Shown here: piece by piece, positions 1 through 39,958 of the stretch
Layout: each line of letters starts with the position of its first letter
Position numbering within the stretch: the first letter of the stretch is position 1
IMG/VR virus record: IMGVR_UViG_3300037882_005016
Coordinates: 1 to 39,958 of that record
Strand: one strand, 5' to 3'
DNA length: 39,958 nucleotides
Source of the DNA: a virus
The notes under the pieces: model-generated
What the model saw: only the letters and a program-made list of their open reading frames with translations
Database searches by the model: none
Told to the model about the DNA's origin: nothing
Translations under genes and position numbers: made by a program

Positions 1-99
1 ACTTTTTTTAATGGTGGAAACTGTGCGTTTAAAAGACTAGACTCAAGCTCTTTATTATCGTTAGTTAAATAAATCGGCTCAGTTAGAAAAGGATTATCT
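1..99. repeat. 99-bp terminal direct repeat, identical to 39860..39958 (circular-assembly overlap)
   Basis: Read base by base: window positions 1-99 equal 39860-39958 exactly. An ORF continues in frame across the junction. Confidence 0.95.
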
Positions 100-182
100 A
101 TTTTTATGCAAATAACAGGAGACTCTGTTGATGCAACTTGAATTAAATTAGATTTTAATGTTGGGCTTAGATTCTTTGCCAT
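1..182 (-). CDS. Minor tail protein, lambda gpL position / DUF1833-like; N-terminal part of a gene that wraps the window ends
   Basis: ATG at 182-180, 3 nt after the upstream stop. Hand translation: MAKNLSPTLKSNLIQVASTESPVICIKIDNPFLTEPIYLTNDNKELESSLLNAQFPPLKK... It continues in frame into 39859->39532. Total 510 nt (169 aa plus stop) on the circle with no internal stop. It sits between the gpM-like and gpK-like genes. Confidence 0.6.
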   Translation of the reverse strand, partial: MAKNLSPTLKSNLIQVASTESPVICIKIDNPFLTEPIYLTNDNKELESSLLNAQFPPLKK

Positions 183-185
183 ATT

Positions 186-542
186 TTAACACCAAACCTC
201 AAGTTGTAACGATATGTCCCAAGAGTTCATTTGCTTGTCTTTTAATTGAAAGCTTGGCTCTCCACGCATTCTTGTTCTTAGTATAGTCTTAGTTTCAATA
301 TCATACCATTTAAACCAAAGAGCCCCCATTTTGATATCGCTTTTCCACCATGTTTCGAAGGCAAGTTTATTTTCTATAGAGCAAGCGTGGTAGAGAACAT
401 TGAATATTTTCATAGTCCTGCATTTCTTAGGTCTTGTTTTTGCTGGGCCACTATCCATTTCTGTTCTATAAATCCCAGGATCAAAAGTTGTTGAATAAGA
501 ACCAGGCTGTAAAATTAAATAGCTTGGAAAATCTGCGATCAT
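186..542 (-). CDS. Minor/distal tail protein (lambda gpM position)
   Basis: 118-aa ORF. Its start overlaps the tape-measure stop by 4 nt. It lies immediately upstream of the gpL/K/J-like set. Confidence 0.55.
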   Translation of the reverse strand: MIADFPSYLILQPGSYSTTFDPGIYRTEMDSGPAKTRPKKCRTMKIFNVLYHACSIENKLAFETWWKSDIKMGALWFKWYDIETKTILRTRMRGEPSFQLKDKQMNSWDISLQLEVWC

Positions 543-3277
543 GTTCCACGTCTCCTGACCCCGAAGGCTCCAGAAATAGCTTGAGCCGCGGGACCATTTC
601 TTTTTAAATCATCTATTATTGCAGTAATAACTAAGCCTCTTGAATCAAAGCTTGTCTCTGTTCCAACAATTTGTTTATCAGAGCCGTTATTTTCAATTCT
701 TAAATTTACGTTTTGTGGAGAGCTATCAACCGATCCGCCATCGGCAAAGCCCCTTATAATTCCATTTCTTTTATTTGATAATTTATCTAAGGCAGCATTG
801 CTTAAATTAAAATTATCTAGATCTAGGTTATTAAGAGCATTAAGATTTTTTAATCCAATCGCCTCAGCACTTTTTGCTTTAATCACAAACTCTTTGTTTG
901 ATAAGAGGGCAGGAATAGAATCACTTGTCGCTGTGCCAGCTCCAAAAACGGGGCCGCCTTCGCTAAGTCTTAGCGCCCCAACAGGAGTAATTAAACCTCC
1001 GCCAGCAGCACCAAAAAGACCAGACGATTCAAGTGATCTTGTTAACGCAATTCTTGTTAAGTCCTCGACAATATTTGAGGCAATATCAGAGAATGCGTCA
1101 CCAAAACTTTTAGCTCCTGTTATCGCACTTGTAAAACCGCTCACAAGATTTGACTGTATAGATTGACCTATTTCAGAAATTCCAGGCTTAATATCTTGTA
1201 AAGAATTATTCGTCTCAATAGCAAGCTGATCTAATTCTCTTTTATTTTTTTGTGAATCAATTATTGGTTCAACTAAAGTTAGCTCTTCGTTAACGCCCTG
1301 AACGGCCTGTCTTGCAACGGCTCGAGCCTCGTTGATTTGTTTTCTTTGCTCTTCTGGATTATCAGCAAACTTTAACTTTATTTGATTCTCAGCATTTTGA
1401 AGATCTTGGTTAATTACAGCAATTTTCTCTTTAAGCTCTATAACTCTTTGATCTTCTAGAACTAAGCTTGCTTTTAATTCTATTGTCTCTTGACCAACGC
1501 CAAACTTTTTAGCTTGACTGATCTCATCTTTAAACTGTGCCGCGATATTTTCTTGTCTAAGCTGATCAAGGTTTTCAGATCCAAGAGCCTGGGCATTCTC
1601 AAACTCTATTCTTTTTAAATCAGTTAAAAACTTTTTTCTATCTGCTAAAAACTTATCTTGTATTTTCTTTTGCTCTTCAGCTTCTTTTTCCTGTCTTTTT
1701 CTAAGCTCTTCTTGCTCTTTAAATCTTTTTTCAAAGTCTTTGTCAAAGGCAAGCTCTACAGGCTGATCAATTATAATTTTAGGAAGCTTCGTTTTTTCTT
1801 GTTCATTAAAATTAAGAAGCTCTTTTGCAAGATTATCTCTTAATTCCTTTTGTTGCTGCTTTATTTTTTCTATTTGTTTATTTGTTCCAGTGCTGTCAAC
1901 AAACCCAAGACTGACAGCTTCTCCAATTCCTTTAACTAGATTAAGACGAACAACCTCAAGCTGTAGAGCAAGGTCTTTTCCTAAAGTAGAAATTGTGAGA
2001 CCAAGGTTTTCAAAAAAATCATTAAAGAATTTTAGAGCCTTCGCTGATGGTCCTTGTGCGCCCAGGGCAAGATCTGCAAAGAAGTTATTAATAATCTGCT
2101 TTGTTCTCTCAAATTCAAATGTAAACGTATTGGTTGCTATCTCTGCAGCCTTAGAGGCCGAACCACTTGAGTTACCGAGCTGATCAATTGCCTTGTTGAG
2201 GCCAACAAAACTATCTTGAGCCAAGGAGTTGATAAGCTTAAAACCCTCAACTCGGCCAAAAAGTTTAGTCAATTTTTCTTGTGATCCTCCAACTGAAGTA
2301 TTTAAATCTTTTAAAAAGTCTGAAAGTTTTTTTGTCTGTATCGCTTGAATACTAAACGCATCGGCCACGTCTGGTCCGAGTTTTTTGGCCACGTCTTGAT
2401 TTTTTAAAACAGCAGTAAAGACAGAATTTAATTGTGTTGCGGCCTCTCCGGCATCTAATCCCTTTGTGGTTAGAAGTGCGATAGTTCCTGCAACCTCTTC
2501 AAATTCAACACCTAATGATCTTGCAGAGGGAAGAACGCCACCGATTACAGAGGATAGCTGACTTACGGTTGCTGTCCCTAATTTTACAGACTCAACCAAA
2601 ACGTCTGTTGCCTGAGCTGCGGTTAAACCGTCTTTTCCATATACATTTAAGACAGTTGTTAAAGTTCTCGTAACCTCTTCAAGCTGTGCGCCGCCTGCAA
2701 TCGCCCCATTGTTTGCAGCTTTTAAAATATCTAATGCAAGCGCCGCGTCCTCTACTCCGCTTGATAAAATATTATAAAAAGATTTTGCATTTTCTTGAGC
2801 CGTATTACCAAACTGATTTGATAGCTTAAAAAACTCATCCGAAAATTGTTTTGCAGAATCTACTCCTCCGCCAAGAAGAGCGTCTAATTGTTTAAATGTG
2901 ACATCCAATTCACGGGCGTCTTGATTAAATCCTAATAGATTTTTTCCAAGAACCGCAAAGGTTCCAGCAAGAGCGGTTAGCCCAGCTAATTTTACGAAAC
3001 CAAGTGATTTAAACTGCTTTTGAATCGAATTTAATACTGGCGATAGATTGCCAAAAGAAGATGATATTCTTCCTAAGACTGGATTAAACTTTTCATATTC
3101 TGTATTTAATTTTGTTGTCGATTCTCTAAGTTTTTTTTGTTGCTTTTCTAAAACGTCGGCACGATTAAAAATATCTTCAAACTGCTTTCGAACATCGGAG
3201 CTTGTTTTTGAGAGTTTTTTTAATTCGCCTTCGCCGTCAACAATAACATTAAACTGAGCTTCTGTTTTTAAGTCCAT
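539..3277 (-). CDS. Tail tape measure protein
   Basis: 912-aa ORF upstream of the tail-tip genes. It has a long E/K/Q-rich coiled-coil centre, G/A-rich hydrophobic stretches and an N-terminal region of tape-measure type (...NTAQENAKSFYNILSSGV...). Confidence 0.85.
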   Translation of the reverse strand: MDLKTEAQFNVIVDGEGELKKLSKTSSDVRKQFEDIFNRADVLEKQQKKLRESTTKLNTEYEKFNPVLGRISSSFGNLSPVLNSIQKQFKSLGFVKLAGLTALAGTFAVLGKNLLGFNQDARELDVTFKQLDALLGGGVDSAKQFSDEFFKLSNQFGNTAQENAKSFYNILSSGVEDAALALDILKAANNGAIAGGAQLEEVTRTLTTVLNVYGKDGLTAAQATDVLVESVKLGTATVSQLSSVIGGVLPSARSLGVEFEEVAGTIALLTTKGLDAGEAATQLNSVFTAVLKNQDVAKKLGPDVADAFSIQAIQTKKLSDFLKDLNTSVGGSQEKLTKLFGRVEGFKLINSLAQDSFVGLNKAIDQLGNSSGSASKAAEIATNTFTFEFERTKQIINNFFADLALGAQGPSAKALKFFNDFFENLGLTISTLGKDLALQLEVVRLNLVKGIGEAVSLGFVDSTGTNKQIEKIKQQQKELRDNLAKELLNFNEQEKTKLPKIIIDQPVELAFDKDFEKRFKEQEELRKRQEKEAEEQKKIQDKFLADRKKFLTDLKRIEFENAQALGSENLDQLRQENIAAQFKDEISQAKKFGVGQETIELKASLVLEDQRVIELKEKIAVINQDLQNAENQIKLKFADNPEEQRKQINEARAVARQAVQGVNEELTLVEPIIDSQKNKRELDQLAIETNNSLQDIKPGISEIGQSIQSNLVSGFTSAITGAKSFGDAFSDIASNIVEDLTRIALTRSLESSGLFGAAGGGLITPVGALRLSEGGPVFGAGTATSDSIPALLSNKEFVIKAKSAEAIGLKNLNALNNLDLDNFNLSNAALDKLSNKRNGIIRGFADGGSVDSSPQNVNLRIENNGSDKQIVGTETSFDSRGLVITAIIDDLKRNGPAAQAISGAFGVRRRGT

Positions 3278-3311
3278 TTAAAAACAATTCCTTTTTTAAA
3301 AGATTATATAA

Positions 3312-3695
3312 CTATTCCTCAGCCGCTAGTTTTAACTTCTTTACAGCCTTTACAAGCTTTCCCTCGATAAGATAAGCAATAAGAAAATCAACTTTTTCCT
3401 CAAGAGTTAAAGTAGACTGATCAAAATTAAAGTTTGCTATCTTATTTCTATTATTTTTTCTCTTTGTCTCTATTGTCTCATTCTCTTGTTTTTCAAGAAT
3501 ATCTAATTCTTTTTTAATTTGATCTATCTCAAGAACAAGAACACCGTTAGTTTCAGATTTAATTTTTAAATATTTCCAATCTTCTTTTGGAATATCTTGA
3601 TTAAACTCTTGGAGCCCTTCTGGCACAAATCCATCAGCGGTCATTATTCCAATATCACCAGTTTCATTATTTTTTATAATATAATTTTTTTTCAT
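3312..3695 (-). CDS. Hypothetical protein; possible fibre assembly/chaperone partner of the upstream fibre gene
   Basis: 127-aa ORF directly downstream of the fibre-like gene, with a coiled-coil centre. Assignment is by position only. Confidence 0.3.
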   Translation of the reverse strand: MKKNYIIKNNETGDIGIMTADGFVPEGLQEFNQDIPKEDWKYLKIKSETNGVLVLEIDQIKKELDILEKQENETIETKRKNNRNKIANFNFDQSTLTLEEKVDFLIAYLIEGKLVKAVKKLKLAAEE

Positions 3696-3705
3696 GTATT
3701 AGTCC

Positions 3706-5058
3706 TTATGCTTTTTTAATAGCCCATAAATATGTGCTTGAGTCTTGTCCAGTTAAACCAGGCACTTCATCCTCGAGACTTGGGCGACATCTTATATTTG
3801 TAATAGCTCCAGCACTGATAGTGCCTCTGTGAATTATTTTATAAGACGTTGTTGCTCCAATTGTAAGTGTTGTTTTTCCAACAATACACGTAAAGTTGGT
3901 CTCTGCCGTTGAGTTTAGAGCAACGCCATAGGTTGAAATTGAATCAGCAATTGGCGTAAGTCCTCCGTTAATAGCTAATGCTACGTTTGCCTGTGAAAAA
4001 TAAGGAAGTGTTCCTGCAAGATAGGTAATTTGATAATCGCACTTATAAAAAAGATCCCATGTTCCAGCTGTAAGAGTAATAATATTTGGAGTTGCTGAGA
4101 TATCTTGCCAAACATTTGATGCCGTTAAACTATTTGTTGTAATTGTTCCAAGATAACTTGTTAGTGTTGTTGCATTAGCAACGCCCTCTCCAATTGGTCT
4201 CCACTGACTTAAGTTATTATTCCAATATTTAACAATATTTTCAGAAGTTGAATAATACTCTTCTCCGCCAACTCTTGTTGTAAAAAATGTTGTTGCGGCG
4301 GCGTCGTTTAAAAAGCTTGGAACTCCACCAATTAATGATTTCCCAACAAGACCCATTGAATTTGTTTTTGGTAATTTGTCTGAATCTGCCGCCCCAGTAG
4401 TTACGGTAATTGCATTAGCAACTTTTGATTCAGCCTCAATATCAGAAAGTACGTGCCAAGAATCGTCTATCGCATCGTACATTCTTATTGTAGGTCTTCC
4501 AAAGATTGCAATGCTTGAATTATCTATATGAAGTGGTAGATCGTGTTTTGCTGGCGTCGCCGGATTTCCACCAGGCACTAAACTTGAGGGTATTGAAATT
4601 AGATCTTGCCAAAAACCATCAAGAGTCAGAGGAGTAATTGCCTTATTATCAACAGCTCCAACTGAGGTCTCGGAAGAGTCAGCGTAAAAAAGAGTTGCAT
4701 TTGATGCCATGATTGACTGAATTTGAGCAGCAGTCATTTCGTCTTTTTCAACACTAGAGTTTAGTTTTTTATAAAAAGAATTGTCCCCTTGATTATGAAA
4801 TCTAAAACCAATTGGAACAGTATAAATATCAAAAGAAGTAGATATCCATGTGGCAATCTGATTTGTATCAGTTAAATACCACTGTTTGCCAGGAGTTGCA
4901 GAAGACGGAAGACTTGATGCTGTTATCATTCCGTCAACGCTTGGATACAAATAAGCATCAATCTTGTGTAAATTTGCATCCATTCCAGGTTTCCAACCGC
5001 TCTCGCCGAGAGACCAGTCTGTTTGAATTGAATTTCTTGGTAAAATTACTGCTGGCAT
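3706..5058 (-). CDS. Tail fibre-like / receptor-binding protein (N-terminus reminiscent of DUF2793)
   Basis: 450 aa. N-terminus: LPRNSIQTDW..GW..GMDANLHKIDAYLYPSV...PGKQWYLT. There is a fibre-type motif SETSVGAVDNKAITPLTL and a beta-rich, S/T/G/N-rich C-terminal half. Confidence 0.55.
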   Translation of the reverse strand: MPAVILPRNSIQTDWSLGESGWKPGMDANLHKIDAYLYPSVDGMITASSLPSSATPGKQWYLTDTNQIATWISTSFDIYTVPIGFRFHNQGDNSFYKKLNSSVEKDEMTAAQIQSIMASNATLFYADSSETSVGAVDNKAITPLTLDGFWQDLISIPSSLVPGGNPATPAKHDLPLHIDNSSIAIFGRPTIRMYDAIDDSWHVLSDIEAESKVANAITVTTGAADSDKLPKTNSMGLVGKSLIGGVPSFLNDAAATTFFTTRVGGEEYYSTSENIVKYWNNNLSQWRPIGEGVANATTLTSYLGTITTNSLTASNVWQDISATPNIITLTAGTWDLFYKCDYQITYLAGTLPYFSQANVALAINGGLTPIADSISTYGVALNSTAETNFTCIVGKTTLTIGATTSYKIIHRGTISAGAITNIRCRPSLEDEVPGLTGQDSSTYLWAIKKA

Positions 5059-5061
5059 ATT

Positions 5062-5415
5062 CTATTTCTCCTCATCTTTTTTACTTATCCATGATTCAGG
5101 TATCGTTGACTGAAAATTATTTAAATTATTTTCTCTTAATACTGAGTTAAAATGTTTTTTAATATCTTTAGGATCGCCCCAAACTGCGAGACGAGTTGTA
5201 TTTATTCTTCCAAGACTCTCTACGTCTTTTTGTTTTTCTATTGCTTGGCAAAATCCATCAATTTGTTTCAAAGTATATTCCTTTATATTTTGCAAATCAT
5301 GTCCATGCTCAACAAGAGTCTGGATAATATCATACCACTTTATTTGTTGCCTAGTACCTGTTTTTGCTGACTTAAGATCTTTGTTATCTCCGGTAGTAGG
5401 CTCTTCATAAAAAAA
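5062..5415 (-). CDS. -1 frameshift extension of the tail assembly chaperone (gpGT analogue; predicted fusion about 221 aa)
   Basis: The -1 frame is open from the T7 run (5415-5409) to the stop at 5062, by hand translation: YEEPTTGDNKDLKSAKTGTRQQIKWYDIIQTLVEHGHD + LQNIKEYTLKQIDGF.... The 77-aa track ORF has only a TTG start and no evident RBS. Confidence 0.65.
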   Translation of the reverse strand, partial: FFYEEPTTGDNKDLKSAKTGTRQQIKWYDIIQTLVEHGHDLQNIKEYTLKQIDGFCQAIEKQKDVESLGRINTTRLAVWGDPKDIKKHFNSVLRENNLNNFQSTIPESWISKKDEEK

Positions 5416-5726
5416 TCGGTGTTCTCCTCAACAATTGTCGCAATAATATTAAGCAAATCGTCTGGAAGAAGAGAGCATATTTTTTCTTTATCACTAGACG
5501 TTGATATTGAAACAAGATCAACAATTTCATCCGTATGTTGAATAATTAAAGTAATATAGTCTTCAGGCTTTAATTGCTTTTGATTATTTATAATAAATTT
5601 TATTAGCTCTATTGCCTGGCCTTTTATCTTAGAAATCTGCCCAATATTAAATGGACCGACTTTAAAATCTCCAGACCTTGTTTTTATTATCTTTTGTTCA
5701 TAGAAAATTGTCTCAAGTTCAGACAA
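5340..5726 (-). CDS. Tail assembly chaperone (lambda gpG analogue), zero-frame product
   Basis: 128-aa acidic ORF downstream of the tail-tube genes. It contains the slippery run GAT TTT TTT ATG 22 codons before its stop. Confidence 0.7.
   Translation of the reverse strand: MSELETIFYEQKIIKTRSGDFKVGPFNIGQISKIKGQAIELIKFIINNQKQLKPEDYITLIIQHTDEIVDLVSISTSSDKEKICSLLPDDLLNIIATIVEENTDFFMKSLLPEITKILSQQKQVLGNK
5409..5415 (-). promoter_or_regulatory. Slippery heptamer T TTT TTT (X XXY YYZ) for programmed -1 ribosomal frameshifting
   Basis: A7 on the plus strand equals T7 on the coding strand. The zero-frame codons are GAT|TTT|TTT|ATG. Confidence 0.65.
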
Positions 5727-5736
5727 AACTCACCCC

Positions 5737-6579
5737 CTATAATACTGTAAATTTACATATCTCAAAGTATTGTGAGTGATCTTTCCCATCTTTGCAAGGA
5801 TCTGGCTCTAGAATGCCATTTAGAGTTATAGTTTGAAAGCTATCAGAAATCAGTTCAAGTGCCGATAATGGTCTAAGCCTTGCTCTAAAAAAAGTTACTT
5901 TGTATCTCTCGTTTACATTAGCGAGATTTAAACCATCAAAAACAATTGTAACCGGACCCTGAGACGTCGTAATTGGATTGATGCAAGAATAGTTATAGCT
6001 ATTAGAATAAGATAGTAATAGAGCCGTATTTAAAGGGACAACAATACTATTTAAAATAGTAACGCCCGTTTCAGAAGCCGTATAATCAATGCCTGAGACT
6101 AAAAAATTCATTGTATCGGTTCTTTGAATAGTTACTGAAGAAGCATTCCCGCCAGTTTCATTATATGGGAAAAATGAACCCGCTTGAAAAACGCCGCTTG
6201 TATTAGGCAAAATATATTGTGTCTTTGTTGTACTCGTAGCAGCGTGATCTGTTTTTTTGCCAAACAATCCGAAGTTTAAATTATCAAGACTTAAGCAATT
6301 TAAAGTTATAGAAAAGTTGACTCCATTTATTATCGTTGCTCCACATGATTCGGAAGGAAAAAAACCAGACCTCCCGATCTGCTCTATTGTTTGTGAATCA
6401 ACCTGAAAATTTAAAGATGTGACGTTTCCCAAAAATCTTCCAGCCGTTCCACCTGCGCCAACGGCCTGACCCCAGCTGATTCCCCAATTGTAGCCCCACG
6501 AAAGAGCCGTGTTCTCCCAAGGGGAAATAAAAGCCTTTCCCCTACCGACAAAACAACAATCTTGAGAATCAAAAGCCAC
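5737..6579 (-). CDS. Tail tube protein paralogue 2
   Basis: 280 aa. It shares blocks with the upstream ORF: QDCCFVGRGKAF, F.GN..S..F, ..T..C, VFDG.N and Y.V..F..... Confidence 0.5.
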   Translation of the reverse strand: MAFDSQDCCFVGRGKAFISPWENTALSWGYNWGISWGQAVGAGGTAGRFLGNVTSLNFQVDSQTIEQIGRSGFFPSESCGATIINGVNFSITLNCLSLDNLNFGLFGKKTDHAATSTTKTQYILPNTSGVFQAGSFFPYNETGGNASSVTIQRTDTMNFLVSGIDYTASETGVTILNSIVVPLNTALLLSYSNSYNYSCINPITTSQGPVTIVFDGLNLANVNERYKVTFFRARLRPLSALELISDSFQTITLNGILEPDPCKDGKDHSQYFEICKFTVL

Positions 6580-6596
6580 AAAACACCTCTTTTAAA

Positions 6597-7373
6597 TTAA
6601 GCTACCTGAATTGTTCCGTACTGTGAAAACCCAGAAGTTAATCCAGACACAGAATTTGTCTTGCTTGCAGGAAGAGCTGTTCCAGATAAAGTAAAAGTAA
6701 CAATATCGTCGCCAATAAAAGAAAAACCATCGGCTGGGCCAAACTTAACTTTAAAAAGATTTACTCTATAAGAGGCTCCGCTTGCTGCGTTGATACCATC
6801 AAATAACACCTCAAGCTCTCCAGATGTTTTAGTTAAAATCTCAACAACATCCTGTGCTTTTTTTGTGTAATCAACGTGGATTGTGCTCGCAGCAGTAATT
6901 GTTGATCCTGTAGGAATACATAAGACTGACCCATCTAGAATATAATCTGTTCCAGCAAGATAAGTTGTTGTTCCCGCTACATCAGTCACAACAATTGCAG
7001 GAGCAGCTGCTGGCATATTTTTTAAAGGAATAAATGCCCCAACGCCCTCTACAAAGTGAGCCTCGTTTGTAATAGCAGACGTAGCAACCGTTGCCTGAGT
7101 TCCTAAAAAAGCTCGCGCAAGATTAGCAACATTTGCGCAGGTTACTGTCATATTTACATCAACGCTTTCAATCTCTTCAAATGAGCACTCTGTGCCACCC
7201 GCAGTTGTTGTGTAATTTTTAACAGTTAACTCGTTTACATTAGGAACAAACTCAAAGCTTGAGGCGTTTCCAATAAACTCAAAAGAGTTGGTTTCAGTTC
7301 CGGTTGCTAAATACGGTTTTACATAAATTTTACCGCGACCAATAAAGCAGCAGTCTTGTGTAATTGATGACAT
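6597..7373 (-). CDS. Major tail (tube) protein, paralogue 1
   Basis: 258 aa. It lies between the neck genes and the chaperone, is beta-rich, and is a paralogue of 5737..6579. Confidence 0.6.
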   Translation of the reverse strand: MSSITQDCCFIGRGKIYVKPYLATGTETNSFEFIGNASSFEFVPNVNELTVKNYTTTAGGTECSFEEIESVDVNMTVTCANVANLARAFLGTQATVATSAITNEAHFVEGVGAFIPLKNMPAAAPAIVVTDVAGTTTYLAGTDYILDGSVLCIPTGSTITAASTIHVDYTKKAQDVVEILTKTSGELEVLFDGINAASGASYRVNLFKVKFGPADGFSFIGDDIVTFTLSGTALPASKTNSVSGLTSGFSQYGTIQVA

Positions 7374-7387
7374 AGTTTTATTTCTCC

Positions 7388-7849
7388 TTATAATTTATAA
7401 AAGATTTCTCTCTCGTATATATTTCTTAGGACCAAAAAATTATTATGAATGAGCGGTTCTTTTTGCTCAACAAAATATAAATTTAGTCCAGTATTTTGTT
7501 CTGTTTTTCTTAATTCCATTATTTTATCTGTTACTAGTTTTTCTAGTTGATCGGCCCAAACAAATGGCCCAGTTAAGTTAGCCCCGCTTGGCGTAACGTC
7601 TATTTGTGCTTGTGTATTCGACGAGCAAGACACTGCAACAATAATTGCAATCTCCTGAATTACGGAAAAACAGTCCACAAATTTTGATTTATTTTTTGGC
7701 TTTGATCCTAGGGGAACAATAATTATTCCTGGATAGGACTGGCCCTCAATACCAATTTCTGAAAATTCTGATCTAATATCGACTCTATTAATTCCAGGTA
7801 TTGTGCAAAATGCTTCTTTTAAAATAAGTAGATCTTTTAAGCGTGACAT
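7388..7849 (-). CDS. Neck / tail-terminator-like head-tail joining protein
   Basis: 153 aa. It lies between the DUF1320-type adaptor and the tube genes and overlaps the upstream gene by 13 nt. Confidence 0.45.
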   Translation of the reverse strand: MSRLKDLLILKEAFCTIPGINRVDIRSEFSEIGIEGQSYPGIIIVPLGSKPKNKSKFVDCFSVIQEIAIIVAVSCSSNTQAQIDVTPSGANLTGPFVWADQLEKLVTDKIMELRKTEQNTGLNLYFVEQKEPLIHNNFLVLRNIYEREIFYKL

Positions 7850-8361
7850 TCACACCCGCAAGAATCTTTTTTGCATAGCTCGCAAATATCGTCAGGAATT
7901 CTGCAGCCAACTTGTTGTACTGATATTTTAAAATCACCTGTTTTATCTATACAGTTTAAATAGGTATCGTCGCATATTTGATTTTCACATTCACAAAACT
8001 TTTCAATATCTTTTAAAGTCTGCTTGTATCTTCTATAAGCCTCGTGATCGTCTTGACCGCTTTCTGATGAAAGCTTAATCATGTCATATAATAAATATCT
8101 TGCTATTGTTGCGTTCCAAAAGTCTAGAATTTGAAATCTTGATCCTGAAGCAATTAATTGTCTAATTGTTTTTATATTAAAACAGCACGATAAATATTGA
8201 TCAATTATTGCACAGGCATCTTTAATAGCTACTTGGATTCTAGTGTCATCAATAATCGTATCATCTGTGCAAGACCCTCCGAGTTCACCCATCTTATTAG
8301 ATAGCTGAGCCAACTCTCTTACGCCGAATCGATCTGTCATTGACTGAACCGTTGTGTACAT
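7837..8361 (-). CDS. Head-tail adaptor, DUF1320 / Mu gp36-like, with a Cys-rich C-terminal tail
   Basis: N-terminus MYTTVQSMTDRFGVRELAQLSN...AIKDACAIIDQYL matches the DUF1320 pattern. The C-terminus is ICELCKKDSCGCECHA. Confidence 0.65.
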   Translation of the reverse strand: MYTTVQSMTDRFGVRELAQLSNKMGELGGSCTDDTIIDDTRIQVAIKDACAIIDQYLSCCFNIKTIRQLIASGSRFQILDFWNATIARYLLYDMIKLSSESGQDDHEAYRRYKQTLKDIEKFCECENQICDDTYLNCIDKTGDFKISVQQVGCRIPDDICELCKKDSCGCECHA

Positions 8362-8558
8362 TATTTCTTTTTATTTCCATTGAATGATTTTAATTCAAGT
8401 ACCTCAAATTTCTTATCTGCTTGCTTAAGCTTCTCTATGTACTCTTCTGGTAAAATAGCAACGTCACCAGAAGCTCTCCACTCAAAACGAGAATTATCTC
8501 TGTGATCTAGATAGTTAAGCGGTAAATATAAATCTTCGTTTAATTTTATAACAAGCAT
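8361..8558 (-). CDS. Hypothetical small protein
   Basis: 65-aa ORF. Its stop overlaps the next start (ATGTACA.. / TAA). It is preceded by AAAGGAAAAAT ATG. Confidence 0.45.
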   Translation of the reverse strand: MLVIKLNEDLYLPLNYLDHRDNSRFEWRASGDVAILPEEYIEKLKQADKKFEVLELKSFNGNKKK

Positions 8559-8582
8559 ATTTTTCCTTTAAATAAAATCTTA

Positions 8583-8608
8583 AGAGCCAATGAAAAATCA
8601 AAGGCTCT
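8583..8608 (-). terminator. Stem-loop downstream of the major capsid gene (attenuator or transcript stabiliser)
   Basis: AGAGCC (8583-8588) pairs with GGCTCT (8603-8608) around a 14-nt loop. On the minus strand it is followed by TAAGATTTTATTT. Confidence 0.35.
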
Positions 8609-8623
8609 ATAAATATCAAACTA

Positions 8624-9619
8624 TTAGATAGCGTTTTGAATAAGAGTAGCCATGCTGTAGTCAGCAACAATTGCTTTTCTACGAGCCGCAACTCTAATTC
8701 TATAGCCGCCAAACGCACCAAGATGCATATCTGGAAGCTTCATGCCAACTTGTTGTTTTTCAACAGCTGCAAAACCAAAAATTCTTTTTGGAGTCTCAGT
8801 TGTCGTTGCTCCCATTCCCATTAAGCTGTTATGAACTAATAAAATACTTGATCCTAAGAACTTAGATTCACTTACTGGAAGACCGGCAGCTGCTTGATCA
8901 TAATAAGCGTCGCCAATACAAATTCTTTGAACACCTAAAAGTGCTGCTAACTCTTGATCACCTACTAAAGGATCACAACAATTATTTTTTCCTAAAAAGT
9001 TTGGATGTCTTTTAAGAGCATAATAAACGGCAAGATTCATTACAGCAACATTGGCCTTAAATCTTCTTTTTATTTGAACATCTTGAAAGTATTTCATAAT
9101 AGATGCAGTCGTGTTATTTACTCCGCCCGCATGAAGAGCATTAAGATCAAACTTCATTCCGCCGGCTTCGATATTAGCAACATTTCCTGGATCTTGATTT
9201 GTTGCTGCAGCGTAGGCCGTTTGATCAAAAGCAAGATCAATAGCCTGTTTTTCACGACCTAAAATAATTCGATCATAGAGTTCTTTTGCCTTCATAGCCT
9301 CTAAATCAAACGGAAGCTCTCCGCAAAAAGTATTGCACTCGTAACATACTGGCATATCTAATGCCTCGTCCTCTGTCTCGCCGTATTTCCACTCAAAAGA
9401 TGATGGCTTAATTTCGTGAACATTTGAACAAGCGCCAACACGAGTATCGACAATTTTTTGATTTAATGTGTTTTTCCAATCAATCCACTTAAATTTACAC
9501 CCTAAGGCGTTAACTTCTGGGAAAAGACATTGATGGACAAAACCTGTAGATGCGTTTCCCCACTCTTGAACTAGAGCCGTAAGCTTTGGATCAGTTGGGT
9601 ATGGTGAATAAGTACTCAT
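8624..9619 (-). CDS. Major capsid protein (HK97-fold, E-like/Mu-T-like class)
   Basis: 331 aa. It lies directly downstream of the DUF2190-like decoration gene, and size and position are typical. The start is preceded by AAGGAAGGAATATAAAATT ATG. Confidence 0.8.
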   Translation of the reverse strand: MSTYSPYPTDPKLTALVQEWGNASTGFVHQCLFPEVNALGCKFKWIDWKNTLNQKIVDTRVGACSNVHEIKPSSFEWKYGETEDEALDMPVCYECNTFCGELPFDLEAMKAKELYDRIILGREKQAIDLAFDQTAYAAATNQDPGNVANIEAGGMKFDLNALHAGGVNNTTASIMKYFQDVQIKRRFKANVAVMNLAVYYALKRHPNFLGKNNCCDPLVGDQELAALLGVQRICIGDAYYDQAAAGLPVSESKFLGSSILLVHNSLMGMGATTTETPKRIFGFAAVEKQQVGMKLPDMHLGAFGGYRIRVAARRKAIVADYSMATLIQNAI

Positions 9620-9659
9620 AATTTTATATTCCTTCCTTAGATTATATTTAAAATATTAA

Positions 9660-10049
9660 TTAAACTTTACCTTTAAAAACGTGAACTGGAACTTCTTGAC
9701 CAACTGTTGTTGCGGCATGAAGGGCCTGACCAATAACATAGTCGCCTGCAGCAGCGGGAACAGCGAATCCGTTTGCGTCTGAAGTCAAATAGACTCCAGC
9801 GACAACAGCGGCTCCAATTTTTACTGACGCAATACCGTTTCCTATTAATACATCAAAGCTACATTTTGGAACTGAATTATCTGGATTTAATTTTACTTCC
9901 TGTAAAAGAATTCCGACAATTTTCTCGTCTGATGCAATAGCCTTATCAATAGTATTAGCAACAGTGTCTAGTTTTACGATCGTATTAGCTGCCATTGCCA
10001 CTTTTGGATAAAAGGGCTGAATCATGGCGTGTTTTGATTCTCCGTACAT
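9660..10049 (-). CDS. Head decoration/cement protein (DUF2190-like)
   Basis: 129 aa, G/A/V-rich beta protein (...IVGILLQEV...VKIGAAVVAGVYLTSDANGFAVPAAAGDYVIGQAL...VPVHV). It pairs with the capsid gene. RBS is AAGGAGAGG. Confidence 0.7.
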   Translation of the reverse strand: MYGESKHAMIQPFYPKVAMAANTIVKLDTVANTIDKAIASDEKIVGILLQEVKLNPDNSVPKCSFDVLIGNGIASVKIGAAVVAGVYLTSDANGFAVPAAAGDYVIGQALHAATTVGQEVPVHVFKGKV

Positions 10050-10158
10050 TTTAACCTCTCCTTGGTTTAAATTTTAATGCTCCATCATTGAGCAATTTTT
10101 TTATTAACTTTATTTTATCATAATTATTTTAAACAGAAAGTTAAAACTGTTTTAAATA

Positions 10159-10437
10159 TTAATACCATCTCCATAGTTCTTTTGTGTTCTTCTCTCCACA
10201 GGTCGAGTCTAGACAGTGATTTTGCTCATGGAATACAAAATAAAAAAAACCATCAACAATAAAAACAATAGTATTTAAAAAAGAGCTCGATCGTCCAGAT
10301 AAATCTCGTTCTCTTTTTGCTTTTCCGAGTCGTTGACTAAGACTTTCATCAACATTTCCACCAAAAATAACGCTAATAAATTGAGAGCAGGCAACAAGTA
10401 AATTGTAAATATATTGCTTAATCATAAGTAACACCAT
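10159..10437 (-). CDS. Small membrane protein, unknown function
   Basis: 92 aa with two hydrophobic segments flanking GGNVDESLSQRLGKAKRER. It overlaps the upstream ORF by 20 nt. Confidence 0.45.
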   Translation of the reverse strand: MVLLMIKQYIYNLLVACSQFISVIFGGNVDESLSQRLGKAKRERDLSGRSSSFLNTIVFIVDGFFYFVFHEQNHCLDSTCGEKNTKELWRWY

Positions 10438-11200
10438 TGATTATAAACATGGCAACAGCAATGCCTGGAGCCAGTTCCATCTGAAGAAAAGGAAAGCTTG
10501 TTATTGTTTCAGGTTGACTGACGAAGTTTTGAATACTTGTTGGAAGCCCAGAGTTTAAAAAAGAATTTATAGCAGGCGAAGCCGCCTCTAAGAACTTTGC
10601 TCCTATACTTAGATTCTCTAAACCCCCTGGCGCTTGTGCCAGCATATTAATTAAAGAATTTTCTAGTAAATAAATTACAGTCTCTCTTCTTTTTCTCGTT
10701 GCATTTCTAGACTCTTGTGGAGAATAGGCTGCAAAACCCTTATCTTTTTTTTCTATGTTCTCAGTTCCGTCCTCATTAATCCAAGTCATTGTAACGCTTT
10801 GATGTGTTAAGTGCCCAGTGGGAGATTTTTGATATCCATAGTCTACTTTAAATAAAAGATCCGTTAAAGAGTCGTCTGAATAATATTCTTTTCTGATTAA
10901 AAGACCCTTATCGGCTTGAGTCTCACCGTAAACTTCTTTTATTTTTGTTGTTATCTTGATCTCAGTATTATGATCAATACCATGAAAGTGCTTATCAACA
11001 AGACTATGTTTTAATATTTTAGGGTTTTTTGAATTATCAAAAGACAAAACTTGATTAGGAAAAAAGTTTTCATATCCATTAAAGTTTTTTACCGAAGGAT
11101 CATCAGCACTTAAATAAACAGTATCTAATGTATTGTCTGGAATTTCTTCTAACTCAATAACATTTTCTATAAAATTGTTTTTTATAACAATAACTTTCAT
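10418..11200 (-). CDS. Putative tail-fibre assembly/chaperone-like protein
   Basis: 260 aa. The N-terminus MKVIVIKNNFIENVIELEE resembles the N-termini of fibre-assembly proteins. It lies immediately downstream of a fibre gene, with ATGA-type start/stop overlap. Confidence 0.4.
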   Translation of the reverse strand: MKVIVIKNNFIENVIELEEIPDNTLDTVYLSADDPSVKNFNGYENFFPNQVLSFDNSKNPKILKHSLVDKHFHGIDHNTEIKITTKIKEVYGETQADKGLLIRKEYYSDDSLTDLLFKVDYGYQKSPTGHLTHQSVTMTWINEDGTENIEKKDKGFAAYSPQESRNATRKRRETVIYLLENSLINMLAQAPGGLENLSIGAKFLEAASPAINSFLNSGLPTSIQNFVSQPETITSFPFLQMELAPGIAVAMFIINGVTYD

Positions 11201-12243
11201 TAGTAGTATTCCTCTATATAAATACAGCCAGCAGATCCAGCGCCGCCAAGAGAAGCTGCCGAGTTATTTAAAGTTAGCGCTCCGCCGCCGCCGCCGCCAA
11301 AGGATAGACCTGGATTTCCAACACCGCCAGTTGTTCGGCCTGAACCGCCTGAGCCGAATAGACTGTCTCCGCCTCGACCCGAGTGACCAACTGTTCCAGA
11401 CTCTCTATTTCCAGCCTCGCCAACGACGCCGCGTTTATTTATTAGTCCATTTGTTGGTGATCCGCCGCCAGCCCCGCCGGCTGATACTGCAGTAACTGTT
11501 CCGGCTGTCATTCCTGCACCGCCAAAGCCACCGAGAGCTGTATATGTTACTGCATTTATATTTAATGAGGTTGTTCCTCCGGTTGCTCCTGCTCCGCCCG
11601 CATTGGTTCCGCCAGCTCCACCCGCACCAATTGCTATTGTGTAAGGTCCTGTCGCAATGTTTTCTATAAAAACAATACACTCAGAGCCGGATCCGCCTCC
11701 GGCAGCAGCTGCGCCCTGACCTATTCCGGTTGAGCATCCGCCGCCGCCCCCGCCAGCCCCAATTAATATTGCTTTTATTCTCGTCGTTCCATTCGTTGGA
11801 GAATAAGTCGTGCCGGATGTAAGCACTCTCGCCGCGATAAGACCGGACATTACCCGAACGACTCCATTAGCAAGAAAATTAAATCTATTAGTGGCTGAGT
11901 TGTACCATACGTCTCCGTTGGCTGCATTAATTGGCGTAGTTGTAACAGAGCCAACATTTAATCCTGAATTATTCACGTTAGGAGAAAAGTTTTGTTTTTG
12001 CCCATTTGTGTACGTGTTTGATTCGGTTGTTTTAACGTAGTTAATTAGTGGACCTGTTTCACCATTAACAGATTGTACAGGAGCCGCTGCTGCAGCCTCA
12101 GAGACAGTTGTATATACTGGATGAGGATCAGCAGATGACTCATGATTTGTAATTGCCGTCGAAATATCCGTTGCCGTTTGCGTTGAGGTCGGCGCATCAA
12201 GTGTCGTCTCAACAACTATTGTGTCAACTCTAAGATCACTCAT
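11200..12243 (-). CDS. Tail/head fibre protein with a glycine-rich C-terminal domain
   Basis: 347 aa. Fibre motifs are NHESSADPHPVY and VQSVNGETGPL. The C-terminal roughly 190 aa are G/A/S/T repeats (GAGGGGGGC...GGAGGTNAGGAGATGG...) ending in CIYIEEYY. Confidence 0.7.
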   Translation of the reverse strand: MSDLRVDTIVVETTLDAPTSTQTATDISTAITNHESSADPHPVYTTVSEAAAAAPVQSVNGETGPLINYVKTTESNTYTNGQKQNFSPNVNNSGLNVGSVTTTPINAANGDVWYNSATNRFNFLANGVVRVMSGLIAARVLTSGTTYSPTNGTTRIKAILIGAGGGGGGCSTGIGQGAAAAGGGSGSECIVFIENIATGPYTIAIGAGGAGGTNAGGAGATGGTTSLNINAVTYTALGGFGGAGMTAGTVTAVSAGGAGGGSPTNGLINKRGVVGEAGNRESGTVGHSGRGGDSLFGSGGSGRTTGGVGNPGLSFGGGGGGALTLNNSAASLGGAGSAGCIYIEEYY

Positions 12244-12719
12244 TCGACGCTCTCCCCATGGCTAATTGCAATCCACAAAACAGGCTGAGAAAGAGCGCCG
12301 TTTGCATTGCTATTTATTACAACACTTGCTGCTGTTTGTGTTTGGTATTGCCAATTTCTAGAGTTGCCACCTAAGACAACAATAGAATACGCGGTTGATG
12401 GAAATGCTGTTGTAAAATTTAAAGTAAAAACTCTTGGTGTCCCAACAAAACTTGCGGCAGGAATTGTTCCAGATTTAATTATAGTGTTTGCACTAATAGC
12501 ATCAAGTTTTACTTTGTCAGCTGAAGACATAAACCCATTGACCGTGGTTGTTGCAACACTATGAGATGCTCCGCCTGAACCAATATGCGTTGCTGGCGCT
12601 GTAGTTGTATCAACATAGTTTTTCGTTGCTACGTCTTGCGCAGCCGTTGGATCGGGATGATTTATTCCCTTATTCAACGACTGAAAATCAATATCCGCGT
12701 GAACTTTTCTTGATGCCAT
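12240..12719 (-). CDS. Fibre protein (short)
   Basis: 159 aa. Motifs are INHPDPTAAQDVATKNYVD and GFMSSADKVKLDAI, both common in phage fibre proteins. Confidence 0.6.
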   Translation of the reverse strand: MASRKVHADIDFQSLNKGINHPDPTAAQDVATKNYVDTTTAPATHIGSGGASHSVATTTVNGFMSSADKVKLDAISANTIIKSGTIPAASFVGTPRVFTLNFTTAFPSTAYSIVVLGGNSRNWQYQTQTAASVVINSNANGALSQPVLWIAISHGESVE

Positions 12720-12724
12720 TTATA

Positions 12725-13396
12725 TTATCCTACTAAATCAACTCTTACACCTGTGAGAGATTGATTTGATGTTAAAATAATCTGATTGGGATTCGTCCCT
12801 CTTTTTACTTGTAATAAAATCTCTTCATCGGTTGAGTTATATGTTTGCACAGATCTAATGTTAACAACTGTTGCTGCTGTAACTGTTAAATCAGTATTAG
12901 CAACAAGTGCAACTGTTTGGGTTTCAGATTGAGCCGCCCCAGAAGATATTGATCCGTCATTTAAATTTCTATTTACACCTAACCAATTCGCAGCTGTGGT
13001 TGCTCCGCCGCCAAGATAGATTAAGACATCGCCAACTGAGAGTACGTCATCTCCTTCAATTCCAGAGATAGTTCCTGCTGTTGAAACGTACCAATAGTCG
13101 CCTTTTAATATCTGTGTTGTGTCACCAGAGACTTTATTCGCAGCTGTTGGAAGTGCCCCTGAAGATGCATCAAATCCGTTTTGTAGTTGGCCGAGAGCTG
13201 CTACTTGTTGTGCAACGTAAGACTCAGTTGCAACTAAAATATCTGTCCCATTTGATTGATACTCTAGTTTATTTAAGTCCGTTCTTAAAACTAATTGACC
13301 GTCGAAAGTCGGGCCTGTCGTTGTTTTTTGTTGTGACCAGTTTTGTAGTTCGTTTTGATTTCCGTTTGAGTGTACATGATGCTTTCTCTCAGCCAT
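12725..13396 (-). CDS. Fibre-like structural protein
   Basis: 223 aa, with LVATESYVAQQVAALG and a beta-rich S/T/G/N composition. It lies inside the fibre gene run. Confidence 0.5.
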   Translation of the reverse strand: MAERKHHVHSNGNQNELQNWSQQKTTTGPTFDGQLVLRTDLNKLEYQSNGTDILVATESYVAQQVAALGQLQNGFDASSGALPTAANKVSGDTTQILKGDYWYVSTAGTISGIEGDDVLSVGDVLIYLGGGATTAANWLGVNRNLNDGSISSGAAQSETQTVALVANTDLTVTAATVVNIRSVQTYNSTDEEILLQVKRGTNPNQIILTSNQSLTGVRVDLVG

Positions 13397-13433
13397 TTTT
13401 ATTTTCCTTCCATAGAAATAAAATTAATAAAAT

Positions 13434-14831
13434 TTAATATCCTTCAACAATTACTGTGTAAGTTGCAACTCTGTTGCTTCTAATTTCAACTCCACTATCA
13501 CTTGATACAAGTCTCCACTCTATTTCAATTGGCCATCTTGCCGATTGATCAAGAATCGTTACGTCTGAAATATTTGTTATATTCACAAGTGGTACATTTA
13601 CAAATGTATTTATTTGTCCCGCTCCAATAGACATAGCAATTTTTTCAGTTAACTGTCCACCGCTTGAGGCGGGCGAGGACTGACCAATGTCTCCACATTC
13701 TCCGTCAGAAAGTCTTAATAGATTGTTATGGCCAAACCAAACCTCTGAGCCAATTCGTCTTGCTATAATAGCAACATTAGGTCCGGTTGGAGCGCTTGCA
13801 ATATTTCCAGTTATCACAGTTAAAGTTTGTGGTGTATTGGAAGTGTTTAAAAAAACGTAGGCAACTGAGCCGTCAGCATTTAATGAAATATTTTGAGCAG
13901 CAATTCTATTAGCAGAAAGATCAAGTCCAGGATATTGCATAAACAAATCTTGTCCAATTGTGACCGTTGCTATTCCGCCGCTTGGTGAATTAAATTCTTC
14001 TTGTGTGTAAACTCTTTGTCTAAAATCTAAGCCTTGGGCAACAAAGCTACCGCCGCCTGTGTTTTGAGTTTTTCTCTCAAAGTTTGGCAGATCACTTACC
14101 GTATTAAACCAGCTTTCAACCGTATTTGATGCGTTGAACGTAGCTCCCGAAGCAAAGTCTACGACATACCAATATTTTGCGCCCGCACTTAATATAGGCT
14201 GAGCTGGAAAAACAAAGTCATAAAGAGTGTCAAAATCAGTTCCAATTGTTGAAACATCTATTAAAGAGGCCGTTGCTATTAATGCCCCAGGAATATCGCC
14301 AGTGTCGTTGGCATATAGATTCATTTCAATACTACCAGTTGGCGCATTTGATCTTCTTAATTGTATAGCAATCTTAGTTAGCCTCTGGTTATTAGCCCCA
14401 AGAATAGTAAATGACTGAGCGTGCACTGCTGTCGTGTGATAATTTACAAAATTAGTATTCCCTGTCTTAGGAACTTCATAAAGTATTGCTTCAGGAGAAT
14501 AGGAGATTCCGCTTAAAACAGAGTTACAAATATTGCCTGCGTCTTGAGAGACTAAAAGCCAATTACAACATGACTCAAGACTGGTTGCACCTGTTCCAGA
14601 GCCCGTACTATCTATGTATTCAATATCAACAGCACAGCCAGAAAGAGTTTTTCCTTGTGAGAATACATATCCGATAGCCTCACTAATATTTAAAGTTTTT
14701 AATACTCTAATTTTAGATAAGTCTGAAGGATCTAATTTCACTAGATCATGATACAAGAGGTCCTGTCCTGCTATATGAAACAGGACAACTCTTTTTTTAC
14801 TCATGTCTCCGCGTGAATCTTGAGGATACAA
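13434..14831 (-). CDS. Large structural protein of unknown function (possible receptor-binding or fibre-anchoring protein)
   Basis: 465 aa. TTG start with AGAGGT 6 nt upstream. It is the first gene of the fibre island after the protease/scaffold gene. Confidence 0.4.
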   Translation of the reverse strand: MYPQDSRGDMSKKRVVLFHIAGQDLLYHDLVKLDPSDLSKIRVLKTLNISEAIGYVFSQGKTLSGCAVDIEYIDSTGSGTGATSLESCCNWLLVSQDAGNICNSVLSGISYSPEAILYEVPKTGNTNFVNYHTTAVHAQSFTILGANNQRLTKIAIQLRRSNAPTGSIEMNLYANDTGDIPGALIATASLIDVSTIGTDFDTLYDFVFPAQPILSAGAKYWYVVDFASGATFNASNTVESWFNTVSDLPNFERKTQNTGGGSFVAQGLDFRQRVYTQEEFNSPSGGIATVTIGQDLFMQYPGLDLSANRIAAQNISLNADGSVAYVFLNTSNTPQTLTVITGNIASAPTGPNVAIIARRIGSEVWFGHNNLLRLSDGECGDIGQSSPASSGGQLTEKIAMSIGAGQINTFVNVPLVNITNISDVTILDQSARWPIEIEWRLVSSDSGVEIRSNRVATYTVIVEGY

Positions 14832-14854
14832 ATTAAACCTCTATAATTAAATAG

Positions 14855-15940
14855 TTAAACTTGAACCTTGATAATTGCTTCAGCCATAGTTTTAGCAACG
14901 CCAGACTTTAAAAGCTCTCCGGCCTTAGCTCTAATCAAATCAACTTCGTTGCTAAATTTATTCTTATCAATATCTTGAGGCGTTGGAATCTTTTTTAATT
15001 CTTTTTCTTTTAAAGACTCTTGCTTTGCTGGCATAGATGATAAAACTAAATCAAGCTGTTCTTTTGAGAATTTCAAATAGCTCTCGAGCTGTTCGTTTGT
15101 TAACTCAACACCTTTTAAATTAAACTGTTCTTTAATTACTGACTTTTGAGCCTCCATTAAAGTAGCGATCTCTTTGTCTTCGTAAGATTTTAGTTTAGCT
15201 AAAAGATCATCAAACTCTGTCTTTTTAAGAACGATCTCTTCTTCTTCTTTTGTCTGCTCTTTTTTCTTACCGCCACCGCAGCCGCAATCAAAAGTAAACT
15301 TATCGTCAATCTTTTTAATTGTTGCTACTTCTTGGTCGTTAAAAATAACTTTATCGTCTTTAATTGTAATAGTATGCATCTTGCTATCTCCCTCTTCTTT
15401 AATAAATCTTTTTATTGGTATTATTTTATCTTGCTCTTGTGAAAAAGCGTGACCGCTTGTGTTTGGATCTGCGCCTAAAGTAACAAAGCTGACCTCTCTG
15501 ACAACAGAGTCTCTAAAAACAGTAACAGGACCCTCGAATGTTCTATTATTTACATTTACTTTAGTACCCGAATGATATGTGTCAACTCTAGAGGGCTCAA
15601 TATGGACTGACATTTCCCAAGGAAAGCCATCGTTTGAAAGCTCTTTTATTTCTCTTCCGGCTGATGTGTTCATAATAGAACCGTCAATCTTAAGCATTGA
15701 ATCTTCTTTTTTTAGCTTTCCTTTTCCTGCTCTTAATTTTCTATCATGTTCTTGTAAAACAGGGATCGTATCCTTAGATGAAATTGAATCGATATCAAAG
15801 ACTAGGTTTCCCCAAAAGAAGTGGTCTTTAATCATTTCGCCAGAGTAGGCAACGCCCTCAAACTTTGATTTTTCTTCATCGAAGATAAACTCTGAACCAA
15901 ACTGGAGTGCCTTCCTTGGCACATTTTTCAACTCATCCAT
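14855..15940 (-). CDS. Prohead protease with C-terminal scaffold-like coiled coil
   Basis: 361 aa. S78/HK97-protease-like blocks are PVLQEHDRKLRAGKG, WEMSVHIEP and VREVSFVTLGADPNT. The C-terminal 150 aa are E/K-rich coiled coil. Confidence 0.65.
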   Translation of the reverse strand: MDELKNVPRKALQFGSEFIFDEEKSKFEGVAYSGEMIKDHFFWGNLVFDIDSISSKDTIPVLQEHDRKLRAGKGKLKKEDSMLKIDGSIMNTSAGREIKELSNDGFPWEMSVHIEPSRVDTYHSGTKVNVNNRTFEGPVTVFRDSVVREVSFVTLGADPNTSGHAFSQEQDKIIPIKRFIKEEGDSKMHTITIKDDKVIFNDQEVATIKKIDDKFTFDCGCGGGKKKEQTKEEEEIVLKKTEFDDLLAKLKSYEDKEIATLMEAQKSVIKEQFNLKGVELTNEQLESYLKFSKEQLDLVLSSMPAKQESLKEKELKKIPTPQDIDKNKFSNEVDLIRAKAGELLKSGVAKTMAEAIIKVQV

Positions 15941-15946
15941 GATTTA

Positions 15947-16735
15947 TTATCTCCCCTTTTTATTATTTTTTTCAAACTTTTTTAAGAATCTATCAAAAAT
16001 ATCTTTATTTCTATCATACCACAAAGATGCCCTTGGTCTAGTATCTCGAAGTCTAGTCGCGAAAGCTCTTTTAATTTTTGAAGGAAGGTTATTAAATCTC
16101 TCTTTAGCATATTTTTCTAAAGAGTCGGCGCTTAATTCAATTCCTTCTTTTTCAAATCCCTTATCATTGCAAGGACCATTTCTTTTTCTTTTATATATTC
16201 CTGTTCCAGCCGAGCGACTTGATCTATCAAGGGCCTGCTTTTGAGTCATAGACTTAACCGTGCAACGACAATTAAACCCATTCGGTGGCAAACATTCTTT
16301 CCAAAAAGAACTATTAATAGTTCTAATAATTCCATCAAGAGCGAGATGTGATGGTCTGGTCCTGCTATCATTTATAGCATCGTATTGTAGATACGGTCTT
16401 TTATCTTTGTTTTCAGATGATTTTTTAAAAATACTGGCGTTGTATGCAGACTGAATATTGGTTCTAAAAACAGTTTCCTCGTTATATATATTCTGCTCAT
16501 TTAACTCTGTGGAAAAAGTTTCCTTCCACTCATCGAAGCTTAAGCCATTTTTTTTAGCCTTTTTTAAGTTATTAAGGACAGCGTCTATCTCGTCGGCCTG
16601 AAGGGCGATTCCGACTGTTTCAGAATATTCTCTTAGCTGTATTGGTGTCTTTTTAAAGAAGTCCTCTGATAGCTTTTCTTTAACTACTTCCTCAAGAGAG
16701 TCCTCTAATTTAATACTAACTAATTTTTTTGGCAT
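15947..16735 (-). CDS. Minor head protein, Mu F / SPP1 gp7 family
   Basis: The motif RPSHLALDGIIRTINSSFWKECLPPNGFNCRCTV is the hallmark of this family. It is directly downstream of the portal gene. Confidence 0.85.
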   Translation of the reverse strand: MPKKLVSIKLEDSLEEVVKEKLSEDFFKKTPIQLREYSETVGIALQADEIDAVLNNLKKAKKNGLSFDEWKETFSTELNEQNIYNEETVFRTNIQSAYNASIFKKSSENKDKRPYLQYDAINDSRTRPSHLALDGIIRTINSSFWKECLPPNGFNCRCTVKSMTQKQALDRSSRSAGTGIYKRKRNGPCNDKGFEKEGIELSADSLEKYAKERFNNLPSKIKRAFATRLRDTRPRASLWYDRNKDIFDRFLKKFEKNNKKGR

Positions 16736-18246
16736 TAATTATTAAGATATCCCAACACGCTTGCTGCGAATAAAGAGTTTGTTAACGTATCAGTGAACTC
16801 TGGATGATCTCGTCCTATTAATACGGCAAGTCTATCCTCAAGGTCTGCCTCATTTTCTGCGCCCGCAATAACAGATCTTAATTCATCTACTGTTAATGGG
16901 GTCGGAGCTTCTTGAATAGCAAGATCGCCAATCTCTTCAACGGCTTCCTGCTTGCTTGTGAACTTTTTATCAGCAAATTGATATTCTTCTTGAGAGGTCT
17001 TTGTAGGATCTGGAACTTCTTTTTTAATATTATCTTTTACGCCCATTTCAATATCTCCATCATTATAGTCGTATCGCTCTAATAAGTATTTTTCTGTTAA
17101 CTTTATAGCCCCAGCGTTCACTAAGATCGCGTCACGTTCGGCTCTATCTTTTCCTAAAGACTCTTCTTTTTTATATTGAAATACAGGTATGTTCTTTGTG
17201 TCTTTATTGTTAATCGAATAAATATGTCTTATTAATTGATTAATACCTTTAGCGATCATCTTGCCGTCAGTCATCGCAAGAGATCTGAGAATATCTTTAT
17301 GTACTTCTCCCAAAGAGCGAGAGCCAGAATCATCAGTTCCACTGGTTAAGGTCTGTCCAAGAATAGTTTTATATATTCTTTTCTCAACTAATTCTAAGAA
17401 CTGGGCCTGACTTGTTCCATCGGACTTTGAATCAAGAACAGTTATCTCGGTCTCTTTATCTGTTGCTAATGCAGAGCCTGAGTGGGCCTGACTTAGAGCC
17501 TCCATTAACTGATTTACTGAGCTATCTTTTGGATTGCTTGAATTAGGTCTTGTCTCTTTTGTTTTTCCATAAAGAAAAGGAATACCAGTTCTCTCAATAA
17601 ACTTTGCGTAAAATTCATAGCCTTTACATCTAAAAAAGTATGGCCAGTAAAGTCGCATGAATAAAGATTCACCATATGGATTCTGAGACGTTGGTCTATT
17701 TCTAACAACAAAATATCTCTCTGGAATCTCATGAGGTTGATACTTAGAATTATTATTAAATAAAAGCTTAGTTAGATTGCCGAGATAGTCAAAGCCATAG
17801 TCGCCTATTCTTTGATCAATTAAAAAGCTTGGTAATATATATTTTTTCCCATCAATTATCTTATCAGACCAGACAACCTCAGAGATATGATTGCCATAAA
17901 GAGTGGCATTAAATCCATATTCTGTAAAAATTGGGACTAGATCTTTTAGGGATTGATAAATAAATTCAGATTCTTTTTCATCGTCACCAGAAATATCCCA
18001 AGACAAGGACTCTAGTTCTGAGCGTCTTTGGTTGACCGCGAAGAAGATCGCATCGTCAAAGTAAAGTTTTGAAAGTTCTCTTCTCCCGCCCATTTTATTT
18101 ACAAACTGTTCAGGATCTGGCATGGATTTAAAAACCATATCCATTAAATCAAAAGAACTGAGCTTTTTGAGTGCCTCAACTTTAGAACTTGACTCTATTT
18201 GTTTTGAAGGACTATCAGCAAAGCGAAAAATTTTTAAGAAATCCAT
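16735..18246 (-). CDS. Portal protein (Mu gp29/DUF935-like by context)
   Basis: 503 aa, between TerL and the Mu-F-like gene, with ATGA-type overlap with the downstream gene. Confidence 0.8.
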   Translation of the reverse strand: MDFLKIFRFADSPSKQIESSSKVEALKKLSSFDLMDMVFKSMPDPEQFVNKMGGRRELSKLYFDDAIFFAVNQRRSELESLSWDISGDDEKESEFIYQSLKDLVPIFTEYGFNATLYGNHISEVVWSDKIIDGKKYILPSFLIDQRIGDYGFDYLGNLTKLLFNNNSKYQPHEIPERYFVVRNRPTSQNPYGESLFMRLYWPYFFRCKGYEFYAKFIERTGIPFLYGKTKETRPNSSNPKDSSVNQLMEALSQAHSGSALATDKETEITVLDSKSDGTSQAQFLELVEKRIYKTILGQTLTSGTDDSGSRSLGEVHKDILRSLAMTDGKMIAKGINQLIRHIYSINNKDTKNIPVFQYKKEESLGKDRAERDAILVNAGAIKLTEKYLLERYDYNDGDIEMGVKDNIKKEVPDPTKTSQEEYQFADKKFTSKQEAVEEIGDLAIQEAPTPLTVDELRSVIAGAENEADLEDRLAVLIGRDHPEFTDTLTNSLFAASVLGYLNN

Positions 18247-18310
18247 TTCACTCCTAGAGCTTCCTTGCCCTGGTTATTTGTTTAGTATTGTATCAAACAA
18301 ATTTAAAAAA

Positions 18311-19747
18311 TCAAAACACCCTATTTCTATTTGTTGCAATCGACATAGAGTTGGCTTGGCTTAAGCTTAATATGCCCATGCTCAACATATCAACAAAATC
18401 ATCGTTCTCCCCGCGAGGGAATGATAGTAATTGCTCTACTGCTTGTTGTACTTGTGGATGATTTCTTGGGAAATAAACTCTTTTTTCAAAGAATTTTGGG
18501 CTAACGGCATTTAATCTTGCCACCTTAGAGCCTGAGGGCTTCCAAAGCTCAATACCTTGAATTTTTTCCTTTAGTATTGAGTAAAGTGCTGCTCCGTTTG
18601 CGGCGTCCTCAACAAGCTTAGTAAAGGCTCTCGGATGTTTATAGCTCATTATTTCAAATTGATTTATAGTTCCAGAGAAGTCTGTCTGTCCAAGGTAGAA
18701 ATCTAGAATATAAATATCATCCCCCTTAAGACCAAGCACGCCGCCACAGACAAAATCAGAGTCCTCGTTTCCTTTAAAACTTAAATCCCATGATTGAATT
18801 GTGATAAGCATCTCTTCTGGATTAACATAATCATAGTATTTAATTTGTTCTTCTTTAATTATTGTTCCATCTAAAGGTCTAGGTCTCTGTTGATAAAGTG
18901 AGTTCCAAGTTCTTTGATTTGATTTTTTATTCTCTAAGAATTTAAGATCGTAGACTGAGGGCCAAAGAGCTTCACCCATTTCTCTTTTGTCGTACGGCTT
19001 ATCTAATTCTTTAATCGCCTCTAGTTCAAGATATTCAAATCCATCTTCTTTATATTTTTTTATTCGACCCACTAGGTCATCTTCGTGCCATCTAGTTTGT
19101 ATTATAATTTTTTGGCCATTTTTTTCTAGTCTTGTGTCTGCTACTGATTTGTACCAGTCCCACAGATTGTCTCTCATTACTTTAGAGTCAGCGTCCTGAG
19201 GCCCTTTAATTGGATCATCTATTAAGAAAATATCAGCTCCAAGACCTGTCATTCCGCCGCCAACGCCTGCGCATTTATAATAGCCTTGATGATTTACTAT
19301 TTCAAAAGTTTCGGTATTTCTTAGATATGAGGTGTCTCTCTCAGAGGATGATACCACTCTTTTAGAGTTTAGCTTCGTATCCGGAAATATTTCTTGATAG
19401 CTTGGGTTCTCAATAGCGAGCTGTATTTTTCTATTATTAGCCTTTGCTAAACCTGATGCATATGAGGCTGCTAATATTTTCAGCTCTGGGTTTATTCCAA
19501 AGCAATAGGCGGGAAAGGTTATGGACGCTAATTCAGTTTTTCCGTGCCTTGGTGGCATACAGATTATTAGATGCTTGATATCTTTATTTAAAAGTGCGTG
19601 AAGATGATCAGAAATTAGCTTGTGATGCCAGTTAACTTGATATTTTTTTATTAATACTTTCGCAAGGGCCGTGATTTTTATGGGCGCTAAGGCTTTTAAC
19701 AGCTGATCTTGGTTTAGTAGATGCTCAATATCTTTTTCATTAATCAC
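18311..19747 (-). CDS. terL: Terminase large subunit
   Basis: Walker A-like ICMPPRHGKTE, Walker B-like ADIFLIDDP, a following IIQTRWHEDD block and a C-terminal nuclease-like half. It overlaps the TerS stop by 4 nt. Confidence 0.9.
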   Translation of the reverse strand: MINEKDIEHLLNQDQLLKALAPIKITALAKVLIKKYQVNWHHKLISDHLHALLNKDIKHLIICMPPRHGKTELASITFPAYCFGINPELKILAASYASGLAKANNRKIQLAIENPSYQEIFPDTKLNSKRVVSSSERDTSYLRNTETFEIVNHQGYYKCAGVGGGMTGLGADIFLIDDPIKGPQDADSKVMRDNLWDWYKSVADTRLEKNGQKIIIQTRWHEDDLVGRIKKYKEDGFEYLELEAIKELDKPYDKREMGEALWPSVYDLKFLENKKSNQRTWNSLYQQRPRPLDGTIIKEEQIKYYDYVNPEEMLITIQSWDLSFKGNEDSDFVCGGVLGLKGDDIYILDFYLGQTDFSGTINQFEIMSYKHPRAFTKLVEDAANGAALYSILKEKIQGIELWKPSGSKVARLNAVSPKFFEKRVYFPRNHPQVQQAVEQLLSFPRGENDDFVDMLSMGILSLSQANSMSIATNRNRVF

Positions 19748-20256
19748 AGCTCTTCATTATTTAATACTTTATAAATTTGTTCAAGCTGCTCAGGGGTTAC
19801 TACTTTTAGCTGATTATTTTCTTGCTGCTCTCCCTGATTATTTTCTTTTTCTTCTGTATAGTCTGACTCTCTAGTTTGAATCTTTATCCCTAATAGGCTG
19901 AGGAAGTCTCTCATTCTTGCTGGGTTTTTATCATTAAAGAGAAATGTTATGTACTGAAAGCACAGAAGCGTCATCATGTCGTGCTCTGGATCTGTCTTTG
20001 TGAAGTCAAATTCGTTTTTTTTTAATTTTAATAGAGATGAGAGTGTTGCTAAAAACTTAGGCTTATTCTCTGAAACAAATTGATTTTGTGCTGAGGTAAA
20101 ACCTCTTTTAGAGTGTGGGTTTTTCCCTACTCCTGATGGATTATTACAGTAGCCTTTTTTAATCGTACCGTCTGGGTTTCTGGCTATAAGTCTTCCATCT
20201 TTTGCCGTTGTCCATAAAGTATTATCATCTTCTTTTTTGTCAATTTCGTCGCTCAT
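19744..20256 (-). CDS. terS: Terminase small subunit (putative)
   Basis: 170 aa, immediately upstream of and overlapping terL. It has an NPSGVGKNPHSKRG motif of the kind seen in small-terminase-like proteins. Confidence 0.55.
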   Translation of the reverse strand: MSDEIDKKEDDNTLWTTAKDGRLIARNPDGTIKKGYCNNPSGVGKNPHSKRGFTSAQNQFVSENKPKFLATLSSLLKLKKNEFDFTKTDPEHDMMTLLCFQYITFLFNDKNPARMRDFLSLLGIKIQTRESDYTEEKENNQGEQQENNQLKVVTPEQLEQIYKVLNNEEL

Positions 20257-20309
20257 GGTTTTAATATAACAAATCTGATATCACTTATCCATGGCGCGGA
20301 GCACAAGAG

Positions 20310-21215
20310 TCACATCTTTTTATTTTTAATTTCGACAGCATTCAATAACTCCAAATATTTTTCATCGCCTAGAGCTCGCTTATTAATTTTTATGATCTTC
20401 AATAAATTTTCTTTATTATATTTATTTTTATTACGAATATTTGTAATATCTTTTGCCCTCGCTAGTTCTTGATTTTTACTGAGGCACTGCCCCATCCCTT
20501 TCATCGTATAAAAAACCAAGCTTCCACGAATACTCCCCACATCACCATCACTTTGTATAGGCATAGCTCCATGCAATATTGATCTTCCGTCAAAAATAGT
20601 GAGAGCACCAGACCTCTGGGAAAGAGTGATGTTTATTTCTGGCAAACACAGTTCTCCACCAGAAACTCCTTTCTTATAAATCAACACTGTAGACGGTATT
20701 GCCGAGAAGTTCCCTTTATCATAATGATATTTTATTGCGTGATTCATATTGACGTTTACCGTTGTAAATGGAGAGTTGCAAAATATATAATCATTGCAAA
20801 CATTTTGTTTTATAAAGTCCATTGCATACTCTGCCTTTTCTTTCTCTAATTGTTGAAATGTGTCATAAACATATTCATTCAATACGGCACAAATTCTGAA
20901 GTTTTTTTTCTCATCTAACGTATGTCTGGTCGCCCTACAAAAATCATGTCTCATTGGCACTCTTGGCAAAAATCCAAAAACGCTGCTTCTCTGAGATAAT
21001 CCATTGGACCTAGATTTTTCTGTTGGCTTTGTTGTTTCACATAAAATTCTACATATGTCTAAAATATCATTATCAATTATTTTATATATAATATAGCCCC
21101 CATCACTCAACTTGATGTGACAGCTTTCGTCTATTAATTCGCCAGTTATTTTAGGTGGGACCTTGCCTAGTAGACCACTTTCAACGGGAGACCTACTTGC
21201 AAATATTGTTTTCAT
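20310..21215 (-). CDS. TET/JBP-family 2OG-Fe(II) dioxygenase (nucleic-acid base oxygenase)
   Basis: H-x-D block YHYDKGN, distal-His block GALTIFDGRSILHGAMP and Arg block IRGSLVFY, in the order and spacing of TET2 HRDIHN / GSVLIECARRELHATTP / TRLSLVFY. Confidence 0.75.
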   Translation of the reverse strand: MKTIFASRSPVESGLLGKVPPKITGELIDESCHIKLSDGGYIIYKIIDNDILDICRILCETTKPTEKSRSNGLSQRSSVFGFLPRVPMRHDFCRATRHTLDEKKNFRICAVLNEYVYDTFQQLEKEKAEYAMDFIKQNVCNDYIFCNSPFTTVNVNMNHAIKYHYDKGNFSAIPSTVLIYKKGVSGGELCLPEINITLSQRSGALTIFDGRSILHGAMPIQSDGDVGSIRGSLVFYTMKGMGQCLSKNQELARAKDITNIRNKNKYNKENLLKIIKINKRALGDEKYLELLNAVEIKNKKM

Positions 21216-21846
21216 AAAATTCCATTAAAAAATTGAGCAAATCAGAACTACCGCCAGCAAACTCTATTATTTTTAAATACTTGGAGTATTCTTTCTCACT
21301 CAAAATAAAAGACACCTTCCTGATGTCTCCTGTGACAAATCCCTCGATACGATCGGCCATAGATGTATAGCTTTTATTGTTGCTCAGAGTGTCTGAATCT
21401 TTATCTGCTGGCTCTATAAAGAAATTATTTATTCCAAGCATTTCAATATTAAAGTCTGGCCCTAGATTCTCGATCTCAAGATTTATTTCATCGAATTTTA
21501 ATTCTGACCACACCTTAAGAGCGTTATCTGCTACCATGTGAGAATACTCTTGGTCCTCATTCTCAAAGTCTTGGTAATTTACAGGAACATAGTCCCAGCC
21601 ATTCATTAGACAGGCTTCTCTAGTTCCGTGGCCCGTAACCATAAAGTTAGAAAGCCTTGACACTTGAATCGGCTGTCTGATTCCTTGATACTTTAGAACG
21701 TCCGCGAGTCTTTTAATCTGTTCCTTAGGATGAAAGTTTGGATTTCTCGGATTCGGCTTTAGATCTTCGATATGAACAATTTCACTTGAAACACATTTTA
21801 TATAACTAAGCTCTGATGGCTTAGCTGCTTTCTTATTTTTTTTCAT
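21193..21846 (-). CDS. ParB/Srx N-terminal-domain protein (ParB-like nuclease domain)
   Basis: IEDLKPNPRNPNFHPKEQIKRLADVLKYQGIRQPIQVSR...VTGHGTREACLMNGWDYVPV fits the ParB N-domain pattern. At 217 aa, no methylase domain is attached. Confidence 0.7.
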   Translation of the reverse strand: MKKNKKAAKPSELSYIKCVSSEIVHIEDLKPNPRNPNFHPKEQIKRLADVLKYQGIRQPIQVSRLSNFMVTGHGTREACLMNGWDYVPVNYQDFENEDQEYSHMVADNALKVWSELKFDEINLEIENLGPDFNIEMLGINNFFIEPADKDSDTLSNNKSYTSMADRIEGFVTGDIRKVSFILSEKEYSKYLKIIEFAGGSSDLLNFLMEFYENNICK

Positions 21847-21881
21847 TAAATAAATCCTTTTATTTAAATTAATTTATATTT

Positions 21882-22046
21882 TTATATTTCTAGATATTCT
21901 ATCAGCTCTTTTTTAAACTCTTCGTTTGCTATTGCAAGCATTTTAATTGCATGAAAAACCTCTCTTGCTTGTCCTGCGTTTAGTTCTTCTTTTCCTTCTT
22001 CTTTAGCACAAAAAGTTTTTACTAAAAATTCTAGTGATGCACCCAT
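21882..22046 (-). CDS. Small helical protein (54 aa), below the track cutoff
   Basis: Hand translation: MGASLEFLVKTFCAKEEGKEELNAGQAREVFHAIKMLAIANEEFKKELIEYLEI*. AAGGAG lies 9 nt upstream of the ATG. It fills the gap between the RHH and ParB-like genes. Confidence 0.5.
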   Translation of the reverse strand: MGASLEFLVKTFCAKEEGKEELNAGQAREVFHAIKMLAIANEEFKKELIEYLEI

Positions 22047-22047
22047 T

Positions 22048-22254
22048 TTATTTATCTCCTTTTAAATTATTAAAAAAATACTGAGTATTATCTTTAATCA
22101 TTAGATTGATAAGCTTATTAAAAGACAAGCCATTTTGCGCCGCATACTTTGATAATATCTTAAAGTCAGTTTTATTTAGTCTAATTAAAACCGTATGCTT
22201 CTCTTGATCTTTATTATATTTTTTAATTTTACTCAATTTCATCCATAGCCTCAT
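22048..22254 (-). CDS. Ribbon-helix-helix (CopG/Arc-like) DNA-binding protein
   Basis: KHTVLIRLNKTDFKILSKYAAQNGLSFNKLINLMI fits the beta-alpha-alpha RHH pattern. The true start may be the internal Met (MKLSK..., ATG at 22242). Confidence 0.55.
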   Translation of the reverse strand: MRLWMKLSKIKKYNKDQEKHTVLIRLNKTDFKILSKYAAQNGLSFNKLINLMIKDNTQYFFNNLKGDK

Positions 22255-22547
22255 CCATTAGCCTATCGTCTTTTGATTCTAAGTATTTTATATATGCCTC
22301 TTGTCTATACTCTATGGCAAGGTCACAGGCCTGATCTATTAATTTTCTTAACTCTTTTCCTGAAAAATCTCTAAGACTAACGCTATGGATGTCCTTAGAT
22401 TTTAAAGACTCTATATTAAAGTCATAGTCGTACCCATCGTAGGAAGAGATATTAATAGTCACTTCAATCTCGGCAACACATTCACTCGAAGGCGGCGCAA
22501 GGTCATCTGATTCAAAAATAAACTTTTTATCAATCATATAATTCACC
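22229..22547 (-). CDS. Acidic protein of unknown function, first gene of the late operon
   Basis: I prefer the ATG at 22547 (MIDKKFIFESDD...), which has GAGGTGA 5 nt upstream. The track's TTG start at 22609 coincides with a TTGACA -35-like hexamer. Hand count over 106 aa: 26 D/E against 12 K/R. Confidence 0.55.
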
Positions 22548-22580
22548 TCTATAAATAGTATAGGCTCTATTATCCTAAAA

Positions 22581-22609
22581 TTGATATCACTTTTTGATAT
22601 CTGTGTCAA
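22581..22609 (-). promoter_or_regulatory. Candidate sigma70-type promoter of the late operon (TTGACA-N17-TATCAA)
   Basis: Minus strand: TTGACA (22609-22604), a 17-nt spacer, then TATCAA (22586-22581), about 35 nt upstream of the SD/ATG at 22547. Confidence 0.4.
22583..22601. promoter_or_regulatory. Operator-like inverted repeat GATATCA-N5-TGATATC overlapping the promoter spacer and -10
   Basis: Perfect 7-bp arms, read directly. On the plus strand the sequence is GATATCACTTTTTGATATC. Confidence 0.4.
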
Positions 22610-22711
22610 ATTAAGACAATTTAGTCTCGTTTTGAGATTTTATTTTTTTCAAAGACTATAAAGTTTTTTTTAGTCCTGTCGATAAGTATTAAGTAAGAAG
22701 GAGATAAACAG

Positions 22712-23344
22712 ATGAAAAATTCAATCTTAATATTAGTAATAGTTTTAATAGGTCTATCTGGTTGTAAAGAGGGTTCTACTGATCAAAAACAGATATCATC
22801 ACAGCCCGATGATTCTAACTTAACAATAGATAAAGAATATATTGAGGCCGCTATTTCTGAGCTCTCTTTTAGTAAAGTCAGAAATAAAATATATGCTATT
22901 AACAATATCCCAGTTGAGAACGTGTCTTTATATTTTACTCAGTTCGATTTTGGTGACTACTACTTAGAGACTTATAATCAGAAGTTTCATTTTTATAATA
23001 CTCAAGCTCAGCCTGAGTTGTATCGTGAGACTAATGCGGTTGGAAACTTTCAAACGACTGGTTGGGATAAGAGTAATTATTCTATTCAAACTCAGACGAT
23101 CGATGGTCTTCAGGTTGATTCAGCGACAGCAACGGTTTACTCAACTGTTGATAAAAACGGTAATGGTTCAGAAATATTTAATGAAAACTTTGAGTTTGTC
23201 TTAATCGATGGCTTAATCTTTAAAAAGAGTATCTACGTAGGAGCTGAAGTGTGGGTTCTTTATAACTTGTTTGATTCTAGACTTGAGTCCTACCCAAGTG
23301 TGATGAATATCATTGGTCTTAATCGAACTTGGATGCAAGACTAA
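22712..23344 (+). CDS. Lipoprotein of unknown function
   Basis: Signal peptide with a canonical lipobox: MKNSILILVIVLIGLSGC. AAGGAG lies 8 nt upstream of the ATG. Confidence 0.75.
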   Translation: MKNSILILVIVLIGLSGCKEGSTDQKQISSQPDDSNLTIDKEYIEAAISELSFSKVRNKIYAINNIPVENVSLYFTQFDFGDYYLETYNQKFHFYNTQAQPELYRETNAVGNFQTTGWDKSNYSIQTQTIDGLQVDSATATVYSTVDKNGNGSEIFNENFEFVLIDGLIFKKSIYVGAEVWVLYNLFDSRLESYPSVMNIIGLNRTWMQD

Positions 23345-23493
23345 TTGTTTTCAATCGAGTCCCAGGTGTTATCTAAAATATCTTTAATCTCCTGAACCGT
23401 GAGCCCGAACATGAAAGAGATTTCAATCGGGCAGTAACCTTTTTTATAAAGATCAAGTATTTTTTCTATCGTGTATTCATCAATATTTTTCAT
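23341..23493 (-). CDS. Small helix-turn-helix protein (50 aa), below the track cutoff
   Basis: Hand translation: MKNIDEYTIEKILDLYKKGYCPIEISFMFGLTVQEIKDILDNTWDSIENN*. It has an HTH-like core and AAGGAA upstream. Its stop overlaps the lipoprotein stop. Confidence 0.45.
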   Translation of the reverse strand: MKNIDEYTIEKILDLYKKGYCPIEISFMFGLTVQEIKDILDNTWDSIENN

Positions 23494-23524
23494 TTATTTA
23501 AATTCCTTTGTTATAATTCTAGAC

Positions 23525-23755
23525 ATGGACTTAAAAGAATACACTCCACCAATTGATCCAGCCTTAAGAGAAAGTTTTGAGCGCATTTTATGTGAAGTCA
23601 ATAGTCTAGACTGGCTCATTTCAGAGCTGAATAAGGAAATAGACCTATGTCCAGACCTGAAGAGCTATTATATTTCCATAATTAATGAGGCTCGAGCTAT
23701 GCGAGATGAGAAATCAAAAACGATAAAAGAGATGTTTAAAAGTATTGCGAACTAA
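23525..23755 (+). CDS. Hypothetical protein (76 aa), possibly translated from a leaderless mRNA
   Basis: ATG at 23525 (MDLKEYTPP...). TATAAT at 23512-23517 ends 7 nt before the A of the ATG, and there is no SD. The track's GTG start at 23471 would overlap the divergent HTH ORF. Confidence 0.45.
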   Translation: MDLKEYTPPIDPALRESFERILCEVNSLDWLISELNKEIDLCPDLKSYYISIINEARAMRDEKSKTIKEMFKSIAN

Positions 23756-23767
23756 AAAAAAGACAGA

Positions 23768-23783
23768 GCTGGATCTCTCCAGC
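23768..23783 (-). terminator. Hairpin GCTGGA-tctc-TCCAGC, followed on the minus strand by TCTGTC + T8
   Basis: A 6-bp GC-rich stem between convergent genes. The T-run is on the minus-strand side, so it likely terminates the Ig-like gene transcript. Confidence 0.5.
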
Positions 23784-23833
23784 CCCTGTAACAGATAGTT
23801 GTAACTGCTTATCTATTCATAGAATTTATTTAA

Positions 23834-24334
23834 TTAAATATCCGTTGGTTGTCCAGCAGATAAATTAATTACTTCAGCGTCTCCGGCTAAGAGCTCAACG
23901 TCAAGTTCGCCAACGATTTCTTTAACGCCCTCGCCTAGATCAGCATCTGCTTTTACTTGAACTTTAAATGCACCAACTGTCCCCATCGGTTTAATTGTTG
24001 CGCTCATTCCGTCTTCAGCAATAATAAGTTCAGCAAGGCTTGCATCAGTAATGGCCCACTGTGGGAGACCGTCAACTTTAGCAGGGTTTCCTAACTTATC
24101 AGTGATCGTGATTGATACCGGAAGTGTTTGTGTGACTTTTAAAAACATATTCTTTACTCCTTTTTTTTCCCCATCAATTGTTGCATAAAAATTTATGCGA
24201 GCCGCTTGGACGGGTTTTACAAGCTTCTCTATATTTTCTAATTTTTTTATAATAACGAAACAGGCGAACGATAAACCGAGAGCAAGTGTGAAAATAAAAA
24301 GAACTATCGCGAGTTGACCGACAAATAGAGCCAT
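23834..24334 (-). CDS. Ig-like (Big_2-type) domain protein with N-terminal transmembrane anchor; an internal start is possible
   Basis: N-terminal TM segment LAIVLFIFTLALGLSFACFVII. The C-terminal roughly 105 aa (MFLKVTQTLPVSITITDKLGNPAKVDG...VKADADLGEGV...) are typical of small phage Ig-like proteins. The internal ATG at 24148 has a perfect AAGGAG 8 nt upstream. Confidence 0.6.
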   Translation of the reverse strand: MALFVGQLAIVLFIFTLALGLSFACFVIIKKLENIEKLVKPVQAARINFYATIDGEKKGVKNMFLKVTQTLPVSITITDKLGNPAKVDGLPQWAITDASLAELIIAEDGMSATIKPMGTVGAFKVQVKADADLGEGVKEIVGELDVELLAGDAEVINLSAGQPTDI

Positions 24335-24454
24335 AAGTACACTCCTGTTTTTTTGTTTTATTCTTTTTTATTATAAGACAAAAATATGTATTTCAATCAG
24401 TTATTAGTTCAAATCAAGTCTATAGTAAATATAAAAGAAATAATTAAGACAAAA

Positions 24455-24478
24455 GGCCTGTCTAGAAATAAACAGGTC
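24455..24478 (-). terminator. Candidate rho-independent terminator after the GH114-like gene
   Basis: Minus strand: GACCTGT-ttatttctag-ACAGGCC (one mismatch), followed by TTTTGTCTT. Confidence 0.4.
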
Positions 24479-24485
24479 TAATTAA

Positions 24486-25340
24486 TTAATATTTACACGC
24501 TTGATAGTCACCGTCAAGAGAGAGGTCCTCATCAAAAAAGGTGAGACTAAATTTTCTTTTTTTAGCCTTATCACATAGAGTTTGAGAGTAGCCTCTATAT
24601 TCTGCCTGAAAGGCTGGCTTATTATTTTTAGTATAATCTAGATATCCATCGCATTCATCATACTGATCGCATTGCTCTATAAGAACGCCGTCGTAATATT
24701 TCATTACATCTTTAGTTAGATCAGGACCATTTTTCATTAGAACAACCATGCCCTTCATGTGTGAGTATAAGCTAAGCATTTTTAAATATTCTACGTTCTG
24801 AGAATGAGAGATTTTGAATCCAGTATCATTATAAGCGCTGTCAACATTATCAAACTCTAGTCCAGAGCAGCCCTTTTTTTCAGCAAGATCAATTCTTTTT
24901 TTCATAAAGTTTTTTAAATCATTATTTGTAATATCAACCCAAAGTTCATCCCAGCCGTCCATTTTTTTCCCCTTAGCTTTTGCTGGAAAACTTTTTGCAT
25001 CTGGTCTCCAGGCTTCATAAGATCCGGCGGAGAAATAGCATATAATAACTTTGCCTTTTTTCTTTTGATCTTTAATCCATGTCTCTGAAGTATTAAATAA
25101 ATCGATATCAATCAGATCTTCTTTAGGACTTTCTGGCGTATTCTCTATATTCCACTGCCAACTCATGAGTGGTTTTAATTTCTTTCTCGTCTGCTCGAGT
25201 AATTTATCAGAAAAGTTTTGATCATTCTCATCTGTGACATCAATCTCTTCTTTTGGCTCCTCGCCGAGATCGACTTCTGGAAGTTTTGGAATAGTTGTAC
25301 AGGCGGTAGCGAGTAGAATAATTAATAAAAGTTTCTTCAT
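24486..25340 (-). CDS. Exported GH114-like glycoside hydrolase (endo-alpha-1,4-polygalactosaminidase / PelA-hydrolase-like)
   Basis: Signal or lipoprotein-type N-terminus MKKLLLIILLATAC. Blocks are WQWNI, VIICYFSAGSYEAWRPD, GWDELWVDI, KGCSGLEFDNVDSY.. and VVLMKNG, in GH114 order. Confidence 0.7.
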   Translation of the reverse strand: MKKLLLIILLATACTTIPKLPEVDLGEEPKEEIDVTDENDQNFSDKLLEQTRKKLKPLMSWQWNIENTPESPKEDLIDIDLFNTSETWIKDQKKKGKVIICYFSAGSYEAWRPDAKSFPAKAKGKKMDGWDELWVDITNNDLKNFMKKRIDLAEKKGCSGLEFDNVDSAYNDTGFKISHSQNVEYLKMLSLYSHMKGMVVLMKNGPDLTKDVMKYYDGVLIEQCDQYDECDGYLDYTKNNKPAFQAEYRGYSQTLCDKAKKRKFSLTFFDEDLSLDGDYQACKY

Positions 25341-25352
25341 TTTTTTTATTCC

Positions 25353-26594
25353 TTAATTTTGTTTAACTGTTTCAAGGGCATCGATAAGTCCCGCGCCTTG
25401 TTTGTCTTTTGATAATTTTAAATCAATTGTTTTAATAGTTTTATTGTTTTTTTTATGAATCAGAGCGAAAAGTCCGGTTACATGAGGGGCCGCCATCGAT
25501 GTGCCGTCAAGTTTTTCATATCCTCCACCCGATTTAAGAGAGAGAACACCTTCACCTGGAGCAGTAAAGTCAACTGTTTCTCCACTATTTGAGAAATATG
25601 CAAGATTATTTTTCTCATCTATTGCTGAAACTGTGTAAACATTTTTATAGTTAAAAGCGCCAGGCCAGCCTACTTTTCCTGATTCATTTCCTGCGGCGAT
25701 AACAACGATAATATTTTTATCGGCTGCTTTTTTAACAGCATCGGTTATTAGTTTATCCTCTCCGCCTTCAAACGGTGATCCTAGAGATAGATTTATTACA
25801 TCTGCTTTCTGTTTAATACATTCAAAAATTCCCTCAGCAATCCAGTCTCCCCATCCAACGCCTTCTTTATCAAGAACTTTAGATGCGAATATCTTTGCTT
25901 GCGAAACGCCGACAACTCCGCGTCCATTTTTTATTGCAGAGATAGTCCCCGCCACGTGTGTCCCGTGACCATTGTCGTCCTGAAAATCAGAGTTATTTTC
26001 AACAAAGCTTTTTCCACCAATGATTTTATCTTTAATATCCTCGTGATTTTTATCTATCCCAGTATCAACGACACACACGACGGCGTCTTTTCCATTATAG
26101 ATTTTCTGTGCCTCTAGAGCTTTTACTTTTTCTATTCCCCAAGGAATTACTTCTTTAGATCCTGTTTCTTCATCTTTAGGTGTATCAACTATTGGTGAAA
26201 TAAAATCATCTTTACATTCTAGTTTCGGATCATTTTCTTCACAATAGATACAGTTTTCAATTCCCTCACAAGGATTATCAAAAATATTATCATCTGGACT
26301 TTCAACTTCTTTTTTTTCACATCCAGAAAGAAAACCAACTTTAAATTTCTTTGGCTTATATAAAGTCATGCCATTAATAGTTGAGCCCTCTTTTAATTCT
26401 TTATTTGATTCAAAAGAATAGCCATCAATATTTTCTAATTTTTTAATCTTCTCGCCAGGTATTTGAGAGATGGAAATTATTGATTTATTATTTTCATTTT
26501 TTAAGAGAACGTATCTTTCATTTTCTTTTTTATTATTTAAAAAACTTAATAAAGAAAACAAGGCTATTGGTATTGCTATTAATTTTAGATTCAT
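25353..26594 (-). CDS. Secreted subtilisin-like serine protease (peptidase S8)
   Basis: Catalytic triad blocks are VCVVDTGID, HGTHVAGTI and GTSMAAPHVTG, plus oxyanion AAGNES. It has an N-terminal signal/anchor and a roughly 140-aa pro-region. Confidence 0.93.
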   Translation of the reverse strand: MNLKLIAIPIALFSLLSFLNNKKENERYVLLKNENNKSIISISQIPGEKIKKLENIDGYSFESNKELKEGSTINGMTLYKPKKFKVGFLSGCEKKEVESPDDNIFDNPCEGIENCIYCEENDPKLECKDDFISPIVDTPKDEETGSKEVIPWGIEKVKALEAQKIYNGKDAVVCVVDTGIDKNHEDIKDKIIGGKSFVENNSDFQDDNGHGTHVAGTISAIKNGRGVVGVSQAKIFASKVLDKEGVGWGDWIAEGIFECIKQKADVINLSLGSPFEGGEDKLITDAVKKAADKNIIVVIAAGNESGKVGWPGAFNYKNVYTVSAIDEKNNLAYFSNSGETVDFTAPGEGVLSLKSGGGYEKLDGTSMAAPHVTGLFALIHKKNNKTIKTIDLKLSKDKQGAGLIDALETVKQN

Positions 26595-26597
26595 TTC

Positions 26598-26981
26598 TTA
26601 TTCCTTTGTCATTTTATCAATTTTCTCAATCGTCCGGTCCCAAGAGTGAACATATTCTGAACATTTTTTAGTATCTTTACAAATATTTATTATAAATTTT
26701 TTTATTTCTGCCCATGATTCTGCTGGCAAATGAAGCATTGTTGGTCTTAATTCCCACCATGTTTTAGATTTTGATCCATTAAAAGAGTGTTTATGAGTCT
26801 CATTAATTTTAAACTCTCTATCTGATAGAGTATAGATACAATAGCCCTCATCGAGTGATAACTCTACACAGATTGGCTCATCGGGCACCGTGTGTTGACA
26901 GCTAAGATTTAAGCTTAACAAGGTTGCGAAAAGAATCAATAAGTAGATCTTTTGATTTTTGAATTTCTTCTGTATTTCCAT
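26598..26981 (-). CDS. Small exported Cys-rich protein
   Basis: Signal peptide KIYLLILFATLLSLNLSC and 7 Cys. It lies directly upstream of the protease (3-nt gap). Confidence 0.55.
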   Translation of the reverse strand: MEIQKKFKNQKIYLLILFATLLSLNLSCQHTVPDEPICVELSLDEGYCIYTLSDREFKINETHKHSFNGSKSKTWWELRPTMLHLPAESWAEIKKFIINICKDTKKCSEYVHSWDRTIEKIDKMTKE

Positions 26982-27255
26982 TTTTCCCTACTTCAATATT
27001 TTTAATTATAGCATCATTAAATTCTTTTGCTTGCTTATCTGTTCTCGTATCAATGTAATAAAAAAATAATTGAGTCTCTGTTTCTTTAATAAGAAACTTT
27101 AAGATCATAAAAACAAAAAACATGATTATGCTTATTATAGGGCTTTTTAAAAAACCAAGAAAATATAGAGCGGAAGATAAATAATTTCTAATTGAACCCA
27201 TTCCAAGGTCAATAAAGATTTCTTTTAATGAATCAACGTACTGATCCCTAGTCAT
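26902..27255 (-). CDS. Membrane protein, first gene of the exported-protein cassette
   Basis: 117 aa with two hydrophobic segments. GGTGG lies 10 nt upstream. It overlaps the next ORF by 80 nt. Confidence 0.45.
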   Translation of the reverse strand: MTRDQYVDSLKEIFIDLGMGSIRNYLSSALYFLGFLKSPIISIIMFFVFMILKFLIKETETQLFFYYIDTRTDKQAKEFNDAIIKNIEVGKNGNTEEIQKSKDLLIDSFRNLVKLKS

Positions 27256-27395
27256 GATTAATTAGCCACCAAAAATAGTAAATAAAAAAACTAAAATTTA
27301 AGGCGCAAAATAAATGAAATAAAATGTTATAGGCATCCATGCTCGTATAAAAGGATAAGTATTTTTTTATATTCTCGTCAAGGGAGATAAAAATA

Positions 27396-27423
27396 TCAGG
27401 ACCTAATTTTAACTAGGCCCTGA
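27396..27423. promoter_or_regulatory. 28-bp imperfect palindrome in the divergent control region (operator or hairpin)
   Basis: TCAGG-A-CCTA attttaac TAGG-C-CCTGA. This gives 9 paired positions with one mismatch, and on the minus strand it is followed by TATTTTTAT. Confidence 0.4.
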
Positions 27424-27683
27424 CAAGCAAACAAGTAACTAGGAGTATATGTTAAACAATAATAAAGATTTAAAAATTCTTAAATTGCGGCAACAATATT
27501 AAAGAAATTCTAGTCTTTTTTTATCGAGAGAATATACAGCTTTTAATTTATAAAATATGACTTAATAAGTAAATACTATAAAGTGGTGTAATTAGTATAA
27601 TAACGCTTCGCTCTATTTGTTTATTTTATATGCACTCTGATATATAAATTTAATAGCAACAAATAAACTGAGGAGATTTTTTT

Positions 27684-27941
27684 ATGCATCCAGATCTTAA
27701 GTCGGATATCCTTTTAATTTTATCAAAATGTGAGAGTCTTTTATTGAACGCTATCAATGAAATGCACTCTGAATTATCGGCTGAAAATAAAGAAGAGTTT
27801 AAAAACATGATTAAGGGTTTTGTTAAAATCAATAATAATTACTTTAGAGAGCAGCTTGATATCTATGACAACGATCTTATAGAAAAAATGTCAGCATCTT
27901 TTGAGAAGTCTCTAGATAAAAAGACGATTATTCAACTCTAA
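27684..27941 (+). CDS. Hypothetical early protein
   Basis: 85-aa ORF with a GAGGAG RBS 8 nt upstream. It is the first gene of the plus-strand block. Confidence 0.6.
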   Translation: MHPDLKSDILLILSKCESLLLNAINEMHSELSAENKEEFKNMIKGFVKINNNYFREQLDIYDNDLIEKMSASFEKSLDKKTIIQL

Positions 27942-27946
27942 TTAAT

Positions 27947-28123
27947 ATGAGTTTAAATAATAATGACAGGGTTTATCTTAACTCAAAATATTTAATTGAG
28001 TTTCGTTCTCTTTTTTATAGTCGTTTAAAGAAAATTTCTTATTCTAGTCATGGTGAGGAGCGGGAATATTTAAAAGAATACCCGAAATTCTCAGGAGTAT
28101 TCATCTCTGTTTTACAGAAATAA
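27947..28123 (+). CDS. Hypothetical small protein (58 aa), below the track cutoff
   Basis: Hand translation: MSLNNNDRVYLNSKYLIEFRSLFYSRLKKISYSSHGEEREYLKEYPKFSGVFISVLQK*. It fills the gap between flanking genes. Confidence 0.35.
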   Translation: MSLNNNDRVYLNSKYLIEFRSLFYSRLKKISYSSHGEEREYLKEYPKFSGVFISVLQK

Positions 28124-28174
28124 TAAATAAAATGAACGAAGAAGCTAATCGTTTAGAAAAAGGATACAAAAAAA

Positions 28175-29032
28175 ATGAATAATATTTTTGACCCGCTTGA
28201 GGATCAAGCAGACCTTGCAATACAGATGATCTATCCGGCGTTAAGAGTTTTAGCAAGGGATAAGTCAACGAGTGGCCTAGAGTCTATTTTAAGGGCCTCA
28301 TCTTCTGGGAAATGCTCTCGAGCTCTATGGTACAAAAAAAATAACTATGAAGAAGAGACTATAAATCCTAGAGCTATAATTAATTTTGCTCTCGGTGATT
28401 TAACAGAGCATCTTTATAAAAACCTTGTCCGCGAAAACATGGTTGGCCCTTTAAAATTATATAAAGAATTAGTTCTAGGAAAAGAGACCGGTGAATTTTA
28501 CTCTCAAGGCAGAATGTTTAAGGCCTATGAACAGGAAACTTGGTCCTTTGATCTAGACTATCTTGGCGAAACACAGAAAGTTACGGCTCATGCTGATGGT
28601 TATGGCTTAAGAAATGATGGCGTTTGGGAATTATTTGATTTTAAATCATCGTCAAATTTCGGATTTATGTCCTTTTTAAAAGACGGTCCAGTTGATTATC
28701 TACCTCAAGCGCATACGCTGATGATGACAAACGAGGCTCGAGAGTTAAATATAAAAGAGTTTCGTTTTTATTATTTAAAAAAAGATACTGGGCACATAGC
28801 GAGTAGGCTTATAAAATATGATAAAGAAATAGAGAAGAAAGTAATTAATAATTTTAAAGAAGCTATAGGAATAAATCGCCCCAAGATTCCTTACTCGCCG
28901 TTAATTGATAAGAAATTAGGCAAAGTTCTACCCTGGCAGTGCTCTTACTGTGGATTTAAAGATCATTGTTTTAAATATAAAACCGAGATTGTTTCTGGTA
29001 GACAAAAAAACGTGGTTAGCTCTCTTCTTTAA
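28175..29032 (+). CDS. PD-(D/E)XK nuclease, Cas4/RecB-like with a 4-Cys cluster
   Basis: N-terminal SSSGKCSRALWY, the core HADGYGL...VWELFDFKSSS (D...E-x-K), QAHTLMM, and C-terminal CSYCGFKDHC. Confidence 0.7.
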   Translation: MNNIFDPLEDQADLAIQMIYPALRVLARDKSTSGLESILRASSSGKCSRALWYKKNNYEEETINPRAIINFALGDLTEHLYKNLVRENMVGPLKLYKELVLGKETGEFYSQGRMFKAYEQETWSFDLDYLGETQKVTAHADGYGLRNDGVWELFDFKSSSNFGFMSFLKDGPVDYLPQAHTLMMTNEARELNIKEFRFYYLKKDTGHIASRLIKYDKEIEKKVINNFKEAIGINRPKIPYSPLIDKKLGKVLPWQCSYCGFKDHCFKYKTEIVSGRQKNVVSSLL

Positions 29033-29225
29033 GAAGGATGATTTCCCAAGTTTTTGATTTAATATCATTCACAGTAAATAGACCAGGCTTAAGTTCATAG
29101 TTCCCTGATTTTAATATAAAAACATATCTATGAATTTCTTTTAAATCTGTTCTATAAATTCCAACAACTTTCATTAAATTTATTGGGTAATCTTCACTTT
29201 TTTTTATCGCTGATTCTAGATCCAT
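29016..29225 (-). CDS. Questionable ORF (69 aa)
   Basis: Open frame only, with no SD. It overlaps the nuclease 3' end by 17 nt. Confidence 0.25.
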   Translation of the reverse strand: MDLESAIKKSEDYPINLMKVVGIYRTDLKEIHRYVFILKSGNYELKPGLFTVNDIKSKTWEIILLKEES

Positions 29226-29304
29226 TTTATAATTATATTCTTTTTTTTTATTTTAATAAATAGACGGAGTTCGAGCTTTTTAAAAAGATCTGCTTAATTA
29301 AAAA

Positions 29305-29665
29305 CAAGGCGTCGCTCAAGGGGGCGTTAGAGCCCCAACGCTCCTTTAAAAAAATCTTATAAATAAGCACCGTTTTAGGCGCAGGAGTGCTAAATACGTA
29401 GTCAGCTTTCTTGTTTTATTCAAGCTCCAGCTAAACTACAACTCGTGGTCCTCGTGAGTGTATGCTCTTCCAAAGGCATCATTTATAGCCTTCCTTAAGG
29501 GACCAGTCCTAGATGGATAGTGATTCGGTTTTATTCGAGGATTACTCCCTCACCGCCTCAGGGCTATCGTCTACTTGAGATTCGTCTATAAACCGTGCTT
29601 ACTGCCAATGATTGATTTATAGATGGGCACTCAAGAACCCCTAGGCAGTTACCTTAAGGAAGTAA
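29305..29665. ncRNA. Candidate structured RNA (or structured DNA element such as an origin); strand and family unknown
   Basis: No ORF of 60 aa or more in any frame across 29226-29816. The core is locally GC-enriched. Nested inverted repeats: 29490-29500/29652-29662 (11 bp), 29508-29512/29641-29645, 29516-29520/29564-29568, 29574-29579/29630-29635, 29585-29592/29616-29623, plus a GC hairpin at 29321-29336. Confidence 0.45.
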
Positions 29666-29816
29666 TTAGTACAGATTTTAAACGAATGTAAATCATTAAA
29701 AATTGACGACTAGTTTAATTCTATAACGCAGCGAGAAATATATTTACTTTAGACCGCTTATATAGAATAAATCTTTTAAGCAAAACAAGGGTATTAAAAT
29801 AGGGGTTAAAAAAACG

Positions 29817-29918
29817 ATGATTGAAAATGATTTTATATTCATCTCTCAAGACGTGATGTTTTATATTTTTATAATCATTGCATTAATAATCTTTATTTTA
29901 AGTTTACTTGATAATTAA
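29817..29918 (+). CDS. Possible 33-aa hydrophobic peptide
   Basis: Hand translation: MIENDFIFISQDVMFYIFIIIALIIFILSLLDN*. AGGGG lies 11 nt upstream, just before the next gene. Confidence 0.3.
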   Translation: MIENDFIFISQDVMFYIFIIIALIIFILSLLDN

Positions 29919-29936
29919 TAAAAAGGAGTATTAAAA

Positions 29937-30278
29937 ATGATTAAACTTGCAGGTCTTTACTTAAAGAAAAAAGAAAATGGTGAACCCTATTTTACAGGAT
30001 CACCGTCTAAAGATTCTGGTCATAATTATTTAATCTTTAAGAATACTAAAAAAACTTCGGACCAGGCCCCCGATTATATTTTATTGATCGCTGAAAAGAA
30101 TCAGCAAAAACCACAGAATCAACAAAATAAAAATAATAACTATCAAACGAATCAGAAAAGAAATAACTATTCTAATAATAAAAATAATAATAACTTTTCA
30201 TCTGACGACTCCTGGCCTGAGCAAGAAGTTGCCCCATCAACAGAGTTTGATAAAAGTAACGACGATCTTCCTTTTTAA
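29937..30278 (+). CDS. Protein with SSB-type C-terminal tip (DDLPF), a Q/N-rich linker and a small non-OB N-domain (DUF736-like)
   Basis: The AAGGAG RBS is strong. The N-domain is MIKLAGLYLKKKENGEPYFTG...APDYILLIAEK. The linker is QQKPQNQQNKNNNYQTNQKRNNYSNNKNNNN. The C-terminus ...SNDDLPF resembles the bacterial SSB DDDIPF tip. Confidence 0.6.
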   Translation: MIKLAGLYLKKKENGEPYFTGSPSKDSGHNYLIFKNTKKTSDQAPDYILLIAEKNQQKPQNQQNKNNNYQTNQKRNNYSNNKNNNNFSSDDSWPEQEVAPSTEFDKSNDDLPF

Positions 30279-30289
30279 GGAAGCATATT

Positions 30290-30541
30290 ATGACAGATGA
30301 TAAATTCGATGAACTAATAACTAAAATTGGTCGCTCTAATATTAGACCGCTAATCGATGATTCCTGCTCAATTTATTTATCTCTAATAAAAGATAGATAC
30401 AAAATTGAAAAGACAGAGCTTAAAAAGTTAGCAGAGCTGTATTTCTTAATTTCTTTAATTCCTTTCACGATCGATGAGGATTTCTTTTCTCTAGTTGAAG
30501 AAGAGAAATATAAATATTTCATTGATCAAGGGATAATTTAA
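30290..30541 (+). CDS. Hypothetical early protein
   Basis: 83-aa ORF, tightly packed in the plus-strand operon. Confidence 0.5.
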   Translation: MTDDKFDELITKIGRSNIRPLIDDSCSIYLSLIKDRYKIEKTELKKLAELYFLISLIPFTIDEDFFSLVEEEKYKYFIDQGII

Positions 30542-30556
30542 TATGAACGAGGAAAA

Positions 30557-30742
30557 ATGTCTGAACCAAGTATAAACATACAAGCATGGATATGTCCTTT
30601 TTGTATAGACGATCACTCGTCAGGTCGTGATTGCAAGCAAGAGGATTTGAAAAAGAGGATAATAAAACTTTTGATTTCAAAAATATCAGGAGTTACTGAA
30701 AGAGAAGTTGAGAATTTTAACATGATGATTGAGATGTTATGA
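30557..30742 (+). CDS. Hypothetical small protein with a CPFC...C motif
   Basis: 61-aa ORF with GAGGAAAA upstream. Confidence 0.45.
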   Translation: MSEPSINIQAWICPFCIDDHSSGRDCKQEDLKKRIIKLLISKISGVTEREVENFNMMIEML

Positions 30743-30770
30743 TTTATAAAGAAGAAAAGAGATAATAAAA

Positions 30771-31022
30771 ATGATGCTAGAATATAAACTTTTAATAGAC
30801 TCAGAAATAAACATTATTAATTTAATGAATTTATGGAAGAAAAACAGGTCTTTACACATTGAAGAAGGGAGAGACTATAATGAGTATTCTAACCTCGTAA
30901 TAGAAACAATAAGACCAAGCGATACGAAATGTGATAAGGATTATGACGACACGATCAGGAATAAAGAAGAAGTAATTGGATTATCCATAAAGCTAGATAG
31001 ACCATTTAAAATTTACACTTAA
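30771..31022 (+). CDS. Hypothetical early protein
   Basis: 83-aa ORF in the plus-strand operon. Confidence 0.45.
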   Translation: MMLEYKLLIDSEINIINLMNLWKKNRSLHIEEGRDYNEYSNLVIETIRPSDTKCDKDYDDTIRNKEEVIGLSIKLDRPFKIYT

Positions 31023-31104
31023 AAAATAACATGAAAAAAAATATTCTTGTAATTTACAATACGCATACGACGCCCTAATAGCCGAGGCAGAGAAGTTGGC
31101 TGAT

Positions 31105-31263
31105 ATGCTAAATCTAACTTTAAACTATTTACATTTCAGATCCGACGATTTAGTTGGGGATGATTGCATTGGCGATGGAAAATTGACGGCTACTTTAAAC
31201 AATAGAATTGGTGAAATTATAAAAGCCCTAGATTCATGGGCCAAGTTTAAGGAGAGAATCTGA
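31105..31263 (+). CDS. Possible small protein (52 aa), below the track cutoff
   Basis: Hand translation: MLNLTLNYLHFRSDDLVGDDCIGDGKLTATLNNRIGEIIKALDSWAKFKERI*. Its TGA overlaps the next ATG (TGATG). Confidence 0.35.
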   Translation: MLNLTLNYLHFRSDDLVGDDCIGDGKLTATLNNRIGEIIKALDSWAKFKERI

Positions 31264-31583
31264 TGGTAATTAAATATGACGATTGGATTAAAAAAGCCAA
31301 AGATCTGTACGGTGAAAACTCGGATAATTGGGAGTTTGTTTGTCCAGTGTGTAAGATAAAAACAAAAGCAAAAGAATGGCGAGAGGCTAAGCAAGAGGGC
31401 ATGCTTGCTTTTTCTTGCATAGGGAGAGCGGTGGGTGCAAAAATAAATGCTTTTGAAGAGGGAAAAGGACCTTGCAATTATGCTGGTGGTGGCTTATTTG
31501 CGCTCAACCCGATTAAGATCGTAAAAGACGATGGTAGTAGTATGAATGTTTTTGATTTTTCAATTGAACAAATAACCTCCTAG
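31263..31583 (+). CDS. VVA0879-like small Cys-containing protein (unknown function)
   Basis: The WEFVCPVC...SCIGR...GPCNYAGGGLF pattern matches my recollection of the VVA0879 family. AAGGAGAG is upstream. Confidence 0.5.
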   Translation: MVIKYDDWIKKAKDLYGENSDNWEFVCPVCKIKTKAKEWREAKQEGMLAFSCIGRAVGAKINAFEEGKGPCNYAGGGLFALNPIKIVKDDGSSMNVFDFSIEQITS

Positions 31584-31591
31584 GAGAACAA

Positions 31592-31894
31592 ATGAACACA
31601 CATGAATTAAAAATATGGCCAGTGCATTTTAAAAACGTAATGAGCGGAACTAAAACATTTGAGATAAGAAAAAACGATAGAGCCTTTCAAAAGGGGGACG
31701 CGGTAGTTTTAAAAGAATATAGGCCAGACACAAAAGACGAATACATTCACGGTGATGATTTTATTGATTCAGCAATCGTAAAAAAAGTGATTGGGTTTAC
31801 TGGAAATACTGTAACTTTTAAAATTGGTGACGTTTATCCCATAGATGCTGAAAGAGTTGTGTTTAGCTTGTTAAGAATAACCGCAGAGGAGTGA
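31592..31894 (+). CDS. DUF3850 / ASCH-like (PUA-fold) protein
   Basis: HELKIWPVHFKNVMSGTKTFEIRKNDRAFQKGDAVVLKEY...TGNTVTFKIGDVY matches the DUF3850 pattern. The RBS is AGGAGAA. Confidence 0.7.
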   Translation: MNTHELKIWPVHFKNVMSGTKTFEIRKNDRAFQKGDAVVLKEYRPDTKDEYIHGDDFIDSAIVKKVIGFTGNTVTFKIGDVYPIDAERVVFSLLRITAEE

Positions 31895-32118
31895 TTATGG
31901 AAAAAGAATATTATAATTTTAGAGATCATGGCTTTGAGACTGAAGAAACAATAGTTAAATTTAAAGAATTTTATTTTTGTAAAAGTGAAGGCAGATACAT
32001 TGAGTGTGTAGGCGACAGTTATTACATTATAAATCTTAATCGATTGAAAAAAATATTAGTTATAGACAATGAGGACATAGTCTTAATTGATGGTCTGTGG
32101 GGAAAGTTTTTCAAATGA
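31891..32118 (+). CDS. Hypothetical early protein
   Basis: 75-aa ORF overlapping the upstream stop by 4 nt. Confidence 0.5.
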   Translation: MIMEKEYYNFRDHGFETEETIVKFKEFYFCKSEGRYIECVGDSYYIINLNRLKKILVIDNEDIVLIDGLWGKFFK

Positions 32119-32387
32119 CCAACTTTAAATCCAAGATAGAGAATGCGATTGAAAAAGCTGCTGAAGAACACGCAACGGGTGTATATGACAAGTTCGCGGG
32201 ATCTCATATAAGCTATTGTTGGAAAGAAATGAAAGACACCTACATTAGCGGTGCTAATTTTCTGCTGCCTGTTTTGTTGAAGGCTATTGAGCAGAGAAAT
32301 TGGGCATTAAACAATGCTGATGTAGTTCCAGCTAAAAACAAAGATACAGATATTATCAGCGCAAACAAATATCTGCTAAGTTTTTAG
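32115..32387 (+). CDS. Hypothetical early protein
   Basis: I prefer the ATG at 32115, which forms an ATGA overlap with the upstream stop. The track uses a GTG at 32097. Confidence 0.5.
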   Translation: MTNFKSKIENAIEKAAEEHATGVYDKFAGSHISYCWKEMKDTYISGANFLLPVLLKAIEQRNWALNNADVVPAKNKDTDIISANKYLLSF

Positions 32388-32402
32388 AGAAGTGGAAATA
32401 GA

Positions 32403-32693
32403 ATGAAATATATAAGATTAAAAGATTCTAAAAATAAAGATGCTATAGTTACAAAAAGAAAATCATCAATACCTTGCCATGTGATACATGATCCAATATC
32501 TAAAATCACTAAGTTGGGATATCTAGTTGAAGTCATGGGAATGGATTTTGATCCTAATATTATTGATAAACCACACAATCCTTTTAAACCTAGACATATC
32601 TTTAATCTTGTAGTTATGGATTCATATATTGAATATGAAGAGGCTATGTTAGATGATCAAAATAATTTAGATAACGAAGAGGTAAAAAAATGA
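32403..32693 (+). CDS. Hypothetical early protein
   Basis: 96-aa ORF. Its stop overlaps the next start. Confidence 0.5.
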   Translation: MKYIRLKDSKNKDAIVTKRKSSIPCHVIHDPISKITKLGYLVEVMGMDFDPNIIDKPHNPFKPRHIFNLVVMDSYIEYEEAMLDDQNNLDNEEVKK

Positions 32694-32902
32694 GTTTTAT
32701 AAAAGATATTATTAGAGATTTAAAAGACGAGGCGTGGCCACCAGAGACAACTCTGAAACAAAAAAATAAATATAGATGGAAAATTGTAGGACTAATGTCT
32801 ATTCTATCGGCAGCTCTTTTTTTTATTCACCCTGTTGCATCAATTTTGCCAGCACTTGTTGCCATTAGAAAAATATGGATTATTCTAAAAGACAATGGAT
32901 AA
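32690..32902 (+). CDS. Small membrane protein
   Basis: 70 aa with a hydrophobic hairpin: IVGLMSILSAALFFIHPVASILPALVAI. Confidence 0.5.
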   Translation: MSFIKDIIRDLKDEAWPPETTLKQKNKYRWKIVGLMSILSAALFFIHPVASILPALVAIRKIWIILKDNG

Positions 32903-33254
32903 TAGAAAAGAATTGGCATTAAAAAAGATTTCTTATAATACAACCATCGGGATTCACAATGAGTCGAGTGCGCTATATCATTTACAAAAATGTAATATTG
33001 TATATTTAGAAGCTCCAAAATCCTCACGCGGCTGGGCGATGCTAATCTATGACCACAGAGATGATTTAAATAGACAACTTCGCTACGAAACTTATTTCTG
33101 TAACATATCTTTAATTGAAAAAGAGCTCTTCAAGTATTATGAAAAGCTAAAATATATTCACGGCAATAAAAACTACTATTTTAAAAATGAGCTTTTAAAA
33201 AAATATCAAGAATGGAAAGCCCATCTTCTCACTGTCTCAGTAAAAGCTCTTTAG
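32895..33254 (+). CDS. Hypothetical early protein, last gene of the plus block
   Basis: 119-aa ORF. Its stop overlaps the stop of the convergent endolysin gene. Confidence 0.5.
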   Translation: MDNRKELALKKISYNTTIGIHNESSALYHLQKCNIVYLEAPKSSRGWAMLIYDHRDDLNRQLRYETYFCNISLIEKELFKYYEKLKYIHGNKNYYFKNELLKKYQEWKAHLLTVSVKAL

Positions 33255-34441
33255 CTTTTTGGTAAATAGTAACCTAAGACTCTATCGTTATCATAGGTCG
33301 AGATATTTACTTCATTATTTTGATTACCACCCAAGACATAGTGTGAACCGTTTGCTATTCTATCAAAAAAAGCTACGTGACCTGAAGCTGAGCTTGGGGT
33401 TCCTCTCCAAAAAACGACGATGCAACCCTTTATAGGCTTTTTAATTTTTCTATAATAAGTAGAGCTCATAAAACTTCGAGCCATACCAGATTTTGTTGAC
33501 CTATAACCGCTCATAACACAAACGGCGTTGGCAAAGCCTGCGCACCAAGGAGTCTCGTCATCATCAAAATCAAGACCTGCCTTCTCCCAAAAATCTAATA
33601 TATCAGGATTATGACTTGATCCAGGATACTCACCTACGCCAATATATTTTTTAGCCTTATCATAAAGAATTAAACCAATCGAAGAGTCATCATTTTCTGG
33701 CAGCGGTTGAACAATAATATTTCCATCATTGTTTTGTTCTATATAATCTATATTTAAACCCTGAAGCTTATAGCCAAGCTTAATAAAAGCTAACATATAA
33801 GCAGCACAGCCAATTTGTTTTGATACCGCATCTGGATCGTAAAATCCATCGCCTGTATATTTTCCTTTTATATATTTATTAGTATAAGACCATAAAAAAG
33901 GAGACGGGACACCCTTTTTTTTATAACCAAAACCGTTCCACTTTTCAAAAAGTTCTAAGATATTATCTATTGACCACACTTCAGTCTGATCAATCTTATC
34001 GTACTTTAATGCATCAATTGCAGATTCTGTAAAACTAAAAGGTGGAGTTCCTTTTTTAGGTCTCCCCTGTGGAACCTGAACGGTGTAATCATTTAATGAA
34101 TCCCCGTTATGTAAATGAGTCTTAAAATTACTATCTGATTCCATGCGGTGTAAAATAGCAACGACCCAATAAGGGACACCAGTTTCAAGTTCTATTTCTT
34201 TGTATCTATCAAAAAGAGACGCTAACTTCTCCGCTTGACCCAAGACAAACTCTTCGTTTTTTAGAGAGGCATCTTTAAAGACAAGCCAGTAGGGTGAAAG
34301 CTTATCTTCAATAATAAACTTTTCCTGTGAGTTTGGATCATCAGTGACAACCTCATCAATAACAGGCTTATCTGGATCTTTAGGTTTTTGTTTAAAAAAA
34401 TCAACTAAGTATTTTAATATTTTTTCTATAAGCGCCAGCAT
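33251..34441 (-). CDS. Two-domain peptidoglycan hydrolase (endolysin): lysozyme-like N-region plus C-terminal TIGR02594-type NlpC/P60-like domain
   Basis: The C-terminus GSSHNPDILDFW...DDETPWCAGFANAV...GCIVVFWRG...GHVAFF...VLGGNQNNEV is the TIGR02594 pattern. The N-region has HRMES...WNGFGYKKKGVPSPFLWSYTN. It is downstream of a holin-like gene. Confidence 0.75.
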   Translation of the reverse strand: MLALIEKILKYLVDFFKQKPKDPDKPVIDEVVTDDPNSQEKFIIEDKLSPYWLVFKDASLKNEEFVLGQAEKLASLFDRYKEIELETGVPYWVVAILHRMESDSNFKTHLHNGDSLNDYTVQVPQGRPKKGTPPFSFTESAIDALKYDKIDQTEVWSIDNILELFEKWNGFGYKKKGVPSPFLWSYTNKYIKGKYTGDGFYDPDAVSKQIGCAAYMLAFIKLGYKLQGLNIDYIEQNNDGNIIVQPLPENDDSSIGLILYDKAKKYIGVGEYPGSSHNPDILDFWEKAGLDFDDDETPWCAGFANAVCVMSGYRSTKSGMARSFMSSTYYRKIKKPIKGCIVVFWRGTPSSASGHVAFFDRIANGSHYVLGGNQNNEVNISTYDNDRVLGYYLPKS

Positions 34442-34469
34442 AATATATTCCTTCCTTTGGAATTATTTA

Positions 34470-34889
34470 CTAATCAATATACGTATATATTTTAAATAAA
34501 GTCTTTTTATCTTTTTTTGACTGAATTTTTTCAATCGACACTTTTGAAAACTTTGAATCGTCAATTTCAAGAGCCTCACAAATCGCATCCTCTGCTATCT
34601 TAAGCCTATTTGAAATATCCTGCTTCTTATCCTCGCCGCTTTTTAAAATCCAATTTTGACAAACTGAGACAACGAGCTCAAATCGATGTCCAATCTTCTT
34701 CTTATAATTAAACTCTTCTTTAAATCTAACTAATATTCTCTTCTCTAATACATTAAGATGAACAAAATTCTTAAAAGACTTTGCGTCAGCCGAAAGAAAT
34801 CTCCTTAAATGAAGTCTTGAGTTAGAATAAGAGCTATTAATAGTCGGTGGAATTCCATCGACCTCAAGACTGAAAATCTGATCTCTCAA
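34470..34889 (-). CDS. rusA: RusA-like Holliday junction resolvase
   Basis: GIPPTINSSYS...FLSADAKSFKNFV...QDISNRLKIAEDAICEALEIDDSKF fits the RusA pattern (D-x-x-N..K...DA....DD). The start is TTG with AAGGAA 8 nt upstream. Confidence 0.7.
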   Translation of the reverse strand: MRDQIFSLEVDGIPPTINSSYSNSRLHLRRFLSADAKSFKNFVHLNVLEKRILVRFKEEFNYKKKIGHRFELVVSVCQNWILKSGEDKKQDISNRLKIAEDAICEALEIDDSKFSKVSIEKIQSKKDKKTLFKIYTYID

Positions 34890-34901
34890 GAACTTATTTC
34901 C

Positions 34902-35099
34902 TTACTTAGATGAAATCTCAATAGGTTGTTTAGTTACAAGTCTTAAAAGAATATTTATAATCCCCCACACAGCAGATGACTCTGCTAAGTTGGCAACGAT
35001 CATTTCTTTAAAAGCTGGAAACAAAAAAACAAGAACTGGAACAAGTAAATTGATCCAAAAAGTTTTTGATAAATAAAATGGTTTTGAAATATCTAACAT
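34902..35099 (-). CDS. Holin-like protein with two transmembrane segments
   Basis: I prefer the ATG at 35099 (MLDISKPFYLSKTFWINLLVPVLVFLF...), with GGGGA 8 nt upstream, 1 nt after the upstream stop. The track start at 35153 would overlap by 53 nt. Confidence 0.55.
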   Translation of the reverse strand: MLDISKPFYLSKTFWINLLVPVLVFLFPAFKEMIVANLAESSAVWGIINILLRLVTKQPIEISSK

Positions 35100-35100
35100 A

Positions 35101-35343
35101 TTAATATCCCCTTTTTTCTTTTTTAATATATTTAAGATCTGTTTTGATCTCAATTAAATCATTCTTCATACTTGATAACTCTTTTTTAATATCGTCAAGA
35201 GCCTCAACGCTTTGAGTTGATTCTCTTTCTATGATCGTTACACGCGTTTCAATGTTTTTAGTATATGCTAAACCGCCCATAATAAAAGGCAGAAGTGAAA
35301 TAATTAGACCTAAGGATAGAGAGCTTTTATCATTTAATACCAT
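35101..35343 (-). CDS. Membrane-anchored coiled-coil protein (spanin- or holin-regulator-like)
   Basis: 80 aa with an N-terminal TM segment (SLGLIISLLPFIMGGLAY) followed by a coiled coil. Confidence 0.45.
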   Translation of the reverse strand: MVLNDKSSLSLGLIISLLPFIMGGLAYTKNIETRVTIIERESTQSVEALDDIKKELSSMKNDLIEIKTDLKYIKKEKRGY

Positions 35344-35350
35344 AAACTAA

Positions 35351-35836
35351 TTATCTCCTACTTCTTAAAATTGACCTAATATAATCTAAAATTATTTTTA
35401 CATACCTATCTGTCTCTACTTTAGTAAACCCAAGATAAGGTCTCGCCTCAATACCACGACTCTTGTCCCCAAAATTATGAGTATCTGCGTAAATTAAATC
35501 TGAACCAACTGAGGCTAAAAGATTATTACTATTTTTTTCTAATGATTTTAAAAGAGTTCCCTCATTTAATAAAATATTTTGAGGCTCCGAATAGCCTAGT
35601 TTTTTTTGTCTTTTTCTATAAGACTCACGTTTCCATTTTTTCCATTTATTTAATCTACCAGTTTTTGGATTAGGACCAGACTTTGAGAAAAGAAATCTTT
35701 TCTGAACCTCGCTTAACATTAAATCAGAGATAACTTTAAGCGGTTCTCTAAAATCCTTAGTATCTAATTTTAAAGATAGTCTCTTAAGAGCAGGAGTAAT
35801 ATTATCATTTATTTTAAAATTAAATTTAAAAGCCAT
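35351..35836 (-). CDS. Virion morphogenesis / tail completion protein (Mu gpG-like)
   Basis: The NEGTLLKSL...ASVGSDLIYADTHNFGD...IEARPYLGF pattern belongs to the phage virion morphogenesis family. Its start overlaps the J stop. Confidence 0.65.
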   Translation of the reverse strand: MAFKFNFKINDNITPALKRLSLKLDTKDFREPLKVISDLMLSEVQKRFLFSKSGPNPKTGRLNKWKKWKRESYRKRQKKLGYSEPQNILLNEGTLLKSLEKNSNNLLASVGSDLIYADTHNFGDKSRGIEARPYLGFTKVETDRYVKIILDYIRSILRSRR

Positions 35837-38800
35837 TATAAAACCACAAAAGATATTTCAGTAGGCTCCACAAATTGAGGTGATCCAACAAAGAATGGTG
35901 ATATTTTAAGCAAGACAATTGATCCAGTTGCATAGTTTAATTCTAACCTAGAATCATAGTGAGTAATAGATCCAGACTTTAAAAGTGGGGAAAAGCTAGA
36001 CCCATTAACAGACGCCTGAATAGTAAAGGCGATTGCACCATCAGATTCCCACTCTATAATCTGTAAAAGGTTTTTATTTTCGACAATATATGGATTAAAT
36101 GCTCTTACTTTAACTAAAGTATAACTTCCTGGGTTATATGGCTCAGGCGTAACGTCCTGAAATTCATGTGAGTACATTGCTAAATCCTCGTCGGTCGCAC
36201 TTATTTTAAAAGTATTTTCTCCCGAAGGCTGAATGCCTACAATTCTAATTCTTTTCCCAGGAGTAGATTGATAATCAGCTAAACCCATCCAATCGTGAGG
36301 AAAACTCTCAGGATAGCTGCTAAGACTATTAGTATCATGATTATCATTAATATAAAAAGGACAGCTAATTGCTGAGATAGGATTATTAAATATGAATAAG
36401 CCTTCATTTGAAGTCCCTTGATTATAAGTTAAATTATTATTTAAATCTCTTAAAACAAGATATGTAGAGCCAAGCATATCACAATCAAACTCTATTGATG
36501 TGCATACGTTTCCTGAGATATTAAATTTTATAGCTCTTCCTGTAATTCCCCACTGAGTTAAATCATGACTTAATAAAACAACGTCGCCCCTTGAAACTAT
36601 TAAACCCTCGGCATCAAGAGTAAAAGAAATCTGTCGTCTTTGATAGGCCTGTTTAGCAGCAATTAAATTAGCCTCTCTCTGTGCTTGTGATTTATATTTT
36701 ACTCCAAAAAGATCAATCGTAACTCTGTTTGTTGGGTTTCCTGTAAAATCAGGCCTGATCGCCGAGACCTGATCAATAGTCCAGTTTAGATCTGGATTCA
36801 TAAAGGTACACACAATCTCTTCGGGGAGATTCTCGTTTATATATGTAACGGAAAATGTTCCAGCTTTAATATTGTGTGGACCAAAAAGTGCAATAGCAGG
36901 CTGTGATGGATCTTCAAATATTACACCTATTTTTCCTGTCTCCCAGGTTATTGCGGCTCTTCCAACAGAGGCTATATTTGTTAGAACTTCGGCTGTATTT
37001 TGTGCCTGATCTATAACGGCGCTAAATTTTAAATTATTAACATCACAAAAAAGAGCCCATAATTTTAATTTCTCAATATCAATTTGTTCATCCCTTAGGC
37101 CGCCACCAAAGAGTCGTCTTTTATTATTTACAGAGTAACCGTTAAGCCAGCCTGGGCGCGCACTCATGTTCTCGTCTACTTGATTTTCAAATCCACCGCG
37201 AGAGACATATAAAAACCACCAAGCTGGATTTTCTGTAAAAGTATAGTTCCACGTGGAACCATCCCATACCCAGCATCTGTTCTTTATATAAGCAGAAAAT
37301 CTTCCAAGCGCGCCTGATATTTGCGCCGATGCAGTAACATGAACGACCATTCTATTTTGAGCGACGTGTGGCGTACTATCTGAGACCCAAAACTGCGCCT
37401 CTGTTACACTAATATCATCGACAACATTTGCATCGATAGAGTCCTCATTTACTTTTGCATATCTGATTTCATATTCACCGACGGCAACATTTTTTGAAAC
37501 AACGGCTCTAAAAGGATCATAGGATGCGTGTGAGAAAATAATACTAGACCCACTCGTTGGATATTGTGACCCCTGAACTAATGGTAACCAAGAAGCTGAA
37601 CCGACTTCTCTGTATTCAAAGGTCAGAGTAACAGAATTTGCAACGGCTCCACCGGTTGCTGCGGATGTTCTAAAAAGTCTGCCCTCAACAAAGAGTTTAA
37701 TTCGCGTCGTGTTTTTTGGACTTTTCTTATAATGATAGTTATTCGGAAATGACCACGAATTATTATCGGGCGGAAGAACGTCGTTATTAATAACTTGATT
37801 TCCTTGCCGTGTAGCAACGACCGGATGAGCGCCTGCGTCCGCTAATGTATTACCAGAAAAATAAGTTAGAACTGGCCAGCTTGTCGCAGTATAGACGTTT
37901 ATTGAATTATCAAATCCACGATAAGTTGTTAAATCACTTTCAGTAAATTTAAGATCTTCGTAGTCAATATCTCCAAAACCAAAATTAAAGATGTGAACAA
38001 TTTTTTGTGTCGGCGGCTCCCTATGCTCTAAATAAAAAGTCTCTTGCAGCATTGGGTAATTTGTTATTCTAGTGAGTTGGTGTAAAAGATTCGGATTTGT
38101 ATCGTTAAAATCTCCTGGAATAACTTCAGTATAAGAGGCTGTATTTGTGTCTAAAAAACTTATTAAACTATTTGCATTAGCAACTTGCGAAGATAAAGGA
38201 TTATATAAAGTTGTGTACCAAAAATAAAAAACAGAGTACGAAAAATATCTAGTTCCAGAAAAACTCCACCTAATAATTATATTATTTTTTTGTAATACGG
38301 ATTTCCCATCTGAGACATCAAAGGGCTTGCGCGGCCTTAAAACCTGTGATGTGCCCGCAATTATTTTTATATAATTTGTATCTGTATAATCTACCGTAGT
38401 TGTTGAGTTTTTATTCCCCATTACCTCCCAGAGACCAAGACTATTAAACAGATTTATATAATTTGTTCCATCAAAAAGCTGACCTGCGGAGACAAGAGAC
38501 CATAAATTGCTATAAGCTGGACTTGTAATATCAATACTAACATTACTTGTTGTCGTTTGTTCTGTATATGATCCCACGAGACCGTAGACAAAATCAGAGT
38601 ATGGATTAGAATCAAAGTCTGGAAATATCTGATGGTTTCCTAAGACAAGCGGCATTGGTTGATATGCTCTTGCGCTGTTCCCCGCTGCGCTTAAAGAATA
38701 CGTTGGGCTTTGTGCTTGTTCAACACCAGAAGATGCCGCGAGTGATCTTTGCTGACCAATAGCAGATCTTATTCCTAAAACTAATAATGAGGACGCGACT

Positions 38801-39162
38801 AATATAACAGCGTTCCCAACAGCAGCTGCGGCAGAAGCTGACGCCCCAAGAGCGGCTCCAAGACCAGCGCCCGCGCCAGTTGCAATTAATGCAATAGCAG
38901 CAATTTGAACTATTGTTGTTAATACCTTTCCTTGTTCATTATCTAGGCCGCCCTCGACAACGCTAATAATTGAAAGTCGATCTTCTTTTTTTATAATTAA
39001 ATCTTTAGAAACCATCTTAGGAGAAATACCATTAATTACAACGTGGTAATTTCCTTTTGCATTTAGTTTTTTTAAAATAGTTTTTAACTTAAAAGATCTT
39101 TTATATTCTTTTATTAATCTAGTAGCTTTTAAAGGATGGGGTTTAAATATTATTTTTGCCAA
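35836..39162 (-). CDS. Tail tip / host-specificity protein (lambda gpJ-like) with an N-terminal gpI-like segment
   Basis: 1108 aa, the last gene of the M-L-K set. The first roughly 130 aa are a small domain plus the G/A-rich hydrophobic stretch IAAIALIATGAGAGLGAALGASASAAAAVGNAVILV, as in tail assembly protein I. Confidence 0.8.
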   Translation of the reverse strand: MAKIIFKPHPLKATRLIKEYKRSFKLKTILKKLNAKGNYHVVINGISPKMVSKDLIIKKEDRLSIISVVEGGLDNEQGKVLTTIVQIAAIALIATGAGAGLGAALGASASAAAAVGNAVILVASSLLVLGIRSAIGQQRSLAASSGVEQAQSPTYSLSAAGNSARAYQPMPLVLGNHQIFPDFDSNPYSDFVYGLVGSYTEQTTTSNVSIDITSPAYSNLWSLVSAGQLFDGTNYINLFNSLGLWEVMGNKNSTTTVDYTDTNYIKIIAGTSQVLRPRKPFDVSDGKSVLQKNNIIIRWSFSGTRYFSYSVFYFWYTTLYNPLSSQVANANSLISFLDTNTASYTEVIPGDFNDTNPNLLHQLTRITNYPMLQETFYLEHREPPTQKIVHIFNFGFGDIDYEDLKFTESDLTTYRGFDNSINVYTATSWPVLTYFSGNTLADAGAHPVVATRQGNQVINNDVLPPDNNSWSFPNNYHYKKSPKNTTRIKLFVEGRLFRTSAATGGAVANSVTLTFEYREVGSASWLPLVQGSQYPTSGSSIIFSHASYDPFRAVVSKNVAVGEYEIRYAKVNEDSIDANVVDDISVTEAQFWVSDSTPHVAQNRMVVHVTASAQISGALGRFSAYIKNRCWVWDGSTWNYTFTENPAWWFLYVSRGGFENQVDENMSARPGWLNGYSVNNKRRLFGGGLRDEQIDIEKLKLWALFCDVNNLKFSAVIDQAQNTAEVLTNIASVGRAAITWETGKIGVIFEDPSQPAIALFGPHNIKAGTFSVTYINENLPEEIVCTFMNPDLNWTIDQVSAIRPDFTGNPTNRVTIDLFGVKYKSQAQREANLIAAKQAYQRRQISFTLDAEGLIVSRGDVVLLSHDLTQWGITGRAIKFNISGNVCTSIEFDCDMLGSTYLVLRDLNNNLTYNQGTSNEGLFIFNNPISAISCPFYINDNHDTNSLSSYPESFPHDWMGLADYQSTPGKRIRIVGIQPSGENTFKISATDEDLAMYSHEFQDVTPEPYNPGSYTLVKVRAFNPYIVENKNLLQIIEWESDGAIAFTIQASVNGSSFSPLLKSGSITHYDSRLELNYATGSIVLLKISPFFVGSPQFVEPTEISFVVL

Positions 39163-39539
39163 AGATAGTAGCCCTCTATACTTAATCCACCACGATCAAT
39201 ATCCTTAATCTTCTGTCTGACAACGGATCTACAAAGCTTAAAACTATGAAGAACATACCACTCGTTATTAATAAAACAAGCAAGACCTATATGGTGCATT
39301 TCTTGATTTCCGCTCATTAAGACACAACAGCCGTCAGTCGGATTATGTATTTTTTCTTCTTGAAAAAAGTTATAAAATTCTTTTTTTAATAAATTACTCT
39401 GATCTTTTGCCTTGCCGTTATTCTTTGGAAAAACTATTTTTTTATTAAAAACTTCTTTTCCAACAACCTCAACAAGCTCAGCACAATTCATTTCTCGATA
39501 ATCAATTCCTACATATTTATCTGACCAATGATTAAACAT
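39150..39539 (-). CDS. Tail-tip NlpC/P60 (C40) peptidase-like protein (lambda gpK C-domain / GTA gp14-like)
   Basis: 129 aa with catalytic-type Cys in YREMNCAELV and His in MHHIGLA. It lies between the gpL-like and J-like genes, with overlaps at both ends. Confidence 0.65.
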   Translation of the reverse strand: MFNHWSDKYVGIDYREMNCAELVEVVGKEVFNKKIVFPKNNGKAKDQSNLLKKEFYNFFQEEKIHNPTDGCCVLMSGNQEMHHIGLACFINNEWYVLHSFKLCRSVVRQKIKDIDRGGLSIEGYYLWQK

Positions 39540-39958
39540 AAATTCCAGGACTTTCTTGAGCTGAATAAATTACTGGAGTCATGGACTTATTTAATAGATC
39601 TTCATAAGATAATGTGCCGTCAACTGTTAAAGAGTTTATTGAGATATTTATAAATTTTGTTTTTATTTCGTATTCAACAAAGTCAGGATTAGATCTAACT
39701 ATTACATATGTCGTAATAAAAGTATCCTTAGCTCCATGAGATTTCTCAATCCACTGTGATAAGTCACGGCCAACATTACAAATAGATAGACTTGCCGTAG
39801 GAACTTGACCCTCTTTTTCTTCTGGAAATGTAAAATCGAAACTTAAAGATCTAAAAGTTACTTTTTTTAATGGTGGAAACTGTGCGTTTAAAAGACTAGA
39901 CTCAAGCTCTTTATTATCGTTAGTTAAATAAATCGGCTCAGTTAGAAAAGGATTATCT
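39532..39958 (-). CDS. Minor tail protein (gpL position / DUF1833-like), C-terminal part; 39860-39958 duplicates 1-99
   Basis: Hand translation ...VTFRSLSFDFTFPEEKEGQVPTASLSICNVGRDLSQWIEKSHGAKDTF...SAQESPGIYV*. The TAA at 39534-39532 overlaps the ATG of the next gene (ATGTTTAA). The F-x-F-x-P..E and L-x-I-x-N-V pattern is reminiscent of DUF1833. Confidence 0.6.
   Translation of the reverse strand, partial: DNPFLTEPIYLTNDNKELESSLLNAQFPPLKKVTFRSLSFDFTFPEEKEGQVPTASLSICNVGRDLSQWIEKSHGAKDTFITTYVIVRSNPDFVEYEIKTKFINISINSLTVDGTLSYEDLLNKSMTPVIYSAQESPGIYV
39860..39958. repeat. Second copy of the 99-bp terminal direct repeat
   Basis: Identical to 1..99. Confidence 0.95.

Follow-up and report, generated by a model that had tools for sequence, protein, structure and literature searches.

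The complete viral genome analysed here (about 40 kb; the window is this whole stretch of 39,958 nucleotides) contains a pair of overlapping genes that probably encodes a two-component, ParB-associated phage 5mYOX (TET/JBP) base-modification system, in which a ParB-like protein would assist an oxygenase in the conversion of thymine (T) to 5-hydroxymethyluracil (5hmU) and no further decoration would follow. The first gene of the pair codes for a ParB-like partner of 217 aa (21193..21846, minus strand) and the second for a predicted TET/JBP-family Fe(II)/2-oxoglutarate 5-methylpyrimidine dioxygenase of 301 aa (20310..21215, minus strand). Both ORFs are present at the positions given for them in the original prediction, which was made from the sequence without database searches, and so is the 23-nt overlap between the stop region of the ParB-like gene and the start of the TET gene (21193..21215, minus strand). 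Read from the sequence, this overlap suggests translational coupling.

The TET/JBP oxygenase

Judging from sequence profiles and from the predicted structure, the 301-aa ORF is a real TET/JBP-type dioxygenase, with matches whose significance lies far beyond chance. The Pfam profile Tet_JBP (PF12851) is matched with E = 1.2e-8 and 34.8 bits against a gathering cut-off of 34.9, over the C-terminal 104 of the 164 profile positions only, and the precomputed database annotation assigns PF12851 both to this protein and to all 47 relatives. The three signature blocks from which the original prediction proposed the family (YHYDKGN, ILHGAMP and IRGSLVFY) occur in the right order and, in a profile-versus-PDB alignment, pair with the HRDLHN, LHATTP and RISLVFY motifs of human TET2. 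The iron ligands H164, D166 and H215 and the 2-oxoglutarate (2OG)-binding R230 also follow each other in the correct order and are invariant in alignments of 44 and 47 sequences. A full HMMER search retrieved 1476 relatives, and for 288 of these the E-value was below 1e-30.

The AlphaFold (AF2) model of the enzyme (pLDDT = 94.7, pTM = 0.86) points in the same direction. The 26 best Foldseek matches in the PDB all belong to the TET family (CcTet, NgTET1, CMD1 and human TET2; E = 6e-13 to 1e-9), with a TM-score of 0.63 for NgTET1, and AlkB-family proteins rank only after the TET enzymes. Viral TET/JBP proteins from BFVD match the model at TM-scores of 0.82-0.89. Profile and structure searches thus bear out the family assignment that had been read from the motifs. 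The start of the protein at 21215 is backed by the N-terminal alignment of its homologues, and the model reaches a pLDDT of 97 over its first ten residues. A helical insert occupies approximately residues 97-138. C244 is invariant, and the 57 residues beyond it form three helices (247-265, 268-277 and 279-300); a C-terminal extension past the last conserved cysteine is the published marker of the ParB-dependent subclass of these enzymes, for which a variable helical insert is described as well (O'Toole et al., PMC13229309).

Genomic context and conservation of the pair

The genome has a GC content of about 35% and bears an exact terminal direct repeat of 99 nt, which supports the closure that had been claimed for it. 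The stop of the TET gene is separated by 53 nt from the start of a candidate terS of 170 aa (19744..20256, minus strand), which in turn overlaps by 4 nt a terL of 478 aa (18311..19747, minus strand). The original prediction had named both terminase genes. The large subunit is firmly identified (Terminase_6N and Terminase_6C; phrog_38, 4e-108), and its protein matches are at most 38% identical and scattered over many hosts. The small subunit has no family match in Pfam, PHROG or NCBIfam, and none was obtained among the neighbour ORFs of related loci, so that its label is positional only; the gene found at the same position in relatives of the locus matches terS-type families, namely DUF5681 (22), HTH_Tnp_1_2 (21) and Sf6_terminase (6). 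The ParB-like/TET pair heads a packaging and head module, in which a Mu-type portal (16735..18246, minus strand; Portal_Mu, 1.3e-56) and a Mu F-like head protein (15947..16735, minus strand; Phage_Mu_F, 6.3e-19) lie downstream of terL. Scans around these genes turned up about as many promoters, terminators and repeats as did shuffled sequences, and no parS-like or pac-like pattern. A nucleotide search with positions 17000-23000 against 50,697 phage records produced no match, and no close cultured relative was identified; among 185,579 species genomes no relative of the TET gene was detected, and exact-sequence look-ups returned solely "hypothetical protein" or no record.

The conservation of this arrangement was studied in viral metagenome (IMG/VR) loci, which were searched with a three-sequence alignment as query and amount to 56 after dereplication at 90%. 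A ParB-like ORF is located directly upstream on the same strand in 80 of 81 loci, or 54 of 55 dereplicated clusters, and the gene likewise precedes the nearest TET homologue (P0002). These homologous pairs usually overlap, most commonly by 14 nt. A large terminase lies within four genes downstream in 36 of 45 dereplicated relatives, and the majority layout in the TET clade is ParB–TET–terS–terL with no methylase or glycosyltransferase. Genes for T-hypermodification are absent from most close relatives too; the typical context in the clade is a ParB and a terminase, not a hypermodification gene cluster. In total, a homologue is present in 98 phage records.

Substrate of the oxygenase

No methyltransferase, glycosyltransferase or kinase was recognised when all ORFs were scanned with Pfam, PHROG and NCBIfam, and no ORF matched the T-hypermodification families (GATase, P-loop kinase, AADT and GT). 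The circularised genome was also scanned in all six frames, using local profiles for TAGT and FkbM together with the motif PCQ; this revealed no methylase or transferase either, and two head-region ORFs of 223 and 260 aa had no family match. After these scans a hidden methylase or transferase was rejected, and the absence of both enzymes reported in the original prediction holds. The premise that phage TETs normally depend on a co-encoded C5-methylase is outdated: among phage 5mYOX contigs, C5-MT is found in only 6%, ParB in 27% and terminases in 19% (O'Toole et al., PMC13229309).

The published work on this family rather favours thymine as the substrate. ParB-associated phage 5mYOXs hydroxylate T to 5hmU after replication (O'Toole et al., bioRxiv 2025, PNAS 2026, PMC13229309), and thymine hydroxylation as in JBP, which the original prediction had listed as an alternative, has become the best-supported reading. 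By analogy with these enzymes, the one described here would use T and yield 5hmU. The complete genome encodes neither a transferase nor a kinase or methylase, and the modification would therefore probably end with the oxidised thymine. The trypanosome enzymes JBP1/2 share with it the TET/JBP fold and the predicted chemistry, from T to 5hmU in DNA. The JBPs differ in that they act alone, with built-in DNA-binding or SNF2 domains, and in that their product is passed to a glucosyltransferase for the synthesis of base J.

One alternative is that the oxygenase acts on 5mC installed by the host in the phage DNA, leading to 5hmC at few sites, or on host N6-methyladenine, as the fungal CcTet can. Its fold and active site are common to the 5mC-oxidising TETs, N169 aligns with N1387 in the HxDxxN motif of human TET2, and CcTet, the best PDB match, has been crystallised with both 5mC and 6mA DNA. 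Moreover, in vitro assays of the characterised T-dioxygenases of phages gave comparable oxidation of 5mC and T (O'Toole et al., PMC13229309), so that homology does not fix the choice of substrate in vivo. Nevertheless, the closed genome has no methylase to accompany the enzyme, of 84 related loci, counted before dereplication, a single one has a C5-methylase as its next gene, and an adjacent C5-MT is the defining feature of the 5mC-specific phage clades but not of the ParB-associated clade (O'Toole et al., PMC13229309; Burke et al. 2021, PMC8256090). The enzymes of the C5-MT/TET cassettes for 5hmC hypermodification in phages (clades A and B of Burke et al. 2021, PMC8256090) belong to the same superfamily and also act post-replicatively on phage DNA, but they rely on a C5-cytosine methyltransferase encoded next to them and usually pass their product on to glycosyltransferases; the present genome has neither. 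The use of a methylated base supplied by the host thus seems unlikely.

The ParB-like partner

The match of the 217-aa protein to Pfam ParB_N remains below threshold (E = 1.9e-4), PHROG ParB families are matched at up to 1e-20, and the first Foldseek matches are Noc, BsParB (6sdk), CcParB (7bm8), MxParB (7bnr) and KorB (E about 1e-5). These results agree with the coupling of the oxygenase to a ParB-like gene that had been proposed. In the AF2 model, an N-domain of the ParB/Srx nucleotide-binding type (approximately residues 12-140, pLDDT = 90-98) is followed by a disordered linker (149-176, pLDDT < 50) and by a two-helix C-terminal domain (approximately 184-214, with helices 184-197 and 201-214), which probably serves for dimerisation; the model contains no helix-turn-helix DNA-binding domain. 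Only the N-domain aligns with ParB, Noc and KorB, with an rmsd of 1.9-2.8 Å over some 110-130 residues. Compared with the ParB of B. subtilis, the protein has N35-P-N37 in place of Q-P-R and G72-H-G-T75 in place of GERR, and the canonical residues for CTP binding and hydrolysis, two arginines and a glutamate, are gone. Both arginines are retained in most other TET-linked ParBs.

The fold of the N-terminal domain is common to this protein and to the chromosome-segregation ParBs (the Spo0J, Noc and KorB CTPase clamps). Unlike them, it has no helix-turn-helix, no ParA partner and neither the GERR nor the Q-P-R motif. A ParABS partition system is contradicted by the missing helix-turn-helix, the replacement of GERR by GHGT and the lack of any ParA-type family in the ORF scans. 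According to the published description, in which MxParB and CcParB are named, the ParBs associated with 5mYOXs consist of an NBD, a structured segment, a linker that is disordered and a CTD, and lack a DNA-binding domain (O'Toole et al., PMC13229309). The partner found here resembles them in its NBD, disordered linker, CTD and lack of a DNA-binding domain, and MxParB and CcParB are among its nearest structures. Where it departs from ParB176 and ParB185 is in the canonical nucleotide-binding motifs, whose two arginines and glutamate it has lost; the CTP-binding and hydrolysis residues of ParB, described as largely conserved in the partners of this subclass, are dispensable for 5mYOX activation (O'Toole et al., PMC13229309).

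Experiments on published pairs of this type point to a role of this protein as an activator. In E. coli, T is converted to 5hmU only when the cognate ParB is co-expressed, pairs 176 and 185 reaching 25-35% 5hmU, and 5mYOX176 requires ParB on canonical dsDNA in vitro (O'Toole et al., PMC13229309). The 217-aa protein is probably not a partition protein, and if the same dependence applies here, it would be the cognate activator that enables the oxygenase to work on double-stranded DNA.

Alternatively, the ParB-like protein could be mainly a packaging accessory, such as a pac-site recognition factor or a nuclease acting with the terminase, next to an independent oxygenase whose adjacency reflects shared timing. 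One short paralogue of the N-domain is indeed located directly upstream of a terS-like/terL-like pair with no TET gene (locus L092) and another upstream of a Mom-family gene (L009), from which it follows that the ParB N-domain is not exclusive to TET. The original prediction had likewise taken the coupled ParB-like protein and the position next to the terminase as a hint of modification linked to packaging or DNA recognition. The location at the head of the module is correct; the idea is older, a passage of Burke 2021 (PMC8256090) crediting Aravind and coworkers with the proposal that ParB steers modification to specific sites during packaging. Yet, the full-length homologues argue against a role restricted to packaging: three of them (P0200, P0202 and P0208), reached by starting the search from the ParB-like protein, are each directly upstream of a Tet_JBP gene, and all those examined that have the helical C-terminal domain precede a TET gene, also away from the terminase (L001, L006, L007, L008 and L094). 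Together with the nearly constant upstream position of the gene in the dereplicated TET relatives, the published activation of cognate enzymes and the lack of any repeat or site pattern above chance around the genes, this makes a mainly accessory function quite improbable.

A broader reading may be drawn from the loss of the canonical arginines and of the catalytic glutamate and from the fact that short paralogues precede a Mom-type adenine-modification gene or a terminase. The ParB-like N-domain of this sub-branch could be a nucleotide-independent general adaptor that brings either the packaging motor or one of various base-modifying enzymes onto phage dsDNA, and the minimal pair found here would then produce plain 5hmU as a terminal modification coupled to packaging. 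We regard this generalisation as doubtful.

Proposed function and comparison with characterised systems

The pair is likely to belong to the subclass of ParB-dependent T-dioxygenases, a placement set by comparing its architecture and synteny with the published description. As in 5mYOX176/ParB176 and 5mYOX185/ParB185, a small ParB-like protein is encoded first, and the gene that follows immediately codes for a TET/JBP protein of about 280-300 aa whose C-terminus is extended. The absence of an adjacent C5-methylase is a further likeness, and terminases are frequent neighbours of phage 5mYOXs. The ParB-dependent clade has been described as linked to T-hypermodification genes, for example GATase, P-loop kinase and AADT (O'Toole et al., PMC13229309), whereas the genome studied here has none of these and no GT.

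In the proposed scheme, the 301-aa enzyme would act on phage DNA that has already been replicated and, with Fe(II), 2-oxoglutarate and O2, would hydroxylate thymine at its C5-methyl group; the product would be 5hmU, perhaps accompanied by some 5fU or 5caU. The two proteins are probably produced together with the packaging machinery, as their genes have the same orientation and lie directly ahead of terS and terL; the genome would then be modified before or during packaging. The oxidised thymine may well shield the DNA from host nucleases, although both this role and the timing are speculative. That the pair is catalytically weak, or that its substrate is something other than the bases of the phage genome (RNA, or host DNA for takeover), is highly improbable: many ParB-associated candidates gave less than 5% or zero 5hmU in E. 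coli (O'Toole et al., PMC13229309) and no follow-on enzyme points to a hypermodification pathway, but the catalytic residues are all intact and invariant, the family is large and conserved, and the characterised 5mYOXs act on DNA and are inactive on nucleosides and nucleotides (O'Toole et al., PMC13229309).

If the preferred reading, a ParB-assisted conversion of T to 5hmU, is true, the DNA of this phage contains 5hmU, or thymine oxidised further, that two genes alone make after replication, and the complete genome shows a modification pathway of recent description in its simplest form. The pair had been considered a possible uncharacterised module. This is no longer the case, as ParB-dependent T-dioxygenases have already been characterised in vivo and in vitro (O'Toole et al., PMC13229309). 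Because pairs of this kind occur commonly in phages and have recently been characterised, it is an ordinary further example of the known ParB-activated thymine dioxygenases, and it opens no new question: a prediction of the pairing existed before 2021, and its characterisation dates from 2025-2026.

The same gene order is also found at the left ends of the genomes of cultured actinobacteriophages. In Mycobacterium phage KayaCho and Microbacterium phage MementoMori, genes 1-4 are a ParB-like gene, an overlapping TET/JBP gene, a gene at the terS position (annotated as terS in KayaCho and as hypothetical in MementoMori) and terL, with no intervening glycosyltransferase. The TET proteins of such cassettes are merely 24-32% identical to the present enzyme, and their hosts are high-GC Actinobacteria, as opposed to the GC content of about 35% observed here. 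Cultured mycobacteriophages with this four-gene layout would be better entry points for experiments. The actinobacteriophage records often give the TET gene a wrong name, either "queuine tRNA-ribosyltransferase" or "oxidoreductase".

Identity of the gene pair

The two minus-strand ORFs of the original prediction, one of 301 aa (20310..21215) and one of 217 aa (21193..21846), were recovered, and the sequence confirms that they have 23 nt in common. The former matches the Pfam Tet_JBP family between residues 135 and 239 (E = 1.2e-8); its 34.8 bits are 0.1 bit below the curated cut-off. When a profile of three sequences was run with HMMER against 1.84 billion representative proteins, it retrieved 1476 relatives (288 at <1e-30), typically 265-300 aa long. 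Neither the alignment of 44 relatives nor that of 47 shows any variation at H164, D166, H215 or R230, and a profile search of the PDB pairs the catalytic blocks with HRDLHN, LHATTP and RISLVFY of human TET2, which reproduces the motif correspondence proposed earlier. AlphaFold2 predicts the structure with confidence (pLDDT 94.7, pTM 0.86), and the top 26 PDB structure matches of the model are all from the TET family, among them CcTet (E = 6e-13), NgTET1 (TM 0.63), CMD1 and hTET2; the AlkB family ranks below. The best matches in a viral structure library are TET/JBP-domain phage proteins (TM 0.82-0.89). The suggested TET/JBP identity is thus supported by the catalytic residues and the predicted fold. 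Three helices (247-300) follow the invariant C244 in the model.

The ParB-like identity of the 217-aa protein also stands. Its Pfam ParB_N match is below threshold (E = 1.9e-4), PHROG ParB families match it down to 1e-20, and solved structures align to its N-domain only, the best being Noc, CDP-bound B. subtilis ParB, C. crescentus ParB, M. xanthus ParB and KorB. In the model a confidently predicted N-domain is followed by disorder over residues 149-176 and then by two helices at the C-terminus; the protein has no helix-turn-helix domain. Aligned by profile with B. subtilis ParB, the protein has G72-H-G-T75 in the place of GERR and N35-P-N37 in that of Q-P-R, so the partner has neither the arginines that bind phosphate in canonical ParB nor its catalytic glutamate. 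Most other TET-linked ParBs of the fetched loci retain both arginines (N-P-R, G-N-M-R). The loss is restricted to the sub-branch of the window's protein, whose members may thus be unable to bind CTP.

Conservation and neighborhood of the pair

The pairing is near-obligate. Eighty IMG/VR loci were fetched and their ORFs called; a same-strand ParB-like ORF lies directly upstream of TET in 80 of the 81 loci having an upstream gene (commonest overlap 14 nt) and, after dereplication of the relatives at 90% identity into 56 clusters, in 54 of 55. In a 37-kb phage contig, the nearest TET homologue (39% identity) comes after a 214-aa ParB-like gene, which it overlaps by 4 nt, and before genes for an FkbM-type methyltransferase and a GT2 glycosyltransferase. 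A search that started from the ParB-like protein led to the same arrangement: the genes of P0200, P0202 and P0208, three full-length homologues with 38-41% identity, each directly precede a Tet_JBP gene and then a TET-associated glycosyltransferase (TAGT).

The prediction that terS and terL directly follow the oxygenase holds for terL (18311..19747, 478 aa), which matches Terminase_6N/6C and phrog_38 (4e-108). The 170-aa candidate terS (19744..20256) overlaps terL by 4 nt and has no family match in Pfam, PHROG or NCBIfam, so its name follows from position. Beyond terL, family matches identify a portal of the Mu type and a Mu F-like protein. Among the relatives, terL occurs within four genes of TET in 36 of the 45 clusters having at least 2.5 kb downstream, as the second downstream gene in 26 of these 36; in 31 of the 45 a terminase is close by and the fetched flank contains no TAGT or FkbM. 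In Pfam searches of the first and second genes after TET, terS-type families (DUF5681, HTH_Tnp_1_2, Sf6_terminase) and terL families were found, as well as FkbM in 8 loci, TAGT in 3 and a C5 DNA methylase in 1 of 84. Homologues also occur in 98 cultured-phage records, whose hosts are mostly Mycobacterium, Microbacterium, Arthrobacter and Gordonia. Genes 1-4 of Mycobacterium phage KayaCho are, as in the window, ParB-like, TET, terS and terL, an order shared by Microbacterium phage MementoMori (gene 3 annotated as hypothetical). Given these counts and cultured phages, the layout of the window, including the lack of methylase and glycosyltransferase, is usual for its clade.

An FkbM-type methyltransferase (PF05050) directly follows TET in 7 of the 56 dereplicated relatives (L001:10951-13054 and seven other IMG/VR loci, e.g. 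L013, L017, L027, L029, L038 and L053); such FkbM and GT2 genes may form a branch in which 5hmU is O-methylated or glycosylated. The KayaCho TET gene is wrongly named queuine tRNA-ribosyltransferase. This label, also found in mycobacteriophage RefSeq records (L010, NC_022061.1 810-1766) and PHROG 6059, appears to be a propagated misannotation, since the sequences match Tet_JBP.

Absence of partner modification genes

The genome was rightly described as closed: its first and last 99 bases (1..99 and 39860..39958) form an exact terminal direct repeat, a signature of circular assembly. Pfam, PHROG and NCBIfam scans of every ORF of at least 40 aa on the coding strands, and of the junction-spanning ORF, matched tail, head and lysis functions, a subtilase, a GH114 hydrolase, a Cas4-like exonuclease, RusA and ASCH/DUF3850 domains, and there was no hit to a methyltransferase, glycosyltransferase, kinase or amidotransferase; two head-region ORFs (223 and 260 aa) had no match. 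All six frames of the circularised sequence were likewise free of matches to local profiles of the TAGT and FkbM enzymes found in relatives and to the C5-methylase PCQ motif, in agreement with the predicted absence of methylase and glycosyltransferase.

Function of the pair

ParB association was already known to Burke et al. 2021 (PMC8256090). O'Toole et al. (PMC13229309) described two types of phage 5-methylpyrimidine dioxygenases (5mYOX), one stand-alone and one dependent on a ParB-like activator, so the pairing is not the uncharacterised module first proposed. Their activator has a ParB nucleotide-binding domain and a C-terminal dimerisation domain, no obvious DNA-binding domain, and MxParB and CcParB as closest structural homologues; the dependent enzymes extend past the last conserved cysteine. 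In E. coli, 5mYOX176 and 5mYOX185 produced <1% 5hmU alone and ~25-35% with their ParB. In vitro, 5mYOX176 required ParB on canonical dsDNA, yielding mainly 5hmU. In the survey of O'Toole et al. the commonest neighbors were glycosyltransferases (31%), ParB (27%) and terminases (19%), with a C5-MT on only 6% of contigs. The window's pair is best read as a ParB-assisted dioxygenase that would convert thymine to 5hmU in replicated phage DNA, with substrate, product and ParB dependence taken from this family; thymine hydroxylation, an alternative in the original prediction, now leads. Unlike the published type, the window genome is devoid of hypermodification genes, and the oxidised base is thus probably the final modification. 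A second difference is that the partner lacks the canonical nucleotide-binding arginines; ParB176 mutants in nucleotide-binding residues still activate.

5mYOX176 oxidises 5mC about as well as T in vitro (PMC13229309); it nevertheless seems unlikely that the window's enzyme acts on host-installed 5mC or 6mA. That the ParB-like protein serves mainly in packaging is quite unlikely. Burke et al. cite an idea of Aravind and coworkers that ParB directs modification during packaging, and short N-domain paralogues lend a packaging role some support: at L092:3001-5289, a locus that lacks TET, a 150-aa one lies directly ahead of a DUF5681 terS-like gene and a 499-aa terL-like gene, and at L009 a 168-aa ParB_N protein (6001-6507) directly precedes, with a 17-nt overlap, a Mom-family PF25680 DNA-modification gene (6491-7180). 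The latter arrangement suggests that ParB-type partners also serve base-modifying enzymes other than TET. A weak or non-DNA activity of the pair is very improbable. Under the preferred thymine-oxidising reading, one may speculate that the pair is expressed together with the terminase and that the modification guards DNA against host nucleases; promoter and repeat scans around the genes gave nothing above chance.

The L009 paralogue is 58% identical to the window's protein in the N-domain and carries a CPxC zinc-ribbon-like tail in place of the helical C-terminal domain. At L093, a 156-aa paralogue precedes an unassigned 206-aa ORF.

Other features of the genome

The junction-spanning ORF (from 39535 across the end into the start, minus strand) encodes a DUF1833 protein. 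The ~5 kb (9660..14831) that separate the gene of the head maturation protease (14855..15940) from that of the major head protein (8624..9619) hold mostly unassigned genes, unusual content for a head module: the 223-aa and 260-aa ORFs, a Gly_rich_2 protein (11200..12243) and a 465-aa choice-of-anchor R domain protein (13434..14831). Neither a DNA polymerase nor an integrase nor a partition ATPase was detected. A minus-strand GH114 glycoside hydrolase with a lipoprotein-like signal (24486..25340) adjoins a subtilisin-family S8 protease (25353..26594, minus strand); both may be depolymerase or host-envelope enzymes. The early region (about 27684..33254) contains a small ORF with DUF3850 (9e-19), an ASCH match (2e-4) possibly in the same ORF, a RusA resolvase and the Cas4-like exonuclease (28175..29032).

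Follow-up and report, generated by a model that had tools for sequence, protein, structure and literature searches.

Phage T4 gene 32 has an autoregulatory leader, and the pRNA of phi29-type phages is an RNA of ~170 nt in which a helical junction is closed by pairing of the 5' and 3' ends. RNA genes of AT-rich genomes usually stand out as GC islands amid AT-rich DNA. The replication origins of Ceduovirus are non-coding regions between two early promoters, one of which yields a non-coding RNA, and they allow plasmids to replicate with no phage protein supplied (PMC7150918). In retron RNAs, a branching G and an opposing G border the inverted repeats IRa1 and IRa2, which enclose msr and msd, and Retron-Eco8 detects phage SSB (PMC13402713). 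Here we compare with these systems a non-coding, GC-enriched element that lies in a complete, 40-kb, siphovirus-like genome (the window, i.e. the whole stretch of DNA analyzed, 39,958 nt), between a gene for a Cas4-like nuclease and a gene whose product ends in an SSB-type tail (Table 1).

In relatives, these two genes are neighbors. In four of five independent lineages (L001-4, L005, L006/L012 and L007), the SSB-tail gene begins right at the Cas4 stop, and one 55-codon ORF stands between the two genes in the fifth (L011). Searches via Cas4 reached only one further viral locus, with the usual near-adjacent gene order. The Cas4-like homologues (P0002-P0005) are 35-44% identical to the protein of this genome, with none found above 44%; no close homologue of the SSB-tail protein was found, and tblastx against the relatives revealed only Cas4 and the SSB-like N-terminus in common. 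The conserved C-terminal Cys cluster of the Cas4-like protein is kept, upstream of the junction, and the last 5 codons and the stop of its gene (from 29018) come from inserted DNA. At the other end, a relic of the ancestral Cas4 C-terminus precedes the SSB-tail gene and still supplies its GGAG ribosome-binding site (29925-29928); matches of this quality occur at 5 of about 80,000 translated genome positions (p about 0.002 for this location). Junction alignment places the endpoints of the intervening DNA at 29015/18 and 29901/04. The gene order of the five lineages and the Cas4 relic beyond the far junction together show this DNA to be a lineage-specific insertion. The ~887 bp are foreign DNA, inserted by illegitimate recombination into the last codons of the Cas4-like gene, which was thereby split from the SSB-tail gene. 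An insertion of this kind points to an accessory cassette rather than to core replication machinery.

The insertion, and the fact that a leftward 69-codon ORF is part of it, had been overlooked in the initial annotation. Several classes of inserted element were considered and rejected. A transposable element or MITE is contradicted by the lack of a transposase and of terminal inverted repeats (29015-29050 compared with 29870-29904), the ends sharing just the 3-nt GTT. A self-splicing intron in the Cas4-like gene is contradicted by the lack of a catalytic core and of any intron model match even at E 10, by a TAA stop (29899-29901) directly preceding the relic codons and by the insertion's only ORF lying on the strand opposite to the Cas4-like gene. 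An attP or integration module is contradicted by the lack of an integrase in the window and of tRNA-like sequence. Two of the relatives (L005 and L007) have a downstream integrase.

Table 1. Features of the insertion and its surroundings (positions in the window; pairing probabilities where given)
Feature	Position	Strand	Remarks
Cas4-like (RecB-family) exonuclease gene	28175-29032	+	PHROG 1990, E 4.5e-20
Lineage-specific insertion, ~887 bp	29015-29904		Bounded by GTT 29015-29017 and GTT 29902-29904
69-codon orphan gene	29016-29225	-	Ends exactly at the insertion's left edge
Palindrome TATAATTATA	29228-29237		Perfect -10 hexamer on both strands (relaxed promoter scan)
GC-rich non-coding island, 363 nt	29300-29662		44.6% GC, stops in all frames
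All-GC hairpin GGGGC-loop-GCCCC	29321-29336		0.93 minus vs 0.25-0.29 plus
Terminator-like hairpin and interrupted U run	29346-29382	-	Stem 29382-29367, 5 bp, one G-U
Hairpin, both strands	29395-29436		Minimum-energy folds
11-bp closing helix, 5' arm CTTCCTTAAGG	29490-29500		Contains palindrome CCTTAAGG
Two short hairpins	29501-29551		29501-29530 and 29537-29551; replace the CCTAG and GATAG helices of the initial annotation
Long interrupted arm, 98 nt	29552-29649		Includes 29574-29592 paired with 29616-29635
11-bp closing helix, 3' arm CCTTAAGGAAG	29652-29662		Recovered by folding
AT-rich spacer, insertion's right end	29663-29901		Weak promoter-like boxes on both strands
33-codon hydrophobic ORF	29817-29918	+	Codon score 0.106
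Relic of ancestral Cas4 C-terminus, VYLIINKKEY-stop	29902-29934	+	6/10 identical to P0002 VYYIKNKTEE
SSB-type C-terminal tail (DDLPF) protein gene	29937-30278	+	Homologous to the gene after Cas4 in relatives

Most of the insertion is non-coding. The initial annotation had described 29226-29816 as the only long stretch of the genome with no ORF of 60 aa or more; no such ORF is present there, but other long ORF-free stretches exist, at 27256-27649 (394 nt) and at 39540-39958 joined with 1-185 on the circle (about 505 nt). The stretch at the insertion, which extends over 29226-29936 (711 nt), is the genome's longest. Stops of all three types (TAA, TAG and TGA) occur in 6/6 of its frames, with 9-16 stops per frame, which rules out a recoded gene, and a six-frame Pfam scan of the region was empty at E 1. 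Homologues carrying an intact ORF had been named as the sign of a decayed gene; the segment is instead altogether absent from the homologues, and with stops in every frame, the empty Pfam scan and relatives without any sequence here, we reject a decayed gene. No second copy of the island was found in the genome, and this single-copy state likewise speaks against a DGR template or internal repeat.

The local GC enrichment noted previously was confirmed, including the hand counts of 29 and 13 G+C in two 60-nt lines, which a recount reproduced exactly. Against 35.2% GC for the genome, the flanks of the island have 22-25%, and the island's peak 150-nt window ranks in the top 2.6% of the genome by GC. 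AT-rich flanks such as an unwinding element would require are present, with the 150-nt windows at 29113-29262 and 29795-29944 (18-19% GC) ranking second and third in the genome by AT content, and 29663-29936 has 22.6% GC overall.

We next consider the predicted fold of the island. All inverted-repeat coordinates of the initial annotation are correct in the sequence, and of its five nested helices the 11-bp closing helix and the long arm (CTTGAG/CTCAAG stacked on TCTATAAA/TTTATAGA) were recovered with probabilities of 0.96-0.99 on the plus strand, also in a 904-nt context, but two helices, the CCTAG/CTAGG extension and the GATAG/CTATC arm, were rejected (probability at most 0.02 each). The long arm is the most robust part of the fold, with a probability of 0.98-0.99 on both strands and in every context tested. 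The minimum-energy fold contains a four-way multiloop in place of the proposed three-way junction. A hairpin at 29441-29459, which had been thought to form in the plus sense only, has a probability of at most 0.04, and the argument for the plus sense from G-U pairs fails, with 6 G-U pairs on plus and 7 on minus and no strand call. Neither G-U counts nor fold energies separate the strands overall. The terminator-like hairpin, whose stem is weak, has a pairing probability of 0.98 on minus vs 0.6 on plus. The palindrome CCTTAAGG within the closing helix occurs in the genome only at 29493 and 29652 (0.48 occurrences expected); we rejected an operator pair, since both copies are at least 265 nt away from the nearest start codon and the analysis turned up no DNA-binding protein.

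The 184-nt domain folds with z-scores of -2.86 (plus RNA), -3.51 (minus RNA) and -2.27 (DNA), and the 323-nt unit 29346-29668 with -3.05 on minus and -2.86 on plus, so that both strands show the same moderate excess of folding (z about -3). After GC correction, the domain ranks second and third of 662 strand-windows, on a genome-wide window grid that was registered on the domain and therefore favors its rank; a z of about -3 is also reached by several coding windows of this genome. The 11-bp inverted repeat by itself is not beyond chance, as perfect 11-bp inverted repeats within 200 nt number 2 vs 5.6 +/- 2.5 expected, and the upstream half of the region (29226-29490) has no significant structure (z -1.3 and -0.8). 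Overall, the description of the region as non-coding, GC-enriched and locally well folded holds up.

The leftward 69-codon ORF belongs to the insertion and looks like a real gene: its codon-usage score is 0.39 per codon, compared with 0.15-0.60 for real genes and -0.21 to 0.21 for spurious antisense ORFs. Its predicted protein has no homologue among 5.8 billion proteins, gave weak matches to repeat proteins only against 1.84 billion representatives and has no match in Pfam, PHROG or PADLOC; the AlphaFold model (pLDDT 46) is too poor for use. No Shine-Dalgarno sequence precedes the gene, and the minus-strand -10 hexamer of TATAATTATA lies 6 nt before its ATG. The rightward 33-codon ORF is probably spurious: it lacks basic residues, is missing from the source annotation and partly covers the Cas4 relic in another frame. 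Type I toxin-antitoxin systems pair a small hydrophobic toxin with an antisense RNA; viewed as a candidate toxin of this type, the ORF is hydrophobic but has a low codon score and no basic residues.

As to signals of transcription and replication, a strict scan for sigma-70 promoters, whose consensus may not be the host's, gave nothing in the region, and a relaxed scan gave two TATAAT boxes (29228 and 29870), both with poor -35 elements, so that a convincing promoter is missing from either strand. A terminator scan detected no plus-strand terminator between the Cas4-like gene and 29937. In line with the initial annotation, no replication initiator is recognizable in the genome, nor a primase or helicase (Pfam/PHROG), a non-detection that is not proof of absence; Cas4 relatives carry genes for a RepB-type primase and/or a DnaB-type helicase 1-5 kb downstream. 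The suggested origin finds no classical support, with no DnaA box at up to one mismatch between 23155 and 30980, no tandem or direct repeat family (iterons) beyond chance, and a GC skew that simply tracks transcription.

Searches for known RNA families and for relatives of the element were negative. No Rfam 15 covariance model matched the window at the gathering threshold, in a collection that includes riboswitches, ribozymes, group I/II introns, 6S, RNase P and SRP as well as C4, GOLLD/ROOL, retron msr and pRNA, and at E up to 10 (1201 nt; 421 nt) only chance matches to snoRNAs and leaders appeared (14-20 bits). ARAGORN found no tRNA or tmRNA genes in the window. The region had no blastn match in phage (50,697 records) or plasmids, four exact 19-24-mers of the element retrieved no relative from IMG/VR viral contigs, and two patterns retrieved none from JGI metagenome contigs, where two matches were bare 19-mers without extension. 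The closing-helix pattern returned only unrelated palindromic repeats from GTDB genome contigs (L008/L009/L010), which were discarded since their identity is confined to the 22 bases demanded by the CTTCCTTAAGG...CCTTAAGGAAG pattern. Thus, by sequence similarity, no relative of the element was found in the phage, plasmid, viral, metagenome and genome collections scanned, in none of which the window itself gave a self-match. The best match of the phage's TerL is 38% identical, and its matches span unrelated hosts.

Taken together, these results lead us to favor, tentatively and with a probability of roughly 0.4, a model in which the insertion is an accessory, moron-like cassette whose GC island works as a structured RNA. 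Read leftward, the insert runs from AT-rich DNA through the 363-nt GC island and a short AT-rich spacer with TATAAT to the 69-codon gene. The island is predicted to fold into a stable multibranch domain made of the 11-bp closing helix, the 98-nt arm and two small hairpins, with further hairpins outside this domain, and may act as RNA either in the form of a discrete species of ~170-320 nt or as a structured stretch at the 5' end of a leftward transcript of the cassette. We lean slightly to the minus strand because the terminator-like hairpin with its U run reads in that direction (29382-29346), two hairpins exceed 0.93 on minus only, the minus z-scores are slightly stronger and the 69-codon gene shares this orientation. 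Since the scan picked up no plus-strand terminator within the insert, the island is probably copied in the plus sense too, forming an untranslated spacer within the rightward early mRNA. A stronger form of this model, in which the island would be a discrete trans-acting RNA of an undescribed family, carried together with the 69-aa orphan protein on a mobile accessory cassette, we consider improbable; by analogy, an anti-defence decoy, such as a retron msr-msd mimic without reverse transcriptase adjoining an SSB-type gene, would fit as an example.

Other explanations have to be weighed against this one. It is rather unlikely, though far from negligible, that the island is inert passenger DNA, a foreign higher-GC leftover that arrived with the 69-codon gene or by recombination and whose fold belongs to the upper tail of chance. 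This would agree with a singleton insertion for which no homologue was found in the collections searched, a fold excess of just ~3 standard deviations that is alike on both strands, an 11-bp inverted repeat within chance, the absence of a promoter from the strict scan and the unstructured upstream half. However, phage genomes are tightly packed, yet the genome's longest ORF-free stretch lies here and nothing in it recalls a decayed gene (every frame has stops, six-frame Pfam scan empty), the domain ranks second and third of 662 windows after GC correction, and a sharp GC island between extreme AT flanks appears organized. A function in the plus sense, with the island as a structured spacer or leader of the early operon that would stabilize, process or tune the SSB-tail mRNA, seems doubtful to us. 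Transcripts could come from the Cas4-like gene or from the TATAAT at 29228, plus-sense transcription being expected as no plus-strand terminator stands before 29937, and the closing helix keeps a probability of 0.97 in the 904-nt plus-sense context. One possible route would be base pairing between 29478-29496 and the segment of the ribosome-binding site and start codon (29923-29941), to which the former is 74% complementary, and the layout, in which a structure and then an AU-rich tract lead up to an SSB gene, is reminiscent of the T4 gene 32 leader. This alternative pairing is, however, one among many weak AT-rich complementarities in an ensemble that gives no hint of a switch; moreover, relatives express the SSB-tail gene without such a leader and the cassette points the opposite way.

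A replication origin must also be considered, here as a host-dependent, transcription-activated origin on the c2-type (Ceduovirus) model in which the AT-rich flanks would unwind, and this appears improbable, if conceivable by analogy with the host-replicated non-coding origins of Ceduovirus (PMC7150918). Initiator, primase and helicase are unrecognized in this genome while Cas4 relatives have a RepB-type primase and/or a DnaB-type helicase; in addition, RNA of either strand and DNA fold equally well, the flanks rank second and third among the genome's windows in AT content, and the element adjoins recombination and SSB genes. On the other hand, a lineage-specific insertion in a gene end is more in keeping with an accessory cassette than with an essential origin, iterons, tandem repeats and DnaA boxes are absent, GC skew merely tracks transcription, blastn gave no similarity to any phage record, and 11-bp arms 151 nt apart are unlikely to extrude a cruciform. 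Finally, an orphan retron-like RNA in the plus sense, either a fragment or a decoy aimed at a retron of the host, is very improbable. It is suggested by a 173-nt element with a1/a2-like inverted repeats, a G right after the 5' arm (G29501), and two short hairpins followed by a long one, located just upstream of the SSB-tail gene, given that Retron-Eco8 responds to phage SSB (PMC13402713). However, none of the ORFs scanned encodes a reverse transcriptase (Pfam/PHROG), A29651, and not a G, faces the candidate branching G, no Rfam retron msr model matches even at E 10, and the resemblance is generic to any multibranch RNA.

If the island is a functional RNA, as in the accessory-cassette model that we prefer, it would represent a new structured RNA that a phage carries on a small acquired cassette, and would lengthen the short list of known RNA-based accessory functions in phages. 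Were it an origin, the phage would have swapped its primase-helicase module for a host-dependent non-coding origin. At present, it stands as a well-delimited singleton candidate (insert 29018-29901, domain 29490-29662).

Compared with the systems introduced above, the element shares with phi29-type pRNA the architecture of a ~170-nt RNA built on a junction closed by its ends, but differs in its four-way multiloop and in matching no Rfam family at E up to 10; this phage also has a TerL terminase and a usual siphovirus portal, and its terminase-type packaging led us to reject a packaging RNA. With retron msr-msd RNA, it has in common the closing repeats, the G after the 5' repeat, the short hairpins preceding a long one and the length of ~170 nt, whereas the reverse transcriptase gene, the opposing G and a family match are lacking. 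The c2-type (Ceduovirus) origin with its PE1-T transcript is similar in being a non-coding region of several hundred nucleotides whose phage encodes no initiator and needs none; the fold of its non-coding transcript is considered important, and its sequences are very diverse between types (PMC7150918). In contrast to that origin, with which it has no sequence similarity, the island is not at the boundary of early and late gene blocks, is part of an insertion missing from relatives and has no demonstrable flanking promoters. Unlike phage morons, which are accessory cassettes that were each acquired independently and lie between conserved genes, the cassette is mostly non-coding and structured, lies antisense within an operon without a clear terminator after its gene, and hit the end of a coding sequence rather than an intergenic site. 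Like morons, however, it is a lineage-specific insertion between genes adjacent in relatives, its composition is unlike that of its surroundings, and it brings along a small gene of its own and a promoter-like box for it.

Among 5.8 billion proteins, just four are homologous to the Cas4-like protein (35-44% identity), and their contigs, together with one further IMG/VR locus, provide five lineages for comparison. The SSB-tail homologue begins at the Cas4 stop codon in four of the five, and in the fifth (L011) a single 55-codon ORF lies between the two genes; in the window this distance is 905 nt, and nothing of 27256-33260 beyond the Cas4 and SSB-tail genes is shared with the relative loci. 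Directly 5' of the SSB-tail ATG, positions 29902-29934 read VYLIINKKEY*, identical at 6 of 10 residues to VYYIKNKTEE at the C-terminus of the closest Cas4 homologue, and this relic keeps the GGAG that forms the ribosome-binding site of the SSB-tail gene. Equally good matches occur at 5 of ~80,000 translated genome positions, or roughly p = 0.002 at this place. Since today's Cas4 frame follows the ancestral frame as far as GTG GTT (29012-29017) and the relic restarts at GTT 29902, the insert measures ~887 bp with a 3-nt repeat at its borders. This short repeat, combined with the lack of terminal inverted repeats at the insert ends, points to illegitimate recombination rather than transposition. 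Taken together, and as judged from gene order and the relic, these comparisons show the segment between the Cas4-like and SSB-tail genes to be an insertion.

The stretch without ORFs of 60 aa or more proposed in the initial annotation in fact extends over 29226-29936 (711 nt). No other in the genome is as long, although 27256-27649 (394 nt) and 39540-39958 joined on the circle to 1-185 (~505 nt) are likewise free of such ORFs. Each of its six frames carries 9-16 stops of all three kinds, which rules out a gene recoded by stop-codon reassignment, and its six-frame translations gave no Pfam match with E up to 1. Within it, the locally raised GC content was borne out (the hand counts of G+C being right on recount): the island 29300-29662 has 44.6% GC with sharp borders, compared to 24.7% in the left flank (29033-29299) and 22.6% in the right (29663-29936). 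Its peak window lies in the top 2.6% of the genome for GC, and for AT-richness the 150-nt windows 29113-29262 and 29795-29944 in the flanks rank second and third in the genome.

Read leftward, the insert runs from AT-rich DNA through the multibranch domain, further hairpins, a terminator-like hairpin and an AT-rich spacer with TATAAT to a 69-codon ORF (see table). The codon usage of this ORF scores 0.39 per codon, where bona fide genes score 0.15-0.60 and spurious antisense ORFs -0.21 to 0.21. Its product has no homologue among 5.8 billion proteins, no family match and an unusable structure model. No Shine-Dalgarno sequence precedes it, and the palindrome TATAATTATA (29228-29237), a putative -10 box on both strands, lies 6 nt before its ATG, so that its mRNA may be leaderless. 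The 33-codon ORF is probably not a gene, given its codon score, composition and missing annotation and its overlap, in a different frame, with the Cas4 relic. As no plus-strand terminator-like site was found in the insert, the island should also be copied in the plus sense by read-through from Cas4. The adjoining SSB-tail protein (29937-30278, +), an SSB according to the source annotation, ends in an acidic DDLPF tip, and Pfam and PHROGs gave it no match to an OB-fold or SSB family; only the N-terminus and tail are common to its relatives (79-172 aa).

Coordinates, strands and folding scores of features of the insert
Feature	Coordinates	Strand or molecule	Energy (kcal/mol)	z	Remark
69-codon ORF	29225-29016	-			terminates exactly at left junction
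33-codon hydrophobic ORF	29817-29918	+			codon score 0.106; no basic residues; absent from source annotation
Terminator-like hairpin and U run	29382-29346	-			within insert
Domain (184 nt)	29485-29668	plus-strand RNA	-57.5	-2.86	
Domain (184 nt)	29485-29668	minus-strand RNA	-59.0	-3.51	
Domain (184 nt)	29485-29668	DNA		-2.27	
323-nt unit	29346-29668	minus; plus		-3.05; -2.86	
Left part	29226-29490			-1.3 and -0.8	not significant

Folding supports the domain. In a genome-wide scan of 180-nt windows its energies are the second and third lowest, and once GC is regressed out it takes 2nd and 3rd place among 662 strand-windows, on a grid registered on the domain and thus favouring it. All inverted repeats listed in the initial annotation are present in the sequence, and part of the proposed model is predicted with high probability: the 11-bp closing helix (0.96-0.99 on the plus strand, 0.52-1.0 on the minus) and the CTTGAG/CTCAAG helix stacked on TCTATAAA/TTTATAGA (0.98-0.99 on both). 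The CCTAG/CTAGG extension and GATAG/CTATC arm (at most 0.02) and the 29441-29459 hairpin (at most 0.04) were not recovered, and in place of a three-way junction the minimum-energy fold is a four-way multiloop composed of the closing helix, small hairpins at 29501-29530 and 29537-29551, and an interrupted 98-nt arm (29552-29649). The case for the plus sense made from G-U pairs fails as well, with 6 on the plus strand versus 7 on the minus; hairpins 29336-29321 and 29382-29367 are strongly predicted in the minus sense only. The 11-bp inverted repeat alone is not beyond chance, as 2 perfect ones with arms within 200 nt were observed in the genome and 5.6 +/- 2.5 expected; the other, 39383-39451, lies inside the 39150-39539 gene. 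Both closing-helix arms contain the palindrome CCTTAAGG, absent elsewhere in the genome. The strongest excess of folding among the genome's 180-nt windows belongs to 30085-30264 (-) (z ~-6, 14 shuffles); it is probably a by-product of AAT/ATT repeats, since this window sits in the low-complexity, N/Q-rich centre of the SSB-tail gene. Overall, the island is non-coding and, at a moderate level of support, folds better than shuffled or neighbouring sequence.

No known family accounts for it. Rfam 15 gave no match in the whole window at gathering thresholds and, with E allowed up to 10, only chance matches (14-20 bits) in short slices of the region; tRNA and tmRNA genes were not detected by ARAGORN in the window. 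There is no second copy of the island in the genome, and no homologue was retrieved by blastn against phages and plasmids, by exact-pattern scans of viral and metagenome collections, by a gapped pattern searched in 185,579 species genomes, or among the protein-retrieved relatives. The closing-helix pattern did match intergenic palindromic elements of ~160-180 nt in a Deltaproteobacteria MAG (L008 716-897, L009 3094-3275) and a Clostridia MAG (L010 6082-6242), whose closing helix is GCGCTTCCTTAAGG...CCTTAAGGAAGCGC and whose flanks carry GGGGACACCC-type hairpins. These appear to be one repeat family spanning two phyla, and were rejected as relatives because the likeness is confined to the searched-for helix.

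The record (39,958 bp, 35.2% GC) ends in 99 identical bp (1-99 and 39860-39958), indicating a complete genome that is circularly assembled or terminally redundant, so that 39540-39958 and 1-185 form a single intergenic region. Its structural genes are of siphovirus type (TerL, portal, protease, major head protein, tape measure, J-like tail protein), with TerL at best 38% identical to phages of unrelated hosts; small early genes form a rightward block (27684-33254), GC skew tracks transcription direction, and no integrase was detected with Pfam or PHROGs. A RusA-type Holliday-junction resolvase gene (34470-34889, -) lies among leftward tail-side genes, distant from the Cas4/SSB-tail recombination genes. 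Neighbouring genes at 24486-26594 (-) encode a GH114 glycoside hydrolase (E 7e-66) and a subtilisin-type S8 protease (E 4e-52), an unusual pair for a phage that may target host exopolysaccharide or envelope. The 20310-21846 (-) gene has a match to a PHROG with a queuine tRNA-ribosyltransferase annotation and falls marginally under threshold for the Pfam Tet_JBP 2OG-Fe dioxygenase domain (34.8 bits, cut-off 34.9); beside it is a gene with a ParB-like nuclease domain, a hint of a DNA-modification module.

Composition, fold and position in a compact cassette suggest function as an RNA, and we tentatively favour, at a probability of about 0.38, an accessory (moron-like) cassette in which the island either is a structured RNA or forms the structured 5' region of the transcript running leftward. 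That the insert is simply inert acquired DNA is on the unlikely side, and a leader or spacer that acts in the plus sense on the SSB-tail operon, for which read-through from Cas4 would supply the transcript, is unlikely. Quite unlikely is an origin like that of Ceduovirus phages, dependent on the host and activated by transcription; there, a promoter-flanked, non-coding region replicates plasmids without phage proteins (PMC7150918). Besides this precedent, the AT-rich flanks speak for it, as do the missing replication genes: Pfam and PHROGs detected no initiator, in agreement with the initial annotation, and no primase, helicase or polymerase in the phage genome; phages with the same Cas4/SSB-tail pair carry a RepB-type primase and/or DnaB-type helicase 1-5 kb downstream (L001-L006). 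Against it stand the recent insertion within a gene end and the lack of repeats, the region having no DnaA boxes, tandem repeats or iterons.

We regard the element as a candidate rather than a discovery: the insertion is real, well delimited, non-coding and a singleton, its fold has moderate support, and it can be assigned to no family. If functional, it would represent an accessory RNA of the phage, or else a non-coding element with a regulatory or origin role. An orphan retron-like RNA is very improbable, as Pfam and PHROGs detected no reverse transcriptase, the defining component, and the opposing G is missing. The likeness to retrons, whose features are defined in PMC13402713, is topological: inverted repeats, the 5' one being followed by a G, short hairpins preceding a long one, and a length of 173 nt.

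Follow-up and report, generated by a model that had tools for sequence, protein, structure and literature searches.

The 113-aa protein encoded on the plus strand at positions 29937-30278 of a siphovirus-like phage genome is probably an SSB-type protein with a non-OB head derived from DUF736, and related proteins in which the units of the head follow the order B-A' already bear the label SSB in GenBank and PHROGs. The explanation that we favour on balance, with moderate confidence, is that of a miniature non-OB substitute for SSB, in which the head would bind ssDNA and the C-terminal tip would recruit the SSB partners of the host, the recombination partners of the phage, or both. The strongest evidence on the function of the family is its genomic slot: relatives of the protein occupy the place of an SSB in at least six unrelated types of recombination or replication modules.

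The window, i.e., the whole stretch of DNA that was analyzed, is a complete IMG/VR record of 39,958 bp with direct terminal repeats and a CheckV completeness of 100%. The phage encodes a tape measure protein, a major capsid protein, a portal, TerL and a J-like fibre on the minus strand, and a short early block is located on the plus strand at 27.6-33.3 kb. No close phage relatives were found in the IMG/VR search with the exonuclease of the phage or by megablast against phages, and TerL has only distant relatives, with at most ~38% identity. No tRNAs were found in the window; the region 20310-21215 on the minus strand carries the label queuine tRNA-ribosyltransferase in PHROGs (phrog_6059, E = 9e-24). 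The original prediction had described the phage as having no recognisable replication proteins, and indeed the searches of the window detected neither an SSAP nor a helicase, primase or polymerase. The recombination kit of the phage consists of a RusA-type Holliday-junction resolvase, a Cas4-domain exonuclease and the 113-aa protein, with no recognisable annealase. The positions of these features and the gene orders around relatives of the protein are given in Table 1.

Table 1. Features at and around the gene in the window, and modules in which members of the family are found elsewhere ("member" stands for the family gene, x for an intervening gene).
Feature	Position or locus	Strand	Basis or remark
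Cas4-domain (PD-(D/E)XK) exonuclease	28175..29032	+	phrog_1990, E = 4.5e-20
69-aa ORF in the spacer	29016-29225	-	ORF list; overlaps the 3' end of the exonuclease gene by 17 nt
Spacer of 904 bp, exonuclease gene to gene of the 113-aa protein	29033..29936		ORF list, folding
Shine-Dalgarno box AAGGAG	29923..29928	+	read from the sequence; 8 nt before the ATG
N-terminal domain, residues 1-56, DUF736 unit A + unit B	29937..30104	+	phmmer, AF2, conservation
N/Q-rich intrinsically disordered linker, residues 57-88	30105..30200	+	composition, pLDDT
Acidic C-terminal tail, residues 89-113	30201..30278	+	sequence; DDLPF codons 30261-30275, then stop codon
RusA-type Holliday-junction resolvase	34470..34889	-	PF05866, 24.0 bits vs cut-off 22.8; phrog_34
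ERF - YqaJ - member, RusA further on	L003-5		
Cas4-domain exonuclease - member (4-nt overlap) - initiator, primase, DnaB	L006-8		
SbcD-like exonuclease - member	L002		
Member - RecT-like SSAP	L010-11		
Sak4-like SSAP - exonuclease - member	L019-23, L027-36, L041		5 IMG/VR loci + at least 12 MAG prophage loci
ERF - x - exonuclease - HNH - member - O-like initiator	L025		
Recombinase - x - member	L015-17		weak PHROG matches 'DNA repair protein' / 'recombinase'
B-A' branch: helicase - Pol I - member - PurZ	Acinetobacter phage SH-Ab 15497, L044, MG674163 31377-31676		
B-A' branch: helicase ... member - tRNA - polymerase	Burkholderia phage Bm1 (L046)		
B-A' branch: helicase ... member - Pol I	Stenotrophomonas phage BUCT555		
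B-A' branch: Sak-like SSAP - member	phage C72C1		
B-A' branch: RusA - member	Methylophilales phage MEP301		

The Cas4 exonuclease of the window is the orthologue, with 44% identity, of an exonuclease that is translationally coupled to another member of the family (P0060, in L006-L008). The exonuclease and the family member are the only genes common to the window and the L006-L008 phages, indicating that they form a conserved two-gene cassette. The two genes are 904 bp apart in the window, whereas they overlap by 4 nt in L006-L008. The spacer of the window contains a GC-richer, stably folding stretch (z = -4.1 on the plus strand and -3.6 on the minus strand), which bears out the earlier remark that the gene sits directly after a structured non-coding region. 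No Rfam family and no similarity to the spacers of other loci were found for it, nor was a sigma-70-like promoter found on its plus strand. A 2026 preprint describes a non-coding motif that is conserved immediately before DUF736 genes (bioRxiv 10.64898/2026.10.21.760802), which is of interest beside the folded stretch in this spacer. The spacer also holds a very hydrophobic ORF of 33 aa (29817-29918; MIENDFIFISQDVMFYIFIIIALIIFILSLLDN), which ends 18 nt upstream of the start of the gene; it may encode a small membrane peptide or have arisen by chance in AT-rich DNA.

The ORF at 29937-30278 was confirmed, with an ATG start. Its ribosome-binding site had been called the strongest of the early block, and this does not stand, as the Shine-Dalgarno boxes of the genes at 27684, 31263 and 31592 are equally good. 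The three-part layout of the product proposed in the original prediction holds, with slightly shifted borders (1-56 / 57-88 / 89-113). The net charge is +3 over residues 1-56 and -7 over residues 89-113. Between them, 15 of the 34 residues at positions 55-88 are N and 7 are Q, and the linker has a pLDDT of ~36-56 in both AF2 runs, single-sequence and alignment-based. The protein ends in ...EFDKSNDDLPF, so that, as in SSBs, a disordered linker leads to an acidic tip whose (I/L)PF motif forms the very end of the chain. Its sole match in NCBIfam is that of residues 53-113 to the last 55 positions of TIGR00621 (ssb), scoring 13.5 bits (cut-off 53.95). The restriction of this match to residues 53-113, far below the cut-off, indicates that only the tail of the protein is SSB-like. 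The whole protein matches no family in Pfam or PHROGs, and searches with it by tblastn against 50,697 phage records, by a word search of 5.8 billion proteins and in IMG/VR returned either itself or nothing.

Relatives were found with the N-terminal domain. A phmmer search with residues 1-57 gave 39 relatives at E<1e-3 among 1.84 billion cluster representatives (32-57% identity), and a profile built from these retrieved 80 proteins from 5.8 billion. In all, ~110 relatives are known from these searches, and 112 collected sequences were used for counting the tip. The shared domain is ~53 aa long, with the consensus x-I-x-L-t-G-L-W-x-K-x-s-K-x-G-x-x-Y-f-S-G ... v-L-I-F-K-N-t-x-K-x-x-d-N-Q-P-D-Y-x-l. 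This head is the best conserved part of the proteins: L7, G21, N36 and P45 are invariant, and W/Y8, F34, K35, K39, D46 and Y47 are at least 90% conserved. Beyond the head, the proteins have a median of 21 aa, with linkers that differ in length and sequence. A C-terminus of the form [ILVFMT]P[FY] (e.g., EEIPF, DDLPF, DDIPF, DDVPF or NELPF) is present in 65 of the 112 sequences, and many of the others end in an acidic stretch followed by F. The head is net positive in 91% of the relatives and the tail net negative in 89%. Since the tip and the charge dipole are found throughout the family, they are conserved traits and not chance features of one sequence; the linker and SSB-type tip first noticed in the window, the part that matches TIGR00621, are thereby extended to the family. 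The protein of the window is a very divergent member of the A-B type, with an unusually long N/Q linker and a Cas4 exonuclease as its partner. Most members of the family, this one included, are missed by Pfam, PHROG and NCBIfam annotation.

A resemblance of the head to DUF736 (PF05284) had also been proposed, and this is borne out through the relatives, the protein itself being below detection. No PF05284 match was found at E<=10 for the protein or in the six-frame translation of the phage genome. Of the 67 aligned relatives, 45 match PF05284 at E<=0.1, and several score above its gathering threshold of 22.1 bits, among them P0104 (32.3), P0110 (31.5), P0061 (28.2), P0092 (27.2) and P0074 (26.4 bits). 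The profile of the N-terminal domain retrieves bona fide DUF736 members from 5.8 billion proteins (P0061, E = 3.7e-15; P0074, 1.4e-11; P0101, 5.7e-9), and some of the retrieved relatives are named 'DUF736 family' by JGI. By these sequence comparisons, the head is a relative of DUF736, and the kinship is real but indirect, running via other family members.

The relationship is modular. The PF05284 model has 99 positions, and canonical DUF736 has the order A-B-A'. The protein of the window combines unit A, a hairpin of the form GL[W/Y]xKxxKxGxxYxxG, with unit B, IFKNxxKxxxxxPDYxL, which together align to positions ~5-64 in relatives of this type. It is not a full-length DUF736 protein (A-B-A', ~99 positions), as its domain stops at about residue 56 and is followed directly by low-complexity sequence. 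A second branch (P0104, P0106-P0111) has the order B-A' and covers positions 25-78, and tandem (A-B)x2 proteins of 116-195 aa are also present. The alignments of the A-B and B-A' types were matched by hhalign with 97.6% probability (E = 4e-12) over 22 columns of unit B. DUF736 is typical of ICEs and conjugative plasmids, e.g., msi110 of ICEMlSymR7A (PMC8627217), and is reported to be present on essentially all Mesorhizobium ICEs. No function assigned to DUF736 was found in the literature searched.

The structure of the head was predicted by AF2. The single-sequence run gave a poor model (pLDDT 57.8), which was replaced by a model based on an alignment of 67 sequences. In the latter, residues 1-50 have a pLDDT >90 and include four beta-strands (8-11, 17-21, 29-35 and 47-53), and the rest is modelled as disordered. 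A Foldseek search of PDB with this model gave no significant neighbour (best E = 1.8), and the comparison with SSB chains gave a TM <= 0.18 and an rmsd of 9-12 A. In BFVD, only uncharacterised proteins of uncultured phages were matched. A four-stranded WRKY sheet (TMt 0.45, E = 2) was rejected as a chance match. Sequence searches of PDB gave nothing with profile A2 and an uncharacterised protein at E = 0.03 with profile A5. The lack of a significant PDB match and the low scores against SSB chains mean that, as modelled, the head monomer is not an OB fold. The original prediction had reached a similar view from the argument that 55 aa are too few, and this argument fails, as size alone does not bar a beta-barrel nucleic-acid binder. 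The comparison with OB folds that it had proposed as a check sets the head apart from the OB domain of canonical SSBs, and PF00436 is not matched either. The occurrence of single, tandem and re-ordered versions of the units points to an oligomer of such half-barrels as the likely working form.

The modules in Table 1 bring the family together with partners that are mutually unrelated, comprising at least four SSAP families and several nuclease and polymerase families, and ssDNA is their common denominator. As ssDNA is all that these partners share, the most economical reading is a basic, aromatic-rich head that would coat ssDNA, with a tip that would work like that of SSB. The slot is accompanied by the absence of a canonical SSB. 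No PF00436 match was found at E<=10 in the complete genome of the window, including the protein itself, nor at E<=1 in any of the 13 IMG/VR records that carry a family member, mostly fragments, or in the five cultured phages with a complete genome and a B-A' relative; three of these five phages supply both a polymerase and a helicase themselves. The controls for this search were positive in 12 of 14 reference genomes. The lack of a canonical SSB in all 19 carrier records fits substitution and, with no matched base rate, is supporting rather than decisive.

Labels that point in the same direction already exist for the B-A' branch. Its proteins carry a DDDLPF or EDDLPF end and belong to two PHROGs, phrog_18154 and phrog_7364, for which the annotation reads 'single strand DNA binding protein'; several GenBank records give them the name ssDNA binding protein. 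The PHROG matches were obtained only for the B-A' relatives P0107 and P0109 (E = 7e-9 to 1e-10); neither the protein of the window nor eight relatives of the A-B type matched these two PHROGs. The annotations are computational, and the tip alone may be their basis. The literature searched contained no paper dealing with DUF736-tip proteins or with the SH-Ab 15497 'SSB'.

Several other observations were made on the distribution of the family. The tight Sak4 - exonuclease - member cassette recurs in prophage regions of MAGs labelled Patescibacteria, Parcubacteria or 'uncultured Gammaproteobacteria' (L027-L036, L041), whose members are 47-96% identical to that of L019, and more distant family members are present in MAGs of Sumerlaeota, Pirellulales and Desulfurellales. 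In L025, the gene that separates the exonuclease from the family member encodes an HNH endonuclease (7012-7539). In L044 and L046, the B-A' gene lies between or beside a polymerase gene and an adenylosuccinate-synthetase-like (PurZ-type) gene, so that this 'SSB' looks like a part of an apparent 2-aminoadenine (Z-genome) replication cluster. Some family members have no PF tip, and one sub-branch ends in ...KQEDREE or similar (L014, L018, L024); its gene comes after a gene for a MazG-like dNTP pyrophosphohydrolase and not after recombination genes. All tip-less members whose context could be seen lie outside recombination modules, either with this MazG-like neighbour or in a tail region (L012).

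We infer ssDNA binding, oligomerisation and tip partners for the protein, and a mechanism could take the following form. The basic, aromatic-rich, four-stranded head would coat the ssDNA that is exposed by the Cas4-type exonuclease of the phage, in the setting of end resection and recombination-dependent replication, and would probably do so as a dimer or a higher oligomer. The disordered N/Q-rich linker would display the acidic DDLPF docking peptide, as in bacterial SSBs. Through this tip, host SSB-interacting proteins could be drawn in, with the RecO/RecA loading factors, PriA, primase and the clamp-loader chi subunit as candidates. Host proteins are the likely partners because the phage lacks an SSAP, a helicase, a primase and a polymerase; in relatives that are accompanied by a phage annealing protein, the tip would recruit that protein. 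One of the two roles envisaged in the original prediction, the recruitment of host replisome or repair factors to phage DNA, is compatible with such an SSB substitute.

The other envisaged role, a decoy or hijacker that titrates these factors, is not favoured. In this explanation, the head would not bind ssDNA but the exonuclease, the SSAP or DNA ends, and the tip would tether the bound partner to the SSB-interacting proteins of the host or compete with host SSB for them; as a decoy, it might block ExoI, RecJ or RecQ and so protect the recombination intermediates of the phage. The tip is an exact and conserved host-type SSB docking peptide, the very small head matches no known ssDNA-binding fold, the member is tightly coupled in translation to the exonuclease in L006-8, and in a phage without replication proteins of its own the manipulation of host factors is plausible. 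However, one 55-aa head is unlikely to bind specifically to all the SSAPs, nucleases and polymerases beside which the family is found. A decoy would also need no more than the tip, yet it is the head, basic and with conserved aromatics and lysines, that is most conserved, and the carrier genomes have no other SSB. With an SSB slot beside unrelated SSAPs, exonucleases and polymerases and no canonical SSB in the carriers, a working SSB substitute fits better than a decoy, and we regard the adaptor or decoy explanation, the main rival, as rather unlikely.

It is improbable that the protein instead anneals DNA or binds its ends as the partner of the Cas4-type exonuclease, in a minimal pair of exonuclease and annealase with a tip that displaces host SSB from DNA or docks onto DNA coated with it. 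The pair does occur without a recognisable SSAP in the window and in L006-8, and it is the sole cassette shared by these otherwise unrelated phages. In most other lineages, however, a bona fide SSAP (ERF, RecT, Sak4 or Sak-like) adjoins the member, which is therefore a third, SSB-like component there, and no similarity to any SSAP family was found in Pfam, PHROGs or PDB sequences. A function unrelated to DNA, e.g., that of a small regulator, has very little probability. The acidic ...LPF end would then be a protease degron or incidental; for Streptococcus mutans, a DDLPF C-terminus has reportedly been considered as a motif recognised by ClpXP, and some members of the family lack the tip. Such a function is at odds with the family-wide architecture and the recurrent recombination or replication context.

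A broader and more tentative proposal, to which we would not yet commit ourselves, is that the DUF736 half-domain is a previously unrecognised, minimal (~55 aa) non-OB ssDNA-binding module that, joined to a linker and tip of the SSB type, replaces SSB in many phages, including some that encode a polymerase themselves; the widespread DUF736 proteins of ICEs and conjugative plasmids might then likewise handle ssDNA, in transfer and establishment. If true, the SSB-substitute reading would represent a new structural solution for coating ssDNA, in which the linker and tip of SSB are kept and half a DUF736 domain serves as the head, the smallest such head known. It would also provide a first testable function for DUF736, found on essentially all Mesorhizobium ICEs and on many plasmids, and explain how phages without replication genes plug into the SSB interactome of the host. 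In addition, compact SSB partners for ERF, RecT or Sak4 annealases in recombineering could be drawn from the family.

SSBs are regarded as near-universally OB-fold proteins, and the tip of canonical SSBs, such as E. coli SSB and B. subtilis SsbA, recruits their partners. The protein resembles canonical SSB (PF00436 / TIGR00621) in its basic head, its disordered linker and its acidic tip ending in (D/E)(D/E)(I/L)PF, as well as in the position of the family genes beside SSAP, exonuclease or replication genes. It differs in its head, which has ~55 aa and four strands, compared to the OB fold of ~105 aa in SSB. In phage HK620, the SSB gene adjoins sak4, and the last six residues of SSB are required for the loading and stimulation of Sak4 (Hutinet 2018, PMC5928155), a published precedent for the role proposed here for the tip. 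With DUF736, the protein shares the G-x-W-x-K...G-x-x-Y-x-S-G pattern of unit A and the F-K-N-x-x-K...P-D-Y pattern of unit B; in contrast to DUF736, it is of the A-B type without the second hairpin A', carries a disordered linker with an SSB tip and is phage-borne. The proteins of phrog_18154 and phrog_7364 (SH-Ab 15497 gp38 and MEP301 gp50) are similar in having unit B, a hairpin unit and a (D/E)DDLPF tip, here after a short linker, and, as in the A-B family, their genes belong to replication or recombination modules, in phages that lack a canonical SSB. Their units are arranged as B-A' and not as A-B, and their SSB label is computational.

Two non-canonical phage ssDNA-binding proteins are also comparable. 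The acidic tail of T7 gp2.5 ends in Phe. In the 'Healer' system, an AAA recombinase has the non-canonical DUF669 protein Gp63 as its SSB partner (PMC13687109). Gp63 and gp2.5 belong to sequence families unrelated to that of the 113-aa protein and are much larger, and their activity has been shown experimentally, whereas that of the 113-aa protein is predicted; what they would have in common with it is that they are non-canonical phage ssDNA-binding proteins working with a neighbouring recombinase.
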